Part shown: positions 1 through 64,000 of the stretch, piece after piece | How the letters are laid out: every line of letters starts with the position of its first letter | How positions within the stretch are numbered: position 1 is the first letter of the stretch | DNA from: a virus | DNA: 64,000 nucleotides | IMG/VR virus record: IMGVR_UViG_3300027857_000001 | Span: 71,302-135,301 of that record | Reading direction: 5' to 3' (one strand) | Notes under the pieces: generated by a model | Database searches by the model: none | Seen by the model: the letters and a program-made list of their open reading frames with translations, nothing else | Told to the model about the DNA's origin: nothing | Made by a program: the position numbers and the translations under genes

Positions 1-61
1 CTCCGCCGCACGCAAGGCCGCAGCCGCCCTCACGGCCGCGCACCAGCCTGCGGTCACCGCC

Positions 62-610
62 ATGCTGGTGCGTCACCTCGGCAGGGCTGTCAGGGTGGGC
101 ACTCTCGGTGCTGCTGTCTCCGCCACCACCCTGACGCTGGTCGTGCAGACCGCGCCTCACACCACTGCGATCCCGCCCCGTCCCGCCGGCGCCCCGTCGT
201 CCGACCCGGCCGTCCCGGCCGCAGGCACTGCCGCGATCCCGGCGCACGCTCACCACGAGCGGCACCGTCTCCATCCGGCGGCCGTGCCGCCGCCCGCGCC
301 GCGCCGCCCCCGGCACCCCAGCCTGTCTGCGCCGCCATCCCCGGCACCGCCCGGGTCCCTCACCGCGCCCGCGGTGGTCATCACGGCCGGCGGCACCGGC
401 ATCCTCACGCTGACCGCCGCCGGCGGCCCGGTCGCCTGGACGCTGACATGCTCGGCCGGCATCACGCTCAGCACCTACAGCGGGCAGCTCGCCGAGGGTG
501 CCTCGGTCATGATCACGGTCACGGCAGCCGGCCCGGACGTGAACGGCACGATCTGGCTTCCGGGCGGCTGGCCGGTAAGGGTCCGGCCGTTCGGTCTCGC
601 CCCCGGCTAG
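62..610 (+). CDS. hypothetical protein, Pro-rich linker plus C-terminal Ig-like beta domain (possibly 5' partial)
   Basis: ORF with a TM-like segment, Pro/Ala linker and beta-rich tail; stop overlaps the stop of the convergent MTase. Confidence 0.4.
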   Translation: MLVRHLGRAVRVGTLGAAVSATTLTLVVQTAPHTTAIPPRPAGAPSSDPAVPAAGTAAIPAHAHHERHRLHPAAVPPPAPRRPRHPSLSAPPSPAPPGSLTAPAVVITAGGTGILTLTAAGGPVAWTLTCSAGITLSTYSGQLAEGASVMITVTAAGPDVNGTIWLPGGWPVRVRPFGLAPG

Positions 611-1440
611 CGGACCCGCCCGACCCCCGCGAGCGCGTACGCGGACCCGTCGGCCTCCAGGCAGTCGTGCCATCCCGGCCGCCAGCCCCGGGCCGGGACG
701 ACACCCGGGTCGAGGAGATCCATGCCGTCGAAGAAACCCGCGATGTCCTGCGCGGAGTGGTTGAACAGGTCCAGGCCGGAACGCCGGACCAGCTCGCGGA
801 CCTGCCGGAACACCTCATCGTCGTCGTTGTGCCCGGCGGAGATGACCACATAGCTCCCCGGCGCTGCTGCCCGCGAGTACGCGGCGACGACCTGCCGCGC
901 CTGCTCGCCGGACAGGAAATGCAGCACCATCCCGAATATCAGCCCGGCCGGCCTGCGCAGGTCGATCAGCTCACCTATGCGCCAGTCAGCCAGGACCGCT
1001 GCCGCGTCCGTCAGGTCGGCGCGGATCGCGATGACTCCCGGGGCAGTCGCCATCGCCCGTGCATGCGCGACCGCGACCGGGTCAGAGTCCACGTAGACGA
1101 CCCTGGCTGAGGGAAACACAGCCCGGGCAGCCTCGTGGACGGGGATGATCCGGACCCGCTCGCCGCCTGCTTCTGTCTCTCCCCTCGTGGGGATGCCCGC
1201 GCCCAGGTCCAGGAACTGCCCGACGCCCTGCTGCGCGAGCCAGGTGACCGCCCTGCCGAGGAATAGCCGGTTGCGGACGGCTATGAGCCGGGTTCCGGGG
1301 AACAGGCGCTCCACCTCGGCGGCGGCTGCCCTGTCGGCCGCGAAGCTGTCGCTGCCGCCCAGCCAGTAGTCGTACATCCGGGCGATGCTCGGGACACCAA
1401 GATCGACCGGGGGCCTGTCCCCGCCTCGCATGGAGGTCAC
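607..1440 (-). CDS. actinobacterial SAM-dependent methyltransferase (Methyltransf_19 type)
   Basis: PSIARMYDYWLGG...FAADR, QFLDLGAGIPT, VVYVDSDP motifs; GTG at 1440 follows GGAAAGGGGA RBS. Confidence 0.9.
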   Translation of the reverse strand: MTSMRGGDRPPVDLGVPSIARMYDYWLGGSDSFAADRAAAAEVERLFPGTRLIAVRNRLFLGRAVTWLAQQGVGQFLDLGAGIPTRGETEAGGERVRIIPVHEAARAVFPSARVVYVDSDPVAVAHARAMATAPGVIAIRADLTDAAAVLADWRIGELIDLRRPAGLIFGMVLHFLSGEQARQVVAAYSRAAAPGSYVVISAGHNDDDEVFRQVRELVRRSGLDLFNHSAQDIAGFFDGMDLLDPGVVPARGWRPGWHDCLEADGSAYALAGVGRVR

Positions 1441-1669
1441 TCCCTTTCCCCGCCGTCCCGTTCCCTGTTCCTGGTCAATATTCCCGCTACCTGCCGGTAA
1501 CGTGCCGTTCATCCGTGGCCGCGCGGACGGCCGTGCCGGGGGCGGCTGCCTCCCGCGCCGCCCCCGGCACATGCCTCCCTCAGGCCCGGTCACCGCGGGA
1601 CGGCGGGGGTGCGGTGACCGGGCTTCCCGGGCGGCACGGCATGCCGCACCATCGTGCCGGCCGGGAAGC

Positions 1670-1900
1670 TCACTGCGCGTGGTCCGGGTAGTGCCTGTCC
1701 GCCTTGGCCATCAGCCCCGCCAGGTCATAATCCACGAGAACGCGGTACCCGTCCGGTTCGGGGACTGTGAGCTCCCACGGATGGTCGAGGCCCGACGGGC
1801 GCAGGACCGTCGCCCCCGGCATCCTGTCCATGAAAGCGTTGAGGCGCCGCACCTGGCCGGGATCCTCTGCCCGGCCGGGCACGAGGTGGAGGTAGCTCAC
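1670..1900 (-). CDS. small hypothetical protein
   Basis: part of a chain of overlapping start/stop ORFs 1670-2357. Confidence 0.55.
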   Translation of the reverse strand: MSYLHLVPGRAEDPGQVRRLNAFMDRMPGATVLRPSGLDHPWELTVPEPDGYRVLVDYDLAGLMAKADRHYPDHAQ

Positions 1901-2133
1901 CGCAGCTTCCCTCCGACGGCGTCGAATCCTCGCAGCGCGACGGGGTCACCGAGCTCCTTCAGCGCCCACCAGACGAACCGCTGGGCCATGCCGTCGCGCG
2001 GGTTGCGCCACAGACGCAGGGCCTTGATGGCGTCGGCGACGGTCCCGGCCGGGTGCGCCGCCCGCCAGTCCCTCAGCTCGCTCGGCAGGTCCGGGTGCTT
2101 GCGCTCGAAGGCCGCGCACTCCTGCTCGGTCAT
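1897..2133 (-). CDS. small hypothetical protein
   Basis: 4-nt overlaps with both neighbours, GC3-rich codons. Confidence 0.55.
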   Translation of the reverse strand: MTEQECAAFERKHPDLPSELRDWRAAHPAGTVADAIKALRLWRNPRDGMAQRFVWWALKELGDPVALRGFDAVGGKLR

Positions 2134-2357
2134 GTCGCACGCTCCCTCGGCACAGGATCGGCGAAGTAATCCGAGACGATCCGCAGCCGCAGCCCGGCCG
2201 GGCAGGGGTCTGACAGCTCACTCCCCTTGCCGTCCCTGCGCCGTGCGCGGCACCGGCCGTCGGCGGCCCAGATCTCGTATGCGTCGCCCCAGTGGTACCT
2301 GACCTCGGCGAGCGGGCCGGCGAACCGTCCCGCGATGCCGCGCGGACGCGCGCTCAC
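2130..2357 (-). CDS. small hypothetical protein (HWGDAYEI motif)
   Basis: coupled to the downstream ORF. Confidence 0.55.
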   Translation of the reverse strand: MSARPRGIAGRFAGPLAEVRYHWGDAYEIWAADGRCRARRRDGKGSELSDPCPAGLRLRIVSDYFADPVPRERAT

Positions 2358-2563
2358 CGTGGCCTCCTGTGCCGCCGGCGCAGTTCCGGCACCACGCCGA
2401 GGCCGAAGACCGTCAGGAGAATGATGGCGGTGCCGATCTTGAACGGGGTCATGCGCATCGCGCGCCCCCCCCGGCAGTCTTGTTCCCTGCCCTGCCCATC
2501 CGCTGGCCTCCCTGGCGCGACGATCGGGATACGGGCAGTCAACTACGGGGAAAGGCAGGCGAC

Positions 2564-2607
2564 GGGTACACGTCGTACCCCGTCACCGATGGGTACGTTC
2601 TGTACCC
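2564..2607. promoter_or_regulatory. two palindromic operator-like sites GGGTAC-N5-GTACCC
   Basis: copies at 2564-2580 and 2591-2607, upstream of the leftward small-gene operon and at the 3' end of the XRE gene. Confidence 0.55.
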
Positions 2608-3893
2608 GTTAAGGCGGCGATGCCGACTGCGGCAGCCAGGGACCGCGCCCGCTCGCGTATCGCCTCCGCGCCCCTCTCGGCGGCATCGGCCACCCATGAG
2701 CGGGTGAACAGGTTGTACCGCGCGGTATCCGGCGACTCGTCCCGCGCCTGCTCCAGCAGGCTGATGATCGCCACCGGGTCCGGTCGCGCCGTGCGCGAGC
2801 GCAGGGAACGGGCGCGTGCGGACTCGATCAGGTGGAAGCTTCGGCGGGTCGCGCTGGGCATGCCGGCCAGGCGCAGCCGGTTCGCCTGCCGGACCGCGTT
2901 ACCGCCCTGCATCAGGTCAGCATGCATGGTGACCGCGTACGCCTCGGTCATCCCGGGGCCGAATATCAGCCAGGGGTGCGCGTACCCGGCACCCAGCGTC
3001 CTGGCCGCCCTTGACGCCTCGTCCCAGTAGCCCCACGCCTCACCCTCGCGCCCGGTCTTCGCGTACGACAGGGCACACGAAAGCTGGAGCAGCCCCCACA
3101 GTGCGAGATCTTCCTCAGACTCGCCCGGGCGGAGCAGCCGCGCGGCGGACAGCGCCAGCGCAGTACGGGCCTCGGCCGCCTCCCCCGCATCGCGGAAGAC
3201 GTGATTCAGGTACCAGGCCGCAGCGGCGATCGCCGCCGGGTCGTCCGCGTCCTGCGCGGCCTGCATGGCCCTGTCGCCGCACAGCATGATCAGGTCCGGG
3301 CGCGGCTGGAAGGAAAGGAAGAGCTGGGTGACGTGATAGGTCTGGGCGAGCGAGCGGAGCGCGGAGCGGCGCTCGTCGCCGGCCAGGCGGCGGGCCGAAT
3401 CCCGCGCATCCCGCAGCAGGCCCGGGAGCACGACCGACACTGCCGTCCGCTGCCGTCTCGCCCCGTGCCACATCTCCCACGCCTCGCAGGTCCGCGCCGA
3501 GAGCTCGGATGCCGCGACGGGTTCCGTATCCGCCGGCCGGAACATGTAGTCGGTCAGCGCGCTGCTGACTGTGCCGAGGGACTCATGCCGGGCCTTGCCG
3601 AACTGGGCAACGGAAAGGCGCTGATCCCCGGTCAGCTCTGACAGGTCAGCGACCTGGAGTATCTCCGCGATGCGCAGCAGCAGCGGAATCCGGGGGACTT
3701 GCAGCCGTCCCGTCTCCACGGCCTTCACCCATTCTGCTGACTTCCCGGCAAGGCCCGCGAGTACGGGCCGGGACATCCCCGCACGCTCCCTGAAGTACCT
3801 GATCCGCTCGCCGGCCGGTTTCCCGGCAAGCTCGGGGCTGCTCCCTGGTGTAGAATCCACGATGAGACCCTGCCTATCTGACTGCATCGACAC
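2583..3893 (-). CDS. XRE-family HTH transcriptional regulator with helical C-terminal domain
   Basis: GERIRYFRERAGMSRPVLAGLAGKSAEWVKAVETGRL HTH_3 signature; ~430-aa actinomycete architecture. Confidence 0.88.
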   Translation of the reverse strand: MSMQSDRQGLIVDSTPGSSPELAGKPAGERIRYFRERAGMSRPVLAGLAGKSAEWVKAVETGRLQVPRIPLLLRIAEILQVADLSELTGDQRLSVAQFGKARHESLGTVSSALTDYMFRPADTEPVAASELSARTCEAWEMWHGARRQRTAVSVVLPGLLRDARDSARRLAGDERRSALRSLAQTYHVTQLFLSFQPRPDLIMLCGDRAMQAAQDADDPAAIAAAAWYLNHVFRDAGEAAEARTALALSAARLLRPGESEEDLALWGLLQLSCALSYAKTGREGEAWGYWDEASRAARTLGAGYAHPWLIFGPGMTEAYAVTMHADLMQGGNAVRQANRLRLAGMPSATRRSFHLIESARARSLRSRTARPDPVAIISLLEQARDESPDTARYNLFTRSWVADAAERGAEAIRERARSLAAAVGIAALTGTERTHR

Positions 3894-3982
3894 CAGCCAG
3901 CATAACGCGGGGTCTTAACTATGCGCAGCTTGTGAATCACACGGGCAGGGGGACAAGCACCCGGGTGCATGGGGAATAGTCC

Positions 3983-4183
3983 CTATCCCGGGGTTACGCG
4001 CCGGTTCGTCACTCTGGCCCGGCTGACGGGCAGTCCCGCCCGGGGGCGCCGAATTGAGTGCGGGCACCCGGCCGTCACGCCGCCGTCCGGCCCCAGGATG
4101 ACCGCGTCCCGCCGGCCCTCTACCGGGACCTCCTTCACCCGGCTGGCAGGCACCATGACCAGCACGTAACGCTGCTCATCCAT
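3983..4183 (-). CDS. hypothetical protein
   Basis: MDEQRYVLVMVP after GGAGGACCGGA RBS, overlapping the GntR stop. Confidence 0.4.
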   Translation of the reverse strand: MDEQRYVLVMVPASRVKEVPVEGRRDAVILGPDGGVTAGCPHSIRRPRAGLPVSRARVTNRRVTPG

Positions 4184-4697
4184 TCCGGTCCTCCTGTTCC
4201 GGCCGTGCTTCCACAGACGCCCCGTCCAGGTCCCAGTCTCTTCCGGCCGCCTCGCGGATAAGCTCGCAGAGCCGGTCGGCCGCATGCCCGGAGTGCGCGG
4301 CGAGGATGACGGCCGCGACTGCTGGCCCGTCCCCGGCCAGTGCTGCGCCCACGGCCTCCGCCATAGGGTCATCCGCGACCACCGCCTCGAGCGCATCAAG
4401 AAGCCTGCCGTATGCATCGGCGTCGATACCGGGGGCCGCAAGGGCAATGCGGGCCACGACGGCGTAGCGGTGCAGAGGGAGGACTACCGTGCCGCGCCCG
4501 TCGCCGACTCTGGCCAGCCGCCACGCGACCAGCGTTTCCAGCGCCCTCTGGGCGACAGACTGGGTGACTCCGTACTCGCGGGCCATGGCCGGAGCGCCAG
4601 GCAGGGTGACACCCGGAGCCCACTCGCCGGCGAGTATCCGCTGCCGCAGGTCCCGCGCTACCTGTTCGTAGCGCGCCACTGGCGGCGTCAGCTTCAC
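4176..4697 (-). CDS. GntR-family winged-helix regulator (KorA/TraR-like)
   Basis: RYEQVARDLRQRILAGEWAPGVTLPG...AREYGVTQSVAQRALETL; start estimated at GTG 4697. Confidence 0.85.
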   Translation of the reverse strand: MKLTPPVARYEQVARDLRQRILAGEWAPGVTLPGAPAMAREYGVTQSVAQRALETLVAWRLARVGDGRGTVVLPLHRYAVVARIALAAPGIDADAYGRLLDALEAVVADDPMAEAVGAALAGDGPAVAAVILAAHSGHAADRLCELIREAAGRDWDLDGASVEARPEQEDRNG

Positions 4698-4852
4698 GCG
4701 GCGCTTCCCTCTCCTCCGTCTCCGGCTATCGCGCCCATCGTATTGCCGGTAACCGTTAACGCCTAGCTCCGGCGGATTGACATTTACGCGGGCAGGGGTC
4801 ATGGTTGGAGTATCTCACGGATAACGCTCAGAATTAATACGGAGATGACCGC

Positions 4853-5380
4853 ATGAGCACCTCCCTCCTTCCCTGGCTGATCGCCGCAGGCCTCGTCCTG
4901 GTGTGGCTGTTCAGCTGCGTCTCGGCCTGGTCCGATAACCGGTACGAGGTCACTGCCGTCTCGTCATGGCGTTTCCGTCTCACCCGCCGCTGGTACAGCA
5001 TCCGCAGTAGGGTCCGGTGCGGTGACCGCGGCGAGGTCTACGAGGTGCGCGACTGGTCCGATGACGGCACCGCCGTCCCGTGGCTGCTGGTCGCGAACTT
5101 CAACGGCGATCCTGACGACGTGTACTGGTGCCCGGTCACGGACTGCACCCCGTCCGCCGTCCGCCGGTTCCGGCCGCGCCTGCTGGTGGTCCGCTACGGC
5201 CGGATCCCGGTGCCGTGGCTGTTCCTGTTCTGGTACGAGCCGGCGCCCCGCCAGTGCAAGTACTGCGGCGAGCCTGCCACCTGCGAACACGACTCCGCCA
5301 TCAGCCACGGCGGGTGCCTGTGCGATGCACACCTGCTCGCGGCCGACCGGGTCCGCACCCGCGAGCAGGGTGCGTCATGA
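4853..5380 (+). CDS. hypothetical protein, N-terminal TM segment and C-terminal Cys motif
   Basis: ORF after an AT-richer intergenic stretch; stop overlaps the WhiB ATG. Confidence 0.55.
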   Translation: MSTSLLPWLIAAGLVLVWLFSCVSAWSDNRYEVTAVSSWRFRLTRRWYSIRSRVRCGDRGEVYEVRDWSDDGTAVPWLLVANFNGDPDDVYWCPVTDCTPSAVRRFRPRLLVVRYGRIPVPWLFLFWYEPAPRQCKYCGEPATCEHDSAISHGGCLCDAHLLAADRVRTREQGAS

Positions 5381-5670
5381 ACGGCCCGCCCCGAGCGTGG
5401 ATGCGGCACGCTGCGTGCCGTGATCTGCCGCTGACGCTCTTCTTCGGCCCGGACGGCGAAGATGCCGTAGCCCGCGCCGAGCGCGAGAAGCAGGCGAAAG
5501 CCGTCTGTGCCGGATGCCCTGTGCGCGTCGAGTGCCTGATGTACCGGCTGGGCTACCCGTATCAGCGGGATGACGGGATCTGGGCCGGGTTCGACGGCGG
5601 CCAGCGGGCTCAGCTCCGCCGCAGCGATCTCCGCCGCCAGCGCCACGCAGAGAGGACGGCGGCGGCATGA
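5377..5670 (+). CDS. whiB: WhiB-family Fe-S transcription factor
   Basis: W..HAAC...LFF...AKAVCAGCPVRVECL...GIWAG; four Cys plus a G-W-G-like turn. Confidence 0.92.
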   Translation: MNGPPRAWMRHAACRDLPLTLFFGPDGEDAVARAEREKQAKAVCAGCPVRVECLMYRLGYPYQRDDGIWAGFDGGQRAQLRRSDLRRQRHAERTAAA

Positions 5671-5873
5671 ACACCCTGTACGCCATCGTCGCCGCAATCG
5701 GCGCTCTCATCGCCGCCTGCCACCAGCACGTCACCGTCACGCTGGCCGGGCACGCCTTCGGCACCTCGCTGGGCGTGCTGATCCTGTGCACGGTCATCGC
5801 CGTCTGCATGGCCGCGACCGTGATCACGGTCCGGTCAGTGTTCTGGCCGGCCATGTCGCGGGTCGCCTCATGA
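5667..5873 (+). CDS. small membrane protein
   Basis: two hydrophobic segments, ATGA-coupled on both sides. Confidence 0.6.
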   Translation: MNTLYAIVAAIGALIAACHQHVTVTLAGHAFGTSLGVLILCTVIAVCMAATVITVRSVFWPAMSRVAS

Positions 5874-8200
5874 CGAGCCTCAACGGACACGGCGAGGATG
5901 AGGGCGGCCAGGTCATCGCCCTGCGGCCGGATTCCGGTGCGGATGCACAGGACTCCGGCCAGCCGCCCGGCCCGCCAATCCCGCCCGCGGTGGCCGCCGG
6001 TGACGGCGAGCCAGGCAAGCGCCGCCCCATCGTCCCCCCCGCGCTCGGCCGTGACCGCTGGCGGCAGACCGCCGGCGAATGGGCCGGGGAAACCTGCTAC
6101 CGGTGCGCGTATCACGCGGTCAGGTCACCGTGGTACCCGGTGTGGTTCAGCTTCCTGGCCGGCCGGGGCGGGTGGCGGCTGGTGAAGAAGCTAGCCCGCT
6201 GGTGGTCCGCACCTGAACTGAAGATCCTGGAATCCGAGGCTGTCGCCAGGGGCAATGCGGCCCACCACCAGGCGATGCAGGCCCATCTTGAAGGCACGCG
6301 GACCCGCAAGCGGCACGGCCAGATCGTCGGGGTCAGCGCGTTCCTGGCGGCCGGTGTCATCGCTGCGGCCCTGAAGTTCGCGCCCTGGTGGGCCTGGCCG
6401 CTCGCCGGATGCGCCACGTACCCGGTGCTGGTTTATCACGGCAGGCCCATCGGGAAGCCGATCATCCACTCGGCGATCGTCCCCCCGCAGTACCAGCCGC
6501 CGACGAAGGAGATCATCACCCAGGCGTTCGACAGCCTCGGCATCGGCAGGCTGAGCGCCCACATCAAGACGGCGGGCACGCTCGACTGGATCATCGACCT
6601 GCACAACGACAACGACGGCTGGGCGATCGAGCTTGACCTGCCCAAGGGCGTCACCGCGAAGATGATCATCGCCAAGCGCAAGGAACTGTCGTCCGGGCTG
6701 CGCCGCCCGCTTTCCGCCGTCTGGCCTGAAGCGGTTCCCGGAGAGCACGAGGGGCGCCTGTTCCTGTGGATCGGCCGCCGCGACCTGGCGAAGCAGAAGC
6801 CCGTCCCGTACCCGCTGCTGAAGTCCGGCACAGGGGACATCTTCCAGCAGGCGCCGTTCGGCACCCTCCCGCGCGGGACGAAAGTCACCGTACCGATGTT
6901 CCAGGCCAACTGGCTGGTCGGTGCGACCATGGGCAACGGCAAGACCGCGACACTCAGGGTGCTGCTGGCCTGGGCCGCGCTCGACACGGTGTGCGACCTG
7001 TGGATTCACGAGCACTCCGGCAAGGGTGACCTGGAGCCGTACGCGCAGGTATCCCACCGCTACGTGTCCGGGATCGATGACGAGTCCATCGCCTACACCG
7101 CCGAGTCCCTGCGCATGCTGCGCAGGGAACTGGAGAAGCGGCAGAAGATCTTCAAGACCATACCTGGGGAACGCAAGCCGGACGCCGCCCTGACCCGCGA
7201 GCTGGCGCTGGCCGACAGGCGGCTCCGCCCGATCGCGGCCGTGTTCGATGAGGCTCACAACGCCTTCAGCCATCCCAGGTACGGCGAGCAGATTGAGGCG
7301 GACATGGAGTTCGTCATGCGCCTCGGACGGGCCTACGGGATCATGATCTTCCTCGCGACCCAGCGGCCCGGCCAGGGCTCGATCCCGCCGGCCATCACCG
7401 CCGTGCTCGTGATCCGGTTCTGCCTGAAGGTCAACGACCAGGTCACTAACGACATGATCCTCGGCACCGGCTCATACACGGCGGGCTGGAACGCCGCCGA
7501 GTTCCGTCACGAGATAGACGCGGGCCTGGGCTGGCTGCGCGGGGCTGCCGAGCCCTGCGCGCCGAAGGTCTACTACCTCAACCTGCCCGCGACCAAGAAA
7601 GTCGCTGCCCGTGCGCGAGCGATGCGCGAGGCCGCCGGCGTGCTGTCCGGTCACGCGCTCGGCGAGGAGAACCCGGCGGAGGAAACCCGCGACTACCTCG
7701 CCGATGTCCTGTCGGTGTTCGGCACCGAACCGAACCTGTGGTGCAAGACCATCGCCGAGCGCATGCGTGACCGGATCCCGGGCGTCTACGCGGACACCAC
7801 TCCTGCTGCGGTCTCAAGCCAGCTCAAGGCGCGCGGAGTCACCGTGAAGAACGTCCGTGAGCCCGGCAGGGACCCGAACCTGGGATGCGAGCGCGCGGCT
7901 GTAGAGGCGGCACTGGCCGGCAAGGTCCCGGCCGCAGCGCCTGCTGAAGGGCAGCGGGCCGACCCGGAACTGCTGGCCCTCGCTGCCGAGCAGGTGATCA
8001 GCACCCAGCACGCGACGACCGCGATGCTCCAGCGCAAGCTCCGGGTGACGCACGCCGAGGCACTGGACCTGATGGCTGCGCTCGAGCTGGCCGGGATCGT
8101 CGGCACGGCGAGGGAAGGCTCGGTCTCGCGGGATGTCCTCGTGAAGCCGGACGGCCTCGGGGACGCGCTCGCGAGGGTGAAGGAGACGGCCGGTGTGTAG
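5870..8200 (+). CDS. traB: FtsK/SpoIIIE-type conjugative DNA translocase (TraB-like)
   Basis: TM segments; Walker A GATMGNGKT; Walker B AVFDEAH; LATQRP; C-terminal FtsK-gamma-like wHTH (TAMLQRKLRVTHAEALDLMAALELAGIVG). Confidence 0.88.
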   Translation: MTSLNGHGEDEGGQVIALRPDSGADAQDSGQPPGPPIPPAVAAGDGEPGKRRPIVPPALGRDRWRQTAGEWAGETCYRCAYHAVRSPWYPVWFSFLAGRGGWRLVKKLARWWSAPELKILESEAVARGNAAHHQAMQAHLEGTRTRKRHGQIVGVSAFLAAGVIAAALKFAPWWAWPLAGCATYPVLVYHGRPIGKPIIHSAIVPPQYQPPTKEIITQAFDSLGIGRLSAHIKTAGTLDWIIDLHNDNDGWAIELDLPKGVTAKMIIAKRKELSSGLRRPLSAVWPEAVPGEHEGRLFLWIGRRDLAKQKPVPYPLLKSGTGDIFQQAPFGTLPRGTKVTVPMFQANWLVGATMGNGKTATLRVLLAWAALDTVCDLWIHEHSGKGDLEPYAQVSHRYVSGIDDESIAYTAESLRMLRRELEKRQKIFKTIPGERKPDAALTRELALADRRLRPIAAVFDEAHNAFSHPRYGEQIEADMEFVMRLGRAYGIMIFLATQRPGQGSIPPAITAVLVIRFCLKVNDQVTNDMILGTGSYTAGWNAAEFRHEIDAGLGWLRGAAEPCAPKVYYLNLPATKKVAARARAMREAAGVLSGHALGEENPAEETRDYLADVLSVFGTEPNLWCKTIAERMRDRIPGVYADTTPAAVSSQLKARGVTVKNVREPGRDPNLGCERAAVEAALAGKVPAAAPAEGQRADPELLALAAEQVISTQHATTAMLQRKLRVTHAEALDLMAALELAGIVGTAREGSVSRDVLVKPDGLGDALARVKETAGV

Positions 8201-8242
8201 GACCAGGACCCCGGAAACCGTTAAACATCTCCTACAGCCCCG

Positions 8243-8368
8243 GACCTGCGAAGACATGGAGCGCGATAACGGGCGCTACAGAGTGCGGGCCTGTGACCTG
8301 CGATGTTATGCGGGACCTACACAGGCATCACGGCGCGCGGAATGGCAGTCCCTAGGGAGCACCTGCAC
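8243..8368 (+). repeat. spaced ACCT(G/A)C repeats downstream of traB (candidate clt)
   Basis: GACCTGCGA 8243 and 8295, GACCTACAC 8314, CACCTGCAC 8360 in a non-coding gap. Confidence 0.35.
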
Positions 8369-8388
8369 AAGACGGAGGATCAGCGGGC

Positions 8389-9009
8389 GTGCGGATCTCG
8401 GTATCGCTGATCCGCTGCGGCCGGTGCGGGAAGACCTACTCCCGTCCGCTCGGGCACGTCTGCGTCACCAGTGCCACGAGCAAGCGCAGGACACGGCGCA
8501 CTGCCTTCCGGCCGCACGTCTCGCTGACCTGCTCGAAGTGCGGCAAGCCGCTCGGCAACCCGCTCACACACACCTGCACGGTCCGCACCGACTGGAAGAA
8601 GCGGGCCGCCGCTGCCGAGCGGAAGCGCAAGGCCTCGGAGAAGCGCCGGAAAGCCGCGCCGGCGAAGGCTGCGGCGAAGGCCCGCCGGAAGGCCGCGGCT
8701 GGTGTCCGCCGCGCCGCCGAGCGGGAACGCCGCAAGCAGGCCGTCGCCAGGGCCGTAGCCGCCGAGCGCGCCCGGAACGAGAAGGCACGCAGGCGTGCAG
8801 CCAGCCAGACCCACGACAGGACACGCCATGAGCCTCAGAGCTGCGGGGACCTCAATTGCCACCGCTACCCGTGCCGCATCTGGCGTGAAGCTTCCGAGGC
8901 CGGCCACCTGCGCGGACTCGCCGAGGGCTACGCGAAGGGCTACGCCGACGGGTACGCGAGCGGCTACCCGGACGGGATCAGGGCGTGTCCCCTTCCCCAC
9001 CAGGGGTGA
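8389..9009 (+). CDS. Cys/His-rich basic hypothetical protein (two Zn-finger-like motifs)
   Basis: CGRCG..HVC and CSKCG..HTC motifs; basic coiled coil; GGAGG RBS. Confidence 0.65.
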   Translation: MRISVSLIRCGRCGKTYSRPLGHVCVTSATSKRRTRRTAFRPHVSLTCSKCGKPLGNPLTHTCTVRTDWKKRAAAAERKRKASEKRRKAAPAKAAAKARRKAAAGVRRAAERERRKQAVARAVAAERARNEKARRRAASQTHDRTRHEPQSCGDLNCHRYPCRIWREASEAGHLRGLAEGYAKGYADGYASGYPDGIRACPLPHQG

Positions 9010-9012
9010 GGC

Positions 9013-9345
9013 ATGCTGATCGCCGTCCTGGCCGTCGTCGTCGCTGCGTGCGCCAGCCACGGTGCACTAGCGCTGATCCTCGCCATGTTCGCAGCCGTCA
9101 CCGTGTACGTGCTGGTCACGCTCGTGCACCCGGTGCACCGCTGTGTGCGGTGCCGGGGACGGCGGGTCATCGTGCACGGGAGCCGTGCACAGGCATGCCG
9201 GCCCTGCAGGGCGTCCGGCCGTACCAGGCGGCTGGGCGCCCCGGTTATCCACCGTCTCGCCTGGTCGCTCATCGGCCCGGCGCTCCGCTCTGTGCTGGAA
9301 GTACGCCACGAGGAGCTGCGCGAGAAGGCGGGGTACCCGGAATGA
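9013..9345 (+). CDS. membrane protein with CxxC Zn-finger-like motifs
   Basis: two TM segments, then CVRCRG and CRPCRASG. Confidence 0.65.
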   Translation: MLIAVLAVVVAACASHGALALILAMFAAVTVYVLVTLVHPVHRCVRCRGRRVIVHGSRAQACRPCRASGRTRRLGAPVIHRLAWSLIGPALRSVLEVRHEELREKAGYPE

Positions 9346-9773
9346 GCTGTCCTGGCCTCCACTGCCCCGGCTGCGGGTCCTGCTCGGGCGGCGGCGGCCA
9401 GCTCGCTGCGTGGGCGCTGCTGGCCGCCGCCGCGACCGGAGTCCTGTCGTGGCTCGCAGCCCGCATCTGGTGGATCGCCGGGGCGGCAGCCGGAGCTCTC
9501 GCCCTCGCGATCCTCGCCGCCGTCCTGCTGCGCCGTGCCATGCACCGGATGCGGGCGGCCGACCTGGCGCAGCTCGCCGCGACGCACAAGACCATCGCCG
9601 CCGAACGGAAGCCGCAGGTCACGAAGGTGACGCCGACCGCGATCACGAACCACTACCACGGGCCCGAGGTCCACTTCCACGGCGCGGGGGCGGCTGAGGC
9701 TGCAGTCCGCGCCATGCAGCAAGCGATACCCGGGCAGGCCGGGGACGCCATCACCGGAAGGAACGAGCGATGA
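9342..9773 (+). CDS. membrane hypothetical protein
   Basis: MSCPGLHCPGC then two TM segments; coupled ORF. Confidence 0.6.
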   Translation: MSCPGLHCPGCGSCSGGGGQLAAWALLAAAATGVLSWLAARIWWIAGAAAGALALAILAAVLLRRAMHRMRAADLAQLAATHKTIAAERKPQVTKVTPTAITNHYHGPEVHFHGAGAAEAAVRAMQQAIPGQAGDAITGRNER

Positions 9774-9952
9774 CCAAGTCAGTCAGCGGATCGCGCCGCG
9801 CTGACGGCAAGCCAGAGACGGCAGCCGACAAGCGGTTCTTCGACCTGCGCGAGTCCGGCTACACCGGGCCGATCGACCAGGACGGCCGCGTCCCCGCCGA
9901 GGACCGTCCAGCGCGCGGGATCCTCCACGCGCTCCGCAAGCGCGAGGCGTGA
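9770..9952 (+). CDS. small hypothetical protein (RFFDLRESGYTGPIDQDG)
   Basis: ATGA-coupled, GC3-rich. Confidence 0.6.
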   Translation: MTKSVSGSRRADGKPETAADKRFFDLRESGYTGPIDQDGRVPAEDRPARGILHALRKREA

Positions 9953-9956
9953 CGTC

Positions 9957-10625
9957 ATGACCCACTTCACCCTAATCAGGGCCCGGTCCCAGCCTGACGG
10001 CATCCTGCCCGGCAGTGACAACACAGGCCAGCCGCCTATTGTCACGGCCAACCCGCGCTGCCTGCTGCCCTCGGAGGTATTCGGCGACACCGAGACGGAA
10101 CTGCTCGGGCACGCCTGGGAACTGGCCGGACTGGAGCCGCGCGGGCCGGTCACCGAAGACGAAGGCGACGCTGAGTGCCCGGACGGCTGGACCATCACGA
10201 GTCGCACGGCGGACCTGTCCGCGATGCTCGGACCGCAGGCCGCCCAGATCCTCGACGCGATCGCCGAGGCAGAGAAAACCCTGGTCAGCGGCGGTCCTGG
10301 CGACGCGACAGAGGTCGCGGAGGCGTACCACGCTGCTGTCGAGGCGGACTACCGGGCCATCGACACCGCGGCCGACGCCGCAGTCGCCGCGCTGGAAGCG
10401 TACGGAGCGGACGGGGACTGGTGGGCCGGGATCGGCGCCTGCCAGTACGGCCGGGGCGAGATCCTCGCCCTCGCCGCCCGCGACCTCACCGGCACCACGA
10501 CGGAATGGGCACAGGAGGCTTACGGCACCCTGACCCGGCCCTGGCTGACCGCATTCGGTCGGCCGGTTCACCCAGATGACAAGACGGCTACGGCCGGGAA
10601 GGAACAGTTATGCCACTCCCAGTAA
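9957..10625 (+). CDS. hypothetical protein
   Basis: 222-aa ORF in the rightward operon. Confidence 0.55.
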   Translation: MTHFTLIRARSQPDGILPGSDNTGQPPIVTANPRCLLPSEVFGDTETELLGHAWELAGLEPRGPVTEDEGDAECPDGWTITSRTADLSAMLGPQAAQILDAIAEAEKTLVSGGPGDATEVAEAYHAAVEADYRAIDTAADAAVAALEAYGADGDWWAGIGACQYGRGEILALAARDLTGTTTEWAQEAYGTLTRPWLTAFGRPVHPDDKTATAGKEQLCHSQ

Positions 10626-10930
10626 TGACCCCTGAGCAGCGCGCCGAGGCGCTCCGCAAGGCCGCCGCATCCCGCGCCGCCAGCTCGGCCGCGCTCGCGA
10701 AGGTCCGCAGCGGAGAGATCACCGTCGCCGACGTCCTCGACAGCGACGACTCCCCGCTGCTGGCCGCACCCGTCCGCCGCGTCCTGCTCGCCGTCCCCGG
10801 CATCGGCTCCGCGAAGGCGGACAAGATCCTCGCCGAGGTCGGCATCGACGGGAAGCGGCGCTTCCGGGGCCTCGGCGTCCAGCAGCGGGCCATCCTGCGT
10901 GACCTCGCCGAGAAGTTTCCCGCACCCTGA
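10610..10930 (+). CDS. mihF: actinobacterial integration host factor homologue
   Basis: MPLP.MTPEQRAEALRKAAA.R...VRRVLLAVPGIGSAKADKILAEVGI...RRFRGLG..QR (H2TH fold of mIHF/sIHF). Confidence 0.88.
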   Translation: MPLPVMTPEQRAEALRKAAASRAASSAALAKVRSGEITVADVLDSDDSPLLAAPVRRVLLAVPGIGSAKADKILAEVGIDGKRRFRGLGVQQRAILRDLAEKFPAP

Positions 10931-10937
10931 CCCTCCA

Positions 10938-10978
10938 TCCCGCACCCGCCCGGTCCCCGCTTCCGGGCGGGTGCGGGA
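10938..10978 (+). terminator. 16-bp-stem hairpin after mihF
   Basis: TCCCGCACCCGCCCGG-9 nt-CCGGGCGGGTGCGGGA. Confidence 0.65.
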
Positions 10979-11013
10979 ACCGCCCCGAAGACGACAACCC
11001 GAGGACACCTGAC

Positions 11014-12300
11014 ATGGCACCCCTTACGCTCCCGAACCCGCCGCGCTTCTGGCGCAAAGGCGAGACGCTGGCGTGGCCTCAGCGCAAGCAGGACGACGCC
11101 AGGACCGCCATCGACGGCGACACGGTGATACGCCTGCTGACCGCCTTCGTGGTCCTGGCGGTCGCAAGCTTTGCGGCAGTGATCAGCTACAGCCATATCT
11201 TCTTCCTCGGACGCCACCACGGCCAGGATGGCACTGCCGCGCGGCTGCTGCCGCTGTCGGTCGACGGGCTGATCGCCGCCGCGTCTCTTGTCATGCTCCA
11301 CGCGGCAAGAAACAGGCTCTCGGTGCCGTGGCTGGCGCGCGCCATGCTGGCAACCGGCGTCGGAGCCACCGTCGCCGCCAACGTGGCGTATGGCCTGCCC
11401 TTTGGCGTTGCTGGCGCACTGGTCAGCGCATGGCCTGCCGTCGCGTTCGTAGGCTCGGTTGAGATGGCCGTCCGGTTCGTGCGTGACGCACGCCATGCCG
11501 CCACGGCACCGGCAGTAGAGCAGACAGAACACCGGACAGCCGGCCGGACAGAAACCGGCGCCGAAGGCGACAGCAAAACGGCAGATGCCCAGGCCGGCTC
11601 TGACAACCTGCCGGACAGAGACTTGGCCAGAATGCCGGACAGCGTGGCGGACAGGGACCGCCGCGAACGCCGCCACCGCCAGCCGTCAGCACGCGCCCGC
11701 GCCGTCACCACGCTGCGCCGCAACCCGGCACTGACTGACGCCGAAGTGGCGAAGAAAACTGGCGTGTCGGAGCGCACTGTCCAGCGCGCCAGGGAAGACC
11801 TCGCGGCGACGGCCAAATTACAGAGGAGCAGACCCATGACCACGACAGAGACCGGGCAGCCATACGAGCGCACCGACGGCCCGGTGAACCTGTGGTTCAG
11901 CCTCAGCTACGCGAACTTCCTGGTGTGGCACCGGACCCACATGCAGTCGATGCCGCTGGACTGGCAGGACCGTTTCGTGGAGCTGGCGGAAGAACTCGAG
12001 GCGGCCTTCCCGGACCACGCGGCGACCGGGTACGAGGTCGCCACCGTCCGCGACGCGTACGTCAGCGAGCTGACCGTTGCCGAGATGGAACAGCTCGGCA
12101 TCACCGCGGATGGCGAATCCGGTGAGTACTACGACCGCAACGGCCGGACCCTCCACAGCTTCCAGCATGTCGGCATCCCGGTCCCCGACCCGGTTCCGCA
12201 CTACCGCCGGTCTTACCTGCCTCCCGATGAGGAGGCCATAGCTGCTGTCCGGGCAGCCCGCACTGCGAATCACTGTAGTGATGACCGGTTATCCGGCTGA
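11014..12300 (+). CDS. DUF2637-like membrane protein with HTH, in frame with a second phage-type domain (internal RBS and ATG at 11836)
   Basis: AAVISYSHI..LLPLSVDGL..ATVAANV..AWPAVA; GAGGAG precedes ATG 11836 with no intervening stop. Confidence 0.75.
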   Translation: MAPLTLPNPPRFWRKGETLAWPQRKQDDARTAIDGDTVIRLLTAFVVLAVASFAAVISYSHIFFLGRHHGQDGTAARLLPLSVDGLIAAASLVMLHAARNRLSVPWLARAMLATGVGATVAANVAYGLPFGVAGALVSAWPAVAFVGSVEMAVRFVRDARHAATAPAVEQTEHRTAGRTETGAEGDSKTADAQAGSDNLPDRDLARMPDSVADRDRRERRHRQPSARARAVTTLRRNPALTDAEVAKKTGVSERTVQRAREDLAATAKLQRSRPMTTTETGQPYERTDGPVNLWFSLSYANFLVWHRTHMQSMPLDWQDRFVELAEELEAAFPDHAATGYEVATVRDAYVSELTVAEMEQLGITADGESGEYYDRNGRTLHSFQHVGIPVPDPVPHYRRSYLPPDEEAIAAVRAARTANHCSDDRLSG

Positions 12301-15251
12301 CGCGGCATATCGCCGGGCACCCAGGTCACCCCTAGTTCCGTGAGCACCTCCTGGGCCTCGGGATGAATCTTCCCGCCGCGGCGGACGACCGCCTTCTTGT
12401 TCGCCAGCCACTGCCCCAGCTTCAGGCCATCCGGCGTGACATACGTGCCGGGCACCATAGCGTGCCCGTTCTCGGCGTGCCAGGCGCGCAGCGCCGCGAT
12501 CATCCCGGGCTGATTCCGCCTCCTGGGCGGGTGCCACCGCACCCGTAGTTCCTCCAGTGCCTCGCGCGTGGCGGGCAGCACCGTGTCCCCGCGTGCGAGC
12601 TGGGCTTTCTTGTTGCGAAGCCATTGCCCGAGCCGCAGGCCATCAGCCGTTACGTACCGGTACGGCACGTCCGCGTTCCCGTTCTCGGCGCGGTACGCAC
12701 GCAGCGCCGCGATCATCTCGGACTGGTCGCGGTCTCGCGGGCTGCCCCATTCGATCCCGAGTTCTTCCAGCGCGGCTGCCCTGTCTGGCGCGAGCCTCCC
12801 GGCGGCATAATCTTTGCGGCGGTTGCTCAGCCATGAGCCGAGCGCCTTGATCCGCTTGCCGGCCGCAGGGTGCGGGATGCGCAGGTGACCGTGCTCGCGG
12901 CGGAAATCGCGGCAGTCCTCCAGCCCGTCAAGCCAGGACGGCTCGCCCGGGTCCAGCGGCACCCCGAGTTCCTCGAGCGCCGCCGTCCTGGCGGGGGCGA
13001 GCATCCCGGAACGCCACTGCTTCCGGGCGCCGGTGAGCCATGGGCTCAGCCTGATGCCCCGAGGCGTCCGGTAATCGCGCGGGAGGACGCAGTGACCGTG
13101 CTCCGCGATGAACTCCCGGAGCGCCTCCAGGTTGTCATCCCATGTCCATCTCGGGCTCCAGTCGATCCTGAGCCGTTCCAGGACGGCCGCGCGCTCCGCA
13201 GCCAGCTCGCCCTTCCGGTACTGGCCGCGCAGCATGACGATCCACGTGCCGAGCTTCACGCCGCTGACCGGAGGGTGCCCGGACGGGACGTTGATGTGCC
13301 CGTGGACGGCGTGGTACTCGCGCGCGGCAGCGAGGTTCCGCTCCCACGCGTCTCCCAGGTCCCACCGCATGCCGAGCGCTTCCAGGGCCGCGGCACGGCC
13401 GGATGCGAGCTTCCCGGCCCGGTAGTCATCACGCCGGCTGTCGATCCACGTGCCGAGACGGAACCCGTCGTCAGCGGCATACCGCTGCGGGACGTCAAGA
13501 TGGCCGTGCTCCGCCCGGTACGCGGCAGCCGCCCGGATGCCTGCCTGCCAGGCGGCTTCCGCGTGCACGGCCCCCATGTCCCAGACCATGCCTAGCTCGT
13601 CGAGCTTCGCGACCCTGTCAGGCGGGAGCTCTCCCCGCTTGCGCGCTGTCCGCTGGCCCGCGATCCACCGGCCGAGCAGGTACCCGTCAGGTTCCGGCTG
13701 GTCGACGGGAACGCGCAGGTGCCCGTGCCCGGCACGCCAGGCGACGGCGCGGGCGTACCCGTCCAGCCACCGGCTCGTGGTCGCATTCAGCAGCCTGAGT
13801 TCCAGCGCGCGGGCGAACGCGGCCGTGACCGGCTGCCCGGCCAGGCTCAGCCACTGCGGCGCATCCAGGATCCCGCCCTTCCCCTCCCTCGCCCCCCAGG
13901 CGGTGACTCGGACGCGGCCCTCGTCGAGCCAGTCGCTGAGCCGCTCGTCATGCGACCGCAGTGCCCGCACGACCCGCCATACCGTGTCGAACTGCGACCC
14001 TTCCAGCGCCGCCTCAGGGTTCTCGGCCGCATTCAGGAGGACAGGCACGATGACCGTCGCGATCTTCCCCTCCGCCGTACCGCGCCGGAGCGCACGCCCG
14101 ACCGCCTGGACCACGTCGGTCGCGGAGTCACGGGGATCGGCGAACAGCACCGCGTCCAGCTCCGGGATGTCCACTCCCTCGGCAAGTACCTGGCAGTTGC
14201 TCACCACCACAGTCCGGTCGCGCGGGTGGTCCAGGTGCCGCAGGATGTCGCGGCGCTGCCAGGGCGGCATCTGCCCGTCCACCGCCTGCGCTGCGACGAT
14301 CGCGGGCCTCTCGCCGGCGGGCAGCAGGCCGGCGGCATTCAGCAGGGTTTCCGCGAACCGGTGCGCGGTCGCCACCCTGGAGTGGTAGGTGATCACGCGC
14401 CGCAGGTTCCACTGTGCCGAGGCTTTGAGTGCCGCGATCTGGGCGGCGAGCATCCCGGCGGTGACCGGCGGCCCGTCCGCCGATACGATCCGGTTCGCGG
14501 CCGGCGCGGTCAGGCGCGCGACCTCCGCGTCAGTGACGACCACCACGGCGACCCTGTAGTCGGCCAGCAGTCCCGCCTCGATCGCGTCAGCGAAGGCCAG
14601 CCGGAACACTTCCGGCCCGAACACTGCCTCCTTGTCCATGCTGACTGTCTCGTATCGTTCCGACGACATGATCCGGGGCGTCGCCGTCATGTAGAGCCGC
14701 CGTGCCGCCGGGATGGCCGTGTCGTAGTTGATGACGTTCCAGGCCCGGTCGGTACGGCCCGCCGCCCGGTGCGCCTCGTCGATCACGGCCAGGTCCCATC
14801 CGGGAACACCGGGCGCGGTATGCGCGGCGGCGACTGCGGGCAGCGAGCTGTAGGTGGTGAACACCGTGACCCGCCTGCCGCTCCGGAGCCATGCCGCGAT
14901 GCCGCCAGGATCGGTGGACACCCCGCCGTTCAGGTGCGCCAGCGCCGGCCGCAGCCGCGCCGCTTCGGCCTGCGCGGAGTGATCCGAGCAGGCGGCGCCG
15001 ATCACCCCGGCGTTTTCCCCCAGCCATGCGGCGTACACCCGGGCGGTCTGTGCGAGCAGGTCCAGCGTCGGGACCACGACCAGGACTTTCCCTGACGCAG
15101 CTACCAGCCGGGACACCTCAGCTCCGACCAGGGTCTTCCCGGTGCCGCACGCCATGATCACCTGGCACCTTCCCCCGCTCGCGAGGGCAGCCGAGGCGGC
15201 CCTGACGGCGTCCGCCTGGTGCGGCCACAGCGGCTGCGCGGACCGGGTCAC
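12270..15251 (-). CDS. SF2 (DEAD/DEAH) helicase with seven C-terminal helicase-associated (HA) repeats, TtrA-like
   Basis: MACGTGKT, IDEAH, MTATPR, EGVDIP, QAVGRALR; seven ~62-aa repeats with HGH..VP...LG.W...R..L..LG..W. Confidence 0.92.
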   Translation of the reverse strand: MTRSAQPLWPHQADAVRAASAALASGGRCQVIMACGTGKTLVGAEVSRLVAASGKVLVVVPTLDLLAQTARVYAAWLGENAGVIGAACSDHSAQAEAARLRPALAHLNGGVSTDPGGIAAWLRSGRRVTVFTTYSSLPAVAAAHTAPGVPGWDLAVIDEAHRAAGRTDRAWNVINYDTAIPAARRLYMTATPRIMSSERYETVSMDKEAVFGPEVFRLAFADAIEAGLLADYRVAVVVVTDAEVARLTAPAANRIVSADGPPVTAGMLAAQIAALKASAQWNLRRVITYHSRVATAHRFAETLLNAAGLLPAGERPAIVAAQAVDGQMPPWQRRDILRHLDHPRDRTVVVSNCQVLAEGVDIPELDAVLFADPRDSATDVVQAVGRALRRGTAEGKIATVIVPVLLNAAENPEAALEGSQFDTVWRVVRALRSHDERLSDWLDEGRVRVTAWGAREGKGGILDAPQWLSLAGQPVTAAFARALELRLLNATTSRWLDGYARAVAWRAGHGHLRVPVDQPEPDGYLLGRWIAGQRTARKRGELPPDRVAKLDELGMVWDMGAVHAEAAWQAGIRAAAAYRAEHGHLDVPQRYAADDGFRLGTWIDSRRDDYRAGKLASGRAAALEALGMRWDLGDAWERNLAAAREYHAVHGHINVPSGHPPVSGVKLGTWIVMLRGQYRKGELAAERAAVLERLRIDWSPRWTWDDNLEALREFIAEHGHCVLPRDYRTPRGIRLSPWLTGARKQWRSGMLAPARTAALEELGVPLDPGEPSWLDGLEDCRDFRREHGHLRIPHPAAGKRIKALGSWLSNRRKDYAAGRLAPDRAAALEELGIEWGSPRDRDQSEMIAALRAYRAENGNADVPYRYVTADGLRLGQWLRNKKAQLARGDTVLPATREALEELRVRWHPPRRRNQPGMIAALRAWHAENGHAMVPGTYVTPDGLKLGQWLANKKAVVRRGGKIHPEAQEVLTELGVTWVPGDMPRQPDNRSSLQ

Positions 15252-15820
15252 TGCTCCGTAACCCGCAGTCCTGCCGCGGCGAATCCCTCCGCGCTGTCCG
15301 CCCGGAACCCGTCGTCAGGGTCCCGCCACTGCCCGCCGTCACGCGGCTGGACGTCCTGCCACCAGCGGGAGATCGCGTCGGCCAGGGCGTGATCCGCTGC
15401 CGGGCCCAGCGACCCGAGGTAATCCAGCAGGACGGACTCGTCAAAGCCGTGCTTGCGGCCGTAGCTGCTGCAGTCCCCGGCCGGCCCGGACCTGGCGAGG
15501 CGGAACGCGTCGTGACACTGGGCGAATACCATGCCGATCCCGGTGCTGACAGCCGGCTCGATGTCCGGAGAGTTCAGCACCTCCGCGACTGCGATCGCCT
15601 GCGGCAGGGAGAGCCGGATCCGGGCAAGCTCGGCGGCCAGGACTGCCCGCCACAGGCCGATCTCGGTCGCTGCCTGGGTGTTCTTCGACACGATCTGGGC
15701 GCGCGGCATGCGGCCCATCCGGGACGCGAGCCACCGGCCGGTCTCTGCGCTGGCGCGGAACTCGACCCGCACTGAGCCGGCGGCCGGGCGCCCGCGCTTG
15801 CGGTGCCCGACGGCGGTCAC
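15248..15820 (-). CDS. hypothetical protein, basic N-terminus (possible DNA binding)
   Basis: RKRGRP motif; GTGA-coupled to the helicase. Confidence 0.6.
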   Translation of the reverse strand: MTAVGHRKRGRPAAGSVRVEFRASAETGRWLASRMGRMPRAQIVSKNTQAATEIGLWRAVLAAELARIRLSLPQAIAVAEVLNSPDIEPAVSTGIGMVFAQCHDAFRLARSGPAGDCSSYGRKHGFDESVLLDYLGSLGPAADHALADAISRWWQDVQPRDGGQWRDPDDGFRADSAEGFAAAGLRVTEQ

Positions 15821-16248
15821 AGGGAGGCCGCGGCGTGCTTGTAGGTGACGGTCTCCATGACCTCACCGGTAACCGGGTCGCTGCCCCACGTGTCGGTGAG
15901 CCGGACGAGGTCGCAGCAGCCGCAGGACTCGCGGATGAGGACGCCGCCGCCGCTGCCCCGGACGCTTTCCTCCTGCCAGTCGTGCGCTGCGTCAGCCGGA
16001 GTGCACGCGGGCTCGGCCGGCTGGAATGTGTGCGTCACGGTACGCCAGCCGGCCTGGTACTCGCCGCCGTCTTCGCCGGTCTCGACGCGGGTGACCTGGG
16101 CGCGGACACGGAACGTCCTGCCTGACTGCTCCTGGCCGTAGTCTCCGGTGCGGAGCAGTTCCAGGGCGTGCGCTTCGGCGGCAGCCTCGTTCGCGGCCTC
16201 GAACCGCTCGTCGTATCCGCTGTCCTCGCGGTAGATGTACGTGGCCAT
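15817..16248 (-). CDS. hypothetical phage protein
   Basis: GAGGAG RBS, acidic 143 aa. Confidence 0.6.
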   Translation of the reverse strand: MATYIYREDSGYDERFEAANEAAAEAHALELLRTGDYGQEQSGRTFRVRAQVTRVETGEDGGEYQAGWRTVTHTFQPAEPACTPADAAHDWQEESVRGSGGGVLIRESCGCCDLVRLTDTWGSDPVTGEVMETVTYKHAAASL

Positions 16249-16260
16249 GGGGCGTTCTCC

Positions 16261-16611
16261 TCAGAAGTCTCCGGCGTCGCAGGTGCCGGTCACGGTGACG
16301 GCGGCGAGCGCGGCGGGGGTCATGAGCCGGTAGGTGACGTGCCGGCGGTTCACCGGGGTCTCGTCGTCGTAGACGATGACGTCGGCGCCGTAGCTGCCGC
16401 CGAAGTCGGAGGCGGCGGTGTTCTCGTCGCGGTCCCAGTCGCCAGGGGCATCGATGACGACGAGGCCGGTGAGGTCGATGTCCACGGTGTGCAGGTAGTG
16501 GGCCTGACAGGCGGCGAACGCGTAGTCGCGGGCCGCGTCGTCGTCCTCGGCGAGGCACAGGCCCTCGTGGAGAGCTGGTGTCTGGCTGCTGCTGCCGTGG
16601 TACATCCTCAT
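16261..16611 (-). CDS. hypothetical protein with YHGS start motif, probably leaderless
   Basis: ATG 16611 lies 7 nt after a -10 TACAGT. Confidence 0.6.
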   Translation of the reverse strand: MRMYHGSSSQTPALHEGLCLAEDDDAARDYAFAACQAHYLHTVDIDLTGLVVIDAPGDWDRDENTAASDFGGSYGADVIVYDDETPVNRRHVTYRLMTPAALAAVTVTGTCDAGDF

Positions 16612-16618
16612 AACCATT

Positions 16619-16650
16619 ACTGTAGACCAAAACACAATATCTGTCTACAG
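16619..16650 (-). promoter_or_regulatory. sigma70/HrdB-type promoter TAGACA-N17-TACAGT overlapped by inverted repeat CTGTAGAC...GTCTACAG
   Basis: -35 at 16642-16647, -10 at 16619-16624; IR arms at 16620-16627 and 16643-16650. Confidence 0.7.
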
Positions 16651-17024
16651 AAATTCTGCCGCTAATTCTCCGGATTCTCCCTGGCGACCCGGCGGCTCAC
16701 CGGCCTGCCCGTCCATGTACAGCAGCCGCGCCGGTAGGATTGACATAGCGCACTCGCGCCCATCTGCCTGCCAGTCCCCCCTGATCGGTGCTGTCTCCCC
16801 GTGATCACCGCCGTACTGCTCATCGCCATGTCCGCCGCGATCCTGCTCATCGTCTTCATGCCGGAACTTGACTCGCCGCGCAACGACGAGCCCCGCCAGG
16901 AGGACCGGGAACCGCAGGATAGACGGGACCAGGCGGACGCGCAGCTCGCCGCCTGACACGCCCGGAACCGTCCCGGCCGTCGGCGGCCTTTGCGTCTCCT
17001 GTCCCGGCAGGTCATCATGGGCGC

Positions 17025-18158
17025 ATGCCGCGCTTGCGTTCAGGGTCCCTTCCGCGCCGGCCCGCAGCTGACGGGGGCGAGCAGCAGGAGTGCGGCCGCG
17101 GCGACTGGTGCTCGTCCAGGACCCGGGACCAGGACGGCGTGTGGCGCCCCGCTCTCACCTGGCAGGCGTTCTGCTCGTCCGACACCGGCGTCATCAGGCA
17201 GCAGGCCACGCAGATCCCGGCGCTGATCGGGCTGCTCGCCGACCCGCGTACCCGCGTGCTGGCCCGCCCTGGCCGTCCCGGGCGCCGGGTACCGCCCGGG
17301 CCGAGGGTGAACGCCGCCGTCGCGGCCGACGCGCTGCAGCGCGAGGCGGCGGCACTGCTCGGCGGCTGGGCGGCCCGGGTCCGTGCCGTCCCGGGCCTCG
17401 GCATCACCGAACCTGGCAGCATGCCGGGGACGGCGGAGCGGCTCGCTGCCGACTGCCGGGACCTGGCGCTGTACACGGTGCCGCTGCTGGCGCTGCAGCC
17501 AGGCTGGACGACCCGCACCTACAGCCTGCCCGCCGGCCGGGACGGCGGGGTCGTCCGCTCCCGCGGCACCTGCCGCCTGTGCGGGCGGGCAGTCACCCGC
17601 AGTCCCGTCTCAGGCTGGTGGTGGGCACTGGACGGTGCCGCGGCGTTCTGCGACCACGACCCGGGCCGGATCCCGGGTGCCGTGACGCCGGGCCCGGTAC
17701 CGGACGACCTCGCCGCGCAGATCGGCGATGACGAGATCACCGTGTGCGGCGACGGGTGGGTCAGGGTCATGACCCGGCGGGACGGCCGGTCAGCCGGGCT
17801 GGAGATCCTCGAGCTGCATTACCGCGGCCGCCGGCTCGCCGGCTGCGTCCCCGCGCCGAGGGTCCGGCTCGACGGGGTCCCGTGCCGCCGCCAGGACTGC
17901 GACCAGATGGCACTGGAGCTCGCCGAGCCTCCCTCTGACCCGTCGCTGCCCGCGATGCACTCACGGTGCGCCGCGTGCCGTGACGAGATGACACGGGAAG
18001 AGTACGACGAGTGGGCTGCCCGGTATGCCCGGTGGGCGCAGTCCGCGGGGACGTTCCCGTGCAGCAGGTGCCGGCTGGGACGCTGCGGCGAGTGCCGGTG
18101 GGACGCGTGCCAGTGCCGCGCGGGAGGGCACGCCGGCCACGCCGGCGAGGCTGCCTGA
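17025..18158 (+). CDS. Cys-rich phage hypothetical protein (possible late regulator)
   Basis: several CxxC pairs; precedes an HTH gene; start uncertain. Confidence 0.55.
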   Translation: MPRLRSGSLPRRPAADGGEQQECGRGDWCSSRTRDQDGVWRPALTWQAFCSSDTGVIRQQATQIPALIGLLADPRTRVLARPGRPGRRVPPGPRVNAAVAADALQREAAALLGGWAARVRAVPGLGITEPGSMPGTAERLAADCRDLALYTVPLLALQPGWTTRTYSLPAGRDGGVVRSRGTCRLCGRAVTRSPVSGWWWALDGAAAFCDHDPGRIPGAVTPGPVPDDLAAQIGDDEITVCGDGWVRVMTRRDGRSAGLEILELHYRGRRLAGCVPAPRVRLDGVPCRRQDCDQMALELAEPPSDPSLPAMHSRCAACRDEMTREEYDEWAARYARWAQSAGTFPCSRCRLGRCGECRWDACQCRAGGHAGHAGEAA

Positions 18159-18263
18159 ACCGGTTGCGGCACCCCAGACCACCCCGGTATCATTAGCTGC
18201 ACCAGCCATTACCATGCCCCGGGAGCGCCACCCGTCCCGGGGTATCACTGTCTGCAGGGGCAG

Positions 18264-18533
18264 GTGAGCAGCATGCTCCCCGCCCGCGGCGACGGCTACC
18301 TGACGACCCCCGAGGCGGCGAGGCTCGCCGGCGTGGAGCCGGTGACGATCCGGAAATGGCGCCGGATGGGCTACCTCGCCGTGCAGGGTCTCGACGAGCG
18401 CGGCTACCCGCTCCACACCGCCGAGGCGGTGGCCGCGGCGGAGAAGCATGTCCGGGACCGGGGCATCATGTGGTCGGGGGTGGACCCCCGGGCGGTACGC
18501 AAGAGCACCCGCCGCCTGAGCGGCGCCGCCTGA
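18264..18533 (+). CDS. MerR/excisionase-like HTH DNA-binding protein
   Basis: YLTTPEAARLAGVEPVTIRKWRRMGYL. Confidence 0.75.
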   Translation: MSSMLPARGDGYLTTPEAARLAGVEPVTIRKWRRMGYLAVQGLDERGYPLHTAEAVAAAEKHVRDRGIMWSGVDPRAVRKSTRRLSGAA

Positions 18534-18564
18534 GCGGCACCGTCCCCCGTCCTTCGTGCCCCGT

Positions 18565-19524
18565 TCACTCGCCGCGCATCTGCGCGGCGAAACCCGCGAA
18601 CCGGTCCCTCACGGTCTCATCCCGCGACGGCGCGCCCGCGAGTTCCCGGCATGCGGCACGGGCACGTTCCGGCCAGTCCCCGCCCGCCGCGTCCGCGACG
18701 GCCAGCAGAGGCCGCCAGATCTGCGCGGGACGCCCGTGGATCCCCGCCGGCACCTCCGGGACGGCTTTCGCGACCTGCCCGGCGACCTGCCCCGCCCAGA
18801 CCGCCATCCACCTGCGGATCTCTCCCGCCTTGCTCTCCGCGTACTCGTCCAGGTCGCGCGGCAGGTCATCCGCCGGCGCCGGCTCCATCCGTATCCGGAT
18901 TCCCCGCGACAAGGTTGCCTTCATCTGCTCCCCGGCGTTCTTCTCAAGCATGTCCAGCCCGGCGACCGCCATCGCGCCGAACACGCCGGTCCGCGTCGCC
19001 TTGCTCCCCGTCCCGTTGAGGACCGTGCCCGCGCGGGTGTACCCGCCGTTGATGACGGCCCGCACGGCACTCTTCCGTGCCCCGGCCCCGAACAGGATGT
19101 CAGCCTCGTCGATGAACACCGTCGCGTGCTCCTGGCTGACCGTCGCGACGAGGCCCGCGAACGACGGCTCCAGGTCCAGCCCGTAGTATGCCGGGGACAG
19201 CAGCCCGGTCGCCTCCAGCACCTGCGACTTCCCCGACCCGCCCGCCCGGGACAGCACGAACAGCCGCGGTGACGCCCGGGTCACCAGCACCCCGCCCGGG
19301 TCCCGCATCCACGCGTGGCCCAGCCACAGCGTCACCGTGTCGTACGCGGCAGCGGACGGCAGGCGCGTGTACGACCCGTACCAGCAGTCGCGGACCAGGC
19401 CGAGCAGCTGGTCACCCGGCACCCGCGCCGCCTCCGGGCACACCGCGCCGGAACCGCCCGGCGCTACCACCGTCCCGGTGATCGCCCCGCCGTCCCCCCG
19501 GGCCGCCACCACAGCACGGGCCAC
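18565..19524 (-). CDS. DUF3631-like P-loop protein (replication associated); frame is open upstream to 20196
   Basis: SRAGGSGKSQVL, TVFIDEAD, SRGIRIRM, QIWRPLLAVADAAGGDWPERAR. Confidence 0.8.
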   Translation of the reverse strand: MARAVVAARGDGGAITGTVVAPGGSGAVCPEAARVPGDQLLGLVRDCWYGSYTRLPSAAAYDTVTLWLGHAWMRDPGGVLVTRASPRLFVLSRAGGSGKSQVLEATGLLSPAYYGLDLEPSFAGLVATVSQEHATVFIDEADILFGAGARKSAVRAVINGGYTRAGTVLNGTGSKATRTGVFGAMAVAGLDMLEKNAGEQMKATLSRGIRIRMEPAPADDLPRDLDEYAESKAGEIRRWMAVWAGQVAGQVAKAVPEVPAGIHGRPAQIWRPLLAVADAAGGDWPERARAACRELAGAPSRDETVRDRFAGFAAQMRGE

Positions 19525-19526
19525 GT

Positions 19527-19769
19527 CTATCCGGCGCCGCGCCTCCTCCCGGTACGGATCCAGGCCTGCGGCTCCGGCTCCTCGCTGAACAGGTCCATCT
19601 GCCCGCCGTCCGCCTGCGGCACCGCCGGAACCTCCCGGGCCGGCAGCACCTCGCTCACAGGGAACAGCCCCGGCGGCAGCCCCCGGTACTTCCTCGGCAG
19701 CAAGCCCTCGTCGAAGTCCTCCGGCCTCATGTCCAGCCACGACAGCCCCTCCCTCCCCTCCCTGCCCAT
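19527..19769 (-). CDS. small hypothetical protein nested out of frame in the 18565-20196 ORF
   Basis: GAGGAGG RBS before ATG 19769; its stop lies 2 nt before GTG 19524. Confidence 0.45.
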   Translation of the reverse strand: MGREGREGLSWLDMRPEDFDEGLLPRKYRGLPPGLFPVSEVLPAREVPAVPQADGGQMDLFSEEPEPQAWIRTGRRRGAG

Positions 19770-20196
19770 CCGGCACCTCCTCGCATTCGCGGGCGGTCAC
19801 CGCGGCACGCCCGTCCCGTGCGGCAGCACGCTCATCTCTCGCCGACGCAGCCAGTTCCTCCTGGTACCGCGTGATGGTCAGTCTCGGATGCACCGCCCAC
19901 CAGTCCAGCAGCTCCGGCGACGCATACAGCCGGGCCCTCCGCTCCGGCCCCGACCACAGCCCCTGCGGATCCACCCCCGCCTCGGTCCCGGCCCGGGACA
20001 GCAGCACCCCCCGGCACTCCGCCTCCGCCGCCAGGTACTGCGCATGCGCGGCAAGCCGCCACCCCTCCGCCACTGACTCACGCACCCGCCCTGCAGCCTC
20101 CAGGCGGTCCAGCCGGTCACACTCCGCCACGACGGCGTCATACACCGCTTTCAGCCCGGCCATATCCAGGCCCCGCAGCTCATCCACGACAGTCAC
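19770..20196 (-). CDS. actinobacterial phage/plasmid hypothetical domain (RARLYASPELLDWW) with no stop before the DUF3631 domain
   Basis: recognisable domain at the N-terminus of the 543-aa ORF; 3' boundary is approximate. Confidence 0.5.
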
Positions 20197-20302
20197 AGCA
20201 GCACCTCCACAGGAGCACGGTCAGGCCCGTGCCGCCAGCGGCGCAGGCAACACGGAACAGCAGGTCACACCCTCAAGCACACTTGAACAGGGGGCACCGG
20301 AA

Positions 20303-20944
20303 ATGACCACCCCCGCCGCCGGCAGCCCCGCCCGGGCCGGCAACACCCCGCCCCGCAACGGCCACGGCCGCTACATCCGCGCCATCCAGACCATCGACCG
20401 GGACCGCCGCGCCGCCGAACTCGTCACCCAGGGCTGGACATACGAGCAGGCCGCGAAAGAACTCGGCTACAGCGACCGCGGCGACACCTGGCGTGCCGTC
20501 CAGAAAATCCGCCAGGAAGCCGCACGACTCGACGGCACCAGCGAGGAAATCCGCCGCCAGCAGCTCGCCGAGCTCACCGAACTCCGCCGCCGCATCTGGG
20601 ACCAGCTCAACAACCCCCTCCCCGCCATCGACCGCCTCGGCCGCATCGTCCTCGACGGCAACGGCAACCCCGTCCCCGACGCCCAGGCCCTCACCGCAGC
20701 CGGAACCCTCCTCGTCCGCGTGAACGAGCGCATAGCCCGCATCCGCGGCACCGACGCCCCCCGCCGCGCCATCACCCTCACCGGACACACCGGACCCGAG
20801 GAAATCAGGGCATTCATCGCCAGCGCCAACCCCCAGGACCTCGCCGCAGCCATCGAGATGGTCCGCCGCGAAACCGAAGAAGCCGAACGCACAGCAGCCA
20901 CCCACGACAACCCGAAAGCCATCACCGCCACCGTCGAACCGTAA
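20303..20944 (+). CDS. probable terminase small subunit (HTH)
   Basis: RRAAELVTQGWTYEQAAKELGYS HTH; LVRVNERIARIRGTDAP resembles the actinophage TerS C-terminal motif. Confidence 0.6.
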   Translation: MTTPAAGSPARAGNTPPRNGHGRYIRAIQTIDRDRRAAELVTQGWTYEQAAKELGYSDRGDTWRAVQKIRQEAARLDGTSEEIRRQQLAELTELRRRIWDQLNNPLPAIDRLGRIVLDGNGNPVPDAQALTAAGTLLVRVNERIARIRGTDAPRRAITLTGHTGPEEIRAFIASANPQDLAAAIEMVRRETEEAERTAATHDNPKAITATVEP

Positions 20945-21167
20945 CCGCAGCCCAGCGGTTACCCCGGCAGCGAGTCACTCCGCGCACGGCGATGCACCCG
21001 GCCAGCCAGCAAGCCGCACACTAGCCCCGCAGCTCACAGCCATGTCCCGCCTGGCCGCCGGCCCGACGACCCCGGCAGAACACAACCCCGTGACCCTCCA
21101 GACCCCCCGTAAACCCTCCATCCGGCGATCCCGCTCACCAGCCTGCGCCCGCGGACCTCACGAGACG

Positions 21168-21206
21168 CGGACCACCGGAACCCTGACGCCGGACCACCGG
21201 AACCCT
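21168..21206 (+). repeat. 17-bp direct repeat CGGACCACCGGAACCCT x2
   Basis: copies at 21168-21184 and 21190-21206. Confidence 0.7.
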
Positions 21207-21292
21207 TGGGACAACGGCTGGCCGCGACAACTGGCTTCGCGGGTGATCAGCGGGCAGACGGCAGGTAAACCAGCAGGTCAGCGACCTCAGCC

Positions 21293-21478
21293 TTACCGGT
21301 CCCCGGCGTCCGCGGTGTCCCGGCGTGCCCGCAGCCTTGCCTCACCGGACGCGGCGAGCACCCGGCCGATTGCGTCGATCTGGTCCTGTGCGGTGTCCCT
21401 GACTTCGCGGAGCCGTTCCAGCTCGGCGTAGAGGCGTGCTACCTCCGGCTCGCCGAGGATGACGGTGGCGTCGCTCAT
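21293..21478 (-). CDS. small coiled-coil protein
   Basis: AGGAGGCAAGAA RBS, coupled to the RHH gene. Confidence 0.5.
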   Translation of the reverse strand: MSDATVILGEPEVARLYAELERLREVRDTAQDQIDAIGRVLAASGEARLRARRDTADAGDR

Positions 21479-21792
21479 TTCTTGCCTCCTGTTTCCGGGT
21501 GGCATACGCCGCATTTGCAGCCGGCCCGGTGGGCGGCGGTGACTGGCGCGGGGGTCCTGGCGGCTGGCTGTGGTGGTGATACAGGCTCAGCCGGGCCCGC
21601 GCTGGTGGTTATACGGGTGGTTATACCGGTGGTTATACGCGGGGCGTCCATGGCGAGCTTCTCCTCGATGGCGCTGACGACGTAGGCGGTCACGGTCACG
21701 TTCCGCTCGCCGGCGGCGGCCTTCAGGGATGCCATGAGGTCAGCCGGGATGCGGAATGCTGTCTGCGTGGTCTTGTGGATTCCGCTGGGCAT
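21475..21792 (-). CDS. ribbon-helix-helix (Arc/CopG-like) DNA-binding protein
   Basis: TQTAFRIPADLMASLKAAAGERNVTVTAYVVSAIEEKL. Confidence 0.7.
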   Translation of the reverse strand: MPSGIHKTTQTAFRIPADLMASLKAAAGERNVTVTAYVVSAIEEKLAMDAPRITTGITTRITTSAGPAEPVSPPQPAARTPAPVTAAHRAGCKCGVCHPETGGKK

Positions 21793-21979
21793 CGTCAGCG
21801 CCTGTTTCCGGACTTGCTCATCGCCGCCATTCCTCGTGTGGATGCCAGGGCAGTTCCTCTAGGCCCGCTGCGCTTGCGGCGGCTCCGTCCGGATGCCGCC
21901 TTGCCGTGCTCTTTCTGTATAACCACGCTAGAGCGGTGGTTATACGGTGTCAACCGGTGGTTATACAGGGTGGTTATAC
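21604..21979. repeat. seven copies of (G)GTGGTTATAC
   Basis: 21604, 21616, 21628 inside the RHH gene; 21917 (inverted), 21935, 21956, 21969 in its promoter. Confidence 0.85.
21925..21953 (-). promoter_or_regulatory. promoter TTGACA-N17-TAGCGT
   Basis: consensus -35 at 21948-21953 and -10 at 21925-21930, directed toward the RHH gene. Confidence 0.75.
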
Positions 21980-22256
21980 GGAGTCAGGCCCGGGTCTCTG
22001 CCCGGGCGGGGGCGCGGGTACCTGCTCCTCATCTGCCTCCTGGCGTGACTGCCGGCAGTCCCAGCACGGGCACCCGCGCTCGTGCGGCCAACTCAGGATA
22101 GAAATCGGTCACCGCTCCACTCCTTCCTGGTCGCACAGCACCTCCAGCTCCTCGGTGCTGAGATCGTCGAGCCCGCACGTGACCGCCAGCCGTTCTGCTG
22201 CCTCCTCGTGGCCGGCGCTCACCTCGGCGAGTATGGCCGATGCGCAGACGGCGTCG

Positions 22257-22514
22257 TCAGCGGTGAGGATCCGGGTCACGGCGATCATCGGCCCGGGAGA
22301 TGTCGTACTGGCCGTCCGGGTCGAGGGTGATCGCCCAGGCGGCCCGGTACATGCCGCCAGGGCCGTCCGAGTACGCGACCCTGGCGGGGCCGTCCCACAG
22401 CGGGGCGTTAACGCCCTTGTAGGGCTCTATCCGGGTGATGCGGTGCGGGACGCCGAGGAACCACAGGTCGTCTCCGGCCCGGACATCCTGGCCGCGGGTC
22501 CGCCGGATCGCCAT
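22257..22514 (-). CDS. hypothetical phage protein
   Basis: coupled small ORF in the leftward operon. Confidence 0.5.
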   Translation of the reverse strand: MAIRRTRGQDVRAGDDLWFLGVPHRITRIEPYKGVNAPLWDGPARVAYSDGPGGMYRAAWAITLDPDGQYDISRADDRRDPDPHR

Positions 22515-22756
22515 CAGCCCTCCCACGGCGTAAAGACGCTCAGGCTCACGGTCCCGCCAGGCGCCAGCTTGCCCTCGGCGTCGTACAGGCCGCCGTCCGG
22601 GTGCCGGTCCCGCTTCGAGTGCCCCAGCCCGGTGATCCGGCCCGGGACCTGGTCCCCGGCTGCGAGGCCGCAGGCGTTCGGGTATACCGGCTCGACGGCT
22701 ACCCGCCAGTCCTGCGGCTCGTCCTTCAGTGCCTCGATCAGTTCGGCCACAGTCAT
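22514..22756 (-). CDS. hypothetical phage protein (MTVAELIEAL)
   Basis: GAGGAGG RBS; common phage N-terminus. Confidence 0.6.
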   Translation of the reverse strand: MTVAELIEALKDEPQDWRVAVEPVYPNACGLAAGDQVPGRITGLGHSKRDRHPDGGLYDAEGKLAPGGTVSLSVFTPWEG

Positions 22757-22822
22757 GTCAAGTCCTCCTCGTTCCCAGCAGGGTCATCATGCTCGTCCGG
22801 TGCGGCCCACATGGCCATCACG

Positions 22823-23047
22823 TCAGCGCACCTCCAGCCGGATCGCATCGCCCAGCCCGGCCAGCAGGTTCGGTACGGTGCGGGTGCCGGCACCGCGCCT
22901 GTAAGTGTTCTGGTTGATCCAGACCAGCGCGCCGATGCGCTCCATCGACTCAAGGTCCGGGATGTCCGTCTTGTGACTGCGGACCTTATACGTCGTGCCG
23001 TCGTAAGTGACGGCCGGCTTCGGTGTGCCCTTGAGTGTCACCGTCAC
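22823..23047 (-). CDS. hypothetical phage protein
   Basis: GTG after AGGAGG, GTGA overlap. Confidence 0.5.
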   Translation of the reverse strand: MTVTLKGTPKPAVTYDGTTYKVRSHKTDIPDLESMERIGALVWINQNTYRRGAGTRTVPNLLAGLGDAIRLEVR

Positions 23048-23175
23048 GCCTCCTGCCCGCTTGCGGCTCTCCTGTCGGACTGAGCGCTGAACCGGTGGTC
23101 CCGCAGGTACAGCAGGTCCTCGCAGGTGCCGATCTTGATCCGGCGCCGGCGGTACAGCGCGTACTCGCCCATCAT
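23044..23175 (-). CDS. short hypothetical (KIGTCEDLLYLR), possibly truncated
   Basis: AGGAGG RBS; only 43 aa. Confidence 0.4.
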   Translation of the reverse strand: MMGEYALYRRRRIKIGTCEDLLYLRDHRFSAQSDRRAASGQEA

Positions 23176-23435
23176 GTCCTCCTTGCCGCGGCGATGATCG
23201 CCGCTGACGCATGCCTGATGTCGTTGTCGTCGCTTTCGGCCCACGCCTGGAACGCGGCCTCAGCCGCCGGCGACCGCTCGCAGATGACATCGATCAGGAC
23301 ACGCCGGGCGAACCGCTCAGCGTCATCGAGCTTCTTCTTGCGGTCCATCAGCGCGAGCCCGTCAGCCAGCATCCGCAGCGGACGCTGGCTGAGCAGTGCC
23401 CGCATCTTCTCCTCGGCGTGCTCGCGGGTGGTCAT
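23172..23435 (-). CDS. hypothetical helical protein
   Basis: ATGA-coupled to DUF932. Confidence 0.55.
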   Translation of the reverse strand: MTTREHAEEKMRALLSQRPLRMLADGLALMDRKKKLDDAERFARRVLIDVICERSPAAEAAFQAWAESDDNDIRHASAAIIAAARRT

Positions 23436-24529
23436 GCCGCGAGTTCCAGCGGGCGCCCGAGGACGGTGCCGAGGGTGGCGAGCGTCGCGCCGTCGAGGGC
23501 GTCGGTCCGTCCCTGGACGGCGTTGAGCATGTTCCGCTCGGCACGGACGGCGCCCCGGACGGTGCCCATGTGGTGGGCGTAGGTGTTGACGGCCTGCACG
23601 ACTCCCCACGCGGTGCCGTTCCACGGCGCGACCCTCTGGTCGTAGGTGTACAGGCGGTGCAGGTCGCCGCGCTTGCTCTCCGCCATGGTCCGGGACCGGC
23701 CGGGCTGCGCCGGGACGGGCACGTGCGCGTCGAGGAACCTCGACCACTCGGTTCGGGACACGCCGGTGGCGCACAGCTGCGCGACTTCAGCGGCGAAGTC
23801 GTCCGTGATCTCGTGGATGACGCTGAGAGCCTGCCTGGCCTCGGTCAGCTTCAGGTGGCTGTACCGGGAGTGCCGGATCTTCAGCTGCTGGCCGCGCTCA
23901 CCCATGGCGATTCCGTGGGTGTTGTCGCACACGACGTTGGTGACCTTCCGGCCGAACGTCGTCGACAGCGACCCGTCGAACGAGGTGGTCGCTAGCAGGT
24001 AGGGGCGGAACTCGACCCCTTCGGGGAGCTTCACGTTCTCGGGCATCTCAACGGACACCCAGGCGATCGCGCCGTCGCGGAGCAGCCCGGCGGACCCGAT
24101 CTGCAGGTCGTCGTCCAGGATGCTGGCGACTGTGGTGAGCAGCCACCGGTCGTACGGGTGCTTCTCGTACCCGTCGGTGAACAGGCCCATCACGTGGCCC
24201 GTGTCGGACCGCGCGATGGCCTGCCGGTGCTCTTCGTGCTTCAGGCCCAGCGACCGGAGCACGTACGCCTTCGCCTCCTCGGCGGTCGGCTGGGCAATCA
24301 GCTCCCCGATGTCCAGGGTGACGTCGCCGGGCCGGCGCACGTACACTTCCCACGACTCGGCGTCCCACCCGAACAGGCGGCGCCGGACGTCGCCGACCGG
24401 GACCGCGCCGGGATAGTGGTTGGGCTCGCCGCCCTGCAGGTCGGCCCGGTAATGCCAGGCGCTGCCCCGCTTGTCCGTGAACCCGACGAGAACGTTGCTG
24501 TTCAGCCACTCCATGGTTTCCCTAGACAT
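23432..24529 (-). CDS. DUF932-family phage/plasmid protein
   Basis: SAGLLRDGAIAWV, YLLATTSFDGS, VVCDNT, GTAWGVVQAVNTYAHH. Confidence 0.88.
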   Translation of the reverse strand: MSRETMEWLNSNVLVGFTDKRGSAWHYRADLQGGEPNHYPGAVPVGDVRRRLFGWDAESWEVYVRRPGDVTLDIGELIAQPTAEEAKAYVLRSLGLKHEEHRQAIARSDTGHVMGLFTDGYEKHPYDRWLLTTVASILDDDLQIGSAGLLRDGAIAWVSVEMPENVKLPEGVEFRPYLLATTSFDGSLSTTFGRKVTNVVCDNTHGIAMGERGQQLKIRHSRYSHLKLTEARQALSVIHEITDDFAAEVAQLCATGVSRTEWSRFLDAHVPVPAQPGRSRTMAESKRGDLHRLYTYDQRVAPWNGTAWGVVQAVNTYAHHMGTVRGAVRAERNMLNAVQGRTDALDGATLATLGTVLGRPLELAA

Positions 24530-24624
24530 AGCTGTCTCCTTCCGGATCGTGACCGCCCCTTGACGGGCGCGCCACGCGCACGAGCCAGGCCCGTTCGCGC
24601 GCCGGCGTGCCAGTCAGGACCAGC

Positions 24625-24918
24625 TCACGGCGTGACCGGCCGCCGGCTCGTGATCAGGTCCCGCCATGCTGCGGTCAGCGCAGCGAACTGCCCGCCGGTG
24701 CGCCACCGCGTGGTCACCTGAAACCCGTAGTCGGCCGCTGTCACGTCGTTTATGCGGAGCACGCCGAGCGCCAGGTCGTAGCTGCCGTACAGCTGCCCGA
24801 GCAGGCAGCGGGCCGTGTCGCCCAGGTCCAGGCGGTCAAGGTCCAGGCGGTCTGGCCAGCCGGGGCAGAGCTGGTCGAGCATTCCGGCGCCGCGGGCTAC
24901 AGCGGCGGTAGCGGTCAT
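24625..24918 (-). CDS. hypothetical phage protein
   Basis: GAGMLDQLCPGW..LDLG..CLLGQLYGSY. Confidence 0.6.
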   Translation of the reverse strand: MTATAAVARGAGMLDQLCPGWPDRLDLDRLDLGDTARCLLGQLYGSYDLALGVLRINDVTAADYGFQVTTRWRTGGQFAALTAAWRDLITSRRPVTP

Positions 24919-25196
24919 GGCGATGCCTCCGTCTCCCCGGTAGTGTCCGGGTCGATGCCGCGGGCGGTCATCTGCTCGCACAGGTACTGGACGACGTCGC
25001 CGCCGTTCCACGATTCGCCGAGGTCACGGTTGAACGTGATGGCGAGGTCCCGCAGCCATCTCGTGACCGCGCCGCACTCCCGGCAGTCCCGGACCTTCGC
25101 GGGGGCGCCGTTGATGACAGCGTCATGCACCCGCTCGCACGTGCACGCCATGGGGGTAGCGGCCGGGATGCCGCTGCTGGTGTCCATGACGGTCAC
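24915..25196 (-). CDS. hypothetical protein
   Basis: coupled small ORF with CxxC. Confidence 0.5.
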   Translation of the reverse strand: MTVMDTSSGIPAATPMACTCERVHDAVINGAPAKVRDCRECGAVTRWLRDLAITFNRDLGESWNGGDVVQYLCEQMTARGIDPDTTGETEASP

Positions 25197-25381
25197 CAGG
25201 CGCCGGCAGGCTCAAGGAACCTGGCCGGCAGGCTCGTCACGGTGCCGTCACTGAGACGGATACCGACCCGGGCACCCACCGTCACCACGGTGGCCTCCCG
25301 GTAGCCGGCCACCCACAGCGACGTGGCCGGGCTCGTCCGGACACGCATGCCCGGCACGAAATCAGCAGCGATACTGAACAT
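25193..25381 (-). CDS. small SH3/KOW-like hypothetical protein
   Basis: PGMRVRT...ATVVTVG.RVGIRLSDG. Confidence 0.45.
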   Translation of the reverse strand: MFSIAADFVPGMRVRTSPATSLWVAGYREATVVTVGARVGIRLSDGTVTSLPARFLEPAGAW

Positions 25382-25476
25382 CAGGGGTTACCTCCTCACC
25401 CTCACCTCCCGCACGATGCGGGACGCCAGGGCAAGGCAGGACCGCGCCGCCGCATGAGCGGTCCTGCCCCGCGTTT

Positions 25477-25839
25477 CTAGCCTCTGACCTGGATCAGGTC
25501 GTAAGCGTCGTACGTCTGCGTCTCGATCCCGTGCCGGAAGCAGCGGCCGACCCAGCAGATCCACGTCTGGCCGCCCAGGATGCTGCCGTTCACTGCGCGC
25601 ATCCGGGCGCCGTCGGCTCGCTCGTCGGTGAAGTGCACGGCAGCGACTGGCAGGGTGATGAGGCCCGTATTCACGTCGCGGCCAGCCACGCGGAGCGCGG
25701 CCTCGGCGGCGGCCAGGTCCCCCGGCCGGTCTTCGCGCCGCGCGAACCTGCCGGCCGCCTCACGGTAGGCCGCTACCGCCTGATCAAGCGCGGCCAGCTG
25801 CCCCGCGCTCATGGTGCCTGTGCCGTTCACTGCTGCCAC
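25477..25839 (-). CDS. hypothetical protein
   Basis: leftward operon ORF. Confidence 0.5.
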   Translation of the reverse strand: MAAVNGTGTMSAGQLAALDQAVAAYREAAGRFARREDRPGDLAAAEAALRVAGRDVNTGLITLPVAAVHFTDERADGARMRAVNGSILGGQTWICWVGRCFRHGIETQTYDAYDLIQVRG

Positions 25840-26087
25840 CCGCGCTGAGGCGCGTCCGGATCCTGCGCCGCTATCCGCTGGAGACGGATCGCCTCACGGG
25901 TCTTCCGCGCGAGGAATTCCCACGTGTCCGGGCACTCGCCGCACGTGCACGCCTCCCCGGTCATCCCGGTGTCCGGGCACGTGCTGGCACTGAACGCGTC
26001 CCCCGCGCGGAAAGCCTCACGCAGCTTGCCGCCTGCCTTCACCCACGCCGCGTCGGCGGCAGCGATAACGGCTGCATCGGCGGTCAC
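25827..26087 (-). CDS. hypothetical protein
   Basis: GTG 26087 overlaps the upstream stop. Confidence 0.45.
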   Translation of the reverse strand: MTADAAVIAAADAAWVKAGGKLREAFRAGDAFSASTCPDTGMTGEACTCGECPDTWEFLARKTREAIRLQRIAAQDPDAPQRGWQQ

Positions 26088-26332
26088 GGCACTACCACCC
26101 TGCCGTCGGTCGTGAAGGCCACAACCGGTGTACTGCTGTCGTGCCGGAAGGACATCCGGCCCCGCGCTGCGACCTGCCCGGAATCCCAGTAGCGGGTAAA
26201 CCGCCACTCGTCATAGCCGGCGTTCCGGCCGGTCCGCTCCTCCAGGTACAGCGCCTGCCCGTTCACAACGACGCAGTCACCCGGCGACAGGTCCGGTACC
26301 GGCTTGCTGATGACGCACACTCGTGCAGCCAC
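26084..26332 (-). CDS. hypothetical protein
   Basis: AGAGGAG RBS. Confidence 0.5.
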   Translation of the reverse strand: MAARVCVISKPVPDLSPGDCVVVNGQALYLEERTGRNAGYDEWRFTRYWDSGQVAARGRMSFRHDSSTPVVAFTTDGRVVVP

Positions 26333-26347
26333 GGGACTGTCTCCTCT

Positions 26348-26770
26348 CTAGTCGCAGCATCCGCAGCACGGCGCGTCCTCGCACCGGCCGTGCCGCTCGG
26401 TCATCCGGGCACCAGACGACGTGTACGCATAGCGGCGCCCCTCATGCTCCGCCCGGGCCGCCGCGAGCGCTGCCCGCGACGCGATCCGGTCATGCTCCGA
26501 ACCGGGACCGCCAGGGCCGCCGAAACCGCCCTCGCGGTTCCTCTGGTCCGTCGAGTCCGGGCATCCGCCCACATACAGGCCGGACACGGGCGACCCGGCC
26601 CATTCGGCGTCGGTGTGCGTCACCGACCACCCGCCTGACTCCTCGCGGTACAGCAGGCCGCCGTAGGCTGGAACCTCAACGTGACACCACCGGCAGCCGT
26701 CCGGGCGACGGTTCGGCCTGTACACCAGCCCGGGCGTTATAGCTTGCCGGCGCCGTCGCTGATAGGGCAT
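26348..26770 (-). CDS. Cys-rich hypothetical protein (C-terminal GRCEDAPCCGCC)
   Basis: GAGAGGAG RBS; first clear ORF of the leftward operon. Confidence 0.6.
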   Translation of the reverse strand: MPYQRRRRQAITPGLVYRPNRRPDGCRWCHVEVPAYGGLLYREESGGWSVTHTDAEWAGSPVSGLYVGGCPDSTDQRNREGGFGGPGGPGSEHDRIASRAALAAARAEHEGRRYAYTSSGARMTERHGRCEDAPCCGCCD

Positions 26771-27854
26771 CGCAGTCTCCTCTCGCTCGCATCAGGGTCA
26801 AGTACTTCCATGCGTGCCGCCGTCGCCTTCTGAGGGCTGTCACCCGTTGCCTCCCGCGACCAGGTCGCGGTGCTAGTGAGAACGGCGGCTGGACAGCACT
26901 GCGCGCGGCCAGCTCGCTAACACGAGCCCACCGCGCGGCACCATCCGAAGAAGTAATCTGAGCAAAGGTTCACCAGCCACGTTCCGCTACGCGTTCAGTG
27001 GCCGGCCAGGATGTCGCATACGCGCAAGAGCTCACCTCACGCCATCCCTTCTGATGTTTTTCTGGCGCGGTCCCGTGCGGTCCCGCCGGCGTGGCTGATC
27101 TCGCCGGCACTGGGTCACCCGATAGGGATTCCATTGTCTTAGTTCGCGCCGCCAGCACCTGAGAAGGGGACACGTCAACCCTCTTTGCGGCACTGGCCCC
27201 CGGACAGACTCCGGGGCGTGTTATTGAAGAATGGCACAACCAGACGTGCTACTGGTCTACGTCGCTTCCATGCCCACCGTGGTAATCCACGCGCACAAGG
27301 GCAGGATGTTCGTGCAAGCCACCGAAACAGGACTGGCCAGAGGTCTTGCTGCCACGCCAGCGGGAATTACCCGGCCAGCGCTGTCCTGCTAAGGCACCCC
27401 CTGCATTAAATCCCCGCAAGTCTAATACGGGATGCAGGATTGCGGCCGTACCTGGCATGCGCTATGCACCGCGCTTATCTGTTCTCAGCCAGGTTGCCTA
27501 GATCGTCAGTCGATCCGCCTATTACTGATGTCATGCCCACCGGTCACGGGACCGTCCCGCGCATAGCCCGGCATGTGTCCACGGTGGCGGGCCTCGCGGC
27601 GCGTGTCCCCTAGCCATCGGGGAGCCACTCTGTCGAACAGTGAAGTCCGTACATGAGCCGCACGTAAGGGGAGCTGGTGACCGTGGCGAGTCGTCAGACA
27701 GGCGTGTCGGTCGGTAGCGCGCCGGCCGTGCGGCCGTCTAGCTGATTCAGTTGTCCGGCCAGCTCTCCCGCTGGTACCCATCACGCTCCTGCGTGGTTCC
27801 GGTACCGGCCGGGGGGCCGGCCCGCCGGTCCGGCGAACCGGTCCGACACGAAGA

Positions 27855-27883
27855 ACACTACCGCCTAGACGGTATACCGTCAA
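27855..27883 (-). promoter_or_regulatory. leftward promoter TTGACG-N17-TAGTGT with palindrome GACGGTATACCGTC over the -35
   Basis: -35 at 27878-27883, -10 at 27855-27860, palindrome 27868-27881. Confidence 0.7.
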
Positions 27884-28077
27884 GACGGTAGAGTCACGGA
27901 ATGGTAACGGTAGGGTCGCGACACGGTAACGGTGATCGATCGACGGCCGCGCACCGCGCAGCCCAGCCTCAGAAGCAGACACCCTCTCTCATATCACGCA
28001 AAAGGGACAAAACGGTCAGAATGCCGGCCACCCTGGAAGATTTCGCGTGGCGTTCTCGCTCTCCCCTCAAGGCCGCC

Positions 28078-28106
28078 TGGACGGTATACCGCCATTGCGG
28101 TATCAT
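28078..28106 (+). promoter_or_regulatory. rightward promoter TGGACG-N17-TATCAT with near-palindrome GACGGTATACCGCC
   Basis: -10 lies 6 nt before ATG 28113; second operator copy at 28080-28093. Confidence 0.7.
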
Positions 28107-28112
28107 GTGCTC

Positions 28113-28310
28113 ATGACTGACCCGAGCAAGACGAGCGTGCACCTGTCTCCCGAACTGAAGGCCAGGATGGCCGTTCTCGGCCTGAAGCCCGCGAGGGCTA
28201 TCGAGCTTGGCGTCGGCGTCGCGGAGCAGGACAGCCGGGAGACGCTTGAGGCGATGCTCCGCAGGGTGGTGCGCGAGGAGCTCAGGGACGCGGGGGTCCT
28301 GCCGCGGTAG
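28113..28310 (+). CDS. small leaderless RHH-like repressor candidate
   Basis: KTSVHLSPELKARMAVLG; start set by promoter geometry. Confidence 0.6.
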   Translation: MTDPSKTSVHLSPELKARMAVLGLKPARAIELGVGVAEQDSRETLEAMLRRVVREELRDAGVLPR

Positions 28311-28573
28311 TGCCTGTGCGGGCCGGGCAGGCAGGGCGGATCGCGTTGCCAGGCGTCCTCGTCCGCGAGGGCCTGGCGCGCGGCAGCGACGATGCGGCGC
28401 AGCTTTGCCGTCTCGGTCACCGCCCGGTCACGTTCGGCCAGCGCCCTCTCGAGCCGCTTCTTCAGTTCCACGCCGGCCTTCGCCTGCTGCACGGCACGGA
28501 TCGCCCGCCCGGACCGCGGTCAGCACGCTTGAGGTGTGTGCGTCGCAGCCGGGGCATGTCATCTTGTCGCTCA
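28307..28573 (-). pseudogene. probable frameshifted phage gene (CPGCDAHTSS Zn motif, then a coiled coil in another frame)
   Basis: VSDKMTCPGCDAHTSSVLTAVRAGDPC and QQAKAGVELKKRLERALAERD are in different frames, joined at CCGTGCCGTGC; bounds approximate. Confidence 0.35.
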
Positions 28574-28758
28574 CGGCCGTTCCTCCGGATCTTCCGGGTG
28601 CCAGTAGCAGCCGGGGTCTTGAGGCAGCGAGGAGAGGGCCGGCATCGCGCGCATGCTGGCCGGCGGGGCCACGCACATGCACGGCTGAGGATGCCAGCCC
28701 GCATTGCCGCAGAAGGTGTACGGCCCGTCCTGGCAGATCCGGCCGCGAGTGGTGACGG

Positions 28759-29244
28759 TCAAGGCATCCAGCTCTGCTGGTAGTCGGGGTGGCTGCTCCA
28801 GGTGGCGGCCACTGCTCTCATGGTCGGGCATGGCCAGTTGTCGGGGCGGCCGGAGTTATCGCACTCGTGGCAGATGAAAGCGGCCCGCTCGATGCCGTCA
28901 CCGTCGAGGTAGTCGTCGCTGACCATGTAGTGCAGCGCGACGATCGCCCGCATCGCCGAGGTCGCGGCCAGTACGCGTGCCGGGTCGTGGCGGGCGATGT
29001 GCGTGGCGGGCCGTCCTCCGCGGACGCTGTCGCGTGCTATCAGGATGCGATCCCAGTCGCCGGCGAAGACCGACTCGTAATCCTCCGAGCGATGGTTATC
29101 GAACGCGTGATGCTGGCGACCGCCGCGCCGCCACTCCAGCGTGTGCGGCCCGTCATTGTGCTCGGTAGCTCGCGCTACCGCCTCATCCTCGTCGAGGCGC
29201 GCGGCGAGGAACTCGGTCAGGCTCGGTACGGTCACGGCTTCCAT
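28759..29244 (-). CDS. DUF6221-like actinophage protein
   Basis: LTEFLAARLDEDEA...HIARHDPARVL...WPCPTMRAVA..HPDY. Confidence 0.8.
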   Translation of the reverse strand: MEAVTVPSLTEFLAARLDEDEAVARATEHNDGPHTLEWRRGGRQHHAFDNHRSEDYESVFAGDWDRILIARDSVRGGRPATHIARHDPARVLAATSAMRAIVALHYMVSDDYLDGDGIERAAFICHECDNSGRPDNWPCPTMRAVAATWSSHPDYQQSWMP

Positions 29245-29330
29245 GAAATCACGCCGACACATGCCTGCGGGTTGCGCCGGCATGCCTTCCCGCCTGCTCA
29301 TTCCCTGGAGGTGGCCATGCCGTCTCCTCC

Positions 29331-30995
29331 GTGGCCCGAAGGCGCAAGACGGGGATGCGGGGCGGTGACCTGGTGCCTGCTCCTCCTGGCATGACCCTGG
29401 CCGAGCAGGAACTGGCGGCGCTCGAGGAGCTCACGGCGCTGAAGGCGAAACTCGCATCGGTGAGGGGCCGGGGGATCGCCCGGTACGTGCACGACCCGCT
29501 CGGGTTCGTCCAGAACGCGGTCAGGTTCAGGCCCGGCGGCGGCCTCGCCGCCTACCAGGCCGAGATCATCGCGGACCTGCCCCGGATGAGGCGGATAGCG
29601 GTCAGGGGACCGCGGGGGCTGGGCAAGAGCTGCCTGGTCTCCCTGATCGTCCTGTGGTTCGCGCTGACCCGCGACGCGGCGGGGACCGACTGGAAGATCT
29701 GCACCACTGCCGGGTCGTGGGCTCAGCTTGAGAGCTACCTGTGGCCTGAGATCGCGAAGTGGGCGAACAGCATCGACTGGGCCGTGATCGGCCGGGAGCC
29801 GCTCAGCCCCCGCAGTGAGCTGATGAGAACCCAGATGCGCCTGCGGCACGGCCTGGCCCTCTCCGCCTCCCCGGAGCGGCCCGACGTGATCGAGGGGCTT
29901 CACGGTGACAGCGTCCTCGTCGTGATCGACGAGGCGAAGATCGTCTCGCCGGGCATCTTCGACTCGATCGAGGGCGCGTTCTCCGGCGCGGGTGACGGCA
30001 GCGACCTCGAGGCGTACGCGCTCGCGTTCTCGACGCCTGGCGAGCCGTCAGGCCGGTTCTACGACATCCACACCCGCAAGCCCGGCCTGGAGGACTGGCA
30101 TGTCCGGCATGTCACCCTCGGCGAGGCGGTAGCGGCGGGCCGGATGACCATGTCGTGGGCGCGGCAGCGGAAGAAGCTGTGGGGCGAGACCAGCGCCCTG
30201 TACCAGAACCATGTCCTCGGCGAGTTCTGCGCTGACGATGAGGACGCCGTCATCCCCCTCGCGTGGGTGGAGGCGGCGTTCGAGCGATGGCGGGAGTGGG
30301 ACCGGGACGGCCGCCCGGACCAGGACGGCGTGAAAGCCGTCGGCGTCGACGTCGCCCGTTCCGGCACCGACCGGACCGTCGCCGCGGTCCGGCACGGCGA
30401 TGTGCTCACCGGGCTCGCCGACTGGGCGAAAGCAGACACGATGATCACGACGGGGCGGGTCAGGGGCATCCTGGAAGCAGACCCGGAAGCCACCGCGGTC
30501 GTCGACGTCATCGGCATCGGCGCTGGGGTCTACGACCGGCTCCGGGAGCAGGGCTGCCGCAGCGACCCGTTCAACGCGGGACGCAAGACCACGCGGCGTG
30601 ACAAGACAGGCCAGTTCGGGTTCTGCAATGTGCGGGCCGCGGCCTGGTGGAACCTGAGGGAACTGCTCGAGCCGCCGGCGTCCCGGCTCGCGATCTTCCC
30701 CGACGACCAGCTCGCGGGGGACCTCACCGCGATGCACTACAAGCACACCAGCGACGGGAAGATCCAGGTCGAGTCCAAGGACGACATCCGCAGGCGCATC
30801 GGCCGGTCCACCGACCGCGGCGACGCGGTCATGCAGGCGTTCTGGATGTCGGCCGGGTCGTGGGCCGACGCGTACGGCACCACCGGCTGCCCGGCCTGCG
30901 GCAGGTCGTTCATGAAGGAAGCAGACGGGAAGCTCCGGACGCACTGCCCGCACTGCCGGAAGCCGCTAGACGAGCCCGAGAGTGAGGTCGCATGA
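29331..30995 (+). CDS. terL: terminase large subunit
   Basis: Walker A GPRGLGKS, Walker B VVIDEAK, FSTP coupling motif, RNase H-like VGVDVARSGTD and STDRGDA. Confidence 0.92.
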   Translation: MARRRKTGMRGGDLVPAPPGMTLAEQELAALEELTALKAKLASVRGRGIARYVHDPLGFVQNAVRFRPGGGLAAYQAEIIADLPRMRRIAVRGPRGLGKSCLVSLIVLWFALTRDAAGTDWKICTTAGSWAQLESYLWPEIAKWANSIDWAVIGREPLSPRSELMRTQMRLRHGLALSASPERPDVIEGLHGDSVLVVIDEAKIVSPGIFDSIEGAFSGAGDGSDLEAYALAFSTPGEPSGRFYDIHTRKPGLEDWHVRHVTLGEAVAAGRMTMSWARQRKKLWGETSALYQNHVLGEFCADDEDAVIPLAWVEAAFERWREWDRDGRPDQDGVKAVGVDVARSGTDRTVAAVRHGDVLTGLADWAKADTMITTGRVRGILEADPEATAVVDVIGIGAGVYDRLREQGCRSDPFNAGRKTTRRDKTGQFGFCNVRAAAWWNLRELLEPPASRLAIFPDDQLAGDLTAMHYKHTSDGKIQVESKDDIRRRIGRSTDRGDAVMQAFWMSAGSWADAYGTTGCPACGRSFMKEADGKLRTHCPHCRKPLDEPESEVA

Positions 30996-31303
30996 TCCCG
31001 GCAGGCGCACGCCTGATTCCCGACCCCGGAGCCGAGATGGAGCGCGTAGCCGGCCTGCGGAGGGCCCTGCCGTCTTCCCTGAAGCCTGACCAGCTCACTG
31101 ACCTGGTCCGTGAGTGCGTCACGATCGTCAGGCCCGGCGAGGTACTGGTGGTCCGCGTGCCGGAGGGCTGGACGCCGGGCCAGCTCCGCGACGCGCAGGA
31201 GAACATCGCGGCGTGGACTGGCGTCCACGCGCCCGCCGTGAAGGTGCTGCTCGTGCATGCCGACGGGTTCGCTGTCATGAGCGAGCCGGGAGGCCCTGAG
31301 TGA
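30992..31303 (+). CDS. hypothetical protein
   Basis: ATGA-coupled to terL. Confidence 0.55.
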   Translation: MIPAGARLIPDPGAEMERVAGLRRALPSSLKPDQLTDLVRECVTIVRPGEVLVVRVPEGWTPGQLRDAQENIAAWTGVHAPAVKVLLVHADGFAVMSEPGGPE

Positions 31304-31863
31304 CCTACCCCGGCCAGTCCCCAGGTTTCCCTCCGCTTGACCCGGCTGCCCAGTCCGCGATCAGCGCCGCGCAGGAGCGCCTCGCTGTCCTCACCCGGCA
31401 GCGGGTACAGCTGCCGGGCCGGCCGCTGAGCAGCACCGAGAAGGACGAGGCGCTGCTGGCTGCCGCCGGCTCGGCGTGCGTGCTGTGCGGAGGCATCCAC
31501 CCTGGTGCGGGCACCCCCGCGTGCCCCAGGGTCGCGACGTTCGAGCTGAACGGCGACGGGACGGTCATCAGGGGGTCGTTCTGGCCCGAAGGACAGTGGG
31601 ACACCGGGAAAGTCGTGTTCCCGGCTGACCTCGCCGAGCAGGACGAGGGCCCCGCCGCCCCGGGTGTCACCGGCACGACACTGGTCCTGCCGGACGAGAT
31701 GGCCATCCCTCACTACAGCCGGATGATGCGCGCCACTGATGAGTGGTCGGAGCTGTTCCCCGGCCTGCAGTGCCGGCACCGCGGCGATAACCAGTACCCG
31801 CCGGCGGGGGCAGTGCTGGAGTTCCGCCTGACGCCAGGAGGAGACAGCGATGACCTGCACTGA
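31300..31863 (+). CDS. hypothetical protein with CxxC motif
   Basis: GTGA-coupled. Confidence 0.55.
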   Translation: MTYPGQSPGFPPLDPAAQSAISAAQERLAVLTRQRVQLPGRPLSSTEKDEALLAAAGSACVLCGGIHPGAGTPACPRVATFELNGDGTVIRGSFWPEGQWDTGKVVFPADLAEQDEGPAAPGVTGTTLVLPDEMAIPHYSRMMRATDEWSELFPGLQCRHRGDNQYPPAGAVLEFRLTPGGDSDDLH

Positions 31864-31970
31864 GCCGGTCCCGGGACCCACGCCGGCGATGCTGGCCGAC
31901 CCGTCCCTCGGGGCGTGCCGGCGGATGCGGCCCGGCTGCGCCGAGCTAGCATCCGGCCGTGTGTCGTCAC

Positions 31971-32204
31971 TCATCCTGCGATCGTCCCACCGGCGGGCAG
32001 ATCGCCGCTGAACTCGTACTCGTACTCCGGCGCATCAACCGCCCAGAAGTCCGTCGCGCCGTCAGGGAACTGCACCAGCCAGCACGCCCTGTCCGGTTCG
32101 CCGGCGCGGACCGGCAGCAGAGCCGACCCCCTGACGACCGCCCACTCGCCGCTGCGGAACGAGTACGGGTGCATCGCGCGCATAAAGGTGACCTTGCTGC
32201 TCAT
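31971..32204 (-). CDS. hypothetical phage protein (HPYSFRSGEWA)
   Basis: coupled leftward ORF. Confidence 0.55.
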   Translation of the reverse strand: MSSKVTFMRAMHPYSFRSGEWAVVRGSALLPVRAGEPDRACWLVQFPDGATDFWAVDAPEYEYEFSGDLPAGGTIAG

Positions 32205-32533
32205 CCCGCAGTCTCGCACTCCCACGACGGGTCCCATGCCGGATGCGCAGACCACTCGAAGTCAGCGTCGTAACAGCACCGGTGCTCGAAGCACTCGCGG
32301 GGCAGGTGATAGTCACCCCGGCAGGAGCACCGGGTGCAGCCTTCCAGCAGGCACCTCGCGCCGAGCTTGCGGGCCTTCGCGAGGAACAGCTTCTCCGGGA
32401 GCGCGGTCCCCAGCATCCGCTCGAGGGCACCCTGCACGTCGTGGCGGCTCCGCCAGGAGCCGCCCGCGCTCATCGCAGGCGTGGCAGCGACGGCGGCGAT
32501 GAAGACGTCATCGGGGATGTCGGCCGCCTTCAT
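32201..32533 (-). CDS. hypothetical phage protein (DIPD...EKLFLAK...CSCRGD)
   Basis: AGGAAG RBS before ATG 32533. Confidence 0.6.
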   Translation of the reverse strand: MKAADIPDDVFIAAVAATPAMSAGGSWRSRHDVQGALERMLGTALPEKLFLAKARKLGARCLLEGCTRCSCRGDYHLPRECFEHRCCYDADFEWSAHPAWDPSWECETAG

Positions 32534-32895
32534 CTTCCTGTCCTGAACCACGTTCCACGGCCGTCCCAGTGCCATGTCCCGTCGGGATGCGGTCCGCGCG
32601 CGCAGGCCAGTGGTGCCGGTCCCTGCGCCGGGGCGAGGTAAGGCAGGTCGAGGGGATGCACGGGGGTGTCCCTGAGGATGAGTTCTGCCCTGACCGCGAG
32701 CACGAGCGACTCGTCCGGCGCGAACAGCGCCGCCCGGCAGGACCCTGAGGATGGAACCGGAGCCTGCGGATCCTCGAGCTGGTCGCGGTAACCGGGAGGG
32801 CAGGCCGGGCGTCCCGGGTGCCACATCTCGTCGAGCGCGCGGGCCACGATGCCCGGGGCCAGCGTCCCCGCCGGGAATCCCGCCAGGTCAGTCAC
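32530..32895 (-). CDS. hypothetical protein
   Basis: coupled leftward ORF. Confidence 0.45.
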   Translation of the reverse strand: MTDLAGFPAGTLAPGIVARALDEMWHPGRPACPPGYRDQLEDPQAPVPSSGSCRAALFAPDESLVLAVRAELILRDTPVHPLDLPYLAPAQGPAPLACARGPHPDGTWHWDGRGTWFRTGR

Positions 32896-33197
32896 TCGCC
32901 ATCGGCCTTCCACCCGAACCGCATCCCGTCCGGCAGGCCCTCGCTGAGCCGGTCCGCGATGTCCTGCATGCGGCCGGGAAGCGCTGACAGGTACGCCTGT
33001 TCCGCCGCGCGAGCCTCAGCTTCGGCTGCGTTGCACGACCGCCAGTCGATCACCCTCCCGCGGCGGTACGCGGACGTCACGGCGCGCCAGATCCGGATGC
33101 GCAGCGGAACGGCCGCCAGGCCGGCATCCCGCGGCTGGAGGCCGCAGGCGCGCAGCACGTGACCGCTGAGCCGCCCTGCGTACTCATGTTCGCTCAC
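32892..33197 (-). CDS. hypothetical protein
   Basis: leftward ORF. Confidence 0.45.
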   Translation of the reverse strand: MSEHEYAGRLSGHVLRACGLQPRDAGLAAVPLRIRIWRAVTSAYRRGRVIDWRSCNAAEAEARAAEQAYLSALPGRMQDIADRLSEGLPDGMRFGWKADGE

Positions 33198-33224
33198 CGG
33201 TCAAGCATGGCATGGTGGTGATCC

Positions 33225-33623
33225 GTGACCGGACTGGACTCGCTGCCAGGCGACGACGGCCAGCAGCTCGAGGACCTCACCACCCGGGACCTGGCCCGGG
33301 TCATGGTACGGATCCAGCGGCTGCGGTGGGCGAAAGTCCGCGACCTGGAAGCCCTGACCGCGGAACTCGCGGCAGCGAAGAAGGCCGCGACGGTCGTCCA
33401 CGCCAGGGCGTTCCTCGCCGCTGACGGCCCGCAGGACGAGCGCACCCAGACCGCGAAGCTCGCCGCCGCCGACGCGGTGTTCGGTGCGGACGTGGTGAGA
33501 GGGAAGCTGGACGCGTGCAAGGCATCGATGGAGACGCTGCGCGACGACTGGGATACCTGCAGGTCGGTCAACAGCAACCAGCGTGCCGAGAAGAACGCGA
33601 TAGAGGGATACGGAGCGTCATGA
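33225..33623 (+). CDS. coiled-coil phage protein; stop codon supplied by the IS right end
   Basis: helical 132 aa ending GYGAS*. Confidence 0.65.
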   Translation: MTGLDSLPGDDGQQLEDLTTRDLARVMVRIQRLRWAKVRDLEALTAELAAAKKAATVVHARAFLAADGPQDERTQTAKLAAADAVFGADVVRGKLDACKASMETLRDDWDTCRSVNSNQRAEKNAIEGYGAS

Positions 33624-34860
33624 CCCCACGGATAAATCCGGGGGCTTGCGGGTCACGCTGCCGGGCTGGCTGCCGCGGAGAGTGCCGCGTCCGGCCGCAT
33701 GACTGCGGCCCAGCCAGCGATGTTCCTGGCTGCGAAGATGTCCGCTGGCCCAGCGAGGCCGCAGCTCGTGCAGCGGAACGTGGCCTGATCGGGCCGGTTC
33801 CGCTTGTCGATGTGGCCGCACCCGGGGCACCTGCGGGAGGTGTTCCGGGGATCCACCAGTACCACCGGGACGCCTGCGAGGGCGGCCTTGTAGGCGATGA
33901 ACGCCCGGAGCTGGAAGAACGACCACGAGAGCCGGTCTGCGCGCTGAGCCTTCCGTACCGTTGTCCGGCTGTTGATCCCGCTCAGGTCTTCGAGCTTGAT
34001 CCCGCGTCCGGTGTCTTTGGCTTCGCTGACCAGGGTCTTGCTGATGCAGTGGTTGACGTCCCGGGCGAACCGGGCTTCCTTGCGGCGCCGCCTGGCGAGG
34101 AGCCGTTTCGCGGACTTGGTTCCCTTCGACTGGAGCCGGGCCCGGAACTGCCGGTTGCGGTAGCGGACCGCGCGGACGGCCTTACCGCAGTGGATGTTCC
34201 CGTCGGCGTCGGCGGCGATGTTGACGATACCGAGATCCACGCCCAGCCACCCGGCGGGCTCCGGGCCCGCGGGCGGCTCGGGGACATCGATCACGACGGC
34301 GAGATAGAACTTGCCGTCCCGCCAGATCAGGTCCGCCGCGCCCCGCAGCACTGTTCCGGTGGTGCCCAGCCACCGGCCCTGCCAGACCACCGGGACGATG
34401 ATCCGGCCGGCCAGGGTCAGGATCGACACCCGGTCGCGGCCCTTCCACGACAGGATCCGCTGGTCGAACGCGACAGCGCCCAGCTCGCGGAACACGGGCT
34501 TGATGGTCTTGTCCCGCTTGTACGCCTCGCACGCCTTGCTTATCGCCCGGACGGCCATCTGCGAGGACAGGCCGAACTCCGCGCGCAGGTCCGCGTAGAC
34601 GAGCGGCTGGAGGCGGATCTTGTTCGCAGTCTTGTGCTCGAACGCGACTTCAGCGGCGCGGCTGGCGGCGGCGTTGCAGGCCTGCATCGTCGCCAGCAGG
34701 GCCTCCGCCTGCTCGGGCGGAGGTGCGAGCTTCAGCATCTCCGTAACCAGCACACCATAGATACTAGGCTTCAATGCGGAAGGGTGCGAGGCGGCACGCC
34801 GCACAGGACACTCCCATTCCTCCCCAGGGCTGAAGCCGGGGGCTTCCTGGGAGCTTTTCG
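33617..34860 (-). mobile_element. tnpB-only IS200/IS605-family (IS1341-like) element, 1244 bp
   Basis: RE hairpin AAGCCCCCGGATTTATCCGTGGGGTCATGAC; LE hairpin GAAGCCCCCGGCTTCAGCCCTGGGGAGGAAT; TCAC adjoins the LE; excision restores GGA GCG TGA. Confidence 0.85.
33653..34753 (-). CDS. tnpB: TnpB RNA-guided endonuclease
   Basis: RuvC D (GVDLG), E (KLEDL) and D (ADIFAARNI) intact; Zn finger CPGC/CTSC; SWSFFQL. Confidence 0.95.
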   Translation of the reverse strand: MLVTEMLKLAPPPEQAEALLATMQACNAAASRAAEVAFEHKTANKIRLQPLVYADLRAEFGLSSQMAVRAISKACEAYKRDKTIKPVFRELGAVAFDQRILSWKGRDRVSILTLAGRIIVPVVWQGRWLGTTGTVLRGAADLIWRDGKFYLAVVIDVPEPPAGPEPAGWLGVDLGIVNIAADADGNIHCGKAVRAVRYRNRQFRARLQSKGTKSAKRLLARRRRKEARFARDVNHCISKTLVSEAKDTGRGIKLEDLSGINSRTTVRKAQRADRLSWSFFQLRAFIAYKAALAGVPVVLVDPRNTSRRCPGCGHIDKRNRPDQATFRCTSCGLAGPADIFAARNIAGWAAVMRPDAALSAAASPAA

Positions 34861-34907
34861 GTGAGAACCGGCATGCCAGCGAACCTGCGGACGGCTGGGG
34901 GTTCCGC

Positions 34908-35285
34908 GTGAGCCCCCCGTCTCCGGAAGAGGAGGACGCCGCACTGACCGGCACCGCGCCCGGCGGCACGCCTGCCACGGACCTGGACCGCGCCATGCTG
35001 CGGCTCCGCCTGGTCGCCGAGGCGAAGAGCCGTGGTGTCAGCTGGGCGGCGATCGGGCTTGCCCTGGGGTGCGACGGGAAGGCCGCCAAGCGGTACGTCA
35101 AGCGGTTCGCCGCCCGCACACAGCACGACCTGCTGCTGCTGTCACCAGCCGTCGACGTGCCGCTCGACAGGGACGGGCAGCGTGATCAGCGCAGCGACCA
35201 AGCCCGGACACCTCCGCAGGGTGCCGTGCCCAGTCCGTCAGCGGCCCGCAAGCGCCAGCACCAGGTCAGGCGGAGAGGCCGGTGA
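34908..35285 (+). CDS. small HTH protein
   Basis: AKSRGVSWAAIGLALG. Confidence 0.6.
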   Translation: MSPPSPEEEDAALTGTAPGGTPATDLDRAMLRLRLVAEAKSRGVSWAAIGLALGCDGKAAKRYVKRFAARTQHDLLLLSPAVDVPLDRDGQRDQRSDQARTPPQGAVPSPSAARKRQHQVRRRGR

Positions 35286-35530
35286 TCTGCCGTGACTGCG
35301 TGTCATCGTTCCACTCGTGCTGCGCGAATATCCGGCGGCTCGGCACCGCCAGGCCGGCCGCCAGCGCCTGGTGTGACTGCCAGCATCAGCCGCGCAAAGG
35401 CGAGATGAGGAACCTGCTGCTCGCGGCCTCACCGCAGGCGAATGGGCACCGGAACAGCATGGGCGTAACATCATCAGCAGGCAGCACACCCATGCCTGCT
35501 GATGGCGGAGGAGGCGGCGGTGACGGCTGA
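35282..35530 (+). CDS. Cys-rich hypothetical protein
   Basis: ICRDC..HSCC..WCDCQH; GTGA-coupled. Confidence 0.5.
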   Translation: MICRDCVSSFHSCCANIRRLGTARPAASAWCDCQHQPRKGEMRNLLLAASPQANGHRNSMGVTSSAGSTPMPADGGGGGGDG

Positions 35531-35891
35531 CGACGAGCCGGCGACCTCTGATGAGCTGCGCGGCCACCCGAAGCCGCCAGGTTCGGGTAACGACGAGCTG
35601 CGGGCGCCACCGACTGACGCGCACCGGACCGGCGGCATGACCCCGGGCGGCGCCGTACCGGACATCTCGCGCAGTCCGTCGCAGGTCCCGGACATCACCA
35701 GGCGCGCCCTGCCCGCAGGCTCAATGCCCGAGGACCCGTTCACGGCCGCCGACGCCGGGTCGGTCGCCCTCGCGGAGTCCTACTGGGGCATGATCCACGC
35801 CGGGATACCCGTCCACTCGGCCGAGCGGATCATCGGGCACTGGCTGGCATCGCTGCCAGGCGACGCGAAGGCCGGCCCGCGTGACTGGTGA
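35502..35891 (+). CDS. hypothetical protein
   Basis: rightward ORF. Confidence 0.45.
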   Translation: MAEEAAVTADDEPATSDELRGHPKPPGSGNDELRAPPTDAHRTGGMTPGGAVPDISRSPSQVPDITRRALPAGSMPEDPFTAADAGSVALAESYWGMIHAGIPVHSAERIIGHWLASLPGDAKAGPRDW

Positions 35892-36174
35892 GGAAGAAGA
35901 CCAGGAGCTGCTGCGCCGCATCCGCGCCGATGACCTGTTTGTCCTGAGTATCCTGAGTACCTTGACCCGCCGCCGCCGCGAAGCTGACGAATTCGAATAC
36001 CTGGCCATCAAGGGCGCACGCGATGACGGGATCTCATGGAGCGACATCGCCGGGGCGCTCGGCCTTGAGTCCCCTCAGGCCGCGCGCAAGCGATTCGGGG
36101 ACCTGCGCGAGCTTTGCGGCATGCCGAGCCCTGACCAGCCTACGGCCGTCCCGCCGGAAAGGCTGCGCACTTGA
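35881..36174 (+). CDS. small HTH protein, similar to 34908
   Basis: ARDDGISWSDIAGALGLESPQAARKRF. Confidence 0.65.
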   Translation: MTGEEEDQELLRRIRADDLFVLSILSTLTRRRREADEFEYLAIKGARDDGISWSDIAGALGLESPQAARKRFGDLRELCGMPSPDQPTAVPPERLRT

Positions 36175-36231
36175 GCGAGCCGTCGCCGGAGGGCATCCCT
36201 GAGCCGGCCGGCGCGCACGGCGGAAGCCCCA

Positions 36232-36414
36232 TTGCCCCCGGACCCGTTCGCCGGAGGACAGGCGGACTGGGTGTCGCTTCACGAGTTCTACCGGGGCCTG
36301 CGCACTGGCGGCTTCGGGATGATCGAGGCGGCCGTCTACATGGCCGCCGTCTTCGCGGTCAGCGCGGCCGTTCAACAGCAGCAGGACTCGCCGCAGGTAC
36401 CCGGCCAGGAGTAG
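36232..36414 (+). CDS. small hypothetical protein
   Basis: SLHEFY.GLRTGGF..IEA; start uncertain. Confidence 0.45.
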   Translation: MPPDPFAGGQADWVSLHEFYRGLRTGGFGMIEAAVYMAAVFAVSAAVQQQQDSPQVPGQE

Positions 36415-36499
36415 CCCCGCCTGGAGTCCGGATCATCACAGTCGCGAGAATCCTGGCCATGCGGAACACGGAATAGCCGGATCTGCCTGAGGGGGTGCC

Positions 36500-39400
36500 A
36501 TGGCATCTCCTCAGGCCATCTTGCGTGCTGCCAAGGCTGTTCCCGGCGCCCGGCCGACACCGCCGCCCCAGGGTGCGAATATCGGCATCGGGCGGATCTC
36601 GCCGCTGGCGTGGGACCTGTCTGAGGATGCCGGATACGCCAGGGCCTATGCCCCTTTCATGCCCCGGCCTGCGAGAACCTTTACTTCCGGCGCCTTCGGG
36701 CCGTTCTCGCCTATCCTTCCTGTCCCTGTGGACGAGCCACCTCCGGGCGGCCAGCTTCCCGACCCGCGCCGCTTCGACTACCCCGTCGGCTGGAACCTCC
36801 CGACCATCCCCGGCCAGGACGGCTTCCGGATGGCCTCGTTCGCCGTGCTGGACACGGTCAGCCGCCTCTACTCCGTCGCGCGTACCTGCATCGAGCGGCG
36901 CAAGGCGGCCATTGTCGGCATGGACTGGGACATCGTCCCGACCCGGGAGGCATCCAAGGCGTATCAGGGTTCTCACTCGGCGATGCGCGACTTCGGGAAG
37001 CGCCGCGCTAAGGCTGTCGCGTTCTTCAACCAGCCAGACCGCGACTTCGACGACTTCGGCGGGTTCCTGTCTGCCCTGCTGGAACAGGTGTTCGTAAACG
37101 ACGCGATGTCGCTGCTGCTCAAGCCCGTGCGCGGCCGGGGCCTGCGCAAGGGCGTGCTCGGGTCAGACCTCGACTGCCTGGGGCTGGTTGACGGCAGCAC
37201 CATCAGACCGCTCCTGTCCCTGTCAGGCGGGCGGCCTCGTCCTCCCGCACCCGCCTGGCAGCAATTCCTGAAAGGCGTGCCCAGGTCCGATATCAGCGCG
37301 ATGCTGAGCGGCCAGGACATCGAGGACGCCGGGCTGACAGCCTACGCGGGACCGGCGTTCCGCACCGACCAGATGATCTACCGTCCCGTCGTCCCGCGTG
37401 TGAACTCCCCTTACGGGTTCAGCATGGTCGAGATGGCGCTGCTGGTCATCATGACCGGGCTGCGCAAGCAGGCGTACCAGGCCCAGTACTACGACGAGGG
37501 AACGGTCCCGGCGGTTTACCTCAGTCCCGGTGACACCAGTATCACGCCGAGCCAGATCCGGGAGCTTCAAGACGCTCTCAATGGCTTCGCCGGGGACCCG
37601 GCCTGGCACCACAAGATCATCGTCACGCCGCCCGGGACCACCATCCACCCGATGCGGCCCTCGCAGCTCGCCGACCAGTTCGACGAGGTCATCATGAGCC
37701 AGGTCGCGATGGTCTTCGACGTGGACCCGATCTCGCTCGGCCTGGTCCCCAACGTGTCCTCGACCGTCTCCCCGTTCGCCGCAAGGGAGATGGCGCAGGC
37801 CAGCCGCACCGTTCACGAGCGCACCAGCACGAAGCCGCTGCTGAAGTACCTGTGCTCCATCTTCAACGCGATCCTGCACCGAGTCCTCGGCCAGGACGAC
37901 ATGAAGTTCACGTTCGCCGGCATGGACGAGGCGGCGGACCAGGCGGCCGTCACGGACCTGCTGGTGAAGCAGGTCCAGAACGGCATCCGCAGTGTCGACG
38001 AGGCGCGGGAGGAACTGGAGCTGACCCCGTGGGGACTGCCGGAGACCTCAGGGCCGGTCGTGTTCACGCAGGCCGGCGTCATGCCGTTCGAGTGGGTTCC
38101 GGGGATGGCCGTCGCCCAGGCCGAGGGCGCCTCGGGGCCGTACAGCGGCGAGACGGCACCATCGACGAAGCCGGGCGGTCCGCACGGGGATACCCGGCCG
38201 CTCGGGGTTCATCACCCGCCGTCGTCGCGGCCGTGGACAGGCTCCCGTGACCTGCAGCACATCAGGCCGGACAGGCCGCCGTCCCGTGCGCCGGTACCGT
38301 CCGGCGCGGGACGCACCGGGCACACGCCGGCGCACTCGGCCGCGGAAGGGCACACCGCGGTGTCAAGGCAGGACGGCAGGGCGAAGGCTGTCAGGTCTGA
38401 GCTTGAAGCGCTGAGCAGGCACCTGCGCAAGGGCCGCGCCGTCTCGACGTGGGAGCCCCGCCACCTGTCCGGGCAGGTGATGGCGGTCATCGCCGAGGAT
38501 CTCACCAAGGGGCTCGGTGCCGACGAGGTCATCAGGGGCGCCATGACCGTCGCGCTGCCGCGTGGCGAGTACGAGCGGTCGGACAAGCCGGAGGGCGCTG
38601 CGGTCCCGGGGCATGAGCGGCGGATCGCCGGGGCGTTCGAGGACGCGGCCGCGCACGCCGGGCGGCTCGTAGCGCAGGCGCGGTCAGGGGAGCTGGCTCT
38701 CCCGGTGCCGGAGCTTGCCGCGAAGATCCTGTCGGTGCTCCGCGCCAGCCTCGGGCCGGTGCTGCGCGGCGTGCACCGGGACGCATGGGCAGCCGGGAAA
38801 GACGAGGCCGCCTCGGCGCTCCGGATCACGTCGGCCGGTGATGAGCAGGAGCGGGAAGCGTGGATCGCCTCGCAAGGGCGTGACTGGCTGGAGGCCGTCT
38901 GCCGCACCGCCGGACCGGAGCTTACCCGGCTGCTCGCGGCCCCCGGCCCGGTCACTGAGGATGCTGTGGCCGCCGTGCTGGGTGCCGGGCAGCGGCCGGC
39001 CCTGATCGCGTGCACGGAGACGGCGAGGGCACGGAACGCCGCTGCGCTCAGTGTCATGCAGCACGCCGGGGTGCAGCGGAAGCGGTGGTTGCCGGACGGC
39101 GGCAGTGTGTGCGCCGCGTGCCGGGCGAACGCGGAGCAGGGAGCAATCCCGCTTGCCGCCCCGTTCAGCTCCGGGGACGTCGCGGGGCCAGCGCACCCTG
39201 GCTGCTCCTGCGGCGTGGCCGCAGGACCGCGGGACGCGGCGAAGCTCGCCAGGCGCGCCGCTGACCTGAACGGCGAGGTCTGGTGGCCGCAGGGCTCATA
39301 CCCGTCCGGTCCGGCGGCGGGAGGCGGCGGCCGGATGGTCCCGGCGCATGACGCCGACGGCACCGAGTACCTCGTGCCCGGCGGGGTGCCGGGGATGACC

Positions 39401-40264
39401 GCAGGCGGCGAGCCGCCGCGCCAGGACGGAGACGGTCCCGGCCCGGTGACGGAGGACGCACCCGGCACGGTCAGCGCCGGGCGCGGCGACGTGCACACGC
39501 TGGGCGGCGGGACGGCAGGTCTGTACCGGGACCTGAGCGACCGGACGCACGCAGGCAGCCCGGACAGCGCCGATGACGCGGCATGGCCAGGAACCCGCGG
39601 CATCCCGCCGGGGCGCGATGCGTCGTGGCCGCTGCAGGGCTACATGGGCGGCTACTGGCCGCAGGGCGGCCACGGGACAGGGCAGTCACCGGGAACCAGT
39701 GCAGGCAGCGCAGACCGGGGCAGGGCACCCGGAGCGCACGGCAAGGCCGCATCCGGGTACGACCTGAGCCGGCGATCCGGGATGATCTCCCTCGACCTCC
39801 CGGCGGGACTCGTCAGGCCAGTGCCCGGCGGAGTCAGTGATCATCACGTCACGATCTGCTACCTAGGCAACGACGTGACAGATGAGCAGTTCGCGCTGGC
39901 CTGCCTCCGCGCCTCCGCCGCTGCCGCGCTCATGCCGGGCCCGCTGTGCGGTGTCATCTCCGGCCGCGGGACCTTCGAGCCGTCCGCCAGCAGCGACGGG
40001 AAGGTACCGGTGTGGGCCGGGGTGATGCTGCCCGGCGCGGAGATCCTGCGGGAAGCACTCGCGGACCTGTCCGCCAGCGAGTTCAGCCGGTGGCTCCCGC
40101 ACGTGACGCTGGCCTACCTGGACCCGGCGGACCCGCTGCCGGACCCGGTGACTCCTGTCCCGGTGACGTTCACGCACATCAGCGTGCACCGCGGTGGCGA
40201 CGTGGAACGGTTCGAGCTGGGCGTGCCGCTGACGCAGCGCGCCCTGGCCGGAGCCGCAGCATGA
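36500..40264 (+). CDS. portal protein fused to a MuF (head morphogenesis) domain and a C-terminal 2H phosphoesterase
   Basis: portal motifs (YGFSMVE, QVAMVFDVDPISLG, GIRSVDEAREELEL); MuF (TETARA..RKRW..CAAC..HPGCSC); 2H motifs HVTICY and PHVTLAY. Confidence 0.88.
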   Translation: MASPQAILRAAKAVPGARPTPPPQGANIGIGRISPLAWDLSEDAGYARAYAPFMPRPARTFTSGAFGPFSPILPVPVDEPPPGGQLPDPRRFDYPVGWNLPTIPGQDGFRMASFAVLDTVSRLYSVARTCIERRKAAIVGMDWDIVPTREASKAYQGSHSAMRDFGKRRAKAVAFFNQPDRDFDDFGGFLSALLEQVFVNDAMSLLLKPVRGRGLRKGVLGSDLDCLGLVDGSTIRPLLSLSGGRPRPPAPAWQQFLKGVPRSDISAMLSGQDIEDAGLTAYAGPAFRTDQMIYRPVVPRVNSPYGFSMVEMALLVIMTGLRKQAYQAQYYDEGTVPAVYLSPGDTSITPSQIRELQDALNGFAGDPAWHHKIIVTPPGTTIHPMRPSQLADQFDEVIMSQVAMVFDVDPISLGLVPNVSSTVSPFAAREMAQASRTVHERTSTKPLLKYLCSIFNAILHRVLGQDDMKFTFAGMDEAADQAAVTDLLVKQVQNGIRSVDEAREELELTPWGLPETSGPVVFTQAGVMPFEWVPGMAVAQAEGASGPYSGETAPSTKPGGPHGDTRPLGVHHPPSSRPWTGSRDLQHIRPDRPPSRAPVPSGAGRTGHTPAHSAAEGHTAVSRQDGRAKAVRSELEALSRHLRKGRAVSTWEPRHLSGQVMAVIAEDLTKGLGADEVIRGAMTVALPRGEYERSDKPEGAAVPGHERRIAGAFEDAAAHAGRLVAQARSGELALPVPELAAKILSVLRASLGPVLRGVHRDAWAAGKDEAASALRITSAGDEQEREAWIASQGRDWLEAVCRTAGPELTRLLAAPGPVTEDAVAAVLGAGQRPALIACTETARARNAAALSVMQHAGVQRKRWLPDGGSVCAACRANAEQGAIPLAAPFSSGDVAGPAHPGCSCGVAAGPRDAAKLARRAADLNGEVWWPQGSYPSGPAAGGGGRMVPAHDADGTEYLVPGGVPGMTAGGEPPRQDGDGPGPVTEDAPGTVSAGRGDVHTLGGGTAGLYRDLSDRTHAGSPDSADDAAWPGTRGIPPGRDASWPLQGYMGGYWPQGGHGTGQSPGTSAGSADRGRAPGAHGKAASGYDLSRRSGMISLDLPAGLVRPVPGGVSDHHVTICYLGNDVTDEQFALACLRASAAAALMPGPLCGVISGRGTFEPSASSDGKVPVWAGVMLPGAEILREALADLSASEFSRWLPHVTLAYLDPADPLPDPVTPVPVTFTHISVHRGGDVERFELGVPLTQRALAGAAA

Positions 40265-41328
40265 CCGGGCCGCTGGTCGCGATGACAGCCGCTGACCTGC
40301 ACGCCCTCCAGGCCGGCGGCACCGTGTGCGGCCACGGCGCCGCCGCCATCGCCGGAGCCGCCCTGATGCTCGGCAAGAACGCCGCCGACTTCACGGATGC
40401 CACGCCGGTTGACGCGGAGCACGTGTATCTCCAGCTCGCCGCCAACTTCCCCGCCTCCGCGATCCAGTGGGTCAGGCGGGCGACATGGGCCGGGCCCGTC
40501 TGGGTTCCGTGGGGCCGGATCGACACCGACGATGAGGAGAAGTGGGCGGCCAGCCACGAGCCGGGACGTGTCGCGGAGTTCGCCCGGCAGATCAAGGACC
40601 ACTCCGGGCACGTCGCGCCGTCAGTGCTGGTACAGGAACCGGACGGCGGCAGGGCGTTCATAGTTGACGGCCACCACCGTGCCCTCGCCCGGCGCAGGCT
40701 CGGGCAGCGCGTCCTCGCCTACCTGGGCACGATCAGCCCTCGGGACCGGATGGCGGCGCTGGAAACCCACTCCTGCCAGATCCACCACGGCACCGACCCG
40801 GCGAACAAGCTGGCCCAGCCGGGGGGCACGGACAGCGGCATCCGGTCGGCGGGGCTGGCGGTCCGGGCAGCCGGCACCGGAAGGGTCCTGATGCAGCAGC
40901 GCGCCGTAAACGGCGGTGACGACCCCGCGGACGGCTTCTGGGAGATACCCGGCGGCCGGCTGAACAGCGGGGAAGACCCGCTGGATGCCGCGCGCAGGGA
41001 ATGGGCCGAGGAAACCGGGCTCGAGGTCCCCGCGGGAACCCTCACCGGCATCTGGGACAGCTCAGACGGCTCCTACCGGGGATTCGTGCACACGATCCCG
41101 TCCGAGGACGTGCTCGACCTCAGCAGCCGGCCGGCGGCCGGCGAAGGCGACTTCGGCGCGGTGCTCGCATGGTGGGACCCCGGGCAGATCAAGGGCAACC
41201 CGGCTGTCCGCGAGGAGCTGGCACACGACCACAAGCGGGTGCGGCGGGCGCTGAAGTCGGCGCAGACGCCAGTGCTGGAGGTCACGCCGGCCCGCATCGT
41301 AGCCGCCGGGTGGCCGCGCCGCTGGTAA
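40261..41328 (+). CDS. ParB/Srx-like domain fused to a NUDIX hydrolase
   Basis: IVDGHHR; NUDIX box GGRLNSGEDPLDAARREWAEETGL; ATGA-coupled to the portal gene. Confidence 0.85.
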   Translation: MTGPLVAMTAADLHALQAGGTVCGHGAAAIAGAALMLGKNAADFTDATPVDAEHVYLQLAANFPASAIQWVRRATWAGPVWVPWGRIDTDDEEKWAASHEPGRVAEFARQIKDHSGHVAPSVLVQEPDGGRAFIVDGHHRALARRRLGQRVLAYLGTISPRDRMAALETHSCQIHHGTDPANKLAQPGGTDSGIRSAGLAVRAAGTGRVLMQQRAVNGGDDPADGFWEIPGGRLNSGEDPLDAARREWAEETGLEVPAGTLTGIWDSSDGSYRGFVHTIPSEDVLDLSSRPAAGEGDFGAVLAWWDPGQIKGNPAVREELAHDHKRVRRALKSAQTPVLEVTPARIVAAGWPRRW

Positions 41329-41386
41329 GGGCAGGAGACAGGGTTTCGCAGCAGAAGGCGGCTGCGCTCACCTGCCGCCACCATCA

Positions 41387-41836
41387 TCATCCTTGCTGAA
41401 CCCGTAAAGCGAGCCAGACTTCGCCCTTGTGGTGCTCGCAACCGCAGCCATGGTCGCAGGTCCGCCACCAGGCCCAGCCGAAGTGCTCTTGCACGGAACT
41501 GTAGCGCTCCCACTGGTAGCACTCCGGGCACTCGCCCGGGTCGGGTGGCCCCGCAGCAGTGCCGTCCCGGTCGGCGAGACGCCCGAACCACCGCCAGGCC
41601 GAGCCGCAGCGCGGGCACGGAACAGGATCATCGAACTTGCCCCAGCCGGGCGGGTCAGGCAGTCCGCAGGACGTGCACCAGCTCCGGGCGGTGTCGGGTT
41701 CTCCAGCGGGCAGCTCACCGCGAAGCTCGCACGGTACCGGCTCAGGCTCGTACGGGGCCAGCTCATCACCAGGTGATGATCGTGCCGCCTGCCGCGCCTT
41801 CGCTCGTGCCGCCATCCGGTCTTCCCAGGTGCTCAC
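41387..41836 (-). CDS. Cys-rich hypothetical protein on the opposite strand
   Basis: CTSC, CPRC, CPEC, CDHGCGCEHH. Confidence 0.45.
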   Translation of the reverse strand: MSTWEDRMAARAKARQAARSSPGDELAPYEPEPVPCELRGELPAGEPDTARSWCTSCGLPDPPGWGKFDDPVPCPRCGSAWRWFGRLADRDGTAAGPPDPGECPECYQWERYSSVQEHFGWAWWRTCDHGCGCEHHKGEVWLALRVQQG

Positions 41837-41866
41837 GTGCTCCAGCGTAGGACGGTGACCTGGCTG

Positions 41867-42202
41867 ATGGCAGCATCCGACCTGCGCACAGACCTTCCTG
41901 GCACTGTCCGCGCCGGGTGGCAGTGCCCTGCGTGCGGGACGGTCTACTCGCCGGATGTGGCCGCGTGCTCGTGCTCGGCGGTGAAGCCGTCGCTTGCGGA
42001 GCGCATCAGATGGGGCAACTCCGGAGGCTCCTGCACGTGCACGTCGTTCGGGCTGGCGACGATCCGGTGCCCGCTCCATCAGGGTCCGCTGCCGGCCGCG
42101 ACGACCCCGGCGTGCACCTGCCCGCAGGTATGGCACGGCATCACCCCGCCGCCTGCCTGCCCGGTTCACGGCCAGACCGGGATGATGCGGGTGACCTGCT
42201 GA
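41867..42202 (+). CDS. Cys-rich small protein
   Basis: GWQCPACG, CTC...CPLH, CTC...CPVH. Confidence 0.55.
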   Translation: MAASDLRTDLPGTVRAGWQCPACGTVYSPDVAACSCSAVKPSLAERIRWGNSGGSCTCTSFGLATIRCPLHQGPLPAATTPACTCPQVWHGITPPPACPVHGQTGMMRVTC

Positions 42203-42912
42203 TGGCCGAGATCCGCGTTCATGAGCTGCGCGTGGCCGAGCAGGGCCGCTGGCAGTTCCGTGACTCGGCCCTGACCTGGTGCCCGGTGAAGCGCTACGGA
42301 TTCACCTCCACGTTCGACCCGTTCCCTGCCTACGCGCACGACCGGGCTGCCACCGAGGCTGCCGCCGCGCACGTCCAGGGGTGCTGGCCGCCGTTGTGGG
42401 ACGTGGACTGCTACCTGGCCGACCGGGAGGAGAACTCCCGGTCTAACGGGCACTCGAACGTCCACGAGGGCCACTATGAGGGCGGCGAGTGGGTGAAGTT
42501 CCCCGCCGGGATGATCATGCTCGGCGGCAAGCGCGTCCCGCCCCATCCGGCGATGACCCGGTACCTGGTCGGCCACGAGTACGGGCACAACGTCGCCTAC
42601 ATGCTCAACTCGCTGCGCGACGGCGTGAAGCACATCGCCAGCACCGATGACCTTGAGCGCGAGTACGCGCAGGTCCGCGGGCTGCCGGATGGCAGTGTCC
42701 ATCACGGCGAGGGCGGGAACTGGCACGACTCGGCGTGCGAGATCATGGCCTGCGACTTCCGGATCCTGGTGTGCCAGGTGGAGACGGAGTTCTGGCCGCA
42801 CCCCGGAATTCCCAGGCCGGAGGATGCCGGCGGTGTCGCTGGCTGGTGGCGCGCGGCAAGCGCCCGGCTTGACGAGGCACGCTCTGCCGCACTCACCGGA
42901 CGGGCTTCCTGA
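42202..42912 (+). CDS. putative zincin-like metallopeptidase
   Basis: LVGHEYGH (HExxH) with a downstream E in CEIMACDF. Confidence 0.55.
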   Translation: MAEIRVHELRVAEQGRWQFRDSALTWCPVKRYGFTSTFDPFPAYAHDRAATEAAAAHVQGCWPPLWDVDCYLADREENSRSNGHSNVHEGHYEGGEWVKFPAGMIMLGGKRVPPHPAMTRYLVGHEYGHNVAYMLNSLRDGVKHIASTDDLEREYAQVRGLPDGSVHHGEGGNWHDSACEIMACDFRILVCQVETEFWPHPGIPRPEDAGGVAGWWRAASARLDEARSAALTGRAS

Positions 42913-43235
42913 TGGCGACCGCGAAACGCCACCGCAAGCGGAAACGGCACGGCAGGCGCACCGTCAAGGCTGTCTACACACCGCTGCCGGAGTACCGCAG
43001 CAGGGGAAGCACGGAGGCCGCGCTCCTGCTGTCGGCCGTCGCGGATGCGCTGAACGCCTGCGAGAAGGCAGGCATCCTGGTCCAGCTCGCGCACGGCGCG
43101 ACAATCACCGACCAGGGGTACGTGCTAGCCCCGTTCGACGAAGACCCGGGGCACGTGGGGCAGCGGTGGGTGGCACGTACCAGGATGCTGACCGAGTTCC
43201 CCGGGGCGCAGGACTGCGGAGAGACAGGAGACTGA
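42912..43235 (+). CDS. hypothetical protein
   Basis: TGATG-coupled. Confidence 0.55.
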   Translation: MATAKRHRKRKRHGRRTVKAVYTPLPEYRSRGSTEAALLLSAVADALNACEKAGILVQLAHGATITDQGYVLAPFDEDPGHVGQRWVARTRMLTEFPGAQDCGETGD

Positions 43236-43529
43236 GTGGGATCAGCCAGGCGTGAGCGGATGACATTCGAGTTCGAGGGAACGCCGCCGCATACGGGGGT
43301 GCCGCTCGTCAACGGGCACCGGGTGTGCTCGGCGGAGGCGATCGACGTCCACATCGGTGCCTTGGACGTGCCGCGTGTCACGCTGAGGCTGCTCGCTGCC
43401 GACTCGCTGAAGCTACGGCTGGACAGCGCGGCCGTTGAAGTCGCGGGTGAGACCCGCGAGGCGCTGATTTCACTGGGCTGGACGCCGCCCGCTTGCGAGC
43501 AGCCGTCCGGCAGCGGAGAGGAACCCTGA
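43236..43529 (+). CDS. hypothetical protein
   Basis: adjacent rightward ORF. Confidence 0.5.
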   Translation: MGSARRERMTFEFEGTPPHTGVPLVNGHRVCSAEAIDVHIGALDVPRVTLRLLAADSLKLRLDSAAVEVAGETREALISLGWTPPACEQPSGSGEEP

Positions 43530-43889
43530 ATGGCCCGCGTCAAGGTCCACGCCGTCTGCATGCGACCGCTGGCCGAGTGCGACTGTCCTGATGACGATGA
43601 GACCGGTGCGGGGAGCCCTGCCTCGGACGGTGATGCCGGTGATGCGGACCGGGAATGGTAAGCCGGGGTCACTCCTGGCACGGGTGTTACCGGTCGGGTA
43701 GCATCAGGTGCAGGTAGGAGCATTGGCTTCAGCGCCAGGCAGCTCAAGAGCCCGGTTCTCCGTTCTCCGCGAACTGCACAGCCCTCGCAAATCCGCGCCG
43801 GACATCCGCGTGCTGCAATGCGGACCTCGCTGTAGCTACCCGGGCGGCGCCCCGGCCAGGCCGATCCACCGGATATCCGCGTCGGCTGC

Positions 43890-44096
43890 TCAGCCGGGGA
43901 ACATCCCGGCTGGGATGTCAATGGTCACATCCATGGCCGCGCCTCCCTGGACAACATCAGCGGCAACGAGGGTTCCCTCCATCGAACCGGAATCGCCTCG
44001 GACAGTAACTGACGCGCCGAGCTGACCGTCCAGGCATCTGGAAGCGAACAAGGTACCGCGTCCCGCCGGGATGCGAAGTGTCACTCTCTGGCTCAT
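43890..44096 (-). CDS. small hypothetical protein
   Basis: beta-rich 68 aa. Confidence 0.35.
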   Translation of the reverse strand: MSQRVTLRIPAGRGTLFASRCLDGQLGASVTVRGDSGSMEGTLVAADVVQGGAAMDVTIDIPAGMFPG

Positions 44097-44157
44097 TCCC
44101 CTTATTGTGGCACGCCCCCTCGGCGGTCACCTGCGCTCATGCCTGAGGAGGCTGCCC

Positions 44158-46914
44158 GTGGCCGCGACCCTCACCGCCGATCAGGAGCTGGCGTACTACT
44201 CGTTCCCGATCGACAAGTCGAAGACCGAGGAGACCGCTGAGATCAACCCGGCGGACGGCACCCCGGACCTGGTGGTGTGGGGCAAGGCCTCCGACGGGAG
44301 CCTCGACGGGGACCTGCAGGTGGTTGACCCCGAGTTCAGTGCGACGGCGATCCGGGACTGGTTCGACACCGGCGCCAACGTGCGCGTGCAGCACCAGGCC
44401 CAGCGTGATCCGGCCGGCAAGGGCATCCACATCGACGTGACACCTGACGGCACGTGGGTGAAGACCCGCGTCTCGGAACCAGTCGCCAAGCACCTGGTGC
44501 GCACTGGGGCGCTGAATGACTACAGCATCGGGATATCCCGCCCGGCGATCCTGCGCCGACACCCCGTCCTCGACCCTGAGGGCAAGGCGGTCAACGGGAT
44601 CATCACCGGCCGGAAGGACGGCCTCACCAGGATCAGCGAGATATCCCTGGTAGACAGAGGCTCGAACTACAATACGAAATTCGCCGTAGTGAAAGCGGCG
44701 GCGGACGGCAGCCCCGTGTACGTGGGCAAGGTCACCGGTCCAGGCAACATCGCCATCACGACCGCGTACGACGACGACCAGGACGGAACGGTGACCGTGG
44801 ACATCCCGAAGACCGCCACAGTCACGTTCTCCCCGTCCGACCTCGCCAAGCTCCTCGCCCACCGTGAGGAAGCCGAGCGCCGGCAGGCCGACGCGGCGAC
44901 AGTGAAGCGGGACTTCGACCGGAACGTCGGCGGAGGCACTGACCGGGACAAGCTCAAGGCGTCCGACTTCGTATTCCCCGAGACCCGCGACTTCCCTGTC
45001 GTAACTCCAGGCGACGTCTCCGACGCGGTATCAAGCTGGGGGAGGTACAAGGGCAAGCGGTCATTCGATGACTTCAAGAGGCTCCTCACGCGCCTCGCCC
45101 GCCGCAAGGGCGCTGAGTTCGCGACGGAGCTGCCCGAGGCGTGGAAGTCCCGCAAGGAGAAGAAGGCGGACAAGACGGCCACAGCCCCGGCAGTGCAGGC
45201 AGGCGAGACCAGCAACCCCGCAGCAGGCCACACCGCAGTCACCATCAAGACAGGAACGGCCGCACAGCAGGGGGACGACGACGACAAGGATGATGTCCTC
45301 CACCACCAGGACGGGCAGGACGACGACCCCGACACCGAGGCGGACGACATGGACAAGACCGCCGTGCCGGACGCCGTGAAACCGCCGAAGCCAGGGAAGG
45401 CCACCTGCCCGTCGTGCAGCGCCCGGTGCAAGCCGTCGTGCCGGTTCTGCCCCCAGTGCGGCGCGTCCATGACCGCCGAGAAGGCGTCGAAGCCGGTCCC
45501 GGACCAGGCGGCAGGCGAGGAAGGCCGGATCGACCCGGCACCCCCGCACCGCGAGCCGGACGGCCCCGCCATGGAGTCGCTAGAGCAGGACGCGCACATC
45601 GAGGACGGCGACGAGGCCGCCGAATACCGCGCGGCAGCCGCCCGCAAGGCCGCCGGCATACCGTACGACGCCGCGTGGATGCACGACCTGCTGTGCCCCG
45701 CCTACGACCCGGCGACCGCCCGCAAGTGCCACCCGCACGCCGGGCTGCCGCTGATCGACGAGGCGGCATGGCAGGCCAAGGCGCTGGAAGTCGCGGCGTC
45801 CGCGCCGCTCGAGCAGGCCCGCGAGGCGGCACTGCTGTGGCAGCACGCCCGCACAGTCAGGGCGCTGCCCGCCGACCTGGCCGGCGAGATCGCCGGGGAG
45901 GCACACAAGGCGTTCCGTGACGCCAACCCCGGCCCGGGACGCGCCCCGGTACCCGGCGAGATCCCCGCCGCCAGGTACGCGCGGCCGTACCTTACCGCCG
46001 GGCACGCCGCGCCGTCACCAGGCCACGACAGCCCGCACACCGCACCCGTCCAGCCAGGGCACATCTCGGCAGCGGACTTCCAGCGCGGGAACATCCAGGA
46101 AGGCCACGCCGCCGGCTCTCCCGGCAACCCGGCACAGCGGCCCGCACCGGTCCCCGCACCGGAAATCCCGGGCGTCCCGACGCGGGTCTACTACACGAAC
46201 GTGCAGCGGGACAACGCACGGCAGGCGATGACCGCCATGCATGACCACATCGCCCGCACCTTCCCCGACGTCTGCCCGATGGCGGCACCTGGGCAGATGG
46301 GCGAGCCAGGTGAGGGCGCACGGCCGGTACCCGCCGGAGCCGGCGGTCCCGTCCCGCACGATACCGCCGCCAAGCACGACGGCGAGCCGCACAGCACCGC
46401 CGCCGCCGACCGCGTCACCAGGCTCGAGCGCAGGCTCCGCAAGGCCCGCAAGGCCGCAGGCTACGACGTGACAGCAGCGAACATCCCCGGCGAGGCCGTG
46501 ACCCTGAAAGCCGCCGCCGGCCCCGACCTCGTCAAGGCGGTATCCGACGCCGTTGCTGACCTTCACGCCGAGCTTGCCAGCACCCGGGAGCGGATCACGC
46601 AGCAGGGTGACCTCATCGCCGGGCAGGCGAAGATCCTGAAGAAGCAGGCGAAGGCGATCGACGTGATCGCATCCCAGCCCGACCCGGCCGTCACCGCCTA
46701 CCGCGGCGTCGCCCTGGCAGGCAGCCCTAAGGCTTCGGCCGCCCCGGCGGGGCAGCCGACGATGGCCCAGCGTGCGGAGCACGCCAAGGCCGCAGTGTTC
46801 AACGAGATGTACGAGCGGTGGCGCAGCGCAGCCGGCCCCGATGACCGGGAGAACGCCTACGCCGCCATGACCGAGCTGGCCGGCCTCAACTTCGGGAATC
46901 CCATGAGCACCTAG
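44158..46914 (+). CDS. prohead (capsid maturation) protease with long scaffold-like C-terminus
   Basis: VWGKASDGSLDGDLQVVD, RVQH, DYSIG, EISLVD; CxxC zinc-ribbon pair; coiled-coil tail; GAGGAGG RBS. Confidence 0.85.
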   Translation: MAATLTADQELAYYSFPIDKSKTEETAEINPADGTPDLVVWGKASDGSLDGDLQVVDPEFSATAIRDWFDTGANVRVQHQAQRDPAGKGIHIDVTPDGTWVKTRVSEPVAKHLVRTGALNDYSIGISRPAILRRHPVLDPEGKAVNGIITGRKDGLTRISEISLVDRGSNYNTKFAVVKAAADGSPVYVGKVTGPGNIAITTAYDDDQDGTVTVDIPKTATVTFSPSDLAKLLAHREEAERRQADAATVKRDFDRNVGGGTDRDKLKASDFVFPETRDFPVVTPGDVSDAVSSWGRYKGKRSFDDFKRLLTRLARRKGAEFATELPEAWKSRKEKKADKTATAPAVQAGETSNPAAGHTAVTIKTGTAAQQGDDDDKDDVLHHQDGQDDDPDTEADDMDKTAVPDAVKPPKPGKATCPSCSARCKPSCRFCPQCGASMTAEKASKPVPDQAAGEEGRIDPAPPHREPDGPAMESLEQDAHIEDGDEAAEYRAAAARKAAGIPYDAAWMHDLLCPAYDPATARKCHPHAGLPLIDEAAWQAKALEVAASAPLEQAREAALLWQHARTVRALPADLAGEIAGEAHKAFRDANPGPGRAPVPGEIPAARYARPYLTAGHAAPSPGHDSPHTAPVQPGHISAADFQRGNIQEGHAAGSPGNPAQRPAPVPAPEIPGVPTRVYYTNVQRDNARQAMTAMHDHIARTFPDVCPMAAPGQMGEPGEGARPVPAGAGGPVPHDTAAKHDGEPHSTAAADRVTRLERRLRKARKAAGYDVTAANIPGEAVTLKAAAGPDLVKAVSDAVADLHAELASTRERITQQGDLIAGQAKILKKQAKAIDVIASQPDPAVTAYRGVALAGSPKASAAPAGQPTMAQRAEHAKAAVFNEMYERWRSAAGPDDRENAYAAMTELAGLNFGNPMST

Positions 46915-46973
46915 ACAACGCGGTACCCACGCCGCCACCCGGCGGCCACATCACGGAAGGGAGGCAGCATTCA

Positions 46974-49900
46974 ATGGCTGCAACCCTCGAGGCGGACCTG
47001 CTCAGCGCAGCGCCTCTCAAGAGCGCCGGCAATACGGCGCTCAACCCGGACGGCCTGACCCAGGCGCTGTACGGCGACGCCGCACAGCCGTTCCAGGGAC
47101 ACACGGCCGCACGCCACTCCACGACCGGCGACGCCATCAAGTCCGCGATGCCCGACCTCGTCAAGGGCGCCGGCCTCGCCCGCAGGGGCGGCAACACCCC
47201 CCTGACCGATTCCCGCGACATCGCGCTCCGCGCCCACCAGGCAACCCTGGACCTGCGCGGCGAGGTGGCCCGCGGGTACAGCGCCCGCTCCGAGGTGGTG
47301 AAGTCCGGATTCAGTTCCGGCTTCCTCAACCAGTTCGGAGCGCTCCGTACAGCGCTGATGACCCCGTCCATCGGCGAGCAGATCGCGCAGGTGTTCGCCA
47401 ACCTGCCGGGCGGAGCCGAGGCTCTGTCCAAGTCATTCACGGCCGGGAACCTTGGTCTCGGATCTATATTCGGTTTTGTGCCATTCGATCTCCTCGCGCC
47501 TTCCGTCTGAGGGCCGCCGCACCGCGAGGTGCGGATGACAACTCCGAGAATTGCTGGGAAGCCCGCGCCACCTGGCCAGGCCACAACGCGGGGCGAAAGC
47601 CCGGACGTGACGGCCTGAGAACTGGCCAGTCCCAGGGGTCATCAGCAGCCGAGCTTCTAAGGGCACCACGTGCCTACGAAGAAGGTTCACAGACCATGCA
47701 CGGAGCACCTCACTGAGGTGAAGATATGGTCGGGACCCGCAGCGAGAGCGCGGGAGCCAGGCGGAAACGATCTGGCCCGGCAGCAGGACCGGTAACAAGT
47801 CGTCACGGCTTATCTACCCTGTGTACACCCTCGGCGATTAGGGGGCCCTGCGGAGCGATCCGCAGGTTAACACCGCACTGCCCGGGGAACCCCTCCAGAG
47901 CGACTGGGGAATCCCGGTCCGCCACGATGCCCGTGGCGGCGTAGAGACTGTACGTGCGGGCTCTGCGATCAGCGTGCCCACGGGGCATCACCTGCGCACG
48001 CCAGCAGAGCATGAGACAGTCCGAGCCTGCAGGAAGGCAAACTGCAGGAGGCGCGCGGAAACGACGCGCCCGCCCGCTCAGCCGAGCGGGACGTAACAAG
48101 CCAACTGCTACCGCAACAAGTTCCCGCGCCCGGCTGGCCAGGGCGCCAGCCGCATCGAGCGGCTCGTCCTGGGGATCTCCGGTTCCCAGACCGGTGGCCA
48201 GGGCGTCCTGGACATCTCCCTCCCGGAACTGGTGCAGTCCGGCGGCACGTTCTCCAACTGGCCGCTTAACCTGCCCCCAGCCGGGTCACAGGCATCGACC
48301 ACGCTCAATGTCCCTTACCGCTTCCTTGGCGTGACCGAGGAGCTGTCCTGGCTCGCGCAGTTCGCCGGGCAGGGCTATGAGGACATAAGCGCCCTAAACT
48401 TACCTGGGGCCCAGCATGGCGACATGCTGGTGAGAACCCTGCTGTATCGGTGAAAGCCCTTCGTCTAGATGCGATATCCTCGTATCTATGGGTAACGCCG
48501 AGGCAACCCGGCCCGCAGCCGGAGAGTCCGTAGAGGCCATACGCAGGGGATCTGACGAGCCGGAACATTCTCATGCGGACTGCGGCACTGCCCGCCAGCC
48601 GGCGAGCACCAAGGTCATCAACACGCCGCATGAGGTCATGTTCCATCAGGCACTAACCCGCGCCCGCCTCAGCTTCGAGACACAGTCTCACCCAGCTGGC
48701 GACAGGTACGAAGCGGATATCGAGCTACTGCAGAAGCCGATCGTCATCGAGGTGACGAACAGTCCCGGCGAGAAACGAGCGGCCGGCCGGCGCGAGCGCA
48801 AGACGGCCGCACTGGAAGCCGCAGGTTACCGGGTCTACTGGTTCAGCAACCATCAGGCGCGCACCAACCCCGATGCCGCAGTGCAGCGGGTAATGCGGGA
48901 AAACGGCCTCCGCCAGGAGGAAGCGCCTACCGTCCTGATCCGGCCGAACCGGACCGGTCATGCTGGCCAGCTCAACCCGAACTGGGGCGGCGGCCCAGCG
49001 GCAGCAGTGTGCGAGCAATGCGGTTCGCTGGTCGCATCCAGGCGCCGCAATGGCGGCAGGATCGCCCGCTTCTGCAACTCGAAGTGCTACGGGAAGTGGA
49101 TGCACGAGCATCCGGAGACAGTCAACAACAAGCGCCCTATGCCCCCGATGCCCGATCTTGCGGATCGGTACGGCGCGGGAATGTCCGCGCAGCAGGTGGC
49201 TGACTCCTACGGCGTGAGCCGTGCCTACATCATGCAGGAGATGCGCAGACGCGGCATTCCCCTGCGGCCAGCGGGCGGTTACCGTCCTCGTGGCGGCTTC
49301 CGGGCCACAGGCACCCTTCCCGGCTCGCAAAATGTCAGATCGTGACATGGTCCGACCCGCGACCGATGACAAAGGCGCGGAGCTAGGCGGAACAGAAACG
49401 GCCTAGCCATCCTGTCCGGAATCGCTCCGACCGGACAAGATGTAACAAAAGTGGGCAAACCTCATCATGCTCCAGGAGCAGATGCTCGGCGAGGAATACC
49501 AGCTCATCTGCGGCTCGTCCGCGAACCTCGCCGCGCCCGCCGCGCCTACGGTGACAGCACGGACGGCGGGCTCCAACGAGACCGCGATCGGGTCGAACGC
49601 CAACTACGCGGTCGTGGTGACCGCGACGAACTGGTTCGGCGAGACCGTGGCATCCTCCGCCGCGACCGTGTCTGGCGGCACTGGCGCCTCCCAGGTCGTG
49701 GACGTCACCATCGCCCCCTCGGTGGGTGCGATGAACTACAACATCTACGTCTCCACCAACGGCACCCCGGCCCGGACGAACGAGTACCTCGTCGCATCCC
49801 AGGTCGGGGGGATCAGGTACACCATCCAGGGCGCGGCGCCGACGTCCGGCACCAACCCGCCGGCCGCTGACACCGGGACCGGGAAGAACACCCGGATCGA

Positions 49901-50513
49901 GGGCGTCATCCCGACGCTCACCGGCCTGTCCGCGTCGGGCGGCGTGTACCCGACGTCGCCGGTCAACTGGCAGGGCGGCTACGTCAACCAGGCGGTCGGC
50001 ACCCACCTGTCTTACAACGCCATCTACACGGCGCTGAAGAACCTGTGGCAGACCACCTCGAACAACCCTGGCGCGTTCAAGGCCGACCCGGCCGAGCTGA
50101 TCTCGTCCGGAATCGACATCGCCAACCTGTCCCAGGACGTCATCAGCCAGGGTCAGGGAACCAACTACGAGCTGTTCATCCAGCAGTCCCAGGTCGGTGA
50201 CGTCACCGTCGGGGCTGCGGTGAGCCAGTTCCAGAACCCGCTCACCAGGAGCATCCTCAAGCTCGTCGTCCACCCCTGGTACACCCAGGGCAACGCCGAG
50301 CTGCTCTCCTACCAGCTCCCCCAGACGTGGACCAATGTGGCGAACGCCTGGGAAATGACGATGGTCCAGGACTACGTGAGTATTGCGTGGCCAGTCATTG
50401 ACGCTACGTATCGCTACAGTTTGTTCGAATTCGGGGCTCTAGTTGCGTCTGCGCCTTTCTACAGCGCGCATCTCGGCGGCCTGCAGAACTCGGATAGCTC
50501 GCCGTTCTCCTGA
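46974..50513 (+). CDS. major capsid protein, spliced: join(46974..47501,47803..47831,48108..48395,49454..50513), 634 aa
   Basis: joined 1905 nt is one frame: ...FDLLAP|SRLIYPVYT(L|)YRNKFPR...EDISA(L|)ANLIMLQE...; position after the protease; FN3-like insertion in exon 4. Confidence 0.88.
47502..47802 (+). ncRNA. group I intron 1 (301 nt, no ORF)
   Basis: P AATTGCTGGGAA 47549, Q ATCAGCAG 47641, R GTTCACAGACCA 47685, S AAGATATGGTC 47721; P3 CTCCG/CGGAG; P1 GCCU/GGGC; terminal G. Confidence 0.9.
47832..48107 (+). ncRNA. group I intron 2 (276 nt, no ORF)
   Basis: R GTAGAGACTG 47941, S ATGAGACAGTCC 48011 (P7 GACTG/CAGTC); P3 CCGCAC/GTGCGG; P8 GCTCTGC/GCAGAGC; P1 CCCU/GGGG; terminal G. Confidence 0.88.
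48396..49453 (+). ncRNA. group I intron 3 (1058 nt) with ORF in the P8 loop
   Basis: P1 GCCCU/GGGGC; P3 CCCTGC/GCAGGG; R GTAGAGGCCAT 48530; P8 GATCTGAC 48549/GTCAGATC 49334; S GTGACATGGTCC 49342; terminal G. Confidence 0.9.
48488..49345 (+). CDS. intron-encoded Vsr/DUF559-like endonuclease with Zn-finger and HTH (start uncertain)
   Basis: TPHE...FETQ..RYEADI..IVIEV..GYRVYWFSN; CEQCG..FCNSKC; C-terminal HTH. Confidence 0.75.
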   Translation: MGNAEATRPAAGESVEAIRRGSDEPEHSHADCGTARQPASTKVINTPHEVMFHQALTRARLSFETQSHPAGDRYEADIELLQKPIVIEVTNSPGEKRAAGRRERKTAALEAAGYRVYWFSNHQARTNPDAAVQRVMRENGLRQEEAPTVLIRPNRTGHAGQLNPNWGGGPAAAVCEQCGSLVASRRRNGGRIARFCNSKCYGKWMHEHPETVNNKRPMPPMPDLADRYGAGMSAQQVADSYGVSRAYIMQEMRRRGIPLRPAGGYRPRGGFRATGTLPGSQNVRS

Positions 50514-50524
50514 GTGTCAGGTAC

Positions 50525-50562
50525 CCGGCAGCGGGTCAGCTCCGGAGCTGGCCCGCTGCCGG
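50525..50562 (+). terminator. long hairpin after the capsid gene
   Basis: CCGGCAGCGGGTCAGCT-CCGG-AGCTGGCCCGCTGCCGG. Confidence 0.6.
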
Positions 50563-50650
50563 CTGACCTCCGCGGGGGCCGGTAACTCCGAGCCCCGGAA
50601 GCTGATGCCTCCCGGGGCTTCCGCATGCAATCAATCCCGAAGGAGTCACT

Positions 50651-50938
50651 GTGGCCATCTTCGCTACATCGGTACAGGGGACGACCGTGACCTCCTCGGT
50701 CACCCAGGTCTACTCCACGGCGGGCCTGACGAGCCCCCGCGACGTCACGCTCATGAACCAGGGGACCGCCACGATCTACGTCGGCGGTTCCCAGGTGACT
50801 GCCACCAACACGGGCGTCCCGGTCGCCTCCGGGCAGCAGCTCACCGTCGCCGGCGCCGCCCAGAACCTGTGGGCGATCACGTCGGCGGGCACTGCCACCG
50901 TCGAGGCCGGGCTCGCCTCGGTGGACGTGGTGGTGTAG
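50651..50938 (+). CDS. small beta-rich virion protein (decoration-like) 1
   Basis: NQGTATIYVGG..VT..TGVPV motif; AAGGAG RBS. Confidence 0.65.
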   Translation: MAIFATSVQGTTVTSSVTQVYSTAGLTSPRDVTLMNQGTATIYVGGSQVTATNTGVPVASGQQLTVAGAAQNLWAITSAGTATVEAGLASVDVVV

Positions 50939-50941
50939 CCG

Positions 50942-51430
50942 ATGCCGTACGTGAACGTCAGCGGCACGGCCAGCACGGCCGTGTCGTACCCGGGGTCGGG
51001 CGGGAAGCAGACGCTGTTCCTGTTCAACGCCGGGCAGCAGCCCGCCTACCTGGGGACGGGCCCGGGGGTGTCGTCAGCCACCGGGTTCCCGCTCACTGCC
51101 GGGAACCGGGTTGACGTGACGAACGCAGCCGGCACGGTGTACGCCACCGCGGGCGGCAACCAGGTCACGCCGTACGGGACCGCGAACGCGGCGACGTCGG
51201 TCGCCGGGTCGGTGATCACGGTCGCGTCGGCCGGGACGGCGTTCACCGCCGGGATGACGATCGTGATCGAGCCGGGCACGCCCCGGCAGGAGGTCACGAG
51301 TGTCGCGTCGAGCAACGCCGGGACGGTGAACACGTCCCCGCCGATGACGTTCGCGCACGGGTCGGCGGCGACGTTCTCCCAGTACTCGCCGCTGGCGACG
51401 ACGCTGCAGGTGATCCGGGGTGCGGTCTAG
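50942..51430 (+). CDS. beta-rich virion protein (decoration-like) 2
   Basis: NAGQQPAYLG..VSSATGFPL. Confidence 0.65.
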   Translation: MPYVNVSGTASTAVSYPGSGGKQTLFLFNAGQQPAYLGTGPGVSSATGFPLTAGNRVDVTNAAGTVYATAGGNQVTPYGTANAATSVAGSVITVASAGTAFTAGMTIVIEPGTPRQEVTSVASSNAGTVNTSPPMTFAHGSAATFSQYSPLATTLQVIRGAV

Positions 51431-51433
51431 CCG

Positions 51434-51706
51434 ATGATCGTCACCTCGCAGGCGTCTGTGGCGGGCAGCGCGGTCTCGCTCGGCCGGGTCCCGGCCGGCC
51501 CGTGCACGGTGGTCATCACCAACGGCGGCGGATCGGCCCTGTTCGTCGGCGCGGGCACGACGGTGACCGTGACGTCCGGCGCCCCGGTTCCGGCCTCGGC
51601 CGTGGTGCCGCTGCCGGGGTTCCCGTCGTCGTCGCCTGTGCAGCTGTGGGGCATCACCTCCGGCGGCACGGTCACGGCGGGCCTGTTCATATCCACGGCG
51701 TCCTGA
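51434..51706 (+). CDS. small beta-rich virion protein (decoration-like) 3
   Basis: NGGGSALFVG..VTVTSGAPV. Confidence 0.65.
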   Translation: MIVTSQASVAGSAVSLGRVPAGPCTVVITNGGGSALFVGAGTTVTVTSGAPVPASAVVPLPGFPSSSPVQLWGITSGGTVTAGLFISTAS

Positions 51707-51714
51707 GGAGCCAG

Positions 51715-52074
51715 ATGACCGTACAGGTACAGCTCCCGCCGGGGTGCCGCGGGCTCACGATGCAGGACGGCACGCGGTATGCGGGACGTGAGGGCGGTCA
51801 CGTCACCGTGTCCGACGACCATGCCCCGTTCGTGCGCCGGCAGACAGGCGGCGATGCCGGGCTGACCGGGCACGGGTCGTTCCGTTCCTTCGCCGGGACG
51901 CGGGAGGGCCGGTGGTGCCCGGAATGCCGGTTCCTCGCGAACGCGTGGTCGCTGACGTGCCCGAAATGCGAGCGGCGCGGAATCACGACCGCCACGGTCC
52001 CGGAGGGCGACATGCCCGCCAGGACTAGGGCCGCGCTTCCCTCGGCGTGCGCCCCGGTTTTCCCGGTGCATTAG
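51715..52074 (+). CDS. hypothetical protein with Zn ribbon
   Basis: GAGGAG RBS; CPEC/CPKC. Confidence 0.6.
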   Translation: MTVQVQLPPGCRGLTMQDGTRYAGREGGHVTVSDDHAPFVRRQTGGDAGLTGHGSFRSFAGTREGRWCPECRFLANAWSLTCPKCERRGITTATVPEGDMPARTRAALPSACAPVFPVH

Positions 52075-52175
52075 ACGACAGGCCGGCATGCGCTTGCGCG
52101 CCAAGCCTGGAACGCCGGCATGGAGCCACGCACCCCTGCTCACGTAACCAGAACAGCCGAAAGGATCTTGTTCCT

Positions 52176-52853
52176 ATGACAATTCACGCGCGGAGTGACA
52201 TCTGCGCCGTCACGATCTCTGTCGCGCATGGCGGGTGCGGATCAGCGCATCACCGACCGGCAAACGACGGGAACCCCGCGAAAACGTGGGCACTGACCTG
52301 CGCGCCGTGCGAGAAGCATCTCCGCAGCGACCCTCACTGGGCCGGAAGTGCCTCCGAAGTGCCGGAGACTTTCGATGAGTCCAAGGGCCGGGAGGACTTC
52401 GAGCGGCGCGGCGCAGCTGACCGTGACACCGTGCTGGCTGCGGCTCTCGCGAAGCTCGCCGGCGTGGATCTCCCGCCGGCTCTGCGCGGGCTGATCGGCA
52501 GCACCGGGCCGTCTGGAGCGGTCACCTGCCCGTCCGGGCACAGCTGCGATCCGGGCTCTAAGTTCTGCGGAGACTGCGGGGCAGCCCTGGACGCAGCCGT
52601 CCTCACCTGTCCCTCCGGTCACGAGGTCACGCGCGGCATGAAGTTCTGCGGCGAGTGCGGCAGCCCCGTAGCCGCGGCAGCGCTCCCGCCTGCTGCTGCG
52701 CCGGAGCCGATGGACGCAGAGGTGGCCGCCGCCGCGAAGCCGCGGCTGAAGGACATGCGGGCCGGCGACCTCCGGGACATGGCCCGCGCTCGCGGGCTGG
52801 ACGAGTCGGGGACCCGCGCCGAGCTGCTTGCCCGCCTGCGTGCCGCCGCCTGA
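52176..52853 (+). CDS. double zinc-ribbon protein with C-terminal SAP/HeH-like motif
   Basis: CPSGH..KFCGDCG x2; LRDMARARGLDESGTRAELLARL. Confidence 0.7.
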   Translation: MTIHARSDICAVTISVAHGGCGSAHHRPANDGNPAKTWALTCAPCEKHLRSDPHWAGSASEVPETFDESKGREDFERRGAADRDTVLAAALAKLAGVDLPPALRGLIGSTGPSGAVTCPSGHSCDPGSKFCGDCGAALDAAVLTCPSGHEVTRGMKFCGECGSPVAAAALPPAAAPEPMDAEVAAAAKPRLKDMRAGDLRDMARARGLDESGTRAELLARLRAAA

Positions 52854-52904
52854 CGTGCCCGGGGACGTCGGCAGCGCGCTCCGCCCGGCGGCCAGGGTGA
52901 CCCC

Positions 52905-53492
52905 GTGACCGCTTACACGCTGTTCGGGCAGTCCGGCGGCGGGAGCCTGGCCGCCGACACGAACACGTACACCATGGGCGTGCAGTTCTCGGTCTCCCAG
53001 TCCGGCTGCACCCTGACCGGCATGTGGTTCTTCTCGGCGTCAGGCGCCGGGTCCCTCCCGGAGACCATCGCCCTGTTCGCAGTATCGGGCGGGACGCTCG
53101 TGCACAGCGAGTCAGCGACGTGGGCCGGCGCGGCCGGGAGCGGCTGGGTGCGGGCGTCGTTCAGCAGCCCGCCGTCCCTCACCGTGAGCACGAACTATGT
53201 CGCCGCTGTATTCGATTCTGGTGGCTTCAACTGGTACAGCGGCACGCACAACTACTGGGACACAGGCGCCGGCTCGGGCGGCATCACTAACGGGCCGCTG
53301 TCCGCGCCGAACAACGCCGGTGCAGCGCACGGCCAGGACGCATTCGACAACTCCGGGCCGCTGGCGTTCCCCACCACCAGCTTCCAGGCCACCAACTACT
53401 GGATGGACCCCGAGGTCACCGTCACGGCCGCGACGGCAGGGAGGCCTCCCCTGATCGCCGGCCAGGCCGTACAGCGCGCAGCCGCCTGGTAA
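52905..53492 (+). CDS. DUF4082-like beta-sandwich virion protein
   Basis: YTMGVQFSV..GMWFF..GWVRASFSSP..FPTTSFQATNYWMDPEV. Confidence 0.75.
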   Translation: MTAYTLFGQSGGGSLAADTNTYTMGVQFSVSQSGCTLTGMWFFSASGAGSLPETIALFAVSGGTLVHSESATWAGAAGSGWVRASFSSPPSLTVSTNYVAAVFDSGGFNWYSGTHNYWDTGAGSGGITNGPLSAPNNAGAAHGQDAFDNSGPLAFPTTSFQATNYWMDPEVTVTAATAGRPPLIAGQAVQRAAAW

Positions 53493-53519
53493 CACCCTCT
53501 CAGACCGGAAGGACCCGGC

Positions 53520-54026
53520 ATGCTCTACACCGCCTGGACCAACGCCGACGTGGCCCTCACTGCGGCGACCGCCAAGACCGCACTGTACATCATCCCCCCG
53601 GCCGGGTTCGGCTACCAGCTGTGCGTGGTGGAAATCGGCGTCGAGTTCGAGGGTGCGGTCCAGGGTACCGACTGCCTGACCGAGCTCGTCGAGTCCACCG
53701 CCGCCACCGCCGGTACCTCCGGTGCTTCCGGGTCGGCCAAGCAGCTGCGCGGCGCACGCGCCATCTCCCCGACCGCCGCGGTCACCTCGACCGGCCTGGG
53801 CCTGACGATCAACCAGGCGTACAGCGCGGAGCCGACCGTCCTGACTCCTATGTACGCCCCGTTCAAGATCCCCAACGGGCAGTCCTATATCTGGCAGTTC
53901 CCGCTCGACACCGGCCCGGAGTTCCCGGCGCCGGGCGGCGGCACGGGCGCGATGGGCCTTCGGCTCACCTCACCGACCTCGGTGAACGCCCGCTGCCACA
54001 TCACCTTTGCAGTAGGTTACCGATAA
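53520..54026 (+). CDS. putative virion structural protein
   Basis: beta-rich; AT-rich 3' end next to the HNH gene. Confidence 0.6.
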   Translation: MLYTAWTNADVALTAATAKTALYIIPPAGFGYQLCVVEIGVEFEGAVQGTDCLTELVESTAATAGTSGASGSAKQLRGARAISPTAAVTSTGLGLTINQAYSAEPTVLTPMYAPFKIPNGQSYIWQFPLDTGPEFPAPGGGTGAMGLRLTSPTSVNARCHITFAVGYR

Positions 54027-54053
54027 CGCTTAATCCCACGTTACATCCGCACA

Positions 54054-54062
54054 TGGTAGCGT
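54054..54062 (+). promoter_or_regulatory. extended -10 (TGnTAGCGT) 6 nt before the HNH ATG
   Basis: TG at 54054, TAGCGT at 54057-54062, ATG at 54069. Confidence 0.5.
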
Positions 54063-54068
54063 CTACAC

Positions 54069-54740
54069 ATGGGCATGATCGTTGGGCAGGTCTTCGGCCG
54101 CTGGACCGTACTGGAAGACAGCGGCGGAGCGAAGGTAGCATGCCGTTGCGCCTGCGGCACGGAGCGCGGCGTAAGCAGGTATTCCCTGGCCACAGGCCAT
54201 TCCAGGTCGTGCGGATGCTACAGCCGGGAAGCTGCGAGCGCGCGGGCTCGCGCACAGGTCAAGCATCCGGTGAGCAAAGGTGACACGTTCGGGCGCTGGC
54301 TGGTTCTCGACGCCTCCGACCGTGCCGCAGTCAAAGTCCGCTGTGAGTGCGGCGAGATGCGAGCGGTACCCGCCTCGCATCTGGTCCTGGGCGCGTCAAG
54401 GTCCTGCGGGTGCTGGAAGGCAGAGGAACTGTCGCTGCAGCCGCATGGGACGAAGCACGGGATGGGCCGCCACCCGCTGTACAGCACCTGGCATCACATG
54501 GTCCGGCGGTGTACGGACCCCGGCGACAGAGCCTGGCATAACTACGGTTTCCGAGACATCAGGATCTACGGCCCGTGGTTCGATGTCGCACGGTTCATCG
54601 AGTACATCGAGCATGAGCTCGGCCCGCGGCCAGATGGCCTGACGATCGACCGGATCAACAACGACGGGCACTACGAGCCGGGAAATGTCCGGTGGGCGAC
54701 ACGCGCGGAGCAGAACCGCAACCAGCGCCGGCGGCAGTGA
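54069..54740 (+). CDS. free-standing HNH homing endonuclease
   Basis: FGRWTV..CRCACG..SCGC repeated twice; TIDRINNDGHYEPGNVRWAT..QNRN. Confidence 0.9.
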   Translation: MGMIVGQVFGRWTVLEDSGGAKVACRCACGTERGVSRYSLATGHSRSCGCYSREAASARARAQVKHPVSKGDTFGRWLVLDASDRAAVKVRCECGEMRAVPASHLVLGASRSCGCWKAEELSLQPHGTKHGMGRHPLYSTWHHMVRRCTDPGDRAWHNYGFRDIRIYGPWFDVARFIEYIEHELGPRPDGLTIDRINNDGHYEPGNVRWATRAEQNRNQRRRQ

Positions 54741-54775
54741 CCTGCCGGCGCTGACCTCCTGACCTGGGAGGGCCG

Positions 54776-55276
54776 ATGGCACGCCAGGGCCGCGCTTTCC
54801 CGTCGCGCAGCATCATCATCCGCCCTGCCGGGACTATTCCCGCCGGGCCGGCGCCGCTCATCGTCCGCTCCCCGTCGCCCCGGCCACATGCCCGGTCAGT
54901 CGTCACCTTCCCGGCCGCCCCGGCCATCCCGTCCGGCCCGCGCCCGCTGATCGTCCGTGCGCCATCGCCGCACCCGCTGCCCAGGTCGCTCACGACAAGG
55001 CCGCCGCAGGCGATACCGTCAGGCTTCCGTCCGCTCACGGCGCGCGCCCCGTCGCCGCGCCCCCTCGCACGGTCCTTCCTCACCGGACCGGGCCATCCGG
55101 TTCCTGCCCCGCCGGGGCGCCCCCTGCTCGTCCAGGTGCGCGGCCCGGTACCGCGTCAGCGCACGTTCACGGTCCGGATCCCGTCTCCGGCGCCCGCACC
55201 GCCCGGTGCAGGCCCGGCCCTGGGCATCGGCGCGGCGCAGCTCAGGTGGTCTGCCGGACCCGCCCGCAACCAGTAG
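54776..55276 (+). CDS. Pro-rich protein with four ~29-aa repeats
   Basis: IPAGPAPLIVRSPSP / IPSGPRPLIVRAPSP / IPSGFRPLTARAPSP. Confidence 0.6.
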   Translation: MARQGRAFPSRSIIIRPAGTIPAGPAPLIVRSPSPRPHARSVVTFPAAPAIPSGPRPLIVRAPSPHPLPRSLTTRPPQAIPSGFRPLTARAPSPRPLARSFLTGPGHPVPAPPGRPLLVQVRGPVPRQRTFTVRIPSPAPAPPGAGPALGIGAAQLRWSAGPARNQ

Positions 55277-55294
55277 GCCCTGCGGGGGGTGGGG

Positions 55295-55624
55295 ATGCCC
55301 TCCGTCAGCCAGTCCGTGCTGTCCACCCAGTTCCTCATGGTCCCGGTCACCACCAGGTCCCCGTCCCCGTACAACCCGACCGCCGACCTGGTGCAGTTCG
55401 CGTTCCCGCCGCTGACCATCCCGGCGACCTCCCCGGCCGTCTGGTACACGGGCAGCTGGGTGACTTTCCCGGGGCCGTCCTACTGGGCCGAGTGCCTCGT
55501 CGGGCCGGTGAACGGCGGGGTGCCGCTCGCCGCCGGGTCGTACCAGGTCTGGGTGAAGATCACCGACAGCCCTGAGGTGCCCGCACTGCTGTGCCCGACC
55601 ACGCTGGTCATCACGTCGCCCTGA
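55295..55624 (+). CDS. Ig-like virion protein
   Basis: VQFAF..GSW..CLVGP..YQVWVKITDSPEVP. Confidence 0.65.
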   Translation: MPSVSQSVLSTQFLMVPVTTRSPSPYNPTADLVQFAFPPLTIPATSPAVWYTGSWVTFPGPSYWAECLVGPVNGGVPLAAGSYQVWVKITDSPEVPALLCPTTLVITSP

Positions 55625-55646
55625 CCGGGCCGCGCCCGCGAGGGGG

Positions 55647-56613
55647 GTGACGATCCTCTTGTCGGTGCTGTATCCAGCAGGCCAGACACCGTACTGCACG
55701 GTGCCGGAGCTGCTGTCGGCACCGACATTAGACGGGCATCAGCTGGGGGAGCATCCCGCCCGGCAAGGACGCCACCGACCAGCAGAGACAGGCGGAGCAG
55801 ACCAACATCCTGCTCCGCGCGACGTCCCGTGCTGACGGCTACTGCAACCAGGTTCTCCGCGCGACGTCCGACCAGGAGACGGTGCAGGGACCGGACTACT
55901 ACCTGACCGTCCAGCCGGGCACCGGCAACGCGAAGGTGATCCTGTCCCGCTGGCCGGTCCTGACGGTCACCGGCATCCAGGTGAGCCCGAACACCTTCCC
56001 CCGCCAGTGGACGTCGCTGCCGGCCGGGATGTGGGACCCGGTACGTCCGGTCATCGGCATGTACGGGTCAGCCGCGCCGTCTGCGTCCGGCGAGGGCGGC
56101 CAGGCGGTGATATTCGGCGCCGGCTACGTGAACTGGTGCAACGGCAGGAACGGGTTCGCGGCCCGGGTCTCGTACGTGAACGGGTGGCCGCACACGTCGC
56201 TGACCCAGGCTGCCGCCGCCGGCGCGAGCACGCTGGCCGTCGATGACTGCACCGGGTGGGCCATCACCAGCGAGTCCGGGTTCACCGGGGCGGCAGGGAC
56301 CGTGTACGAGTCGGGGGCGCAGGAGACAGTCCAGGTGACGGCGGCGAGTGCCGCCTCGGGGCCGGGCACGCTCACGCTGGCCTCTCCGCTGGCCTACCAG
56401 CACGCGGCCGGGGTGATGGTGACGACGCTGCCGCAGTCGGTCATCGACGCGGTCATCCTGTTCTCCGCGGCGCAGGCGCTCCAGCGCGGCGCCACGTCCA
56501 CGACCGTCCACGCGATACCGGGCGGCCCGGGAGGAGGCGGCTCGATCGGCACCATCAGGGAGTACATCGCCGCCGGGCAGGCACTCCTCCACCCGTTCCG
56601 CCGCACTATCTGA
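55647..56613 (+). pseudogene. head-tail adaptor-like gene frameshifted by a 7-nt insertion near 55725-55731
   Basis: deleting ACATTAG joins ..PYCTVPELLSAP to TGISWGSIP..RADGYCNQ.. and onward to 56613. Confidence 0.7.
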
Positions 56614-56636
56614 GCCGGCCGGCAGGGTGGTGCACG

Positions 56637-57149
56637 GTGCCGATCGCGAGCGTCTCCGCCTACATCCGGGGGCTGCTGGACAGCCTGCCGATGCCGTCAT
56701 CGCTGCCGCCGATGCGCAGCTACATCACCCCGCCGGACCCTAACACCGAGGCCACCATCCCGACCGCCTACGTGTGGCCGTCCGAGATCGACGAATCCCG
56801 CGACTCGAAGACAGGCGGGACCATACCCCGCAACACCGGCCCCGGCACCCCGTCCGGCAGCAAGCCGCTCGCCCACGACATAGACGTCTTCATCGTCTAC
56901 ATGCTGCCTAACGACGACCCGCAGGCCGACTCGCTGTTCCCCGGCATCGTCGATGCCGCCATGGCGGCGCTGCGGACCAGCGCGGACAACGCGATCATCA
57001 CCGACCCGTGGACTGGTGCCCAGTCGCAGCTGTTCGGCGTCGGCGAGGTCATGCGGGGCCGGATCGTGGTCCGGGCGATGGCTGACCAGGCATTCAATCG
57101 TTACGACTGCCTGCTCTCGTGCCCTGTGCGTGAGCTGATCCAGGCGTGA
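56637..57149 (+). CDS. putative head closure/tail terminator protein
   Basis: position between adaptor and tail tube; length 170 aa. Confidence 0.55.
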   Translation: MPIASVSAYIRGLLDSLPMPSSLPPMRSYITPPDPNTEATIPTAYVWPSEIDESRDSKTGGTIPRNTGPGTPSGSKPLAHDIDVFIVYMLPNDDPQADSLFPGIVDAAMAALRTSADNAIITDPWTGAQSQLFGVGEVMRGRIVVRAMADQAFNRYDCLLSCPVRELIQA

Positions 57150-57183
57150 CACATGACGGCTCCGCGCTGCGTCCCGGTGAGGG

Positions 57184-57456
57184 GTGATGCCTGTGCTGTG
57201 CCGTTACTCCGGTGCTGACCAGCGGCACTACCCGGACTATCTCGACTCCGCTGCCGGGCGGACCCTGACGGCGGACCCAGGCGGCATCTACGACGTCGCC
57301 GTGGCGTCCGGCCGGAACCCGGGTCTCCTGCTGCCGCCCGGTGACGGCCGCTGGGTCCCCGCACCTCCGGCCCAGGCGGGCCGGCCGTCTCGAACCGCCG
57401 CCCGGCAGGCAGCCGCTGCCAGGGTGCCAGCCGCCACCCCGTACGAGGAGGACTAG
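57184..57456 (+). CDS. small hypothetical protein
   Basis: stop abuts the tail tube ATG. Confidence 0.55.
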   Translation: MMPVLCRYSGADQRHYPDYLDSAAGRTLTADPGGIYDVAVASGRNPGLLLPPGDGRWVPAPPAQAGRPSRTAARQAAAARVPAATPYEED

Positions 57457-58743
57457 ATGCCCATCGGCGGACCGGCCGTCGCGCCCAGCAACAGGTCATG
57501 GCTCGGGGTCGCCCGCGAGCTGACCGCAGGCACCGCGCTGCTGCCGACCAACACGATCCCGCAGGAAGCCCGCTCGTTCGCGCCCGAGGACACCCCCAGG
57601 TTCCTGCCTGACGAGGCAATCCGCGGATCACTGGCGCTCCGGTACGGCAACGTGCTCGGGCCGGAAGACGCCACGTTCTCCTTCGGCGGCCCCGCGTTCC
57701 TGGACACCTACGGGTTCCTTCTCGACAACATCTTCGGGGACCTGTCCACCGTGGGGTCTTCCCCCGCTAACGGGACATCCCTGAACGGCGCGCTGGCTGT
57801 TGGGGGCACGGTCGCGGTCCTGACGGGCGGCACCACCACCACCTACCCGAACGGCGGCACCGTCCAGATCGACTCCGGGGGAGTCTCCGAGGTCGTCATC
57901 CTCTCCCAGGCGTGGACCGGGGGGACCATAGCGTTCACCGGCGACCCTCTCCGGTTCGCGCACGCCAACGGCGCCACGGTGACAACCGTCACCAGCCCTT
58001 TCACCCACACGTTTGCGATGCTGAACTCGGCGCTCGGGTACGGCGGCATCACCGGGTCACAGCCACCCACCCACACGCTGACGGACAACACCAACCTCAA
58101 CTTCGCAGGCAGCCCCGGGACGAACACGTCCGGTGCCCGTGCCTACCCGTTCGCGTGCGTCTCCCAGTTCGACCTGACCCTCAACAGCGAGCAGCTCGTC
58201 TCGGCCAGGTTCCAGGGCAACAGCTTCCTGTCCCTCCCGGCGACGGCCGCCCCGACCAACACGGTGTCGACATCGCTGCCGGTCGCCGCGTGGCAGGCGT
58301 CGGTCTACATCGGCGGGACCGCCGCAGGCAACCAGGTCACGACGATCGGGGAACTGGCGATCTCCGTGAAACGGAAGCTGCAGGTCATCTGGACGCTCCA
58401 GGGCAACGCCAACCCGGCTGTCATCGCCCGCGGGGACCTGGACATCACGGGCACCCTGAACTTCACCGACCCTACGGACGAGACGCCGCTGAGCTACATG
58501 CTCAACAACACCCAGCCGCTCGTGTACGTAGTGCTCGACAACGGCCTCACCGGGGCCAGCCACCTCAAGGTCACGTTCCGGTGCAGCCAGGCGTCATTCA
58601 CCAAGGCGAAGCCGGAACGGGGCCAGATGCTGATGGCCTTCGCGAACCAGTGGGAGAGCATAGCCACGAGCGCGGACACGGGCGGCTCAGGCGGCCTGGG
58701 GCCAGGTGTGTTCACCCTGCTCAACTCGACTCCGACGTATTAA
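57457..58743 (+). CDS. major tail tube protein
   Basis: 428 aa, Thr/Gly/Ser-rich, upstream of the chaperone and tape measure genes. Confidence 0.8.
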   Translation: MPIGGPAVAPSNRSWLGVARELTAGTALLPTNTIPQEARSFAPEDTPRFLPDEAIRGSLALRYGNVLGPEDATFSFGGPAFLDTYGFLLDNIFGDLSTVGSSPANGTSLNGALAVGGTVAVLTGGTTTTYPNGGTVQIDSGGVSEVVILSQAWTGGTIAFTGDPLRFAHANGATVTTVTSPFTHTFAMLNSALGYGGITGSQPPTHTLTDNTNLNFAGSPGTNTSGARAYPFACVSQFDLTLNSEQLVSARFQGNSFLSLPATAAPTNTVSTSLPVAAWQASVYIGGTAAGNQVTTIGELAISVKRKLQVIWTLQGNANPAVIARGDLDITGTLNFTDPTDETPLSYMLNNTQPLVYVVLDNGLTGASHLKVTFRCSQASFTKAKPERGQMLMAFANQWESIATSADTGGSGGLGPGVFTLLNSTPTY

Positions 58744-58791
58744 CAGCAGTCAGGGGGGCGTAACGCCGGGAACGTGCTGCCTGCCGGGTCG

Positions 58792-59220
58792 CTATCCGCT
58801 GTGTACGGGGCTTCCCTGCTTCGCGCACCATGTCTTCACGGCGTTCTCTGCTTTCCCGAGCGCCTCGAAGTAGCCCGGCTCCGCGGGGCTGGAGTCTCCC
58901 GCGTCGCGCCACTGCTGCACGAGCGCCTGGAGGTGCGGGTCGGCGTTATAGGCGGCGTCCGTCACGAAGTCGTCCGTGCTGAGGGGCTGCCCGTACTGGG
59001 ATGCGTAGCTGGCTTCAATGGCGGGCGGGACGCCGCCGTTCAGCGCGTCGGAGAACGCGGTGCAGGCGTTCGCGTCGTCGTACGCGGTGACTGTGCGGGA
59101 TGCTCCTCCCCCTGGTGCGCGGGACTGTCCCGCTGCAGCGGCCTGGCGGGCGGCCGAGCATCCGGCCAGCAGGACAGCGGCAGCTCCCAGCGCGATGACT
59201 GCCGCCCGCCATGTACCCAT
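58792..59220 (-). CDS. lipoprotein (moron)
   Basis: signal peptide with lipobox LAGC; antisense to the tail operon. Confidence 0.75.
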   Translation of the reverse strand: MGTWRAAVIALGAAAVLLAGCSAARQAAAAGQSRAPGGGASRTVTAYDDANACTAFSDALNGGVPPAIEASYASQYGQPLSTDDFVTDAAYNADPHLQALVQQWRDAGDSSPAEPGYFEALGKAENAVKTWCAKQGSPVHSG

Positions 59221-59375
59221 ACGGCCCTCCGTGCGTCACTGCCGATAATCGCACAGCAGACCGCACACCGGGCACCGCTGAATCCTCCCGGAGCCCCGAC
59301 TGTGACCATCCCGCGACAATGCGCTTCACGGGCGGGACCCGGGCTGCGCAGATCAACTCGTCAGACAGGAGTTCC

Positions 59376-59804
59376 ATGCCACGTGCCGAGCTTCCCAGCG
59401 GTCACTGGGTTGACTACCGGGACAAGCTGATGGTCGCTGACCGGTTCGCTGTCCAGGACGCGCTCTCAGTCACCTACGAGACGCGGCCGGACGGCACCGA
59501 GACCCGCAGGCAGGCGGGCGCGGTGATGGAGCAGATGCGGGTCGCGCTGCTGAAGCAGATCATCACCGCATGGTCATTCCCCGGCGTCCCGGTGCCGGCG
59601 CAGAACATCGCGGACGCGGAAGAGTGCCTCGGGTCGGTGCTGGACCTCGACGACTACTACGCGCTGGCCGCTGAAGTCGAGCCGCTGTTCGAGGCCGTGA
59701 CGGCTGCCCCAAAAACCGTCGCGAGGAAGACGGCGCCAGCGGAGCCGGCGGCCGGCGGAGAGCCCGCGGCCGCGGTCGGCGGGGAGCCAGGGACAGGGAT
59801 GTAG
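59376..59804 (+). CDS. tail assembly chaperone G
   Basis: AGGAG RBS; position; slippery site C CCA AAA. Confidence 0.8.
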   Translation: MPRAELPSGHWVDYRDKLMVADRFAVQDALSVTYETRPDGTETRRQAGAVMEQMRVALLKQIITAWSFPGVPVPAQNIADAEECLGSVLDLDDYYALAAEVEPLFEAVTAAPKTVARKTAPAEPAAGGEPAAAVGGEPGTGM

Positions 59805-60058
59805 AGGACCTGGCGTCATGGCTGTTCACCCGCGGACAGCGGGGCGGCCTGCCGCCGGGGATGCCGCGGTGGATGCTGGACGTCGACACGTTCATGACGG
59901 CCTATCCCGGGCTGACGCCCGAAGACGTCAAGAGCATGGATCTCGACAGTTTCGACTGGCTGCCGGTGGTGCGCGAGGCGAAGGCTAGAGCGGAGCAGTG
60001 GCGTGCCGCAGCGGGCGACGGCCCCCAGTTCGCCCGGCACGGTCCCGGCGGTGGCTGA
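59708..60058 (+). other. -1 programmed frameshift (C CCA AAA, 59708-59714) giving the G-T chaperone ending at 60058
   Basis: -1 frame is open from the heptamer through ORF 59861-60058. Confidence 0.75.
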
Positions 60059-60455
60059 CCGCGTTCTCCCCGTCCTGTACCTGATGGCGCCGATGACCCT
60101 GTACTGGACGGCGGAGCTTGCTGCCGCCAGGGAGTACCCGTTCAGCGACCTGACCGGCTGCCCGGTGGAGGTCCGCTGCGCCGAGGGCATGTTCCCCGAC
60201 ACCAGGTCATGGCAGGAGGCGTGGCCGTACTGGCGGGAACATGCCGCCTTCGGGGTGTTCCTGGACCATCTCGGCGGGTGGGTACCGCGCGGCGTCGCCG
60301 CCGAGGTGACCGATCTCACGGCAATGGGGAAGCCTGTGTGGTGGTGGCACGGCGGCCAGCCGGCCCGTGATTTCCGGTTCGGGCCGGGCCGTCCCGGCGA
60401 CTGGCGGTACTGCTACCGGAGCGTCCACCTTCCCGGGGAGCAGGAGGCGCCGTGA
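60051..60455 (+). CDS. nucleoside 2-deoxyribosyltransferase-like (DUF4406-like) protein
   Basis: VLYLMAPMT ... GVAAEV..LTAMGKPV. Confidence 0.45.
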   Translation: MADRVLPVLYLMAPMTLYWTAELAAAREYPFSDLTGCPVEVRCAEGMFPDTRSWQEAWPYWREHAAFGVFLDHLGGWVPRGVAAEVTDLTAMGKPVWWWHGGQPARDFRFGPGRPGDWRYCYRSVHLPGEQEAP

Positions 60456-60928
60456 CTCCGGAGGAGAACATCGCGTACTGGCGGCACGTCAGGGACCGGG
60501 CGTCACGAGGCGCCGCAGCGGCAGCCGAGGCGATGGCCCGGTACATCGCGGAGCGGACCGCACGCGATACCCTGCAGCGCTCGTCACACGCGGCCGGCCA
60601 GTACTACAAGGCGGAAGACGGGGCACCCCCAGCGTCCGCGTCAGGGACCCTCGCCGGGTCGATGCGGTACAGCCGGGGCTCCGGCGCCCTGCGGGCGCGG
60701 GCCAGGGTGTGGAACGACGCCCCCCACGCGAAGCTCCTGGAGTGGGGCTGCGTCGTCGAGCCGTCGCAGGGCGCGGTGATGCACTGGGTGGACTCGGGCG
60801 GGTCCTGGTATCACGCGAGGCTGGTCGTCGACGCGCACCCGTTCCTGGGGCCGACGCTCGATGAGGCCGTCAGGGATGGCGGCCTCCGTGATGCGGCACT
60901 GGAGGGCTTCAGGCCGTACGACCCGTAG
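60452..60928 (+). CDS. HK97 gp10-like neck/tail completion protein
   Basis: PASASGTLAGS..HAKLLEWG..HPFLGP. Confidence 0.7.
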   Translation: MTPEENIAYWRHVRDRASRGAAAAAEAMARYIAERTARDTLQRSSHAAGQYYKAEDGAPPASASGTLAGSMRYSRGSGALRARARVWNDAPHAKLLEWGCVVEPSQGAVMHWVDSGGSWYHARLVVDAHPFLGPTLDEAVRDGGLRDAALEGFRPYDP

Positions 60929-60974
60929 AGCCGCTTTCCCCCGCAGGTGCGACGGTGCCGGGGCGGGGTGAGCC

Positions 60975-63900
60975 GTGCCGGGCAACCTCCCCGACGTCGA
61001 GCAGTCCTTCACCGCTGACGCTACCGGGTATGTCGGCCCTGTCGAGGACATGATCGCGGCCAACATCGCGTTCAGCGCGTCAGTCGACAGGGATGTGCTC
61101 GCCGCGGTCCGCAGGATCGACCAGGGGTTCCGGAGCCTCCCGGACGCGAAGGAGATCCGGGTCACCGCCGACGTGACCGGGGCGCTCGCAGACATCGCTG
61201 CTGTCCGTTCAGCGCTGGGCACCCTGCCGGCCTCGCGGGAAGTCACGGTCAGGGTCCGGTACGTGACTGAAGGTACCCCGCCTGAGGGGGGTGCACGGGT
61301 CACCGCGGCGCGGGCGGCACTGGGCGGCGATCCGGGGAACGCGGCGGAGATGACCCGCCTGCTGAACGAGCAGGCAGACGCGGCAGACCGGGCGGCAGCC
61401 GCGCTGGGGGCGTACTCGGCCCTGCGCGGCAGGATGCGGATCTCCGACGCCACGATCGACTCGGTCGGGCGCCTCACCGCGGCGCTGAACGACCTGAACG
61501 CGGCGTCCGCCGGCGCGGCGGTGCCGCTCGCCGTGGCTTCTGCCCTCCGCGGTTCCGGCGGCAGCCAGGCGGCGTCCGCTGCCGCTGCCGCCGCCATCGG
61601 GTCGGCCCTGGCTGGTGCCGGCACGGGCGGCCAGGCAGGTTCCGGCGCCACTGCCGCCGCTGTCGCTGCTGCTCTCGGTGCTGCCGGCGGCCCAGGCGGC
61701 GGCGGCGGTGCCGGCGGGGGGTTCGTCCCGTGGGCCGGCGGCGGCTGGCCGGCGGTGCGGTTCTGGGGGATGATGGCCGCCGAGATCTCCTCCACCTTCA
61801 TACCGGCGCTGGTCGCGGCGGGGTCGGCGGCGCTGGTCGGCGCGCAGGGGTTCGAGCAGCTCCGGACCCGCGCCCAGGCTGTCTACACGGTCTCGGAAGC
61901 GCTCGGCCCGGCCCTGAACCAGTCCCTGGGCGGGTTCCTGGCGGGCGGGAAATACGGGAACGCGCTGCAGGCCGCGCAGACCGCAGCTGAAGGCGGCGTG
62001 TACGGGCTGGCGGGAGCCGGGATCGCGCTGGTGCAGTCCGGGACCGGGCAGGGCCTGATCGGCCAGGGCACCTCGGCGCTGGCGATGCTGGACCGGGCGG
62101 CGGCGGCCACGGTGCTGAACATGACCGGCGGCGGGAAAGGCCAGCGGATCACGGACCTGCTCGGCGGCGGCACCGGGTACCTGCGGCAGTTCGGCGACAT
62201 CGGCGCGAACCTGGGGAACGTCCTGCTGAACCTCGGCCCGGACCTGCCCGGCGTCGGCGCCGGCCTGCTGTCGGGGCTGACCGGGGCGACCGGGGCGCTG
62301 TCAGCGGTCACGGGCGGCCTTCCCGGCCCGGCGCTCCAGGGATTCCTGTCGTATGAGGCGCTGTCACGGTGGGGGCCGGCGCTGCTCGGCGGCCAGGGGC
62401 TGATCGGCCGCATGCTCGGGCTCAAGGGGATCGGCGGTCTCGGCGGCCTGATCGGCAGGGCCGGAGAGGGGATCGCTGCCCGCGGGCTCGGCGGCGCGCT
62501 CGGCGACGTCGGCCTCGGCATAGCCGGGTTCGGTGATGCGCTCGGCGCGGCGACCGGTCCTGAGGTCGCGGTCCCCGGCGCCGAGCTGATGCTGGAATGG
62601 AGCCTGCTGAACAAGGGCTGGAACTCCCAGGCTGCGCTGCAGACGGTCGCGGGACTCCAGCAGCAGGTCGCCGGAGCGGGGTTCACAGGCGCGTGGCAGC
62701 CGCTCGGCCAGGCGATCACCAAGGTCACGGGCCTGGCCGCTGCCACGGCTGCTCCCCCGGGATTCGAGGACGGCGTCTCCCCCATGGTCCGCGGATCCAG
62801 GTTCGGGGCCGTCGAGGAAGGGCTGTACAGGCAGGCGCACGGCACGTACGTGCAGGCCGGTGCCGGGTTCACTGCCCAGTTCTCTGACTTGCTGAAGTCG
62901 GGCCCGCAGCTGATGAGCCTGATGCACGACGCGAAACTCAGCACCGTCTCGATGGCCGACGCGTTCCAGATCGCGCAGAACTCCCTGGTGAACCTGTCGG
63001 GCGCGTTCGACAGCACCGGGAAGTTCACCGGCACCGCGAGGCAGCAGATCATCGACTACCTCAAGGTCATCGGGCCGATGACCCAGTCCGGCGGCGCGTT
63101 CGGCGCCGCGGTGGCCGGCCAGCAGGTCATGTCGTCCGGGCAGATGAAGAACCTGCAGCAGGTCAACCAGGCGATGGACGCCATGACCCAGATCATGTCC
63201 GGCGGCCCGGCCGGCGAGGCCACACTCGCCGGGATGCTCGGCGGGTCACCGGTCACCACCCGCCGCGGCGGGTACACGCTGAACGCGCCGCCCGCATACT
63301 CGCAGATGGCGCAGGATCTCACCTCGTTCACGTCGGCGTCCGGGTCCGCGGCGTGGCGGTCGTTCGCCGGGCCGCAGGGACTGATCTCCGCCGAGCAGTC
63401 CAACCTGGACCAGCTCCGCACCGCGCTCACCCTCGGCGCCCTCACCCAGCCGCAGGCAGCCGGGCTGGCCGGGTACCAGATCCAGCAGCTCCTGCCCCTC
63501 GCGCAGAAGTCTCCGGCGGCACTGGCGATGCTGATGCAGCAGGGGAAGCAGATGGGCATCGGCAGCTACTACGACCCTTCCCGGTCTCAGGCCGCGAACT
63601 ACCGCAGCATGGTCTCGGGCCTCGCGAAGACCGCCTACACGCCGAAGCAGGTGGCCGCCGCGGAGACCGGGCAGACGATAGCCCTCGCGGACCTCCCTGC
63701 GGTAGCGCAGCAGTTCAGCCAGTCCCTGGCCGCACAGGTCGCCAGCCAGCAGGTCGCGAGCGCCGGGGCCGCGTTCCTGCAGCTCCAGGGGTCCGTCAAG
63801 GGCACCTCGTTCAGCAAGGGGGCCCTCAGCCAGCTGATCACCCAGATGCAGGGCGCCGGGCTCGCGGGCGGCGGCACCATCACCAGCGTGCTCAACTCGC

Positions 63901-64000
63901 TCCTGTCGAAAGGCGGCATCTCGCAGGCCGCCATCAAGGCGATCGACGTGCAGGTCAAAGCGGACACGTCCCAGGCGGCCGCGAAGATAAACGCGCTCAA
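60975..64000 (+). CDS. tape measure protein (3' partial)
   Basis: GTG 60975 opens an Ala/Gly/Gln-rich frame (VPGNLPDVEQSFTAD...) matching the frame at the window end; the reverse ORFs here are its antisense shadows. Confidence 0.85.
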   Translation, partial: MPGNLPDVEQSFTADATGYVGPVEDMIAANIAFSASVDRDVLAAVRRIDQGFRSLPDAKEIRVTADVTGALADIAAVRSALGTLPASREVTVRVRYVTEGTPPEGGARVTAARAALGGDPGNAAEMTRLLNEQADAADRAAAALGAYSALRGRMRISDATIDSVGRLTAALNDLNAASAGAAVPLAVASALRGSGGSQAASAAAAAAIGSALAGAGTGGQAGSGATAAAVAAALGAAGGPGGGGGAGGGFVPWAGGGWPAVRFWGMMAAEISSTFIPALVAAGSAALVGAQGFEQLRTRAQAVYTVSEALGPALNQSLGGFLAGGKYGNALQAAQTAAEGGVYGLAGAGIALVQSGTGQGLIGQGTSALAMLDRAAAATVLNMTGGGKGQRITDLLGGGTGYLRQFGDIGANLGNVLLNLGPDLPGVGAGLLSGLTGATGALSAVTGGLPGPALQGFLSYEALSRWGPALLGGQGLIGRMLGLKGIGGLGGLIGRAGEGIAARGLGGALGDVGLGIAGFGDALGAATGPEVAVPGAELMLEWSLLNKGWNSQAALQTVAGLQQQVAGAGFTGAWQPLGQAITKVTGLAAATAAPPGFEDGVSPMVRGSRFGAVEEGLYRQAHGTYVQAGAGFTAQFSDLLKSGPQLMSLMHDAKLSTVSMADAFQIAQNSLVNLSGAFDSTGKFTGTARQQIIDYLKVIGPMTQSGGAFGAAVAGQQVMSSGQMKNLQQVNQAMDAMTQIMSGGPAGEATLAGMLGGSPVTTRRGGYTLNAPPAYSQMAQDLTSFTSASGSAAWRSFAGPQGLISAEQSNLDQLRTALTLGALTQPQAAGLAGYQIQQLLPLAQKSPAALAMLMQQGKQMGIGSYYDPSRSQAANYRSMVSGLAKTAYTPKQVAAAETGQTIALADLPAVAQQFSQSLAAQVASQQVASAGAAFLQLQGSVKGTSFSKGALSQLITQMQGAGLAGGGTITSVLNSLLSKGGISQAAIKAIDVQVKADTSQAAAKINAL

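Follow-up and report, generated by a model that had tools for sequence, protein, structure and literature searches.

A probable TraB-type dsDNA-transfer gene module in a circular tailed-phage genome from soil

The stretch of DNA analysed here (the window, 64,000 nucleotides) is part of a circular virus genome from soil in IMG/VR (G000; 135,174 bp). At positions 4176–12300 it carries a module in which a GntR gene is divergent from a co-directional operon holding WhiB, TraB, IHF and DUF2637 genes; every gene of the module has an uninterrupted frame and high GC3, with coupling through 4-bp overlaps. The GntR-family regulator (4176..4802, minus strand; Pfam PF00392, 1.2e-14) is Kor/TraR-like and shows weak matches to the GntR of plasmid pSVH1 (4.6e-6) and to pZL12.80; L003, L010, L077 and several chromosomal loci likewise have such a gene upstream of traB. 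Given the weak coding signal over 4700–4800, translation of the regulator may actually begin 3' of the first ATG. The short divergent regulatory region (4803..4852), read directly from the sequence, is AT-rich for this genome and represents a putative operator; around this gap are found a TTGACA hexamer (4779–4784) and a small palindrome (4827–4844).

The first gene of the operon (4853..5380, plus strand, like all of the operon genes; GC3 0.90) encodes a 175-aa protein with a Cys-rich C-terminus and a predicted TM segment at residues 5–23, for which family searches returned no match. It is followed by a WhiB-like Fe-S transcription factor (5377..5670; Pfam Whib, 6.9e-16), whose gene overlaps the adjacent genes by 4 bp and which is also located upstream of traB in L001, L077, L078, G001 and G002. 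The third product is a 68-aa small membrane protein with two to three hydrophobic segments by hydropathy (5667..5873; GC3 0.94). Its gene is translationally coupled to traB, and a gene of about 60–70 aa immediately precedes traB in L001, L003 and L077 as well.

The TraB-type FtsK/SpoIIIE dsDNA translocase (776 aa) is encoded at 5870..8200. An earlier note on this DNA had described a TraB-like translocase with a winged helix-turn-helix (wHTH), reading it from an open reading frame at 5570–8200; the FtsK_gamma domain, Walker motifs and ATQRP motif bear out this description, and the start was moved to 5870 because, in the GC3 frame plot, the WhiB and 68-aa genes fill 5377–5873. The protein comprises, in order, an N-terminal membrane region (hydrophobic segment at aa 152–170), an ATPase core (Walker A, ATMGNGKT; Walker B, IAAVFDE; ATQRP), a conserved wHTH-like region at about aa 605–680 and an extra FtsK-gamma wHTH at about aa 696–776. 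The C-terminus corresponds to FtsK_gamma (PF09397, 3.8e-12), a domain which in FtsK reads polar chromosome motifs and contacts XerD, and the protein also matches FtsK/SpoIIIE in PHROG (1.3e-19). A profile built from 23 homologues matched the FtsK motor 2IUT (9e-16) and the gamma domain 2J5O (4.5e-7), and their alignment is invariant at G355, G357, K358 and T359 of Walker A, D460 and E461 of Walker B, and T497, Q498 and R499. The best annotated relatives are TraB/FtsK proteins of small actinomycete plasmids and AICE-like elements (37% identity, E 1e-88) rather than chromosomal FtsK; the TraB of pSVH1 is 29% identical over 344 aa (E 5e-33; tblastn E 2e-25). No close homologue was found among the cultured phages of a 50,697-record collection.

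Five small genes lie 3' of traB (8389–10625), three of whose products contain zinc-ribbon and/or membrane segments. The 206-aa protein (8389..9009) possesses two zinc-ribbon-like motifs (CxxC...HxC), a strongly basic stretch rich in Ala, Arg and Lys, and a tail rich in GY; it yielded no match in family and plasmid searches and is a conserved partner of TraB, with a homologue directly 3' of traB in most loci. The second conserved partner (110 aa; 9013..9345) combines one membrane segment with a zinc ribbon, and its gene includes five copies of GTGCAC (9062–9185). Further downstream are a 143-aa protein with two membrane segments by hydropathy (9342..9773), which has a homologue in L003 and is Spd-like by kind, not by homology; a translationally coupled 60-aa protein (9770..9952; GC3 0.88); and a 222-aa acidic protein (9957..10625; GC3 0.84), without a match in the family search and 58% identical to its L003 homologue. 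The membrane accessory genes of the earlier note correspond to four open reading frames (4853–5380, 5667–5873, 9013–9345 and 9342–9773), their TM segments being hydropathy predictions. The actinobacterial IHF (mIHF/sIHF-like; 10610..10930; NCBIfam actino_IHF, 8.9e-26; Pfam H2TH_5, 3.3e-11) occupies an equivalent position in L001, L003, L008, G001, G002, L077 and L078. The operon ends with a DUF2637 membrane protein of 428 aa and about four TM segments (11014..12300; PF10935, 3.7e-11; HTH_23; PHROG 733 and 3527), in which the HTH is central and the C-terminal domain is common to Streptomyces plasmid proteins; in AICE-like plasmids and many chromosomal loci the DUF2637 gene is immediately upstream of traB. 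The GntR, WhiB and DUF2637 genes, together with a DUF932 gene at 23432–24529, had all been named in the earlier note and are confirmed here.

Array A (8194..8323, plus strand), directly 3' of the traB stop, is a clt candidate containing five direct copies of [GT]GACC and three direct and one inverted copies of CTACA[CG], flanked by the inverted repeat TGTGTAGGACC / GGACCTACACA. Its position and layout are like those in pSVH1, where a GACCCGGA array (four direct and one inverted copies) is located within about 100 bp 3' of traB. The post-traB site holds four copies of CTACAC in L036 and arrays of four to six copies in many other relatives; taken alone, array A is statistically weak. Array B (11533..11655, plus strand) is the stronger of the two. 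It consists of five direct sCGGACAG copies within the DUF2637 gene, spaced by 12, 67, 24 and 12 bp and falling in two different reading frames, and is highly non-random (corrected P about 7e-6 in the window). The CGGACA core is common to four other elements, in different reading frames (L001, 12 copies; L008 and L029, nine each; L026, six), in each case on the strand of traB, and either within or next to the DUF2637 gene or a short way 5' of traB. Neither array could be tied to TraB, comparison of the wHTH recognition region with the CGGACA arrays gave no clean covariation, and array B could serve a protein other than TraB.

Elsewhere in the window, the large terminase subunit (TerL; 29391..30995, plus strand; PHROG 2, 3.6e-38) is 53% identical to that of Actinoplanes phage phiAsp2 and 50% to that of Streptomyces phage TurkishDelight. 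The portal is fused to MuF-like and C-terminal enzyme domains (36500..40264, plus strand; PHROG 2662, 1.9e-56; Pfam Phage_portal). It is followed by a NUDIX-domain protein with a weak ParB-like N-terminus (40261..41328, plus strand; Pfam NUDIX, 1.1e-16), which is 34% identical to the NUDIX protein of the AICE-like plasmid L004 and 29% to pZL12.76c; the protein may have a Pif-like role in conjugal immunity. A tail completion protein is encoded at 60452–60928, and the tape-measure-like gene (60975..63998, plus strand) crosses the contig junction to continue at genome positions 3–1601 and weakly resembles the tape-measure regions of G001 and G002. The module had been described as contiguous with the head and tail genes of a prophage. 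It does reside with them on one circular contig, but it is not adjacent to them, lying about 17 kb from TerL with early and replication genes between; the prophage label was dropped, the element being a free circular assembly, not in a chromosome.

The order of GntR, WhiB, TraB, the two partner genes, IHF and DUF2637 is repeated in at least seven other large phage-type contigs, including G001 (92 kb), G002 (106 kb), L001 (124 kb), L003 (127 kb), L077 (133 kb), L078 (96 kb) and L008. Three of these are complete circular phage genomes with little else in common with G000. Among them, G001 and G002 each encode a TerL, portal and tape measure of their own, plus a major head protein in G001, and outside the module their matches to G000 are scattered and mostly weak. 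The TraBs of the module-bearing phages group in one well-supported clade (SH-aLRT 99), to which, apart from one short MAG contig, the extra gamma domain is limited. In independent assemblies from other samples, the module is likewise associated with phage lysis genes. The TraB of G003 clusters with chromosomal copies, and exchange between islands and phages therefore happens; the family also has members in AICE-like surroundings that include an integrase and/or a prim-pol/YfjI-type Rep (L004, L011, L013, L044 and L046).

Like G000, pSVH1 (NC_007431, Streptomyces venezuelae), a model of single-protein dsDNA conjugation, has a GntR-divergent operon of small and membrane-protein genes around a TraB of about 770 aa with an N-terminal membrane segment, ATPase and C-terminal wHTH. 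This arrangement and the TraB homology uphold the earlier comparison with actinomycete single-protein transfer loci. pSVH1 is, however, a 12.6-kb rolling-circle plasmid with its own Rep, as opposed to a 135-kb phage; the G000 TraB has a second wHTH (FtsK-gamma), the two have different repeat motifs, and no SpdB2 homologue was detectable in the window, the DUF2637 protein included. No homology was detectable between the small accessory proteins and characterised Spd proteins. AICEs (pSAM2, SLP1 and pMEA300 types) and NZ_CP107792-like plasmids share with G000 an FtsK/SpoIIIE-type Tra, a GntR Kor-like repressor, a DUF2637 protein beside tra and a NUDIX (Pif-like) gene. An AICE is defined by Int, Rep and Tra in one compact island of 9–24 kb (PMC3218068), whereas the Rep of the AICE types was not found in G000 and its sole integrase-like gene lies amid phage genes, about 43 kb from the module.

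From the gene content, homology, synteny, conservation among phage genomes, repeat arrays and lack of insertion marks, all directly visible, we infer with somewhat better than even confidence that 4176–12300 is an intact TraB-type dsDNA-transfer module, long-standing and integral to a tailed-phage lineage, rather than a neighbouring AICE; expression, DNA binding and any transfer by the module are presumed. GntR would repress the divergent operon in the fashion of Kor/TraR repressors. Upon relief of repression, TraB would form a membrane-anchored hexameric pump, whose C-terminal winged-helix domains would recognise short direct repeats on the circular phage genome, the candidate sites being array A, directly after traB, and the sCGGACAs repeats of array B. 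The pump might then move dsDNA, without prior processing, into an adjacent hyphal compartment or into another mycelium in contact with it, with the small zinc-ribbon/membrane proteins and the DUF2637 protein as putative Spd-like spreading factors and IHF perhaps introducing a bend where the pump loads onto the DNA. Transmission of the phage would then be twofold: by virions from one mycelium to another, and by pumping of DNA from cell to cell, either inside a mycelium or between mycelia. Since the same block occurs in several phage genomes that are not related, virion-free spread from cell to cell may be open to these phages too. Conjugation requires a living donor, a need at odds with lytic growth unless expression of the operon falls in the lysogenic state. 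G000 has a xis-like gene besides the distant integrase-like gene, and integration via the latter is one possible way for a transferred copy to establish. Virion competence is likewise presumed, because no clean identification of the major capsid gene was obtained and the best candidate for it looks interrupted. No RNA runs containing G000 sequence were found.

The translocase block may instead have come from conjugative elements and now have a role within the phage in place of intercellular transfer, which we consider rather unlikely while taking it seriously. Within a single mycelium, the block could pump or segregate the phage genome through sporulation or vegetative septa; alternatively, it could manipulate host development with WhiB and IHF, or exclude superinfecting or competing DNA. 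Actinophages often carry whiB, ftsK and parB, and developmental manipulation has been proposed (PMC10117723). WhiB and IHF are integral to the block, FtsK-gamma was gained in the phage clade and is absent from AICE-type TraBs, and the Par and Rep genes for plasmid establishment were not found in G000. Transfer, on the other hand, is favoured by the affinity of TraB with plasmid and AICE proteins and by the retention of a full AICE-like accessory set (GntR, DUF2637, two partner genes and clt-like arrays). The two readings also overlap, because TraB/Spd systems spread DNA across the septa of one mycelium as well.

That an AICE or its remnant was inserted in the phage genome as passive, perhaps decaying cargo appears very improbable. 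The five AICE-like contexts and the island–phage exchange seen with G003 would fit such an origin, but no att-like direct repeats were found bracketing the module, nor an integrase or Rep at it, nor a serine recombinase; its genes are intact and coupled, and its composition is that of the genome (tetranucleotide delta 0.1035 versus a genome mean of 0.121; GC 0.696 in both). Word depth is even over 1–20 kb (15–29x), without a coverage break, and a 7.9-kb contig spans the right border of the module. Flanks and coverage speak against the separate AICE that the earlier note had considered, as do the synteny in other phage-type contigs and the traB phylogeny, with its own phage clade. We also regard it as very improbable that the 135-kb circle is a conjugative plasmid with a defective prophage or phage-tail-like cluster, or a chimeric assembly, and hence no dual-route element. 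The genome is a metagenome assembly from a single sample, its sequence was present in one sequencing run only, probably its source, and two IS5-type and three TnpB genes are dispersed over it; the doubtful capsid gene points the same way. Against this, TerL, portal, tail completion protein, tape measure, tail fibre and GH25 lysozyme are all intact, no relaxase-type gene was found in G000 (nor Par or Rep, as above), IMG/VR rates the genome 100% complete with terminal repeats, independently assembled Logan contigs reproduce the sequence at even depth and span the right module border, and assemblies from other samples pair the block with phage lysis genes.

The idea of dual spread is not new in principle, because of the precedent of pZL12, a cultured Streptomyces plasmid-phage whose tra locus was reported to be required for conjugal transfer (Zhong et al. 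2010, J Bacteriol 192:3747). Like G000, pZL12/phiZL12 (GQ919031) is a tailed-phage genome with an FtsK/SpoIIIE-type Tra gene and a GntR gene nearby; its tra gene and adjacent genes border the virion operon, and a NUDIX gene lies in the tra region. The two are nevertheless unrelated, sharing four weak protein matches only, and the Tra proteins can hardly be aligned (22% over 129 aa, E 4e-4). Whereas pZL12 carries ParA/ParB and is kept as a plasmid, G000 is integrase-bearing and without par genes; the extra gamma domain in TraB and the WhiB, IHF and DUF2637 genes in the block are further distinctions of G000. Furthermore, pZL12 has been termed a singleton (PMC7157519), in contrast to the recurrence of the G000 block in many phage-type genomes. 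Streptomyces phage Gilgamesh, a tailed actinophage of similar size (129 kb), also carries an FtsK-like translocase gene, the product of which is only 25% identical to the G000 TraB over 38% of the protein.

The 64-kb window is the final portion of a single 135,301-bp contig, the ends of which overlap by 127 bp to give a circle of 135,174 bp; in IMG/VR the genome has direct terminal repeats and is rated 100% complete. Such a circular assembly is equally compatible with a plasmid, a replicative form or a circularly permuted virion genome. On gene calls by third-position GC, the genome (GC content about 70%) contains about 200 genes, arranged as long co-directional runs. Several virion and lysis genes of a tailed phage were recognised. 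The large terminase (29391-30995) matches PHROG 2 (3.6e-38), Actinoplanes phage phiAsp2 (53%) and Streptomyces phage TurkishDelight (50%). The portal gene (36500-40264) joins the portal to MuF-like and C-terminal RNA-ligase/2H-like regions (PHROG 2659 and 14859, aa 1082-1241). Further genes encode a tail completion protein (60452-60928), a tape-measure-like protein, whose gene spans the contig junction, a 1287-aa tail-fibre-like protein carrying lectin and carbohydrate-binding domains, and a GH25 lysozyme. Matches to PHROG and other families and proteins gave no clean identification of a major capsid gene in this genome. The best candidate appears as a pair of ORFs separated by about 2 kb, and a DUF559 endonuclease-like ORF (48488-49345) lies in the gap. 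The first (46974-47510) has no match; the second (49467-50513) matches only a PHROG that has no annotation and, in a Thermoanaerobacterium phage, a hypothetical protein; it is a C-terminal piece that aligns solely to positions 203-483 of that 491-position PHROG.

The putative transfer module (4176-12300) begins with a GntR regulator (4176-4802, minus strand). Divergent from it is a run of co-directional, partly overlapping genes, composed of a 175-aa membrane/Cys-rich protein, a WhiB protein (5377-5670, co-directional with the translocase), a 68-aa membrane protein and a TraB-type translocase of 776 aa (5870-8200). After a 189-bp gap, traB is followed by genes for a basic protein with two zinc ribbons, a protein that combines a single membrane segment with a zinc ribbon, a two-TM protein and two small/acidic proteins, after which an actinobacterial IHF and a DUF2637 membrane protein with an HTH close the module. 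All of the features named in the earlier note, namely the GntR regulator, a TraB-like translocase with a wHTH, membrane accessory genes, DUF2637, WhiB, DUF932 and head and tail genes, are present. For the translocase, both the family and the winged helix were recognized correctly, but the 876-aa ORF proposed at 5570-8200 was rejected, since the frame plot places the start at 5870.

The TraB protein carries Walker A (ATMGNGKT), Walker B (IAAVFDE) and FtsK-type ATQRP (LATQRP) motifs that are invariant across 23 homologues, and its profile matches the FtsK motor 2IUT (9e-16), as befits an ATPase core of the FtsK/SpoIIIE type. Its similarity to the experimentally characterised TraB of the Streptomyces venezuelae plasmid pSVH1 amounts to 29% identity over 344 aa (E 5e-33 in blastp, 1.5e-36 in phmmer). 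A membrane anchor is predicted near the N terminus, where a hydrophobic segment (aa 152-170) is followed by a second hydrophobic stretch (Kyte-Doolittle), and the C terminus harbors an FtsK_gamma domain (Pfam 3.8e-12; PDB 2J5O 4.5e-7) together with a conserved wHTH-like region (aa 605-680). In its ATPase core, homology to a characterised TraB, predicted membrane anchor and C-terminal winged helix, the protein has the sequence features of a TraB-type translocase. The closest annotated relatives are FtsK/TraB genes of small actinomycete plasmids, pSVH1 among the best of them; the identity is 37% to a gene of an 18-kb AICE-like Streptomyces plasmid that contains an integrase, a prim-pol, DUF2637, NUDIX and GntR. 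No close homologue was found in cultured phages, the nearest being an FtsK-like gene of Streptomyces phage Gilgamesh (25%). At the DNA level, the module had no near-identical match among 50,697 phage and 72,556 plasmid records. The zinc-ribbon partner (8389-9009) has no match in plasmid records, and Pfam, PHROGs and NCBIfam returned low-complexity noise only. Like pSVH1, the model TraB plasmid, the module follows a GntR-divergent operon plan; no similarity was detected between SpdB2 of pSVH1 and the DUF2637 protein.

Single-protein locus searches of IMG/VR and GTDB genomes gave nothing, and related loci were recovered with an alignment query. Across about 50 such loci, the conserved core comprises traB and the two genes that follow it. 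The DUF2637 gene is located just upstream of traB in AICE-like loci, and downstream of it in the present phage and its nearest kin. The full synteny (GntR or another regulator, WhiB, a tiny gene, TraB with gamma, partner genes, IHF and DUF2637) recurs on 124-, 127-, 133- and 96-kb contigs from other samples, beside holin or endolysin genes; the 124-kb relative forms a contig by itself in the NCBI assemblies GCA_037025365.1 and GCA_037025285.1. The synteny also occurs in two circular IMG/VR genomes of 92 and 106 kb, each with its own terminase, portal and tape measure, as well as a major head protein in the 92-kb genome; outside the module, these two share only scattered, mostly weak matches with the 135-kb genome. 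A quick maximum-likelihood tree (IQ-TREE, with SH-aLRT as sole support) places seven TraBs of these phage-type contigs in a single clade (SH-aLRT 99) that has no chromosomal member. Among the loci compared, the extra gamma domain is confined to these seven TraBs and one 4.6-kb MAG contig. A 69-kb circular phage genome also encodes traB and its two partners; its TraB has no gamma domain and clusters with TraBs encoded on Spirillospora and Actinomadura chromosomes, which indicates that exchange with islands also occurs. A further locus, on the 41.9-kb Pseudonocardia alni plasmid pPaSha2 (CP052773), contains DUF2637 and FtsK/TraB genes as a pair, with a holin, a phage Bet recombinase and an integrase fragment on its flanks. 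This element, deposited as a plasmid from a cultured strain, may be another phage-like carrier of a TraB module.

In pSVH1, the 8-mer GACCCGGA, which we take to be the published TraB recognition sequence, is repeated four times in direct and once in inverted orientation in the roughly 100 bp that follow traB. Repeated 8-bp motifs have been described as the sites recognised by TraB. The window contains two candidate arrays for such a cis-acting transfer site (clt). Array A (8194-8323) occupies the same position as the pSVH1 repeats and consists of five copies of [GT]GACC and four of CTACA[CG] inside an inverted repeat; the closest non-gamma TraB locus has four copies of CTACAC there, and arrays of 4-6 copies occupy this position in many relatives. 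The statistical case for array A by itself is weak. Array B (11533-11655), inside the DUF2637 gene, has five copies of sCGGACAG, with spacings of 12, 24 and 67 bp and in two reading frames (corrected P about 7e-6). Its core is found in four other elements (12, 9, 9 and 6 copies), always on the traB strand and located either within or next to the DUF2637 gene or a short way upstream of traB. Covariation of the TraB wHTH region with the repeat motifs gave no clean signal for the CGGACA group, and linked neither array to TraB. Three members of a single sub-clade have a GGTA[AG]C-type array, which was set aside as a case of covariation, as shared ancestry explains it equally well. RepAM of pMEA300 reportedly binds 8-bp repeats that lie within the RepAM gene (PMC2440964); array B could therefore serve as an origin, or as a binding site of the DUF2637-HTH protein, instead.

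Phage infection and conjugation are mostly regarded as alternative routes of gene transfer, as in a recent plasmid-mobility review (PMC12282955). One documented actinomycete element is reported to use both: the cultured plasmid-phage pZL12 ("Streptomyces phage ZL12", 90.4 kb), cited as requiring its Tra and adjacent genes for transfer, and described in PMC7157519 as a singleton. Its FtsK-like Tra, two adjacent genes and a GntR regulator are located beside the virion operon. pZL12 and the 135-kb genome are unrelated, with four weak protein matches and Tra proteins that can barely be aligned. Unlike pZL12, the present kind of element has an added gamma domain, incorporates WhiB, IHF and DUF2637 into the module and recurs across phage genomes. 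The principle is thus known from pZL12, and the 135-kb genome represents an independent recruitment, with a different TraB clade. Where pZL12 has ParA and ParB, the 135-kb genome has an integrase-like gene. Maintenance genes of the sort that define phage-plasmids such as P1 or pZL12 were not found: ParA (AAA_31) and ParB_N are absent from the 135 kb, and no plasmid Rep was recognised in a Pfam scan that covered about 60 of the approximately 200 genes. A DUF3631 protein and an HA-domain helicase are present.

The earlier note had left room for a separate AICE lying next to the phage, which att sites or breaks in coverage would reveal. Read-word depth in a soil metagenome run, probably the source sample, is even over the first 20 kb (15-29x), the right border of the module is bridged by a 7.9-kb contig from another assembler, and no att-like repeats bracket the module, apart from short imperfect ones expected by chance at 70% GC; a neighbouring AICE is therefore not indicated. 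This run is the only DNA run with the stretch and, as the probable source, is not independent; no RNA runs containing the stretch are listed. Small "joints" in the contig lay-down, with sides of 20-49 nt and low depth, were treated as cross-matches from other organisms. The window contains no tRNA by tRNA scan, and hence no tRNA-type att site near the module, and Rfam at gathering thresholds had no match in the entire window. By definition (PMC3218068), an AICE is a single compact island that unites Int, Tra and a Rep of the RepSA, RepAM or Prim-Pol type, an arrangement that the module does not show. No serine recombinase was detected in the genome, and the integrase that the note had suggested looking for in the flanks is not there; a single tyrosine-recombinase-like gene (sub-threshold), with an xis-like neighbour, lies about 43 kb from traB. 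Prim-pol and YfjI Rep queries from an AICE-like plasmid matched nothing in the genome. The composition of the block is typical of the genome as well, with a GC of 0.696 in both, and 48 of 64 genome windows deviate more than the block from the genome tetranucleotide signature. Like AICEs, the genome does encode a GntR regulator of the Kor type and a NUDIX Pif-like gene, but the latter (40261-41328) is 28 kb away, in the head-gene region. An inserted AICE is accordingly an unlikely origin of the module.

We also consider it unlikely that the record represents a plasmid or an assembly artefact. The main rival is an exapted role of the module, intracellular or developmental, which we regard as doubtful. 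The conjugation reading put forward in the note is supported, as far as sequence can show, by the TraB homology and the pSVH1-like operon plan. On balance we lean towards reading the module as an integral, probably functional system of TraB-type DNA transfer in a tailed-phage lineage; the integrase-like and xis-like genes of this lineage were seen in the one genome examined.

A broader proposal is advanced more tentatively: mycelial Streptosporangiales may host a lineage of true "conjugative phages", in which a gamma-bearing, TraB-type conjugative pump is a core gene. Its members would have genomes of 92-135 kb that share little else, and their TraB would have gained the gamma domain, which the chromosomal and AICE copies do not possess. 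The genome would be moved routinely both by virions and by dsDNA pumping between hyphae, and the gamma domain may steer loading onto phage-specific repeats or couple transfer to the phage tyrosine recombinase. If so, pZL12 would no longer be a singleton oddity, but an example of a strategy common in filamentous hosts. The TraB module described here differs from that of pZL12 and is unrelated to it; in several complete tailed-phage genomes from soil Streptosporangiales, it forms a conserved block specific to one clade. If the module works, the phage genome could spread through and between the mycelia of filamentous bacteria without virions. This would alter the understanding of lysogeny establishment, plaque containment, host range and receptor-based resistance in these hosts, and would bear on whether such sequences are classed as viruses, plasmids or ICEs. 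Testable handles are available in the gamma domain, which is specific to the phages, and in the conserved sCGGACAs arrays.

Several additional features of the genome were recorded. Minor contigs at about 5x (versus about 20x) in the soil run carry several substitutions at the start of traB (5741-6152), which points to another variant in that sample, closely related to this element. The gene at 40261-41328, directly after the portal, combines a weak ParB-like N terminus with its NUDIX domain. In pSAM2, the NUDIX protein Pif is a conjugal-immunity factor, and by analogy the phage gene may be a functional partner of the transfer module. A 993-aa DEAD/ResIII helicase with seven tandem HA (helicase-associated) domains (12270-15251, minus strand; Pfam 2.5e-112) abuts the module on the opposite strand. 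Outside the window, the stretch at genome positions 32522-35600 includes the gene of an unusual 548-aa tyrosine-recombinase-like protein, in which a LacI-type HTH is inserted between a SAM-like N-domain and a sub-threshold catalytic domain; the gene adjoins a 1.1-kb non-coding region full of GCTGAGAC-containing repeats. Three TnpB/IS605 OrfB-type genes (Cas12f1-like TNB domain) are distributed over the genome, one in the window between terminase and portal (33653-35119, minus strand) and two at genome positions 21845-22993 and 50761-51948, along with two IS5-type DDE transposases at 20.5-24.4 kb of the genome. TnpB is also found near the module on the 133- and 96-kb contigs. Palindromic GTGCAC occurs five times in 125 bp (9062-9185), inside the small TM/zinc-ribbon gene, compared with eight occurrences in the first 22 kb of the window; this is the top hexamer cluster of the window scan (p about 4e-11). 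At least eight GGTGGTTATAC-type repeats form two clusters in a non-coding, relatively AT-rich stretch between small genes (21572-21986), and look like an operator or iteron array, possibly marking an immunity region or an origin. Finally, glycosyltransferases (GT17-like, GNT-I-like and GT1) and a fused GT1-FkbM methyltransferase-SHOCT protein adjoin the lysis genes at genome positions 9928-14873, outside the window, a cluster that suggests phage-directed glycan modification.

Follow-up and report, generated by a model that had tools for sequence, protein, structure and literature searches.

Group I introns that interrupt capsid and other structural genes have been described in several viral systems. 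RT-PCR and N-terminal sequencing of the protein have demonstrated that an intron in the capsid gene of the Mycobacterium phage LittleE is spliced (Pope et al. 2013, PMC3706429), and an ORF-less relative of the same intron lies in a tail gene of the phages BAKA and Optimus (PMC3706429). According to two later publications (PMC10136302, PMC11878797), the gene orf142 of Staphylococcus phage Twort, described by Landthaler and Shub (1999), contains three group I introns and an exon of only 23 nt, and exon skipping has been shown for this gene. Among the intron-rich capsid genes of the crAss-like Zeta group, one is in five fragments (Yutin et al. 2021, PMC7886860), capsid genes of giant viruses such as Faustovirus contain group I introns (PMC6247863), and in the Bastillevirinae a single phage gene can contain as many as three group I introns (PMC11878797). 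The initial annotation of the locus described here stated that phage group I introns are mostly found in nucleotide-metabolism or replication genes; this is broadly true, but it overlooks the precedents of LittleE, Twort orf142 and the crAss-like Zeta group.

The locus lies in a stretch of 64,000 nt (hereafter, the window), positions 71,302 to 135,301 of the IMG/VR virus record IMGVR_UViG_3300027857_000001. The source record has 135,301 bp with direct terminal repeats, is rated complete, and has a G+C content of 70%. Of the sequencing runs listed for it, a soil DNA run, which may be the source sample, is the only one to contain it in full, and no RNA run is among them. We consider it very probable that mobile group I introns of a LittleE-type family have entered the sole HK97-fold capsid gene of this soil phage on three occasions.

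The list of open reading frames contains two frames in this region, one of 178 aa at 46974-47510 and one of 348 aa at 49467-50513. The initial annotation proposed that they belong to a single gene from which three segments, 47502-47802, 47832-48107, and 48396-49453, are excised, and these exact junctions proved correct. When the four exons, all on the plus strand (46974-47501, 47803-47831, 48108-48395, and 49454-50513), are joined, they give 1905 nt encoding 634 aa, and the only stop codon is the terminal one. Exon 1 (528 nt, aa 1-176) is preceded by the ribosome-binding site GGGAGG, is collinear with the homologues through the sequence FDLLAP, and ends in T. Exon 2 is a micro-exon of 29 nt encoding SRLIYPVYT plus two nucleotides, exon 3 has 288 nt, and exon 4 has 1060 nt including the stop codon. 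Introns 2 and 3 start in codon phase 2. Skipping of the 29-nt exon would shift the capsid frame, so the fidelity of splicing matters.

With exon 4 as the query, over 100 homologous proteins of 617-653 aa without interruption were retrieved. In a protein alignment with 19 sampled uninterrupted homologues there are no gaps at any of the three junctions, and the junction peptides (APSRLIYPVYT, YTL-RNK, and EDISALANL) are near-invariant. The micro-exon is also real by this measure, because its peptide is near-invariant among the homologues and because the same exon occurs in an independent contig from another sample (L093). At the protein level, each junction could be moved by one or two bases without loss of collinearity; among the shifted placements, only the one originally proposed gives a U before each insert (T at 47501, 47831, and 48395 in the window sequence) and a final G in each insert (47802, 48107, and 49453). 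By a rough mapping, the conservation percentile of the insertion sites is mildly above average.

The interrupted gene is, as had been proposed, the major capsid gene, and the modelled fold of a homologue and the gene's position assign it to the HK97 fold. No Pfam family was matched by any capsid exon, the sole PHROGs match is that of exon 4 to a family of unknown function (PHROG 13692), and a capsid-family profile gave nothing convincing against PDB sequences. The fold was taken from an AlphaFold model (pLDDT 76) of the uninterrupted homologue P0001, which is 77% identical to the window protein over exon 4. In a Foldseek search, this model matches the capsids of SPO1, Pa223, SU10, T5, and HK97, with E values down to 3e-12. 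Upstream of the capsid gene lie the large terminase subunit gene, at 29331-30995, and the portal gene, at 36500-40264. The ORFs adjoining the terminase gene, searched for signs that this gene might also be split, gave no family matches. Among cultured phages, tblastn left exon 1 unmatched and matched exon 4 only to a distant Thermoanaerobacterium phage, and blastn of introns 1 and 2 found no match. The host of the phage is probably an actinomycete. A 3-kb contig of a metagenome-assembled genome assigned to the Streptosporangiaceae also has an interrupted capsid homologue, which is a weak lead to the host.

The three inserts share one architecture, and all structural elements can be placed in each of them. 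Intron 1 (47502-47802, plus strand, 301 nt) has no ORF and is of the long P4-P6 type, with the guide GGGC at 47511-14, P2 at 47517-34, P7 at 47692-97/47726-31 (GACCAT/ATGGTC), P9.1 at 47756-76, and the 3' tail TAACAAGTCG. Intron 2 (47832-48107, plus strand, 276 nt) has no ORF either and is of the short P4-P6 type; it contains the guide GGGG at 47841-44, P2 at 47847-66, P3 at 47873-78/47954-59, P7 at 47946-51/48016-21 (GACTGT/ACAGTC), P8 at 47960-48010, P9 at 48026-48, and P9.1 at 48050-70. Intron 3 (48396-49453, plus strand, 1058 nt) has an ORF-bearing P8 loop. It contains the guide GGGGC at 48406-10, P2 at 48411-30, P7 at 48535-40/49347-52 (GGCCAT/ATGGTC), the P8 stem at 48549-56/49334-41, P9.1 at 49382-407, and the tail TAACAAAAGTG. 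The P8 stem of this intron consists of 8 bp, is perfectly complementary, and closes the loop around the endonuclease ORF.

Their ends, guides, covarying core, and matches to a family model identify the three inserts as group I introns that belong to a single family. This agrees on their nature with the initial annotation, whose P7 pairs are present in all of them, and the observation is far beyond chance. Against the Rfam model RF00028 (Intron_gpI), intron 1 gives an end-to-end match of 42.8 bits (E 5e-9), below the gathering score of 50, at which Rfam has no matches in the whole window. Introns 2 and 3 are unmatched, and a permissive search on intron 2 alone gave chance matches only. A covariance model, designated R1, which was built from seven ORF-less inserts of capsid homologues, intron 2 included, matches all three introns. 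Intron 2, as a training sequence, scores 262.6 bits. Outside the training set, intron 1 scores 31.8 bits (E 3e-8), and intron 3 is matched in two parts, the 5' part (48388-48693) at 43.6 bits (E 6e-12) and the 3' part (49342-49407) at 32.4 bits. Beyond the three inserts, R1 has no match anywhere in the 135-kb genome.

The seven ORF-less inserts have a mean column identity of 61% and a common fold with P2, P3, P4, P5, P6, P8, P9, and P9.1, including the P3/P7 pseudoknot typical of group I introns. In their alignment, the share of paired cells is 94%, versus 34-42% when the partners are slid by one to three columns. Compensatory changes are found in 51 of the 73 pairs, including three of the six pairs of P7, and none of 500 shuffles reached the observed values. 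The requirement for an exon U and an intron-final G leaves exactly one collinear boundary in 17 of 19 related introns.

In each of the window introns, the four or five nucleotides directly 5' of P2 complement the end of the intron's own 5' exon. P1 of the window introns is short (4-5 bp). The pairing between guide and own exon holds in 15 of 16 introns, versus 17% when exons from other sites are used, and the pairs vary with the site (CCCU/GGGG, CCGU/GCGG, CCAU/GUGG, GCCU/GGGC, and CGGU/GCCG, exon end before guide). The introns at site 294, in the numbering of the window protein, have a guide pairing of 7 bp with a C-G to G-C swap. Stop codons also come early in most of the introns: read from the exon frame, the first stop ends 9 nt into intron 1 (TGA) and 10 nt into intron 2, and comes after 58 nt in intron 3. 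In 15 of 20 introns, window introns 1 and 2 among them, a stop occurs within four codons past the 5' splice site, versus 15% in the other two frames. In the introns of phage T4, ribosomes need to be kept out of the ribozyme core, and by analogy the early in-frame stops fit this known need.

A survey of related capsid genes, which covered one JGI contig and 80 IMG/VR loci, shows how variable these interruptions are. About one quarter of the surveyed genes are interrupted, at many different codons, and in all at least 15 sites are found (161, ~170, 176, ~181, 183, 185.7, 255, ~262, 281.7, 285, 290.7, 294, ~590, 605, and ~632 in the numbering of the window protein). Close relatives have from none to at least five introns of the window family per capsid gene, and relatives with 60-80% identical capsid proteins have no introns or have them at other sites. 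L093 has all three window sites, with an orthologous intron at the site of intron 3, and a fourth intron after a 27-nt exon, and three further loci (L076, L072, and L032) have orthologous introns at the site of intron 2. Short exons recur: one gene (L100) is interrupted five or more times within its final 380 codons, and its exons include one of 44 nt and a last one of ~8 nt; in another gene (L031) an exon measures 16 nt. Introns that share a guide sequence can have either a long or a short P4-P6 domain, as seen at sites 176 and 255. In ~1 Mb of flanking phage DNA, R1 gave no match beyond the capsid gene. Of 12 IMG/VR loci that contain an exact 17-nt core motif, 11 have it in homologues of the window capsid gene, and no capsid match was found for the twelfth.

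Many of the capsid introns of relatives contain DUF559 or LAGLIDADG endonuclease genes, and those at site 294 have LAGLIDADG genes in antisense orientation. In the window, the ORF of intron 3 (48488-49345, plus strand, at most 285 aa) has an in-frame ATG at 48638, inside the P8 loop, and its stop codon overlaps J8/7. Its product would consist of a nuclease domain of the DUF559 / PD-(D/E)xK type (25 bits for DUF559 in Pfam, cut-off 20.6), a Cys-rich stretch, and a C-terminal helix-turn-helix. Sense-strand homologues of the ORF are found in six further capsid introns, located at sites 176, 185.7, and 255. The window ORF keeps the invariant residues D77 and E88, but it has EVTN in place of the motif EADG of its relatives and lacks their N-terminal helix-turn-helix region. 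Because of this replacement and the loss of that N-terminal DNA-binding region, the endonuclease may be inactive.

These observations can be combined in the following scheme. In the late pre-mRNA, each intron would fold into its own ribozyme, and the 4-5-nt guide just 5' of P2 would pair with the end of the exon through a U.G wobble. A free guanosine bound at P7 would then attack the 5' exon-intron bond, after which the freed exon would attack the bond following the terminal G of the intron. Together, the three excisions would restore the 634-aa frame, and ribosomes would meet the early in-frame stops of introns 1 and 2 before reaching the ribozyme core. The P8 loop of intron 3 bears a putative homing endonuclease gene of the DUF559 type, and in introns 1 and 2 such a gene would have been lost or never present. 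Splicing activity, endonuclease activity, and homing of the window introns are inferred. The exon structure, the RNA architecture with its covariation, the membership in one family, the uniqueness of the gene, and the patchy spread among relatives are established.

The initial annotation went further and suggested that the three introns could act as a checkpoint on virion assembly that sets the timing of capsid synthesis or makes it sensitive to stress. It is true that capsid output must depend on three ribozyme reactions: the capsid gene is present in a single copy in the whole genome, so all three excisions are required for the 634-aa frame, as had been claimed, and the frameshift caused by skipping of exon 2 also speaks for a process in which fidelity counts. 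Against this view, the relatives carry from none to at least five introns at no fewer than 15 sites, many of them with endonuclease genes, and even phages whose capsids are 60-80% identical do without introns or have them elsewhere. No regulatory element was found. The variable number and sites of the introns and their endonuclease genes form the pattern of selfish homing, nothing suggests a regulatory role for them, and we regard the checkpoint as unsupported and highly improbable.

It is still less probable that the gene is a decaying pseudogene of a defective element, broken by dead insertions. The degenerate appearance of the intron 3 endonuclease would agree with such decay, but the genome has terminal repeats and is complete, the conserved exons show no damage, conservation of the ribozyme core is accompanied by compensatory changes, and L093 has introns at the same three sites. 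That the inserts could be a chimera of assembly, inteins, or group II introns is barely conceivable. The source is a single metagenome assembly, yet independent contigs have orthologous introns at identical sites, and Rfam gave no other intron family over the region. Inteins are ruled out by stops in all frames of introns 1 and 2, and translation in the exon frame itself would end after 9, 10, and 58 nt of inserts 1, 2, and 3.

Invasion by mobile introns thus remains the preferred reading. The patchy presence, the many sites, and the occurrence of endonuclease genes in some copies, with ORF-less copies elsewhere, point to homing introns with the standard selfish life cycle. I would add a more speculative and rather unlikely possibility, namely that a single intron family has spread within the capsid gene alone in this clade of large soil phages of high G+C content, into at least 15 sites, with five or more introns in one gene and leaving exons of 8-44 nt, and that the intron endonucleases may serve as weapons: when an intron-free relative co-infects, they would cut its essential capsid gene. 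The analogy is with phage PhiPA3, whose intron endonuclease is reported to act against a co-infecting phage (PMC11620839). If this were true, the introns would be selected in competition between phages and would not be purely parasitic.

Whichever reading holds, gene callers fragment the capsid gene, and the annotation of such phages needs intron-aware models. The related genes also offer a natural series for the choice of site by a 4-nt guide, for the minimum length of an exon between two ribozymes, and for the gain and loss of endonuclease genes.

Among the known systems, LittleE is the closest. R1 matches its capsid intron at 111 bits (E 8e-35), and the two have in common a guide that immediately precedes P2, a GNRA-type loop in P2, the GAAAUGA loop of P9.1, and the GTAACA tail before the terminal G. 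The LittleE guide GCCACC, directly 5' of P2, pairs with GGUGGU, and the LittleE intron has the 3' end GAGTAACAAGGGACG. Both are introns in the capsid gene of a high-G+C phage, an actinophage in the case of LittleE. The differences are that LittleE has one intron and the window gene three, and that LittleE encodes its endonuclease on the antisense strand, in an ORF located past P9.1, in contrast to the sense, DUF559-type ORF in P8 of window intron 3. No sequence similarity is detectable between the LittleE and window capsid proteins, and the presence of one intron family in both implies that the family has moved between unrelated structural genes. The experimentally validated LittleE family is in this way extended to uncultured soil phages.

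Twort orf142, as those publications describe it, resembles the window gene in being a late structural gene with three group I introns and a micro-exon between two of them; it differs in being a tail tube gene with introns of subgroup IA2 in a low-G+C phage. Exon skipping has been shown there, whereas in the window gene a predicted skip would shift the frame. The capsid genes of the crAss-like Zeta group and of Faustovirus are likewise in four or five pieces and have group I introns with endonuclease genes, but they belong to other phage lineages and hosts, and the likeness is drawn at the level of the gene. Introns of the Zeta group and of giant viruses have been recognised mainly by endonuclease domains, in contrast to the window introns, which are recognised by RNA structure with covariation. 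In the Bastillevirinae, the introns lie in the genes for DNA polymerase, terminase, and ribonucleotide reductase; here they lie in the capsid gene. Set beside these systems, the triple-intron capsid gene adds one more case to a kind of mobile intron that is already known.

Homologues of the window's major capsid gene also carry very short exons between introns of the same group I family. Such micro-exons measure approximately 16 nt at locus L031 (130-175), 28 nt at L072 (7333-7360), and 27 nt at L093 (7660-7690). Close to the 3' end of the homologous capsid gene at L100 (2600-3600), three full-length introns lie in tandem and leave exons of 44 nt, ~83 nt, and a last one of only ~8 nt, that is, two codons and the stop. 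The same tandem arrangement was noted at L092.

Introns that occupy one insertion site and have a guide sequence in common can differ in their P4-P6 domains, which are either long (GAGAATTGCTGG...) or short in these same-site capsid introns. This mismatch is seen between window intron 1 (47502-47802) and L020:3264-4607, and again between L061:6727-7516 and L064:4807-6000, and it suggests that modules have been exchanged or that a single site has been invaded more than once.

As for the host, a 3-kb contig assigned to a Streptosporangiaceae MAG holds a capsid homologue that is interrupted by an ORF-bearing intron of this family (L088:431-1723), which may be a clue.

Elsewhere in the window's structural region, the portal protein (36500-40264, 1254 aa) has additional C-terminal regions matching PHROG families of the minor-head (MuF-like) type and others named for RNA ligase. 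After the portal region and before the capsid gene comes a 947-aa protein (44071-46914) with a zinc-ribbon as its only match; its position makes it a possible scaffold or protease. The structural genes also have an HNH endonuclease gene in their midst, which is free-standing (54069-54740; phrog_374, E 2e-61).

Introns at site 294 (window capsid protein numbering) contain LAGLIDADG endonuclease genes on the minus strand, antisense, at L065:2358-3140 and L075:6482-7408. Their orientation matches that of the endonuclease ORF in the capsid intron of mycobacteriophage LittleE.
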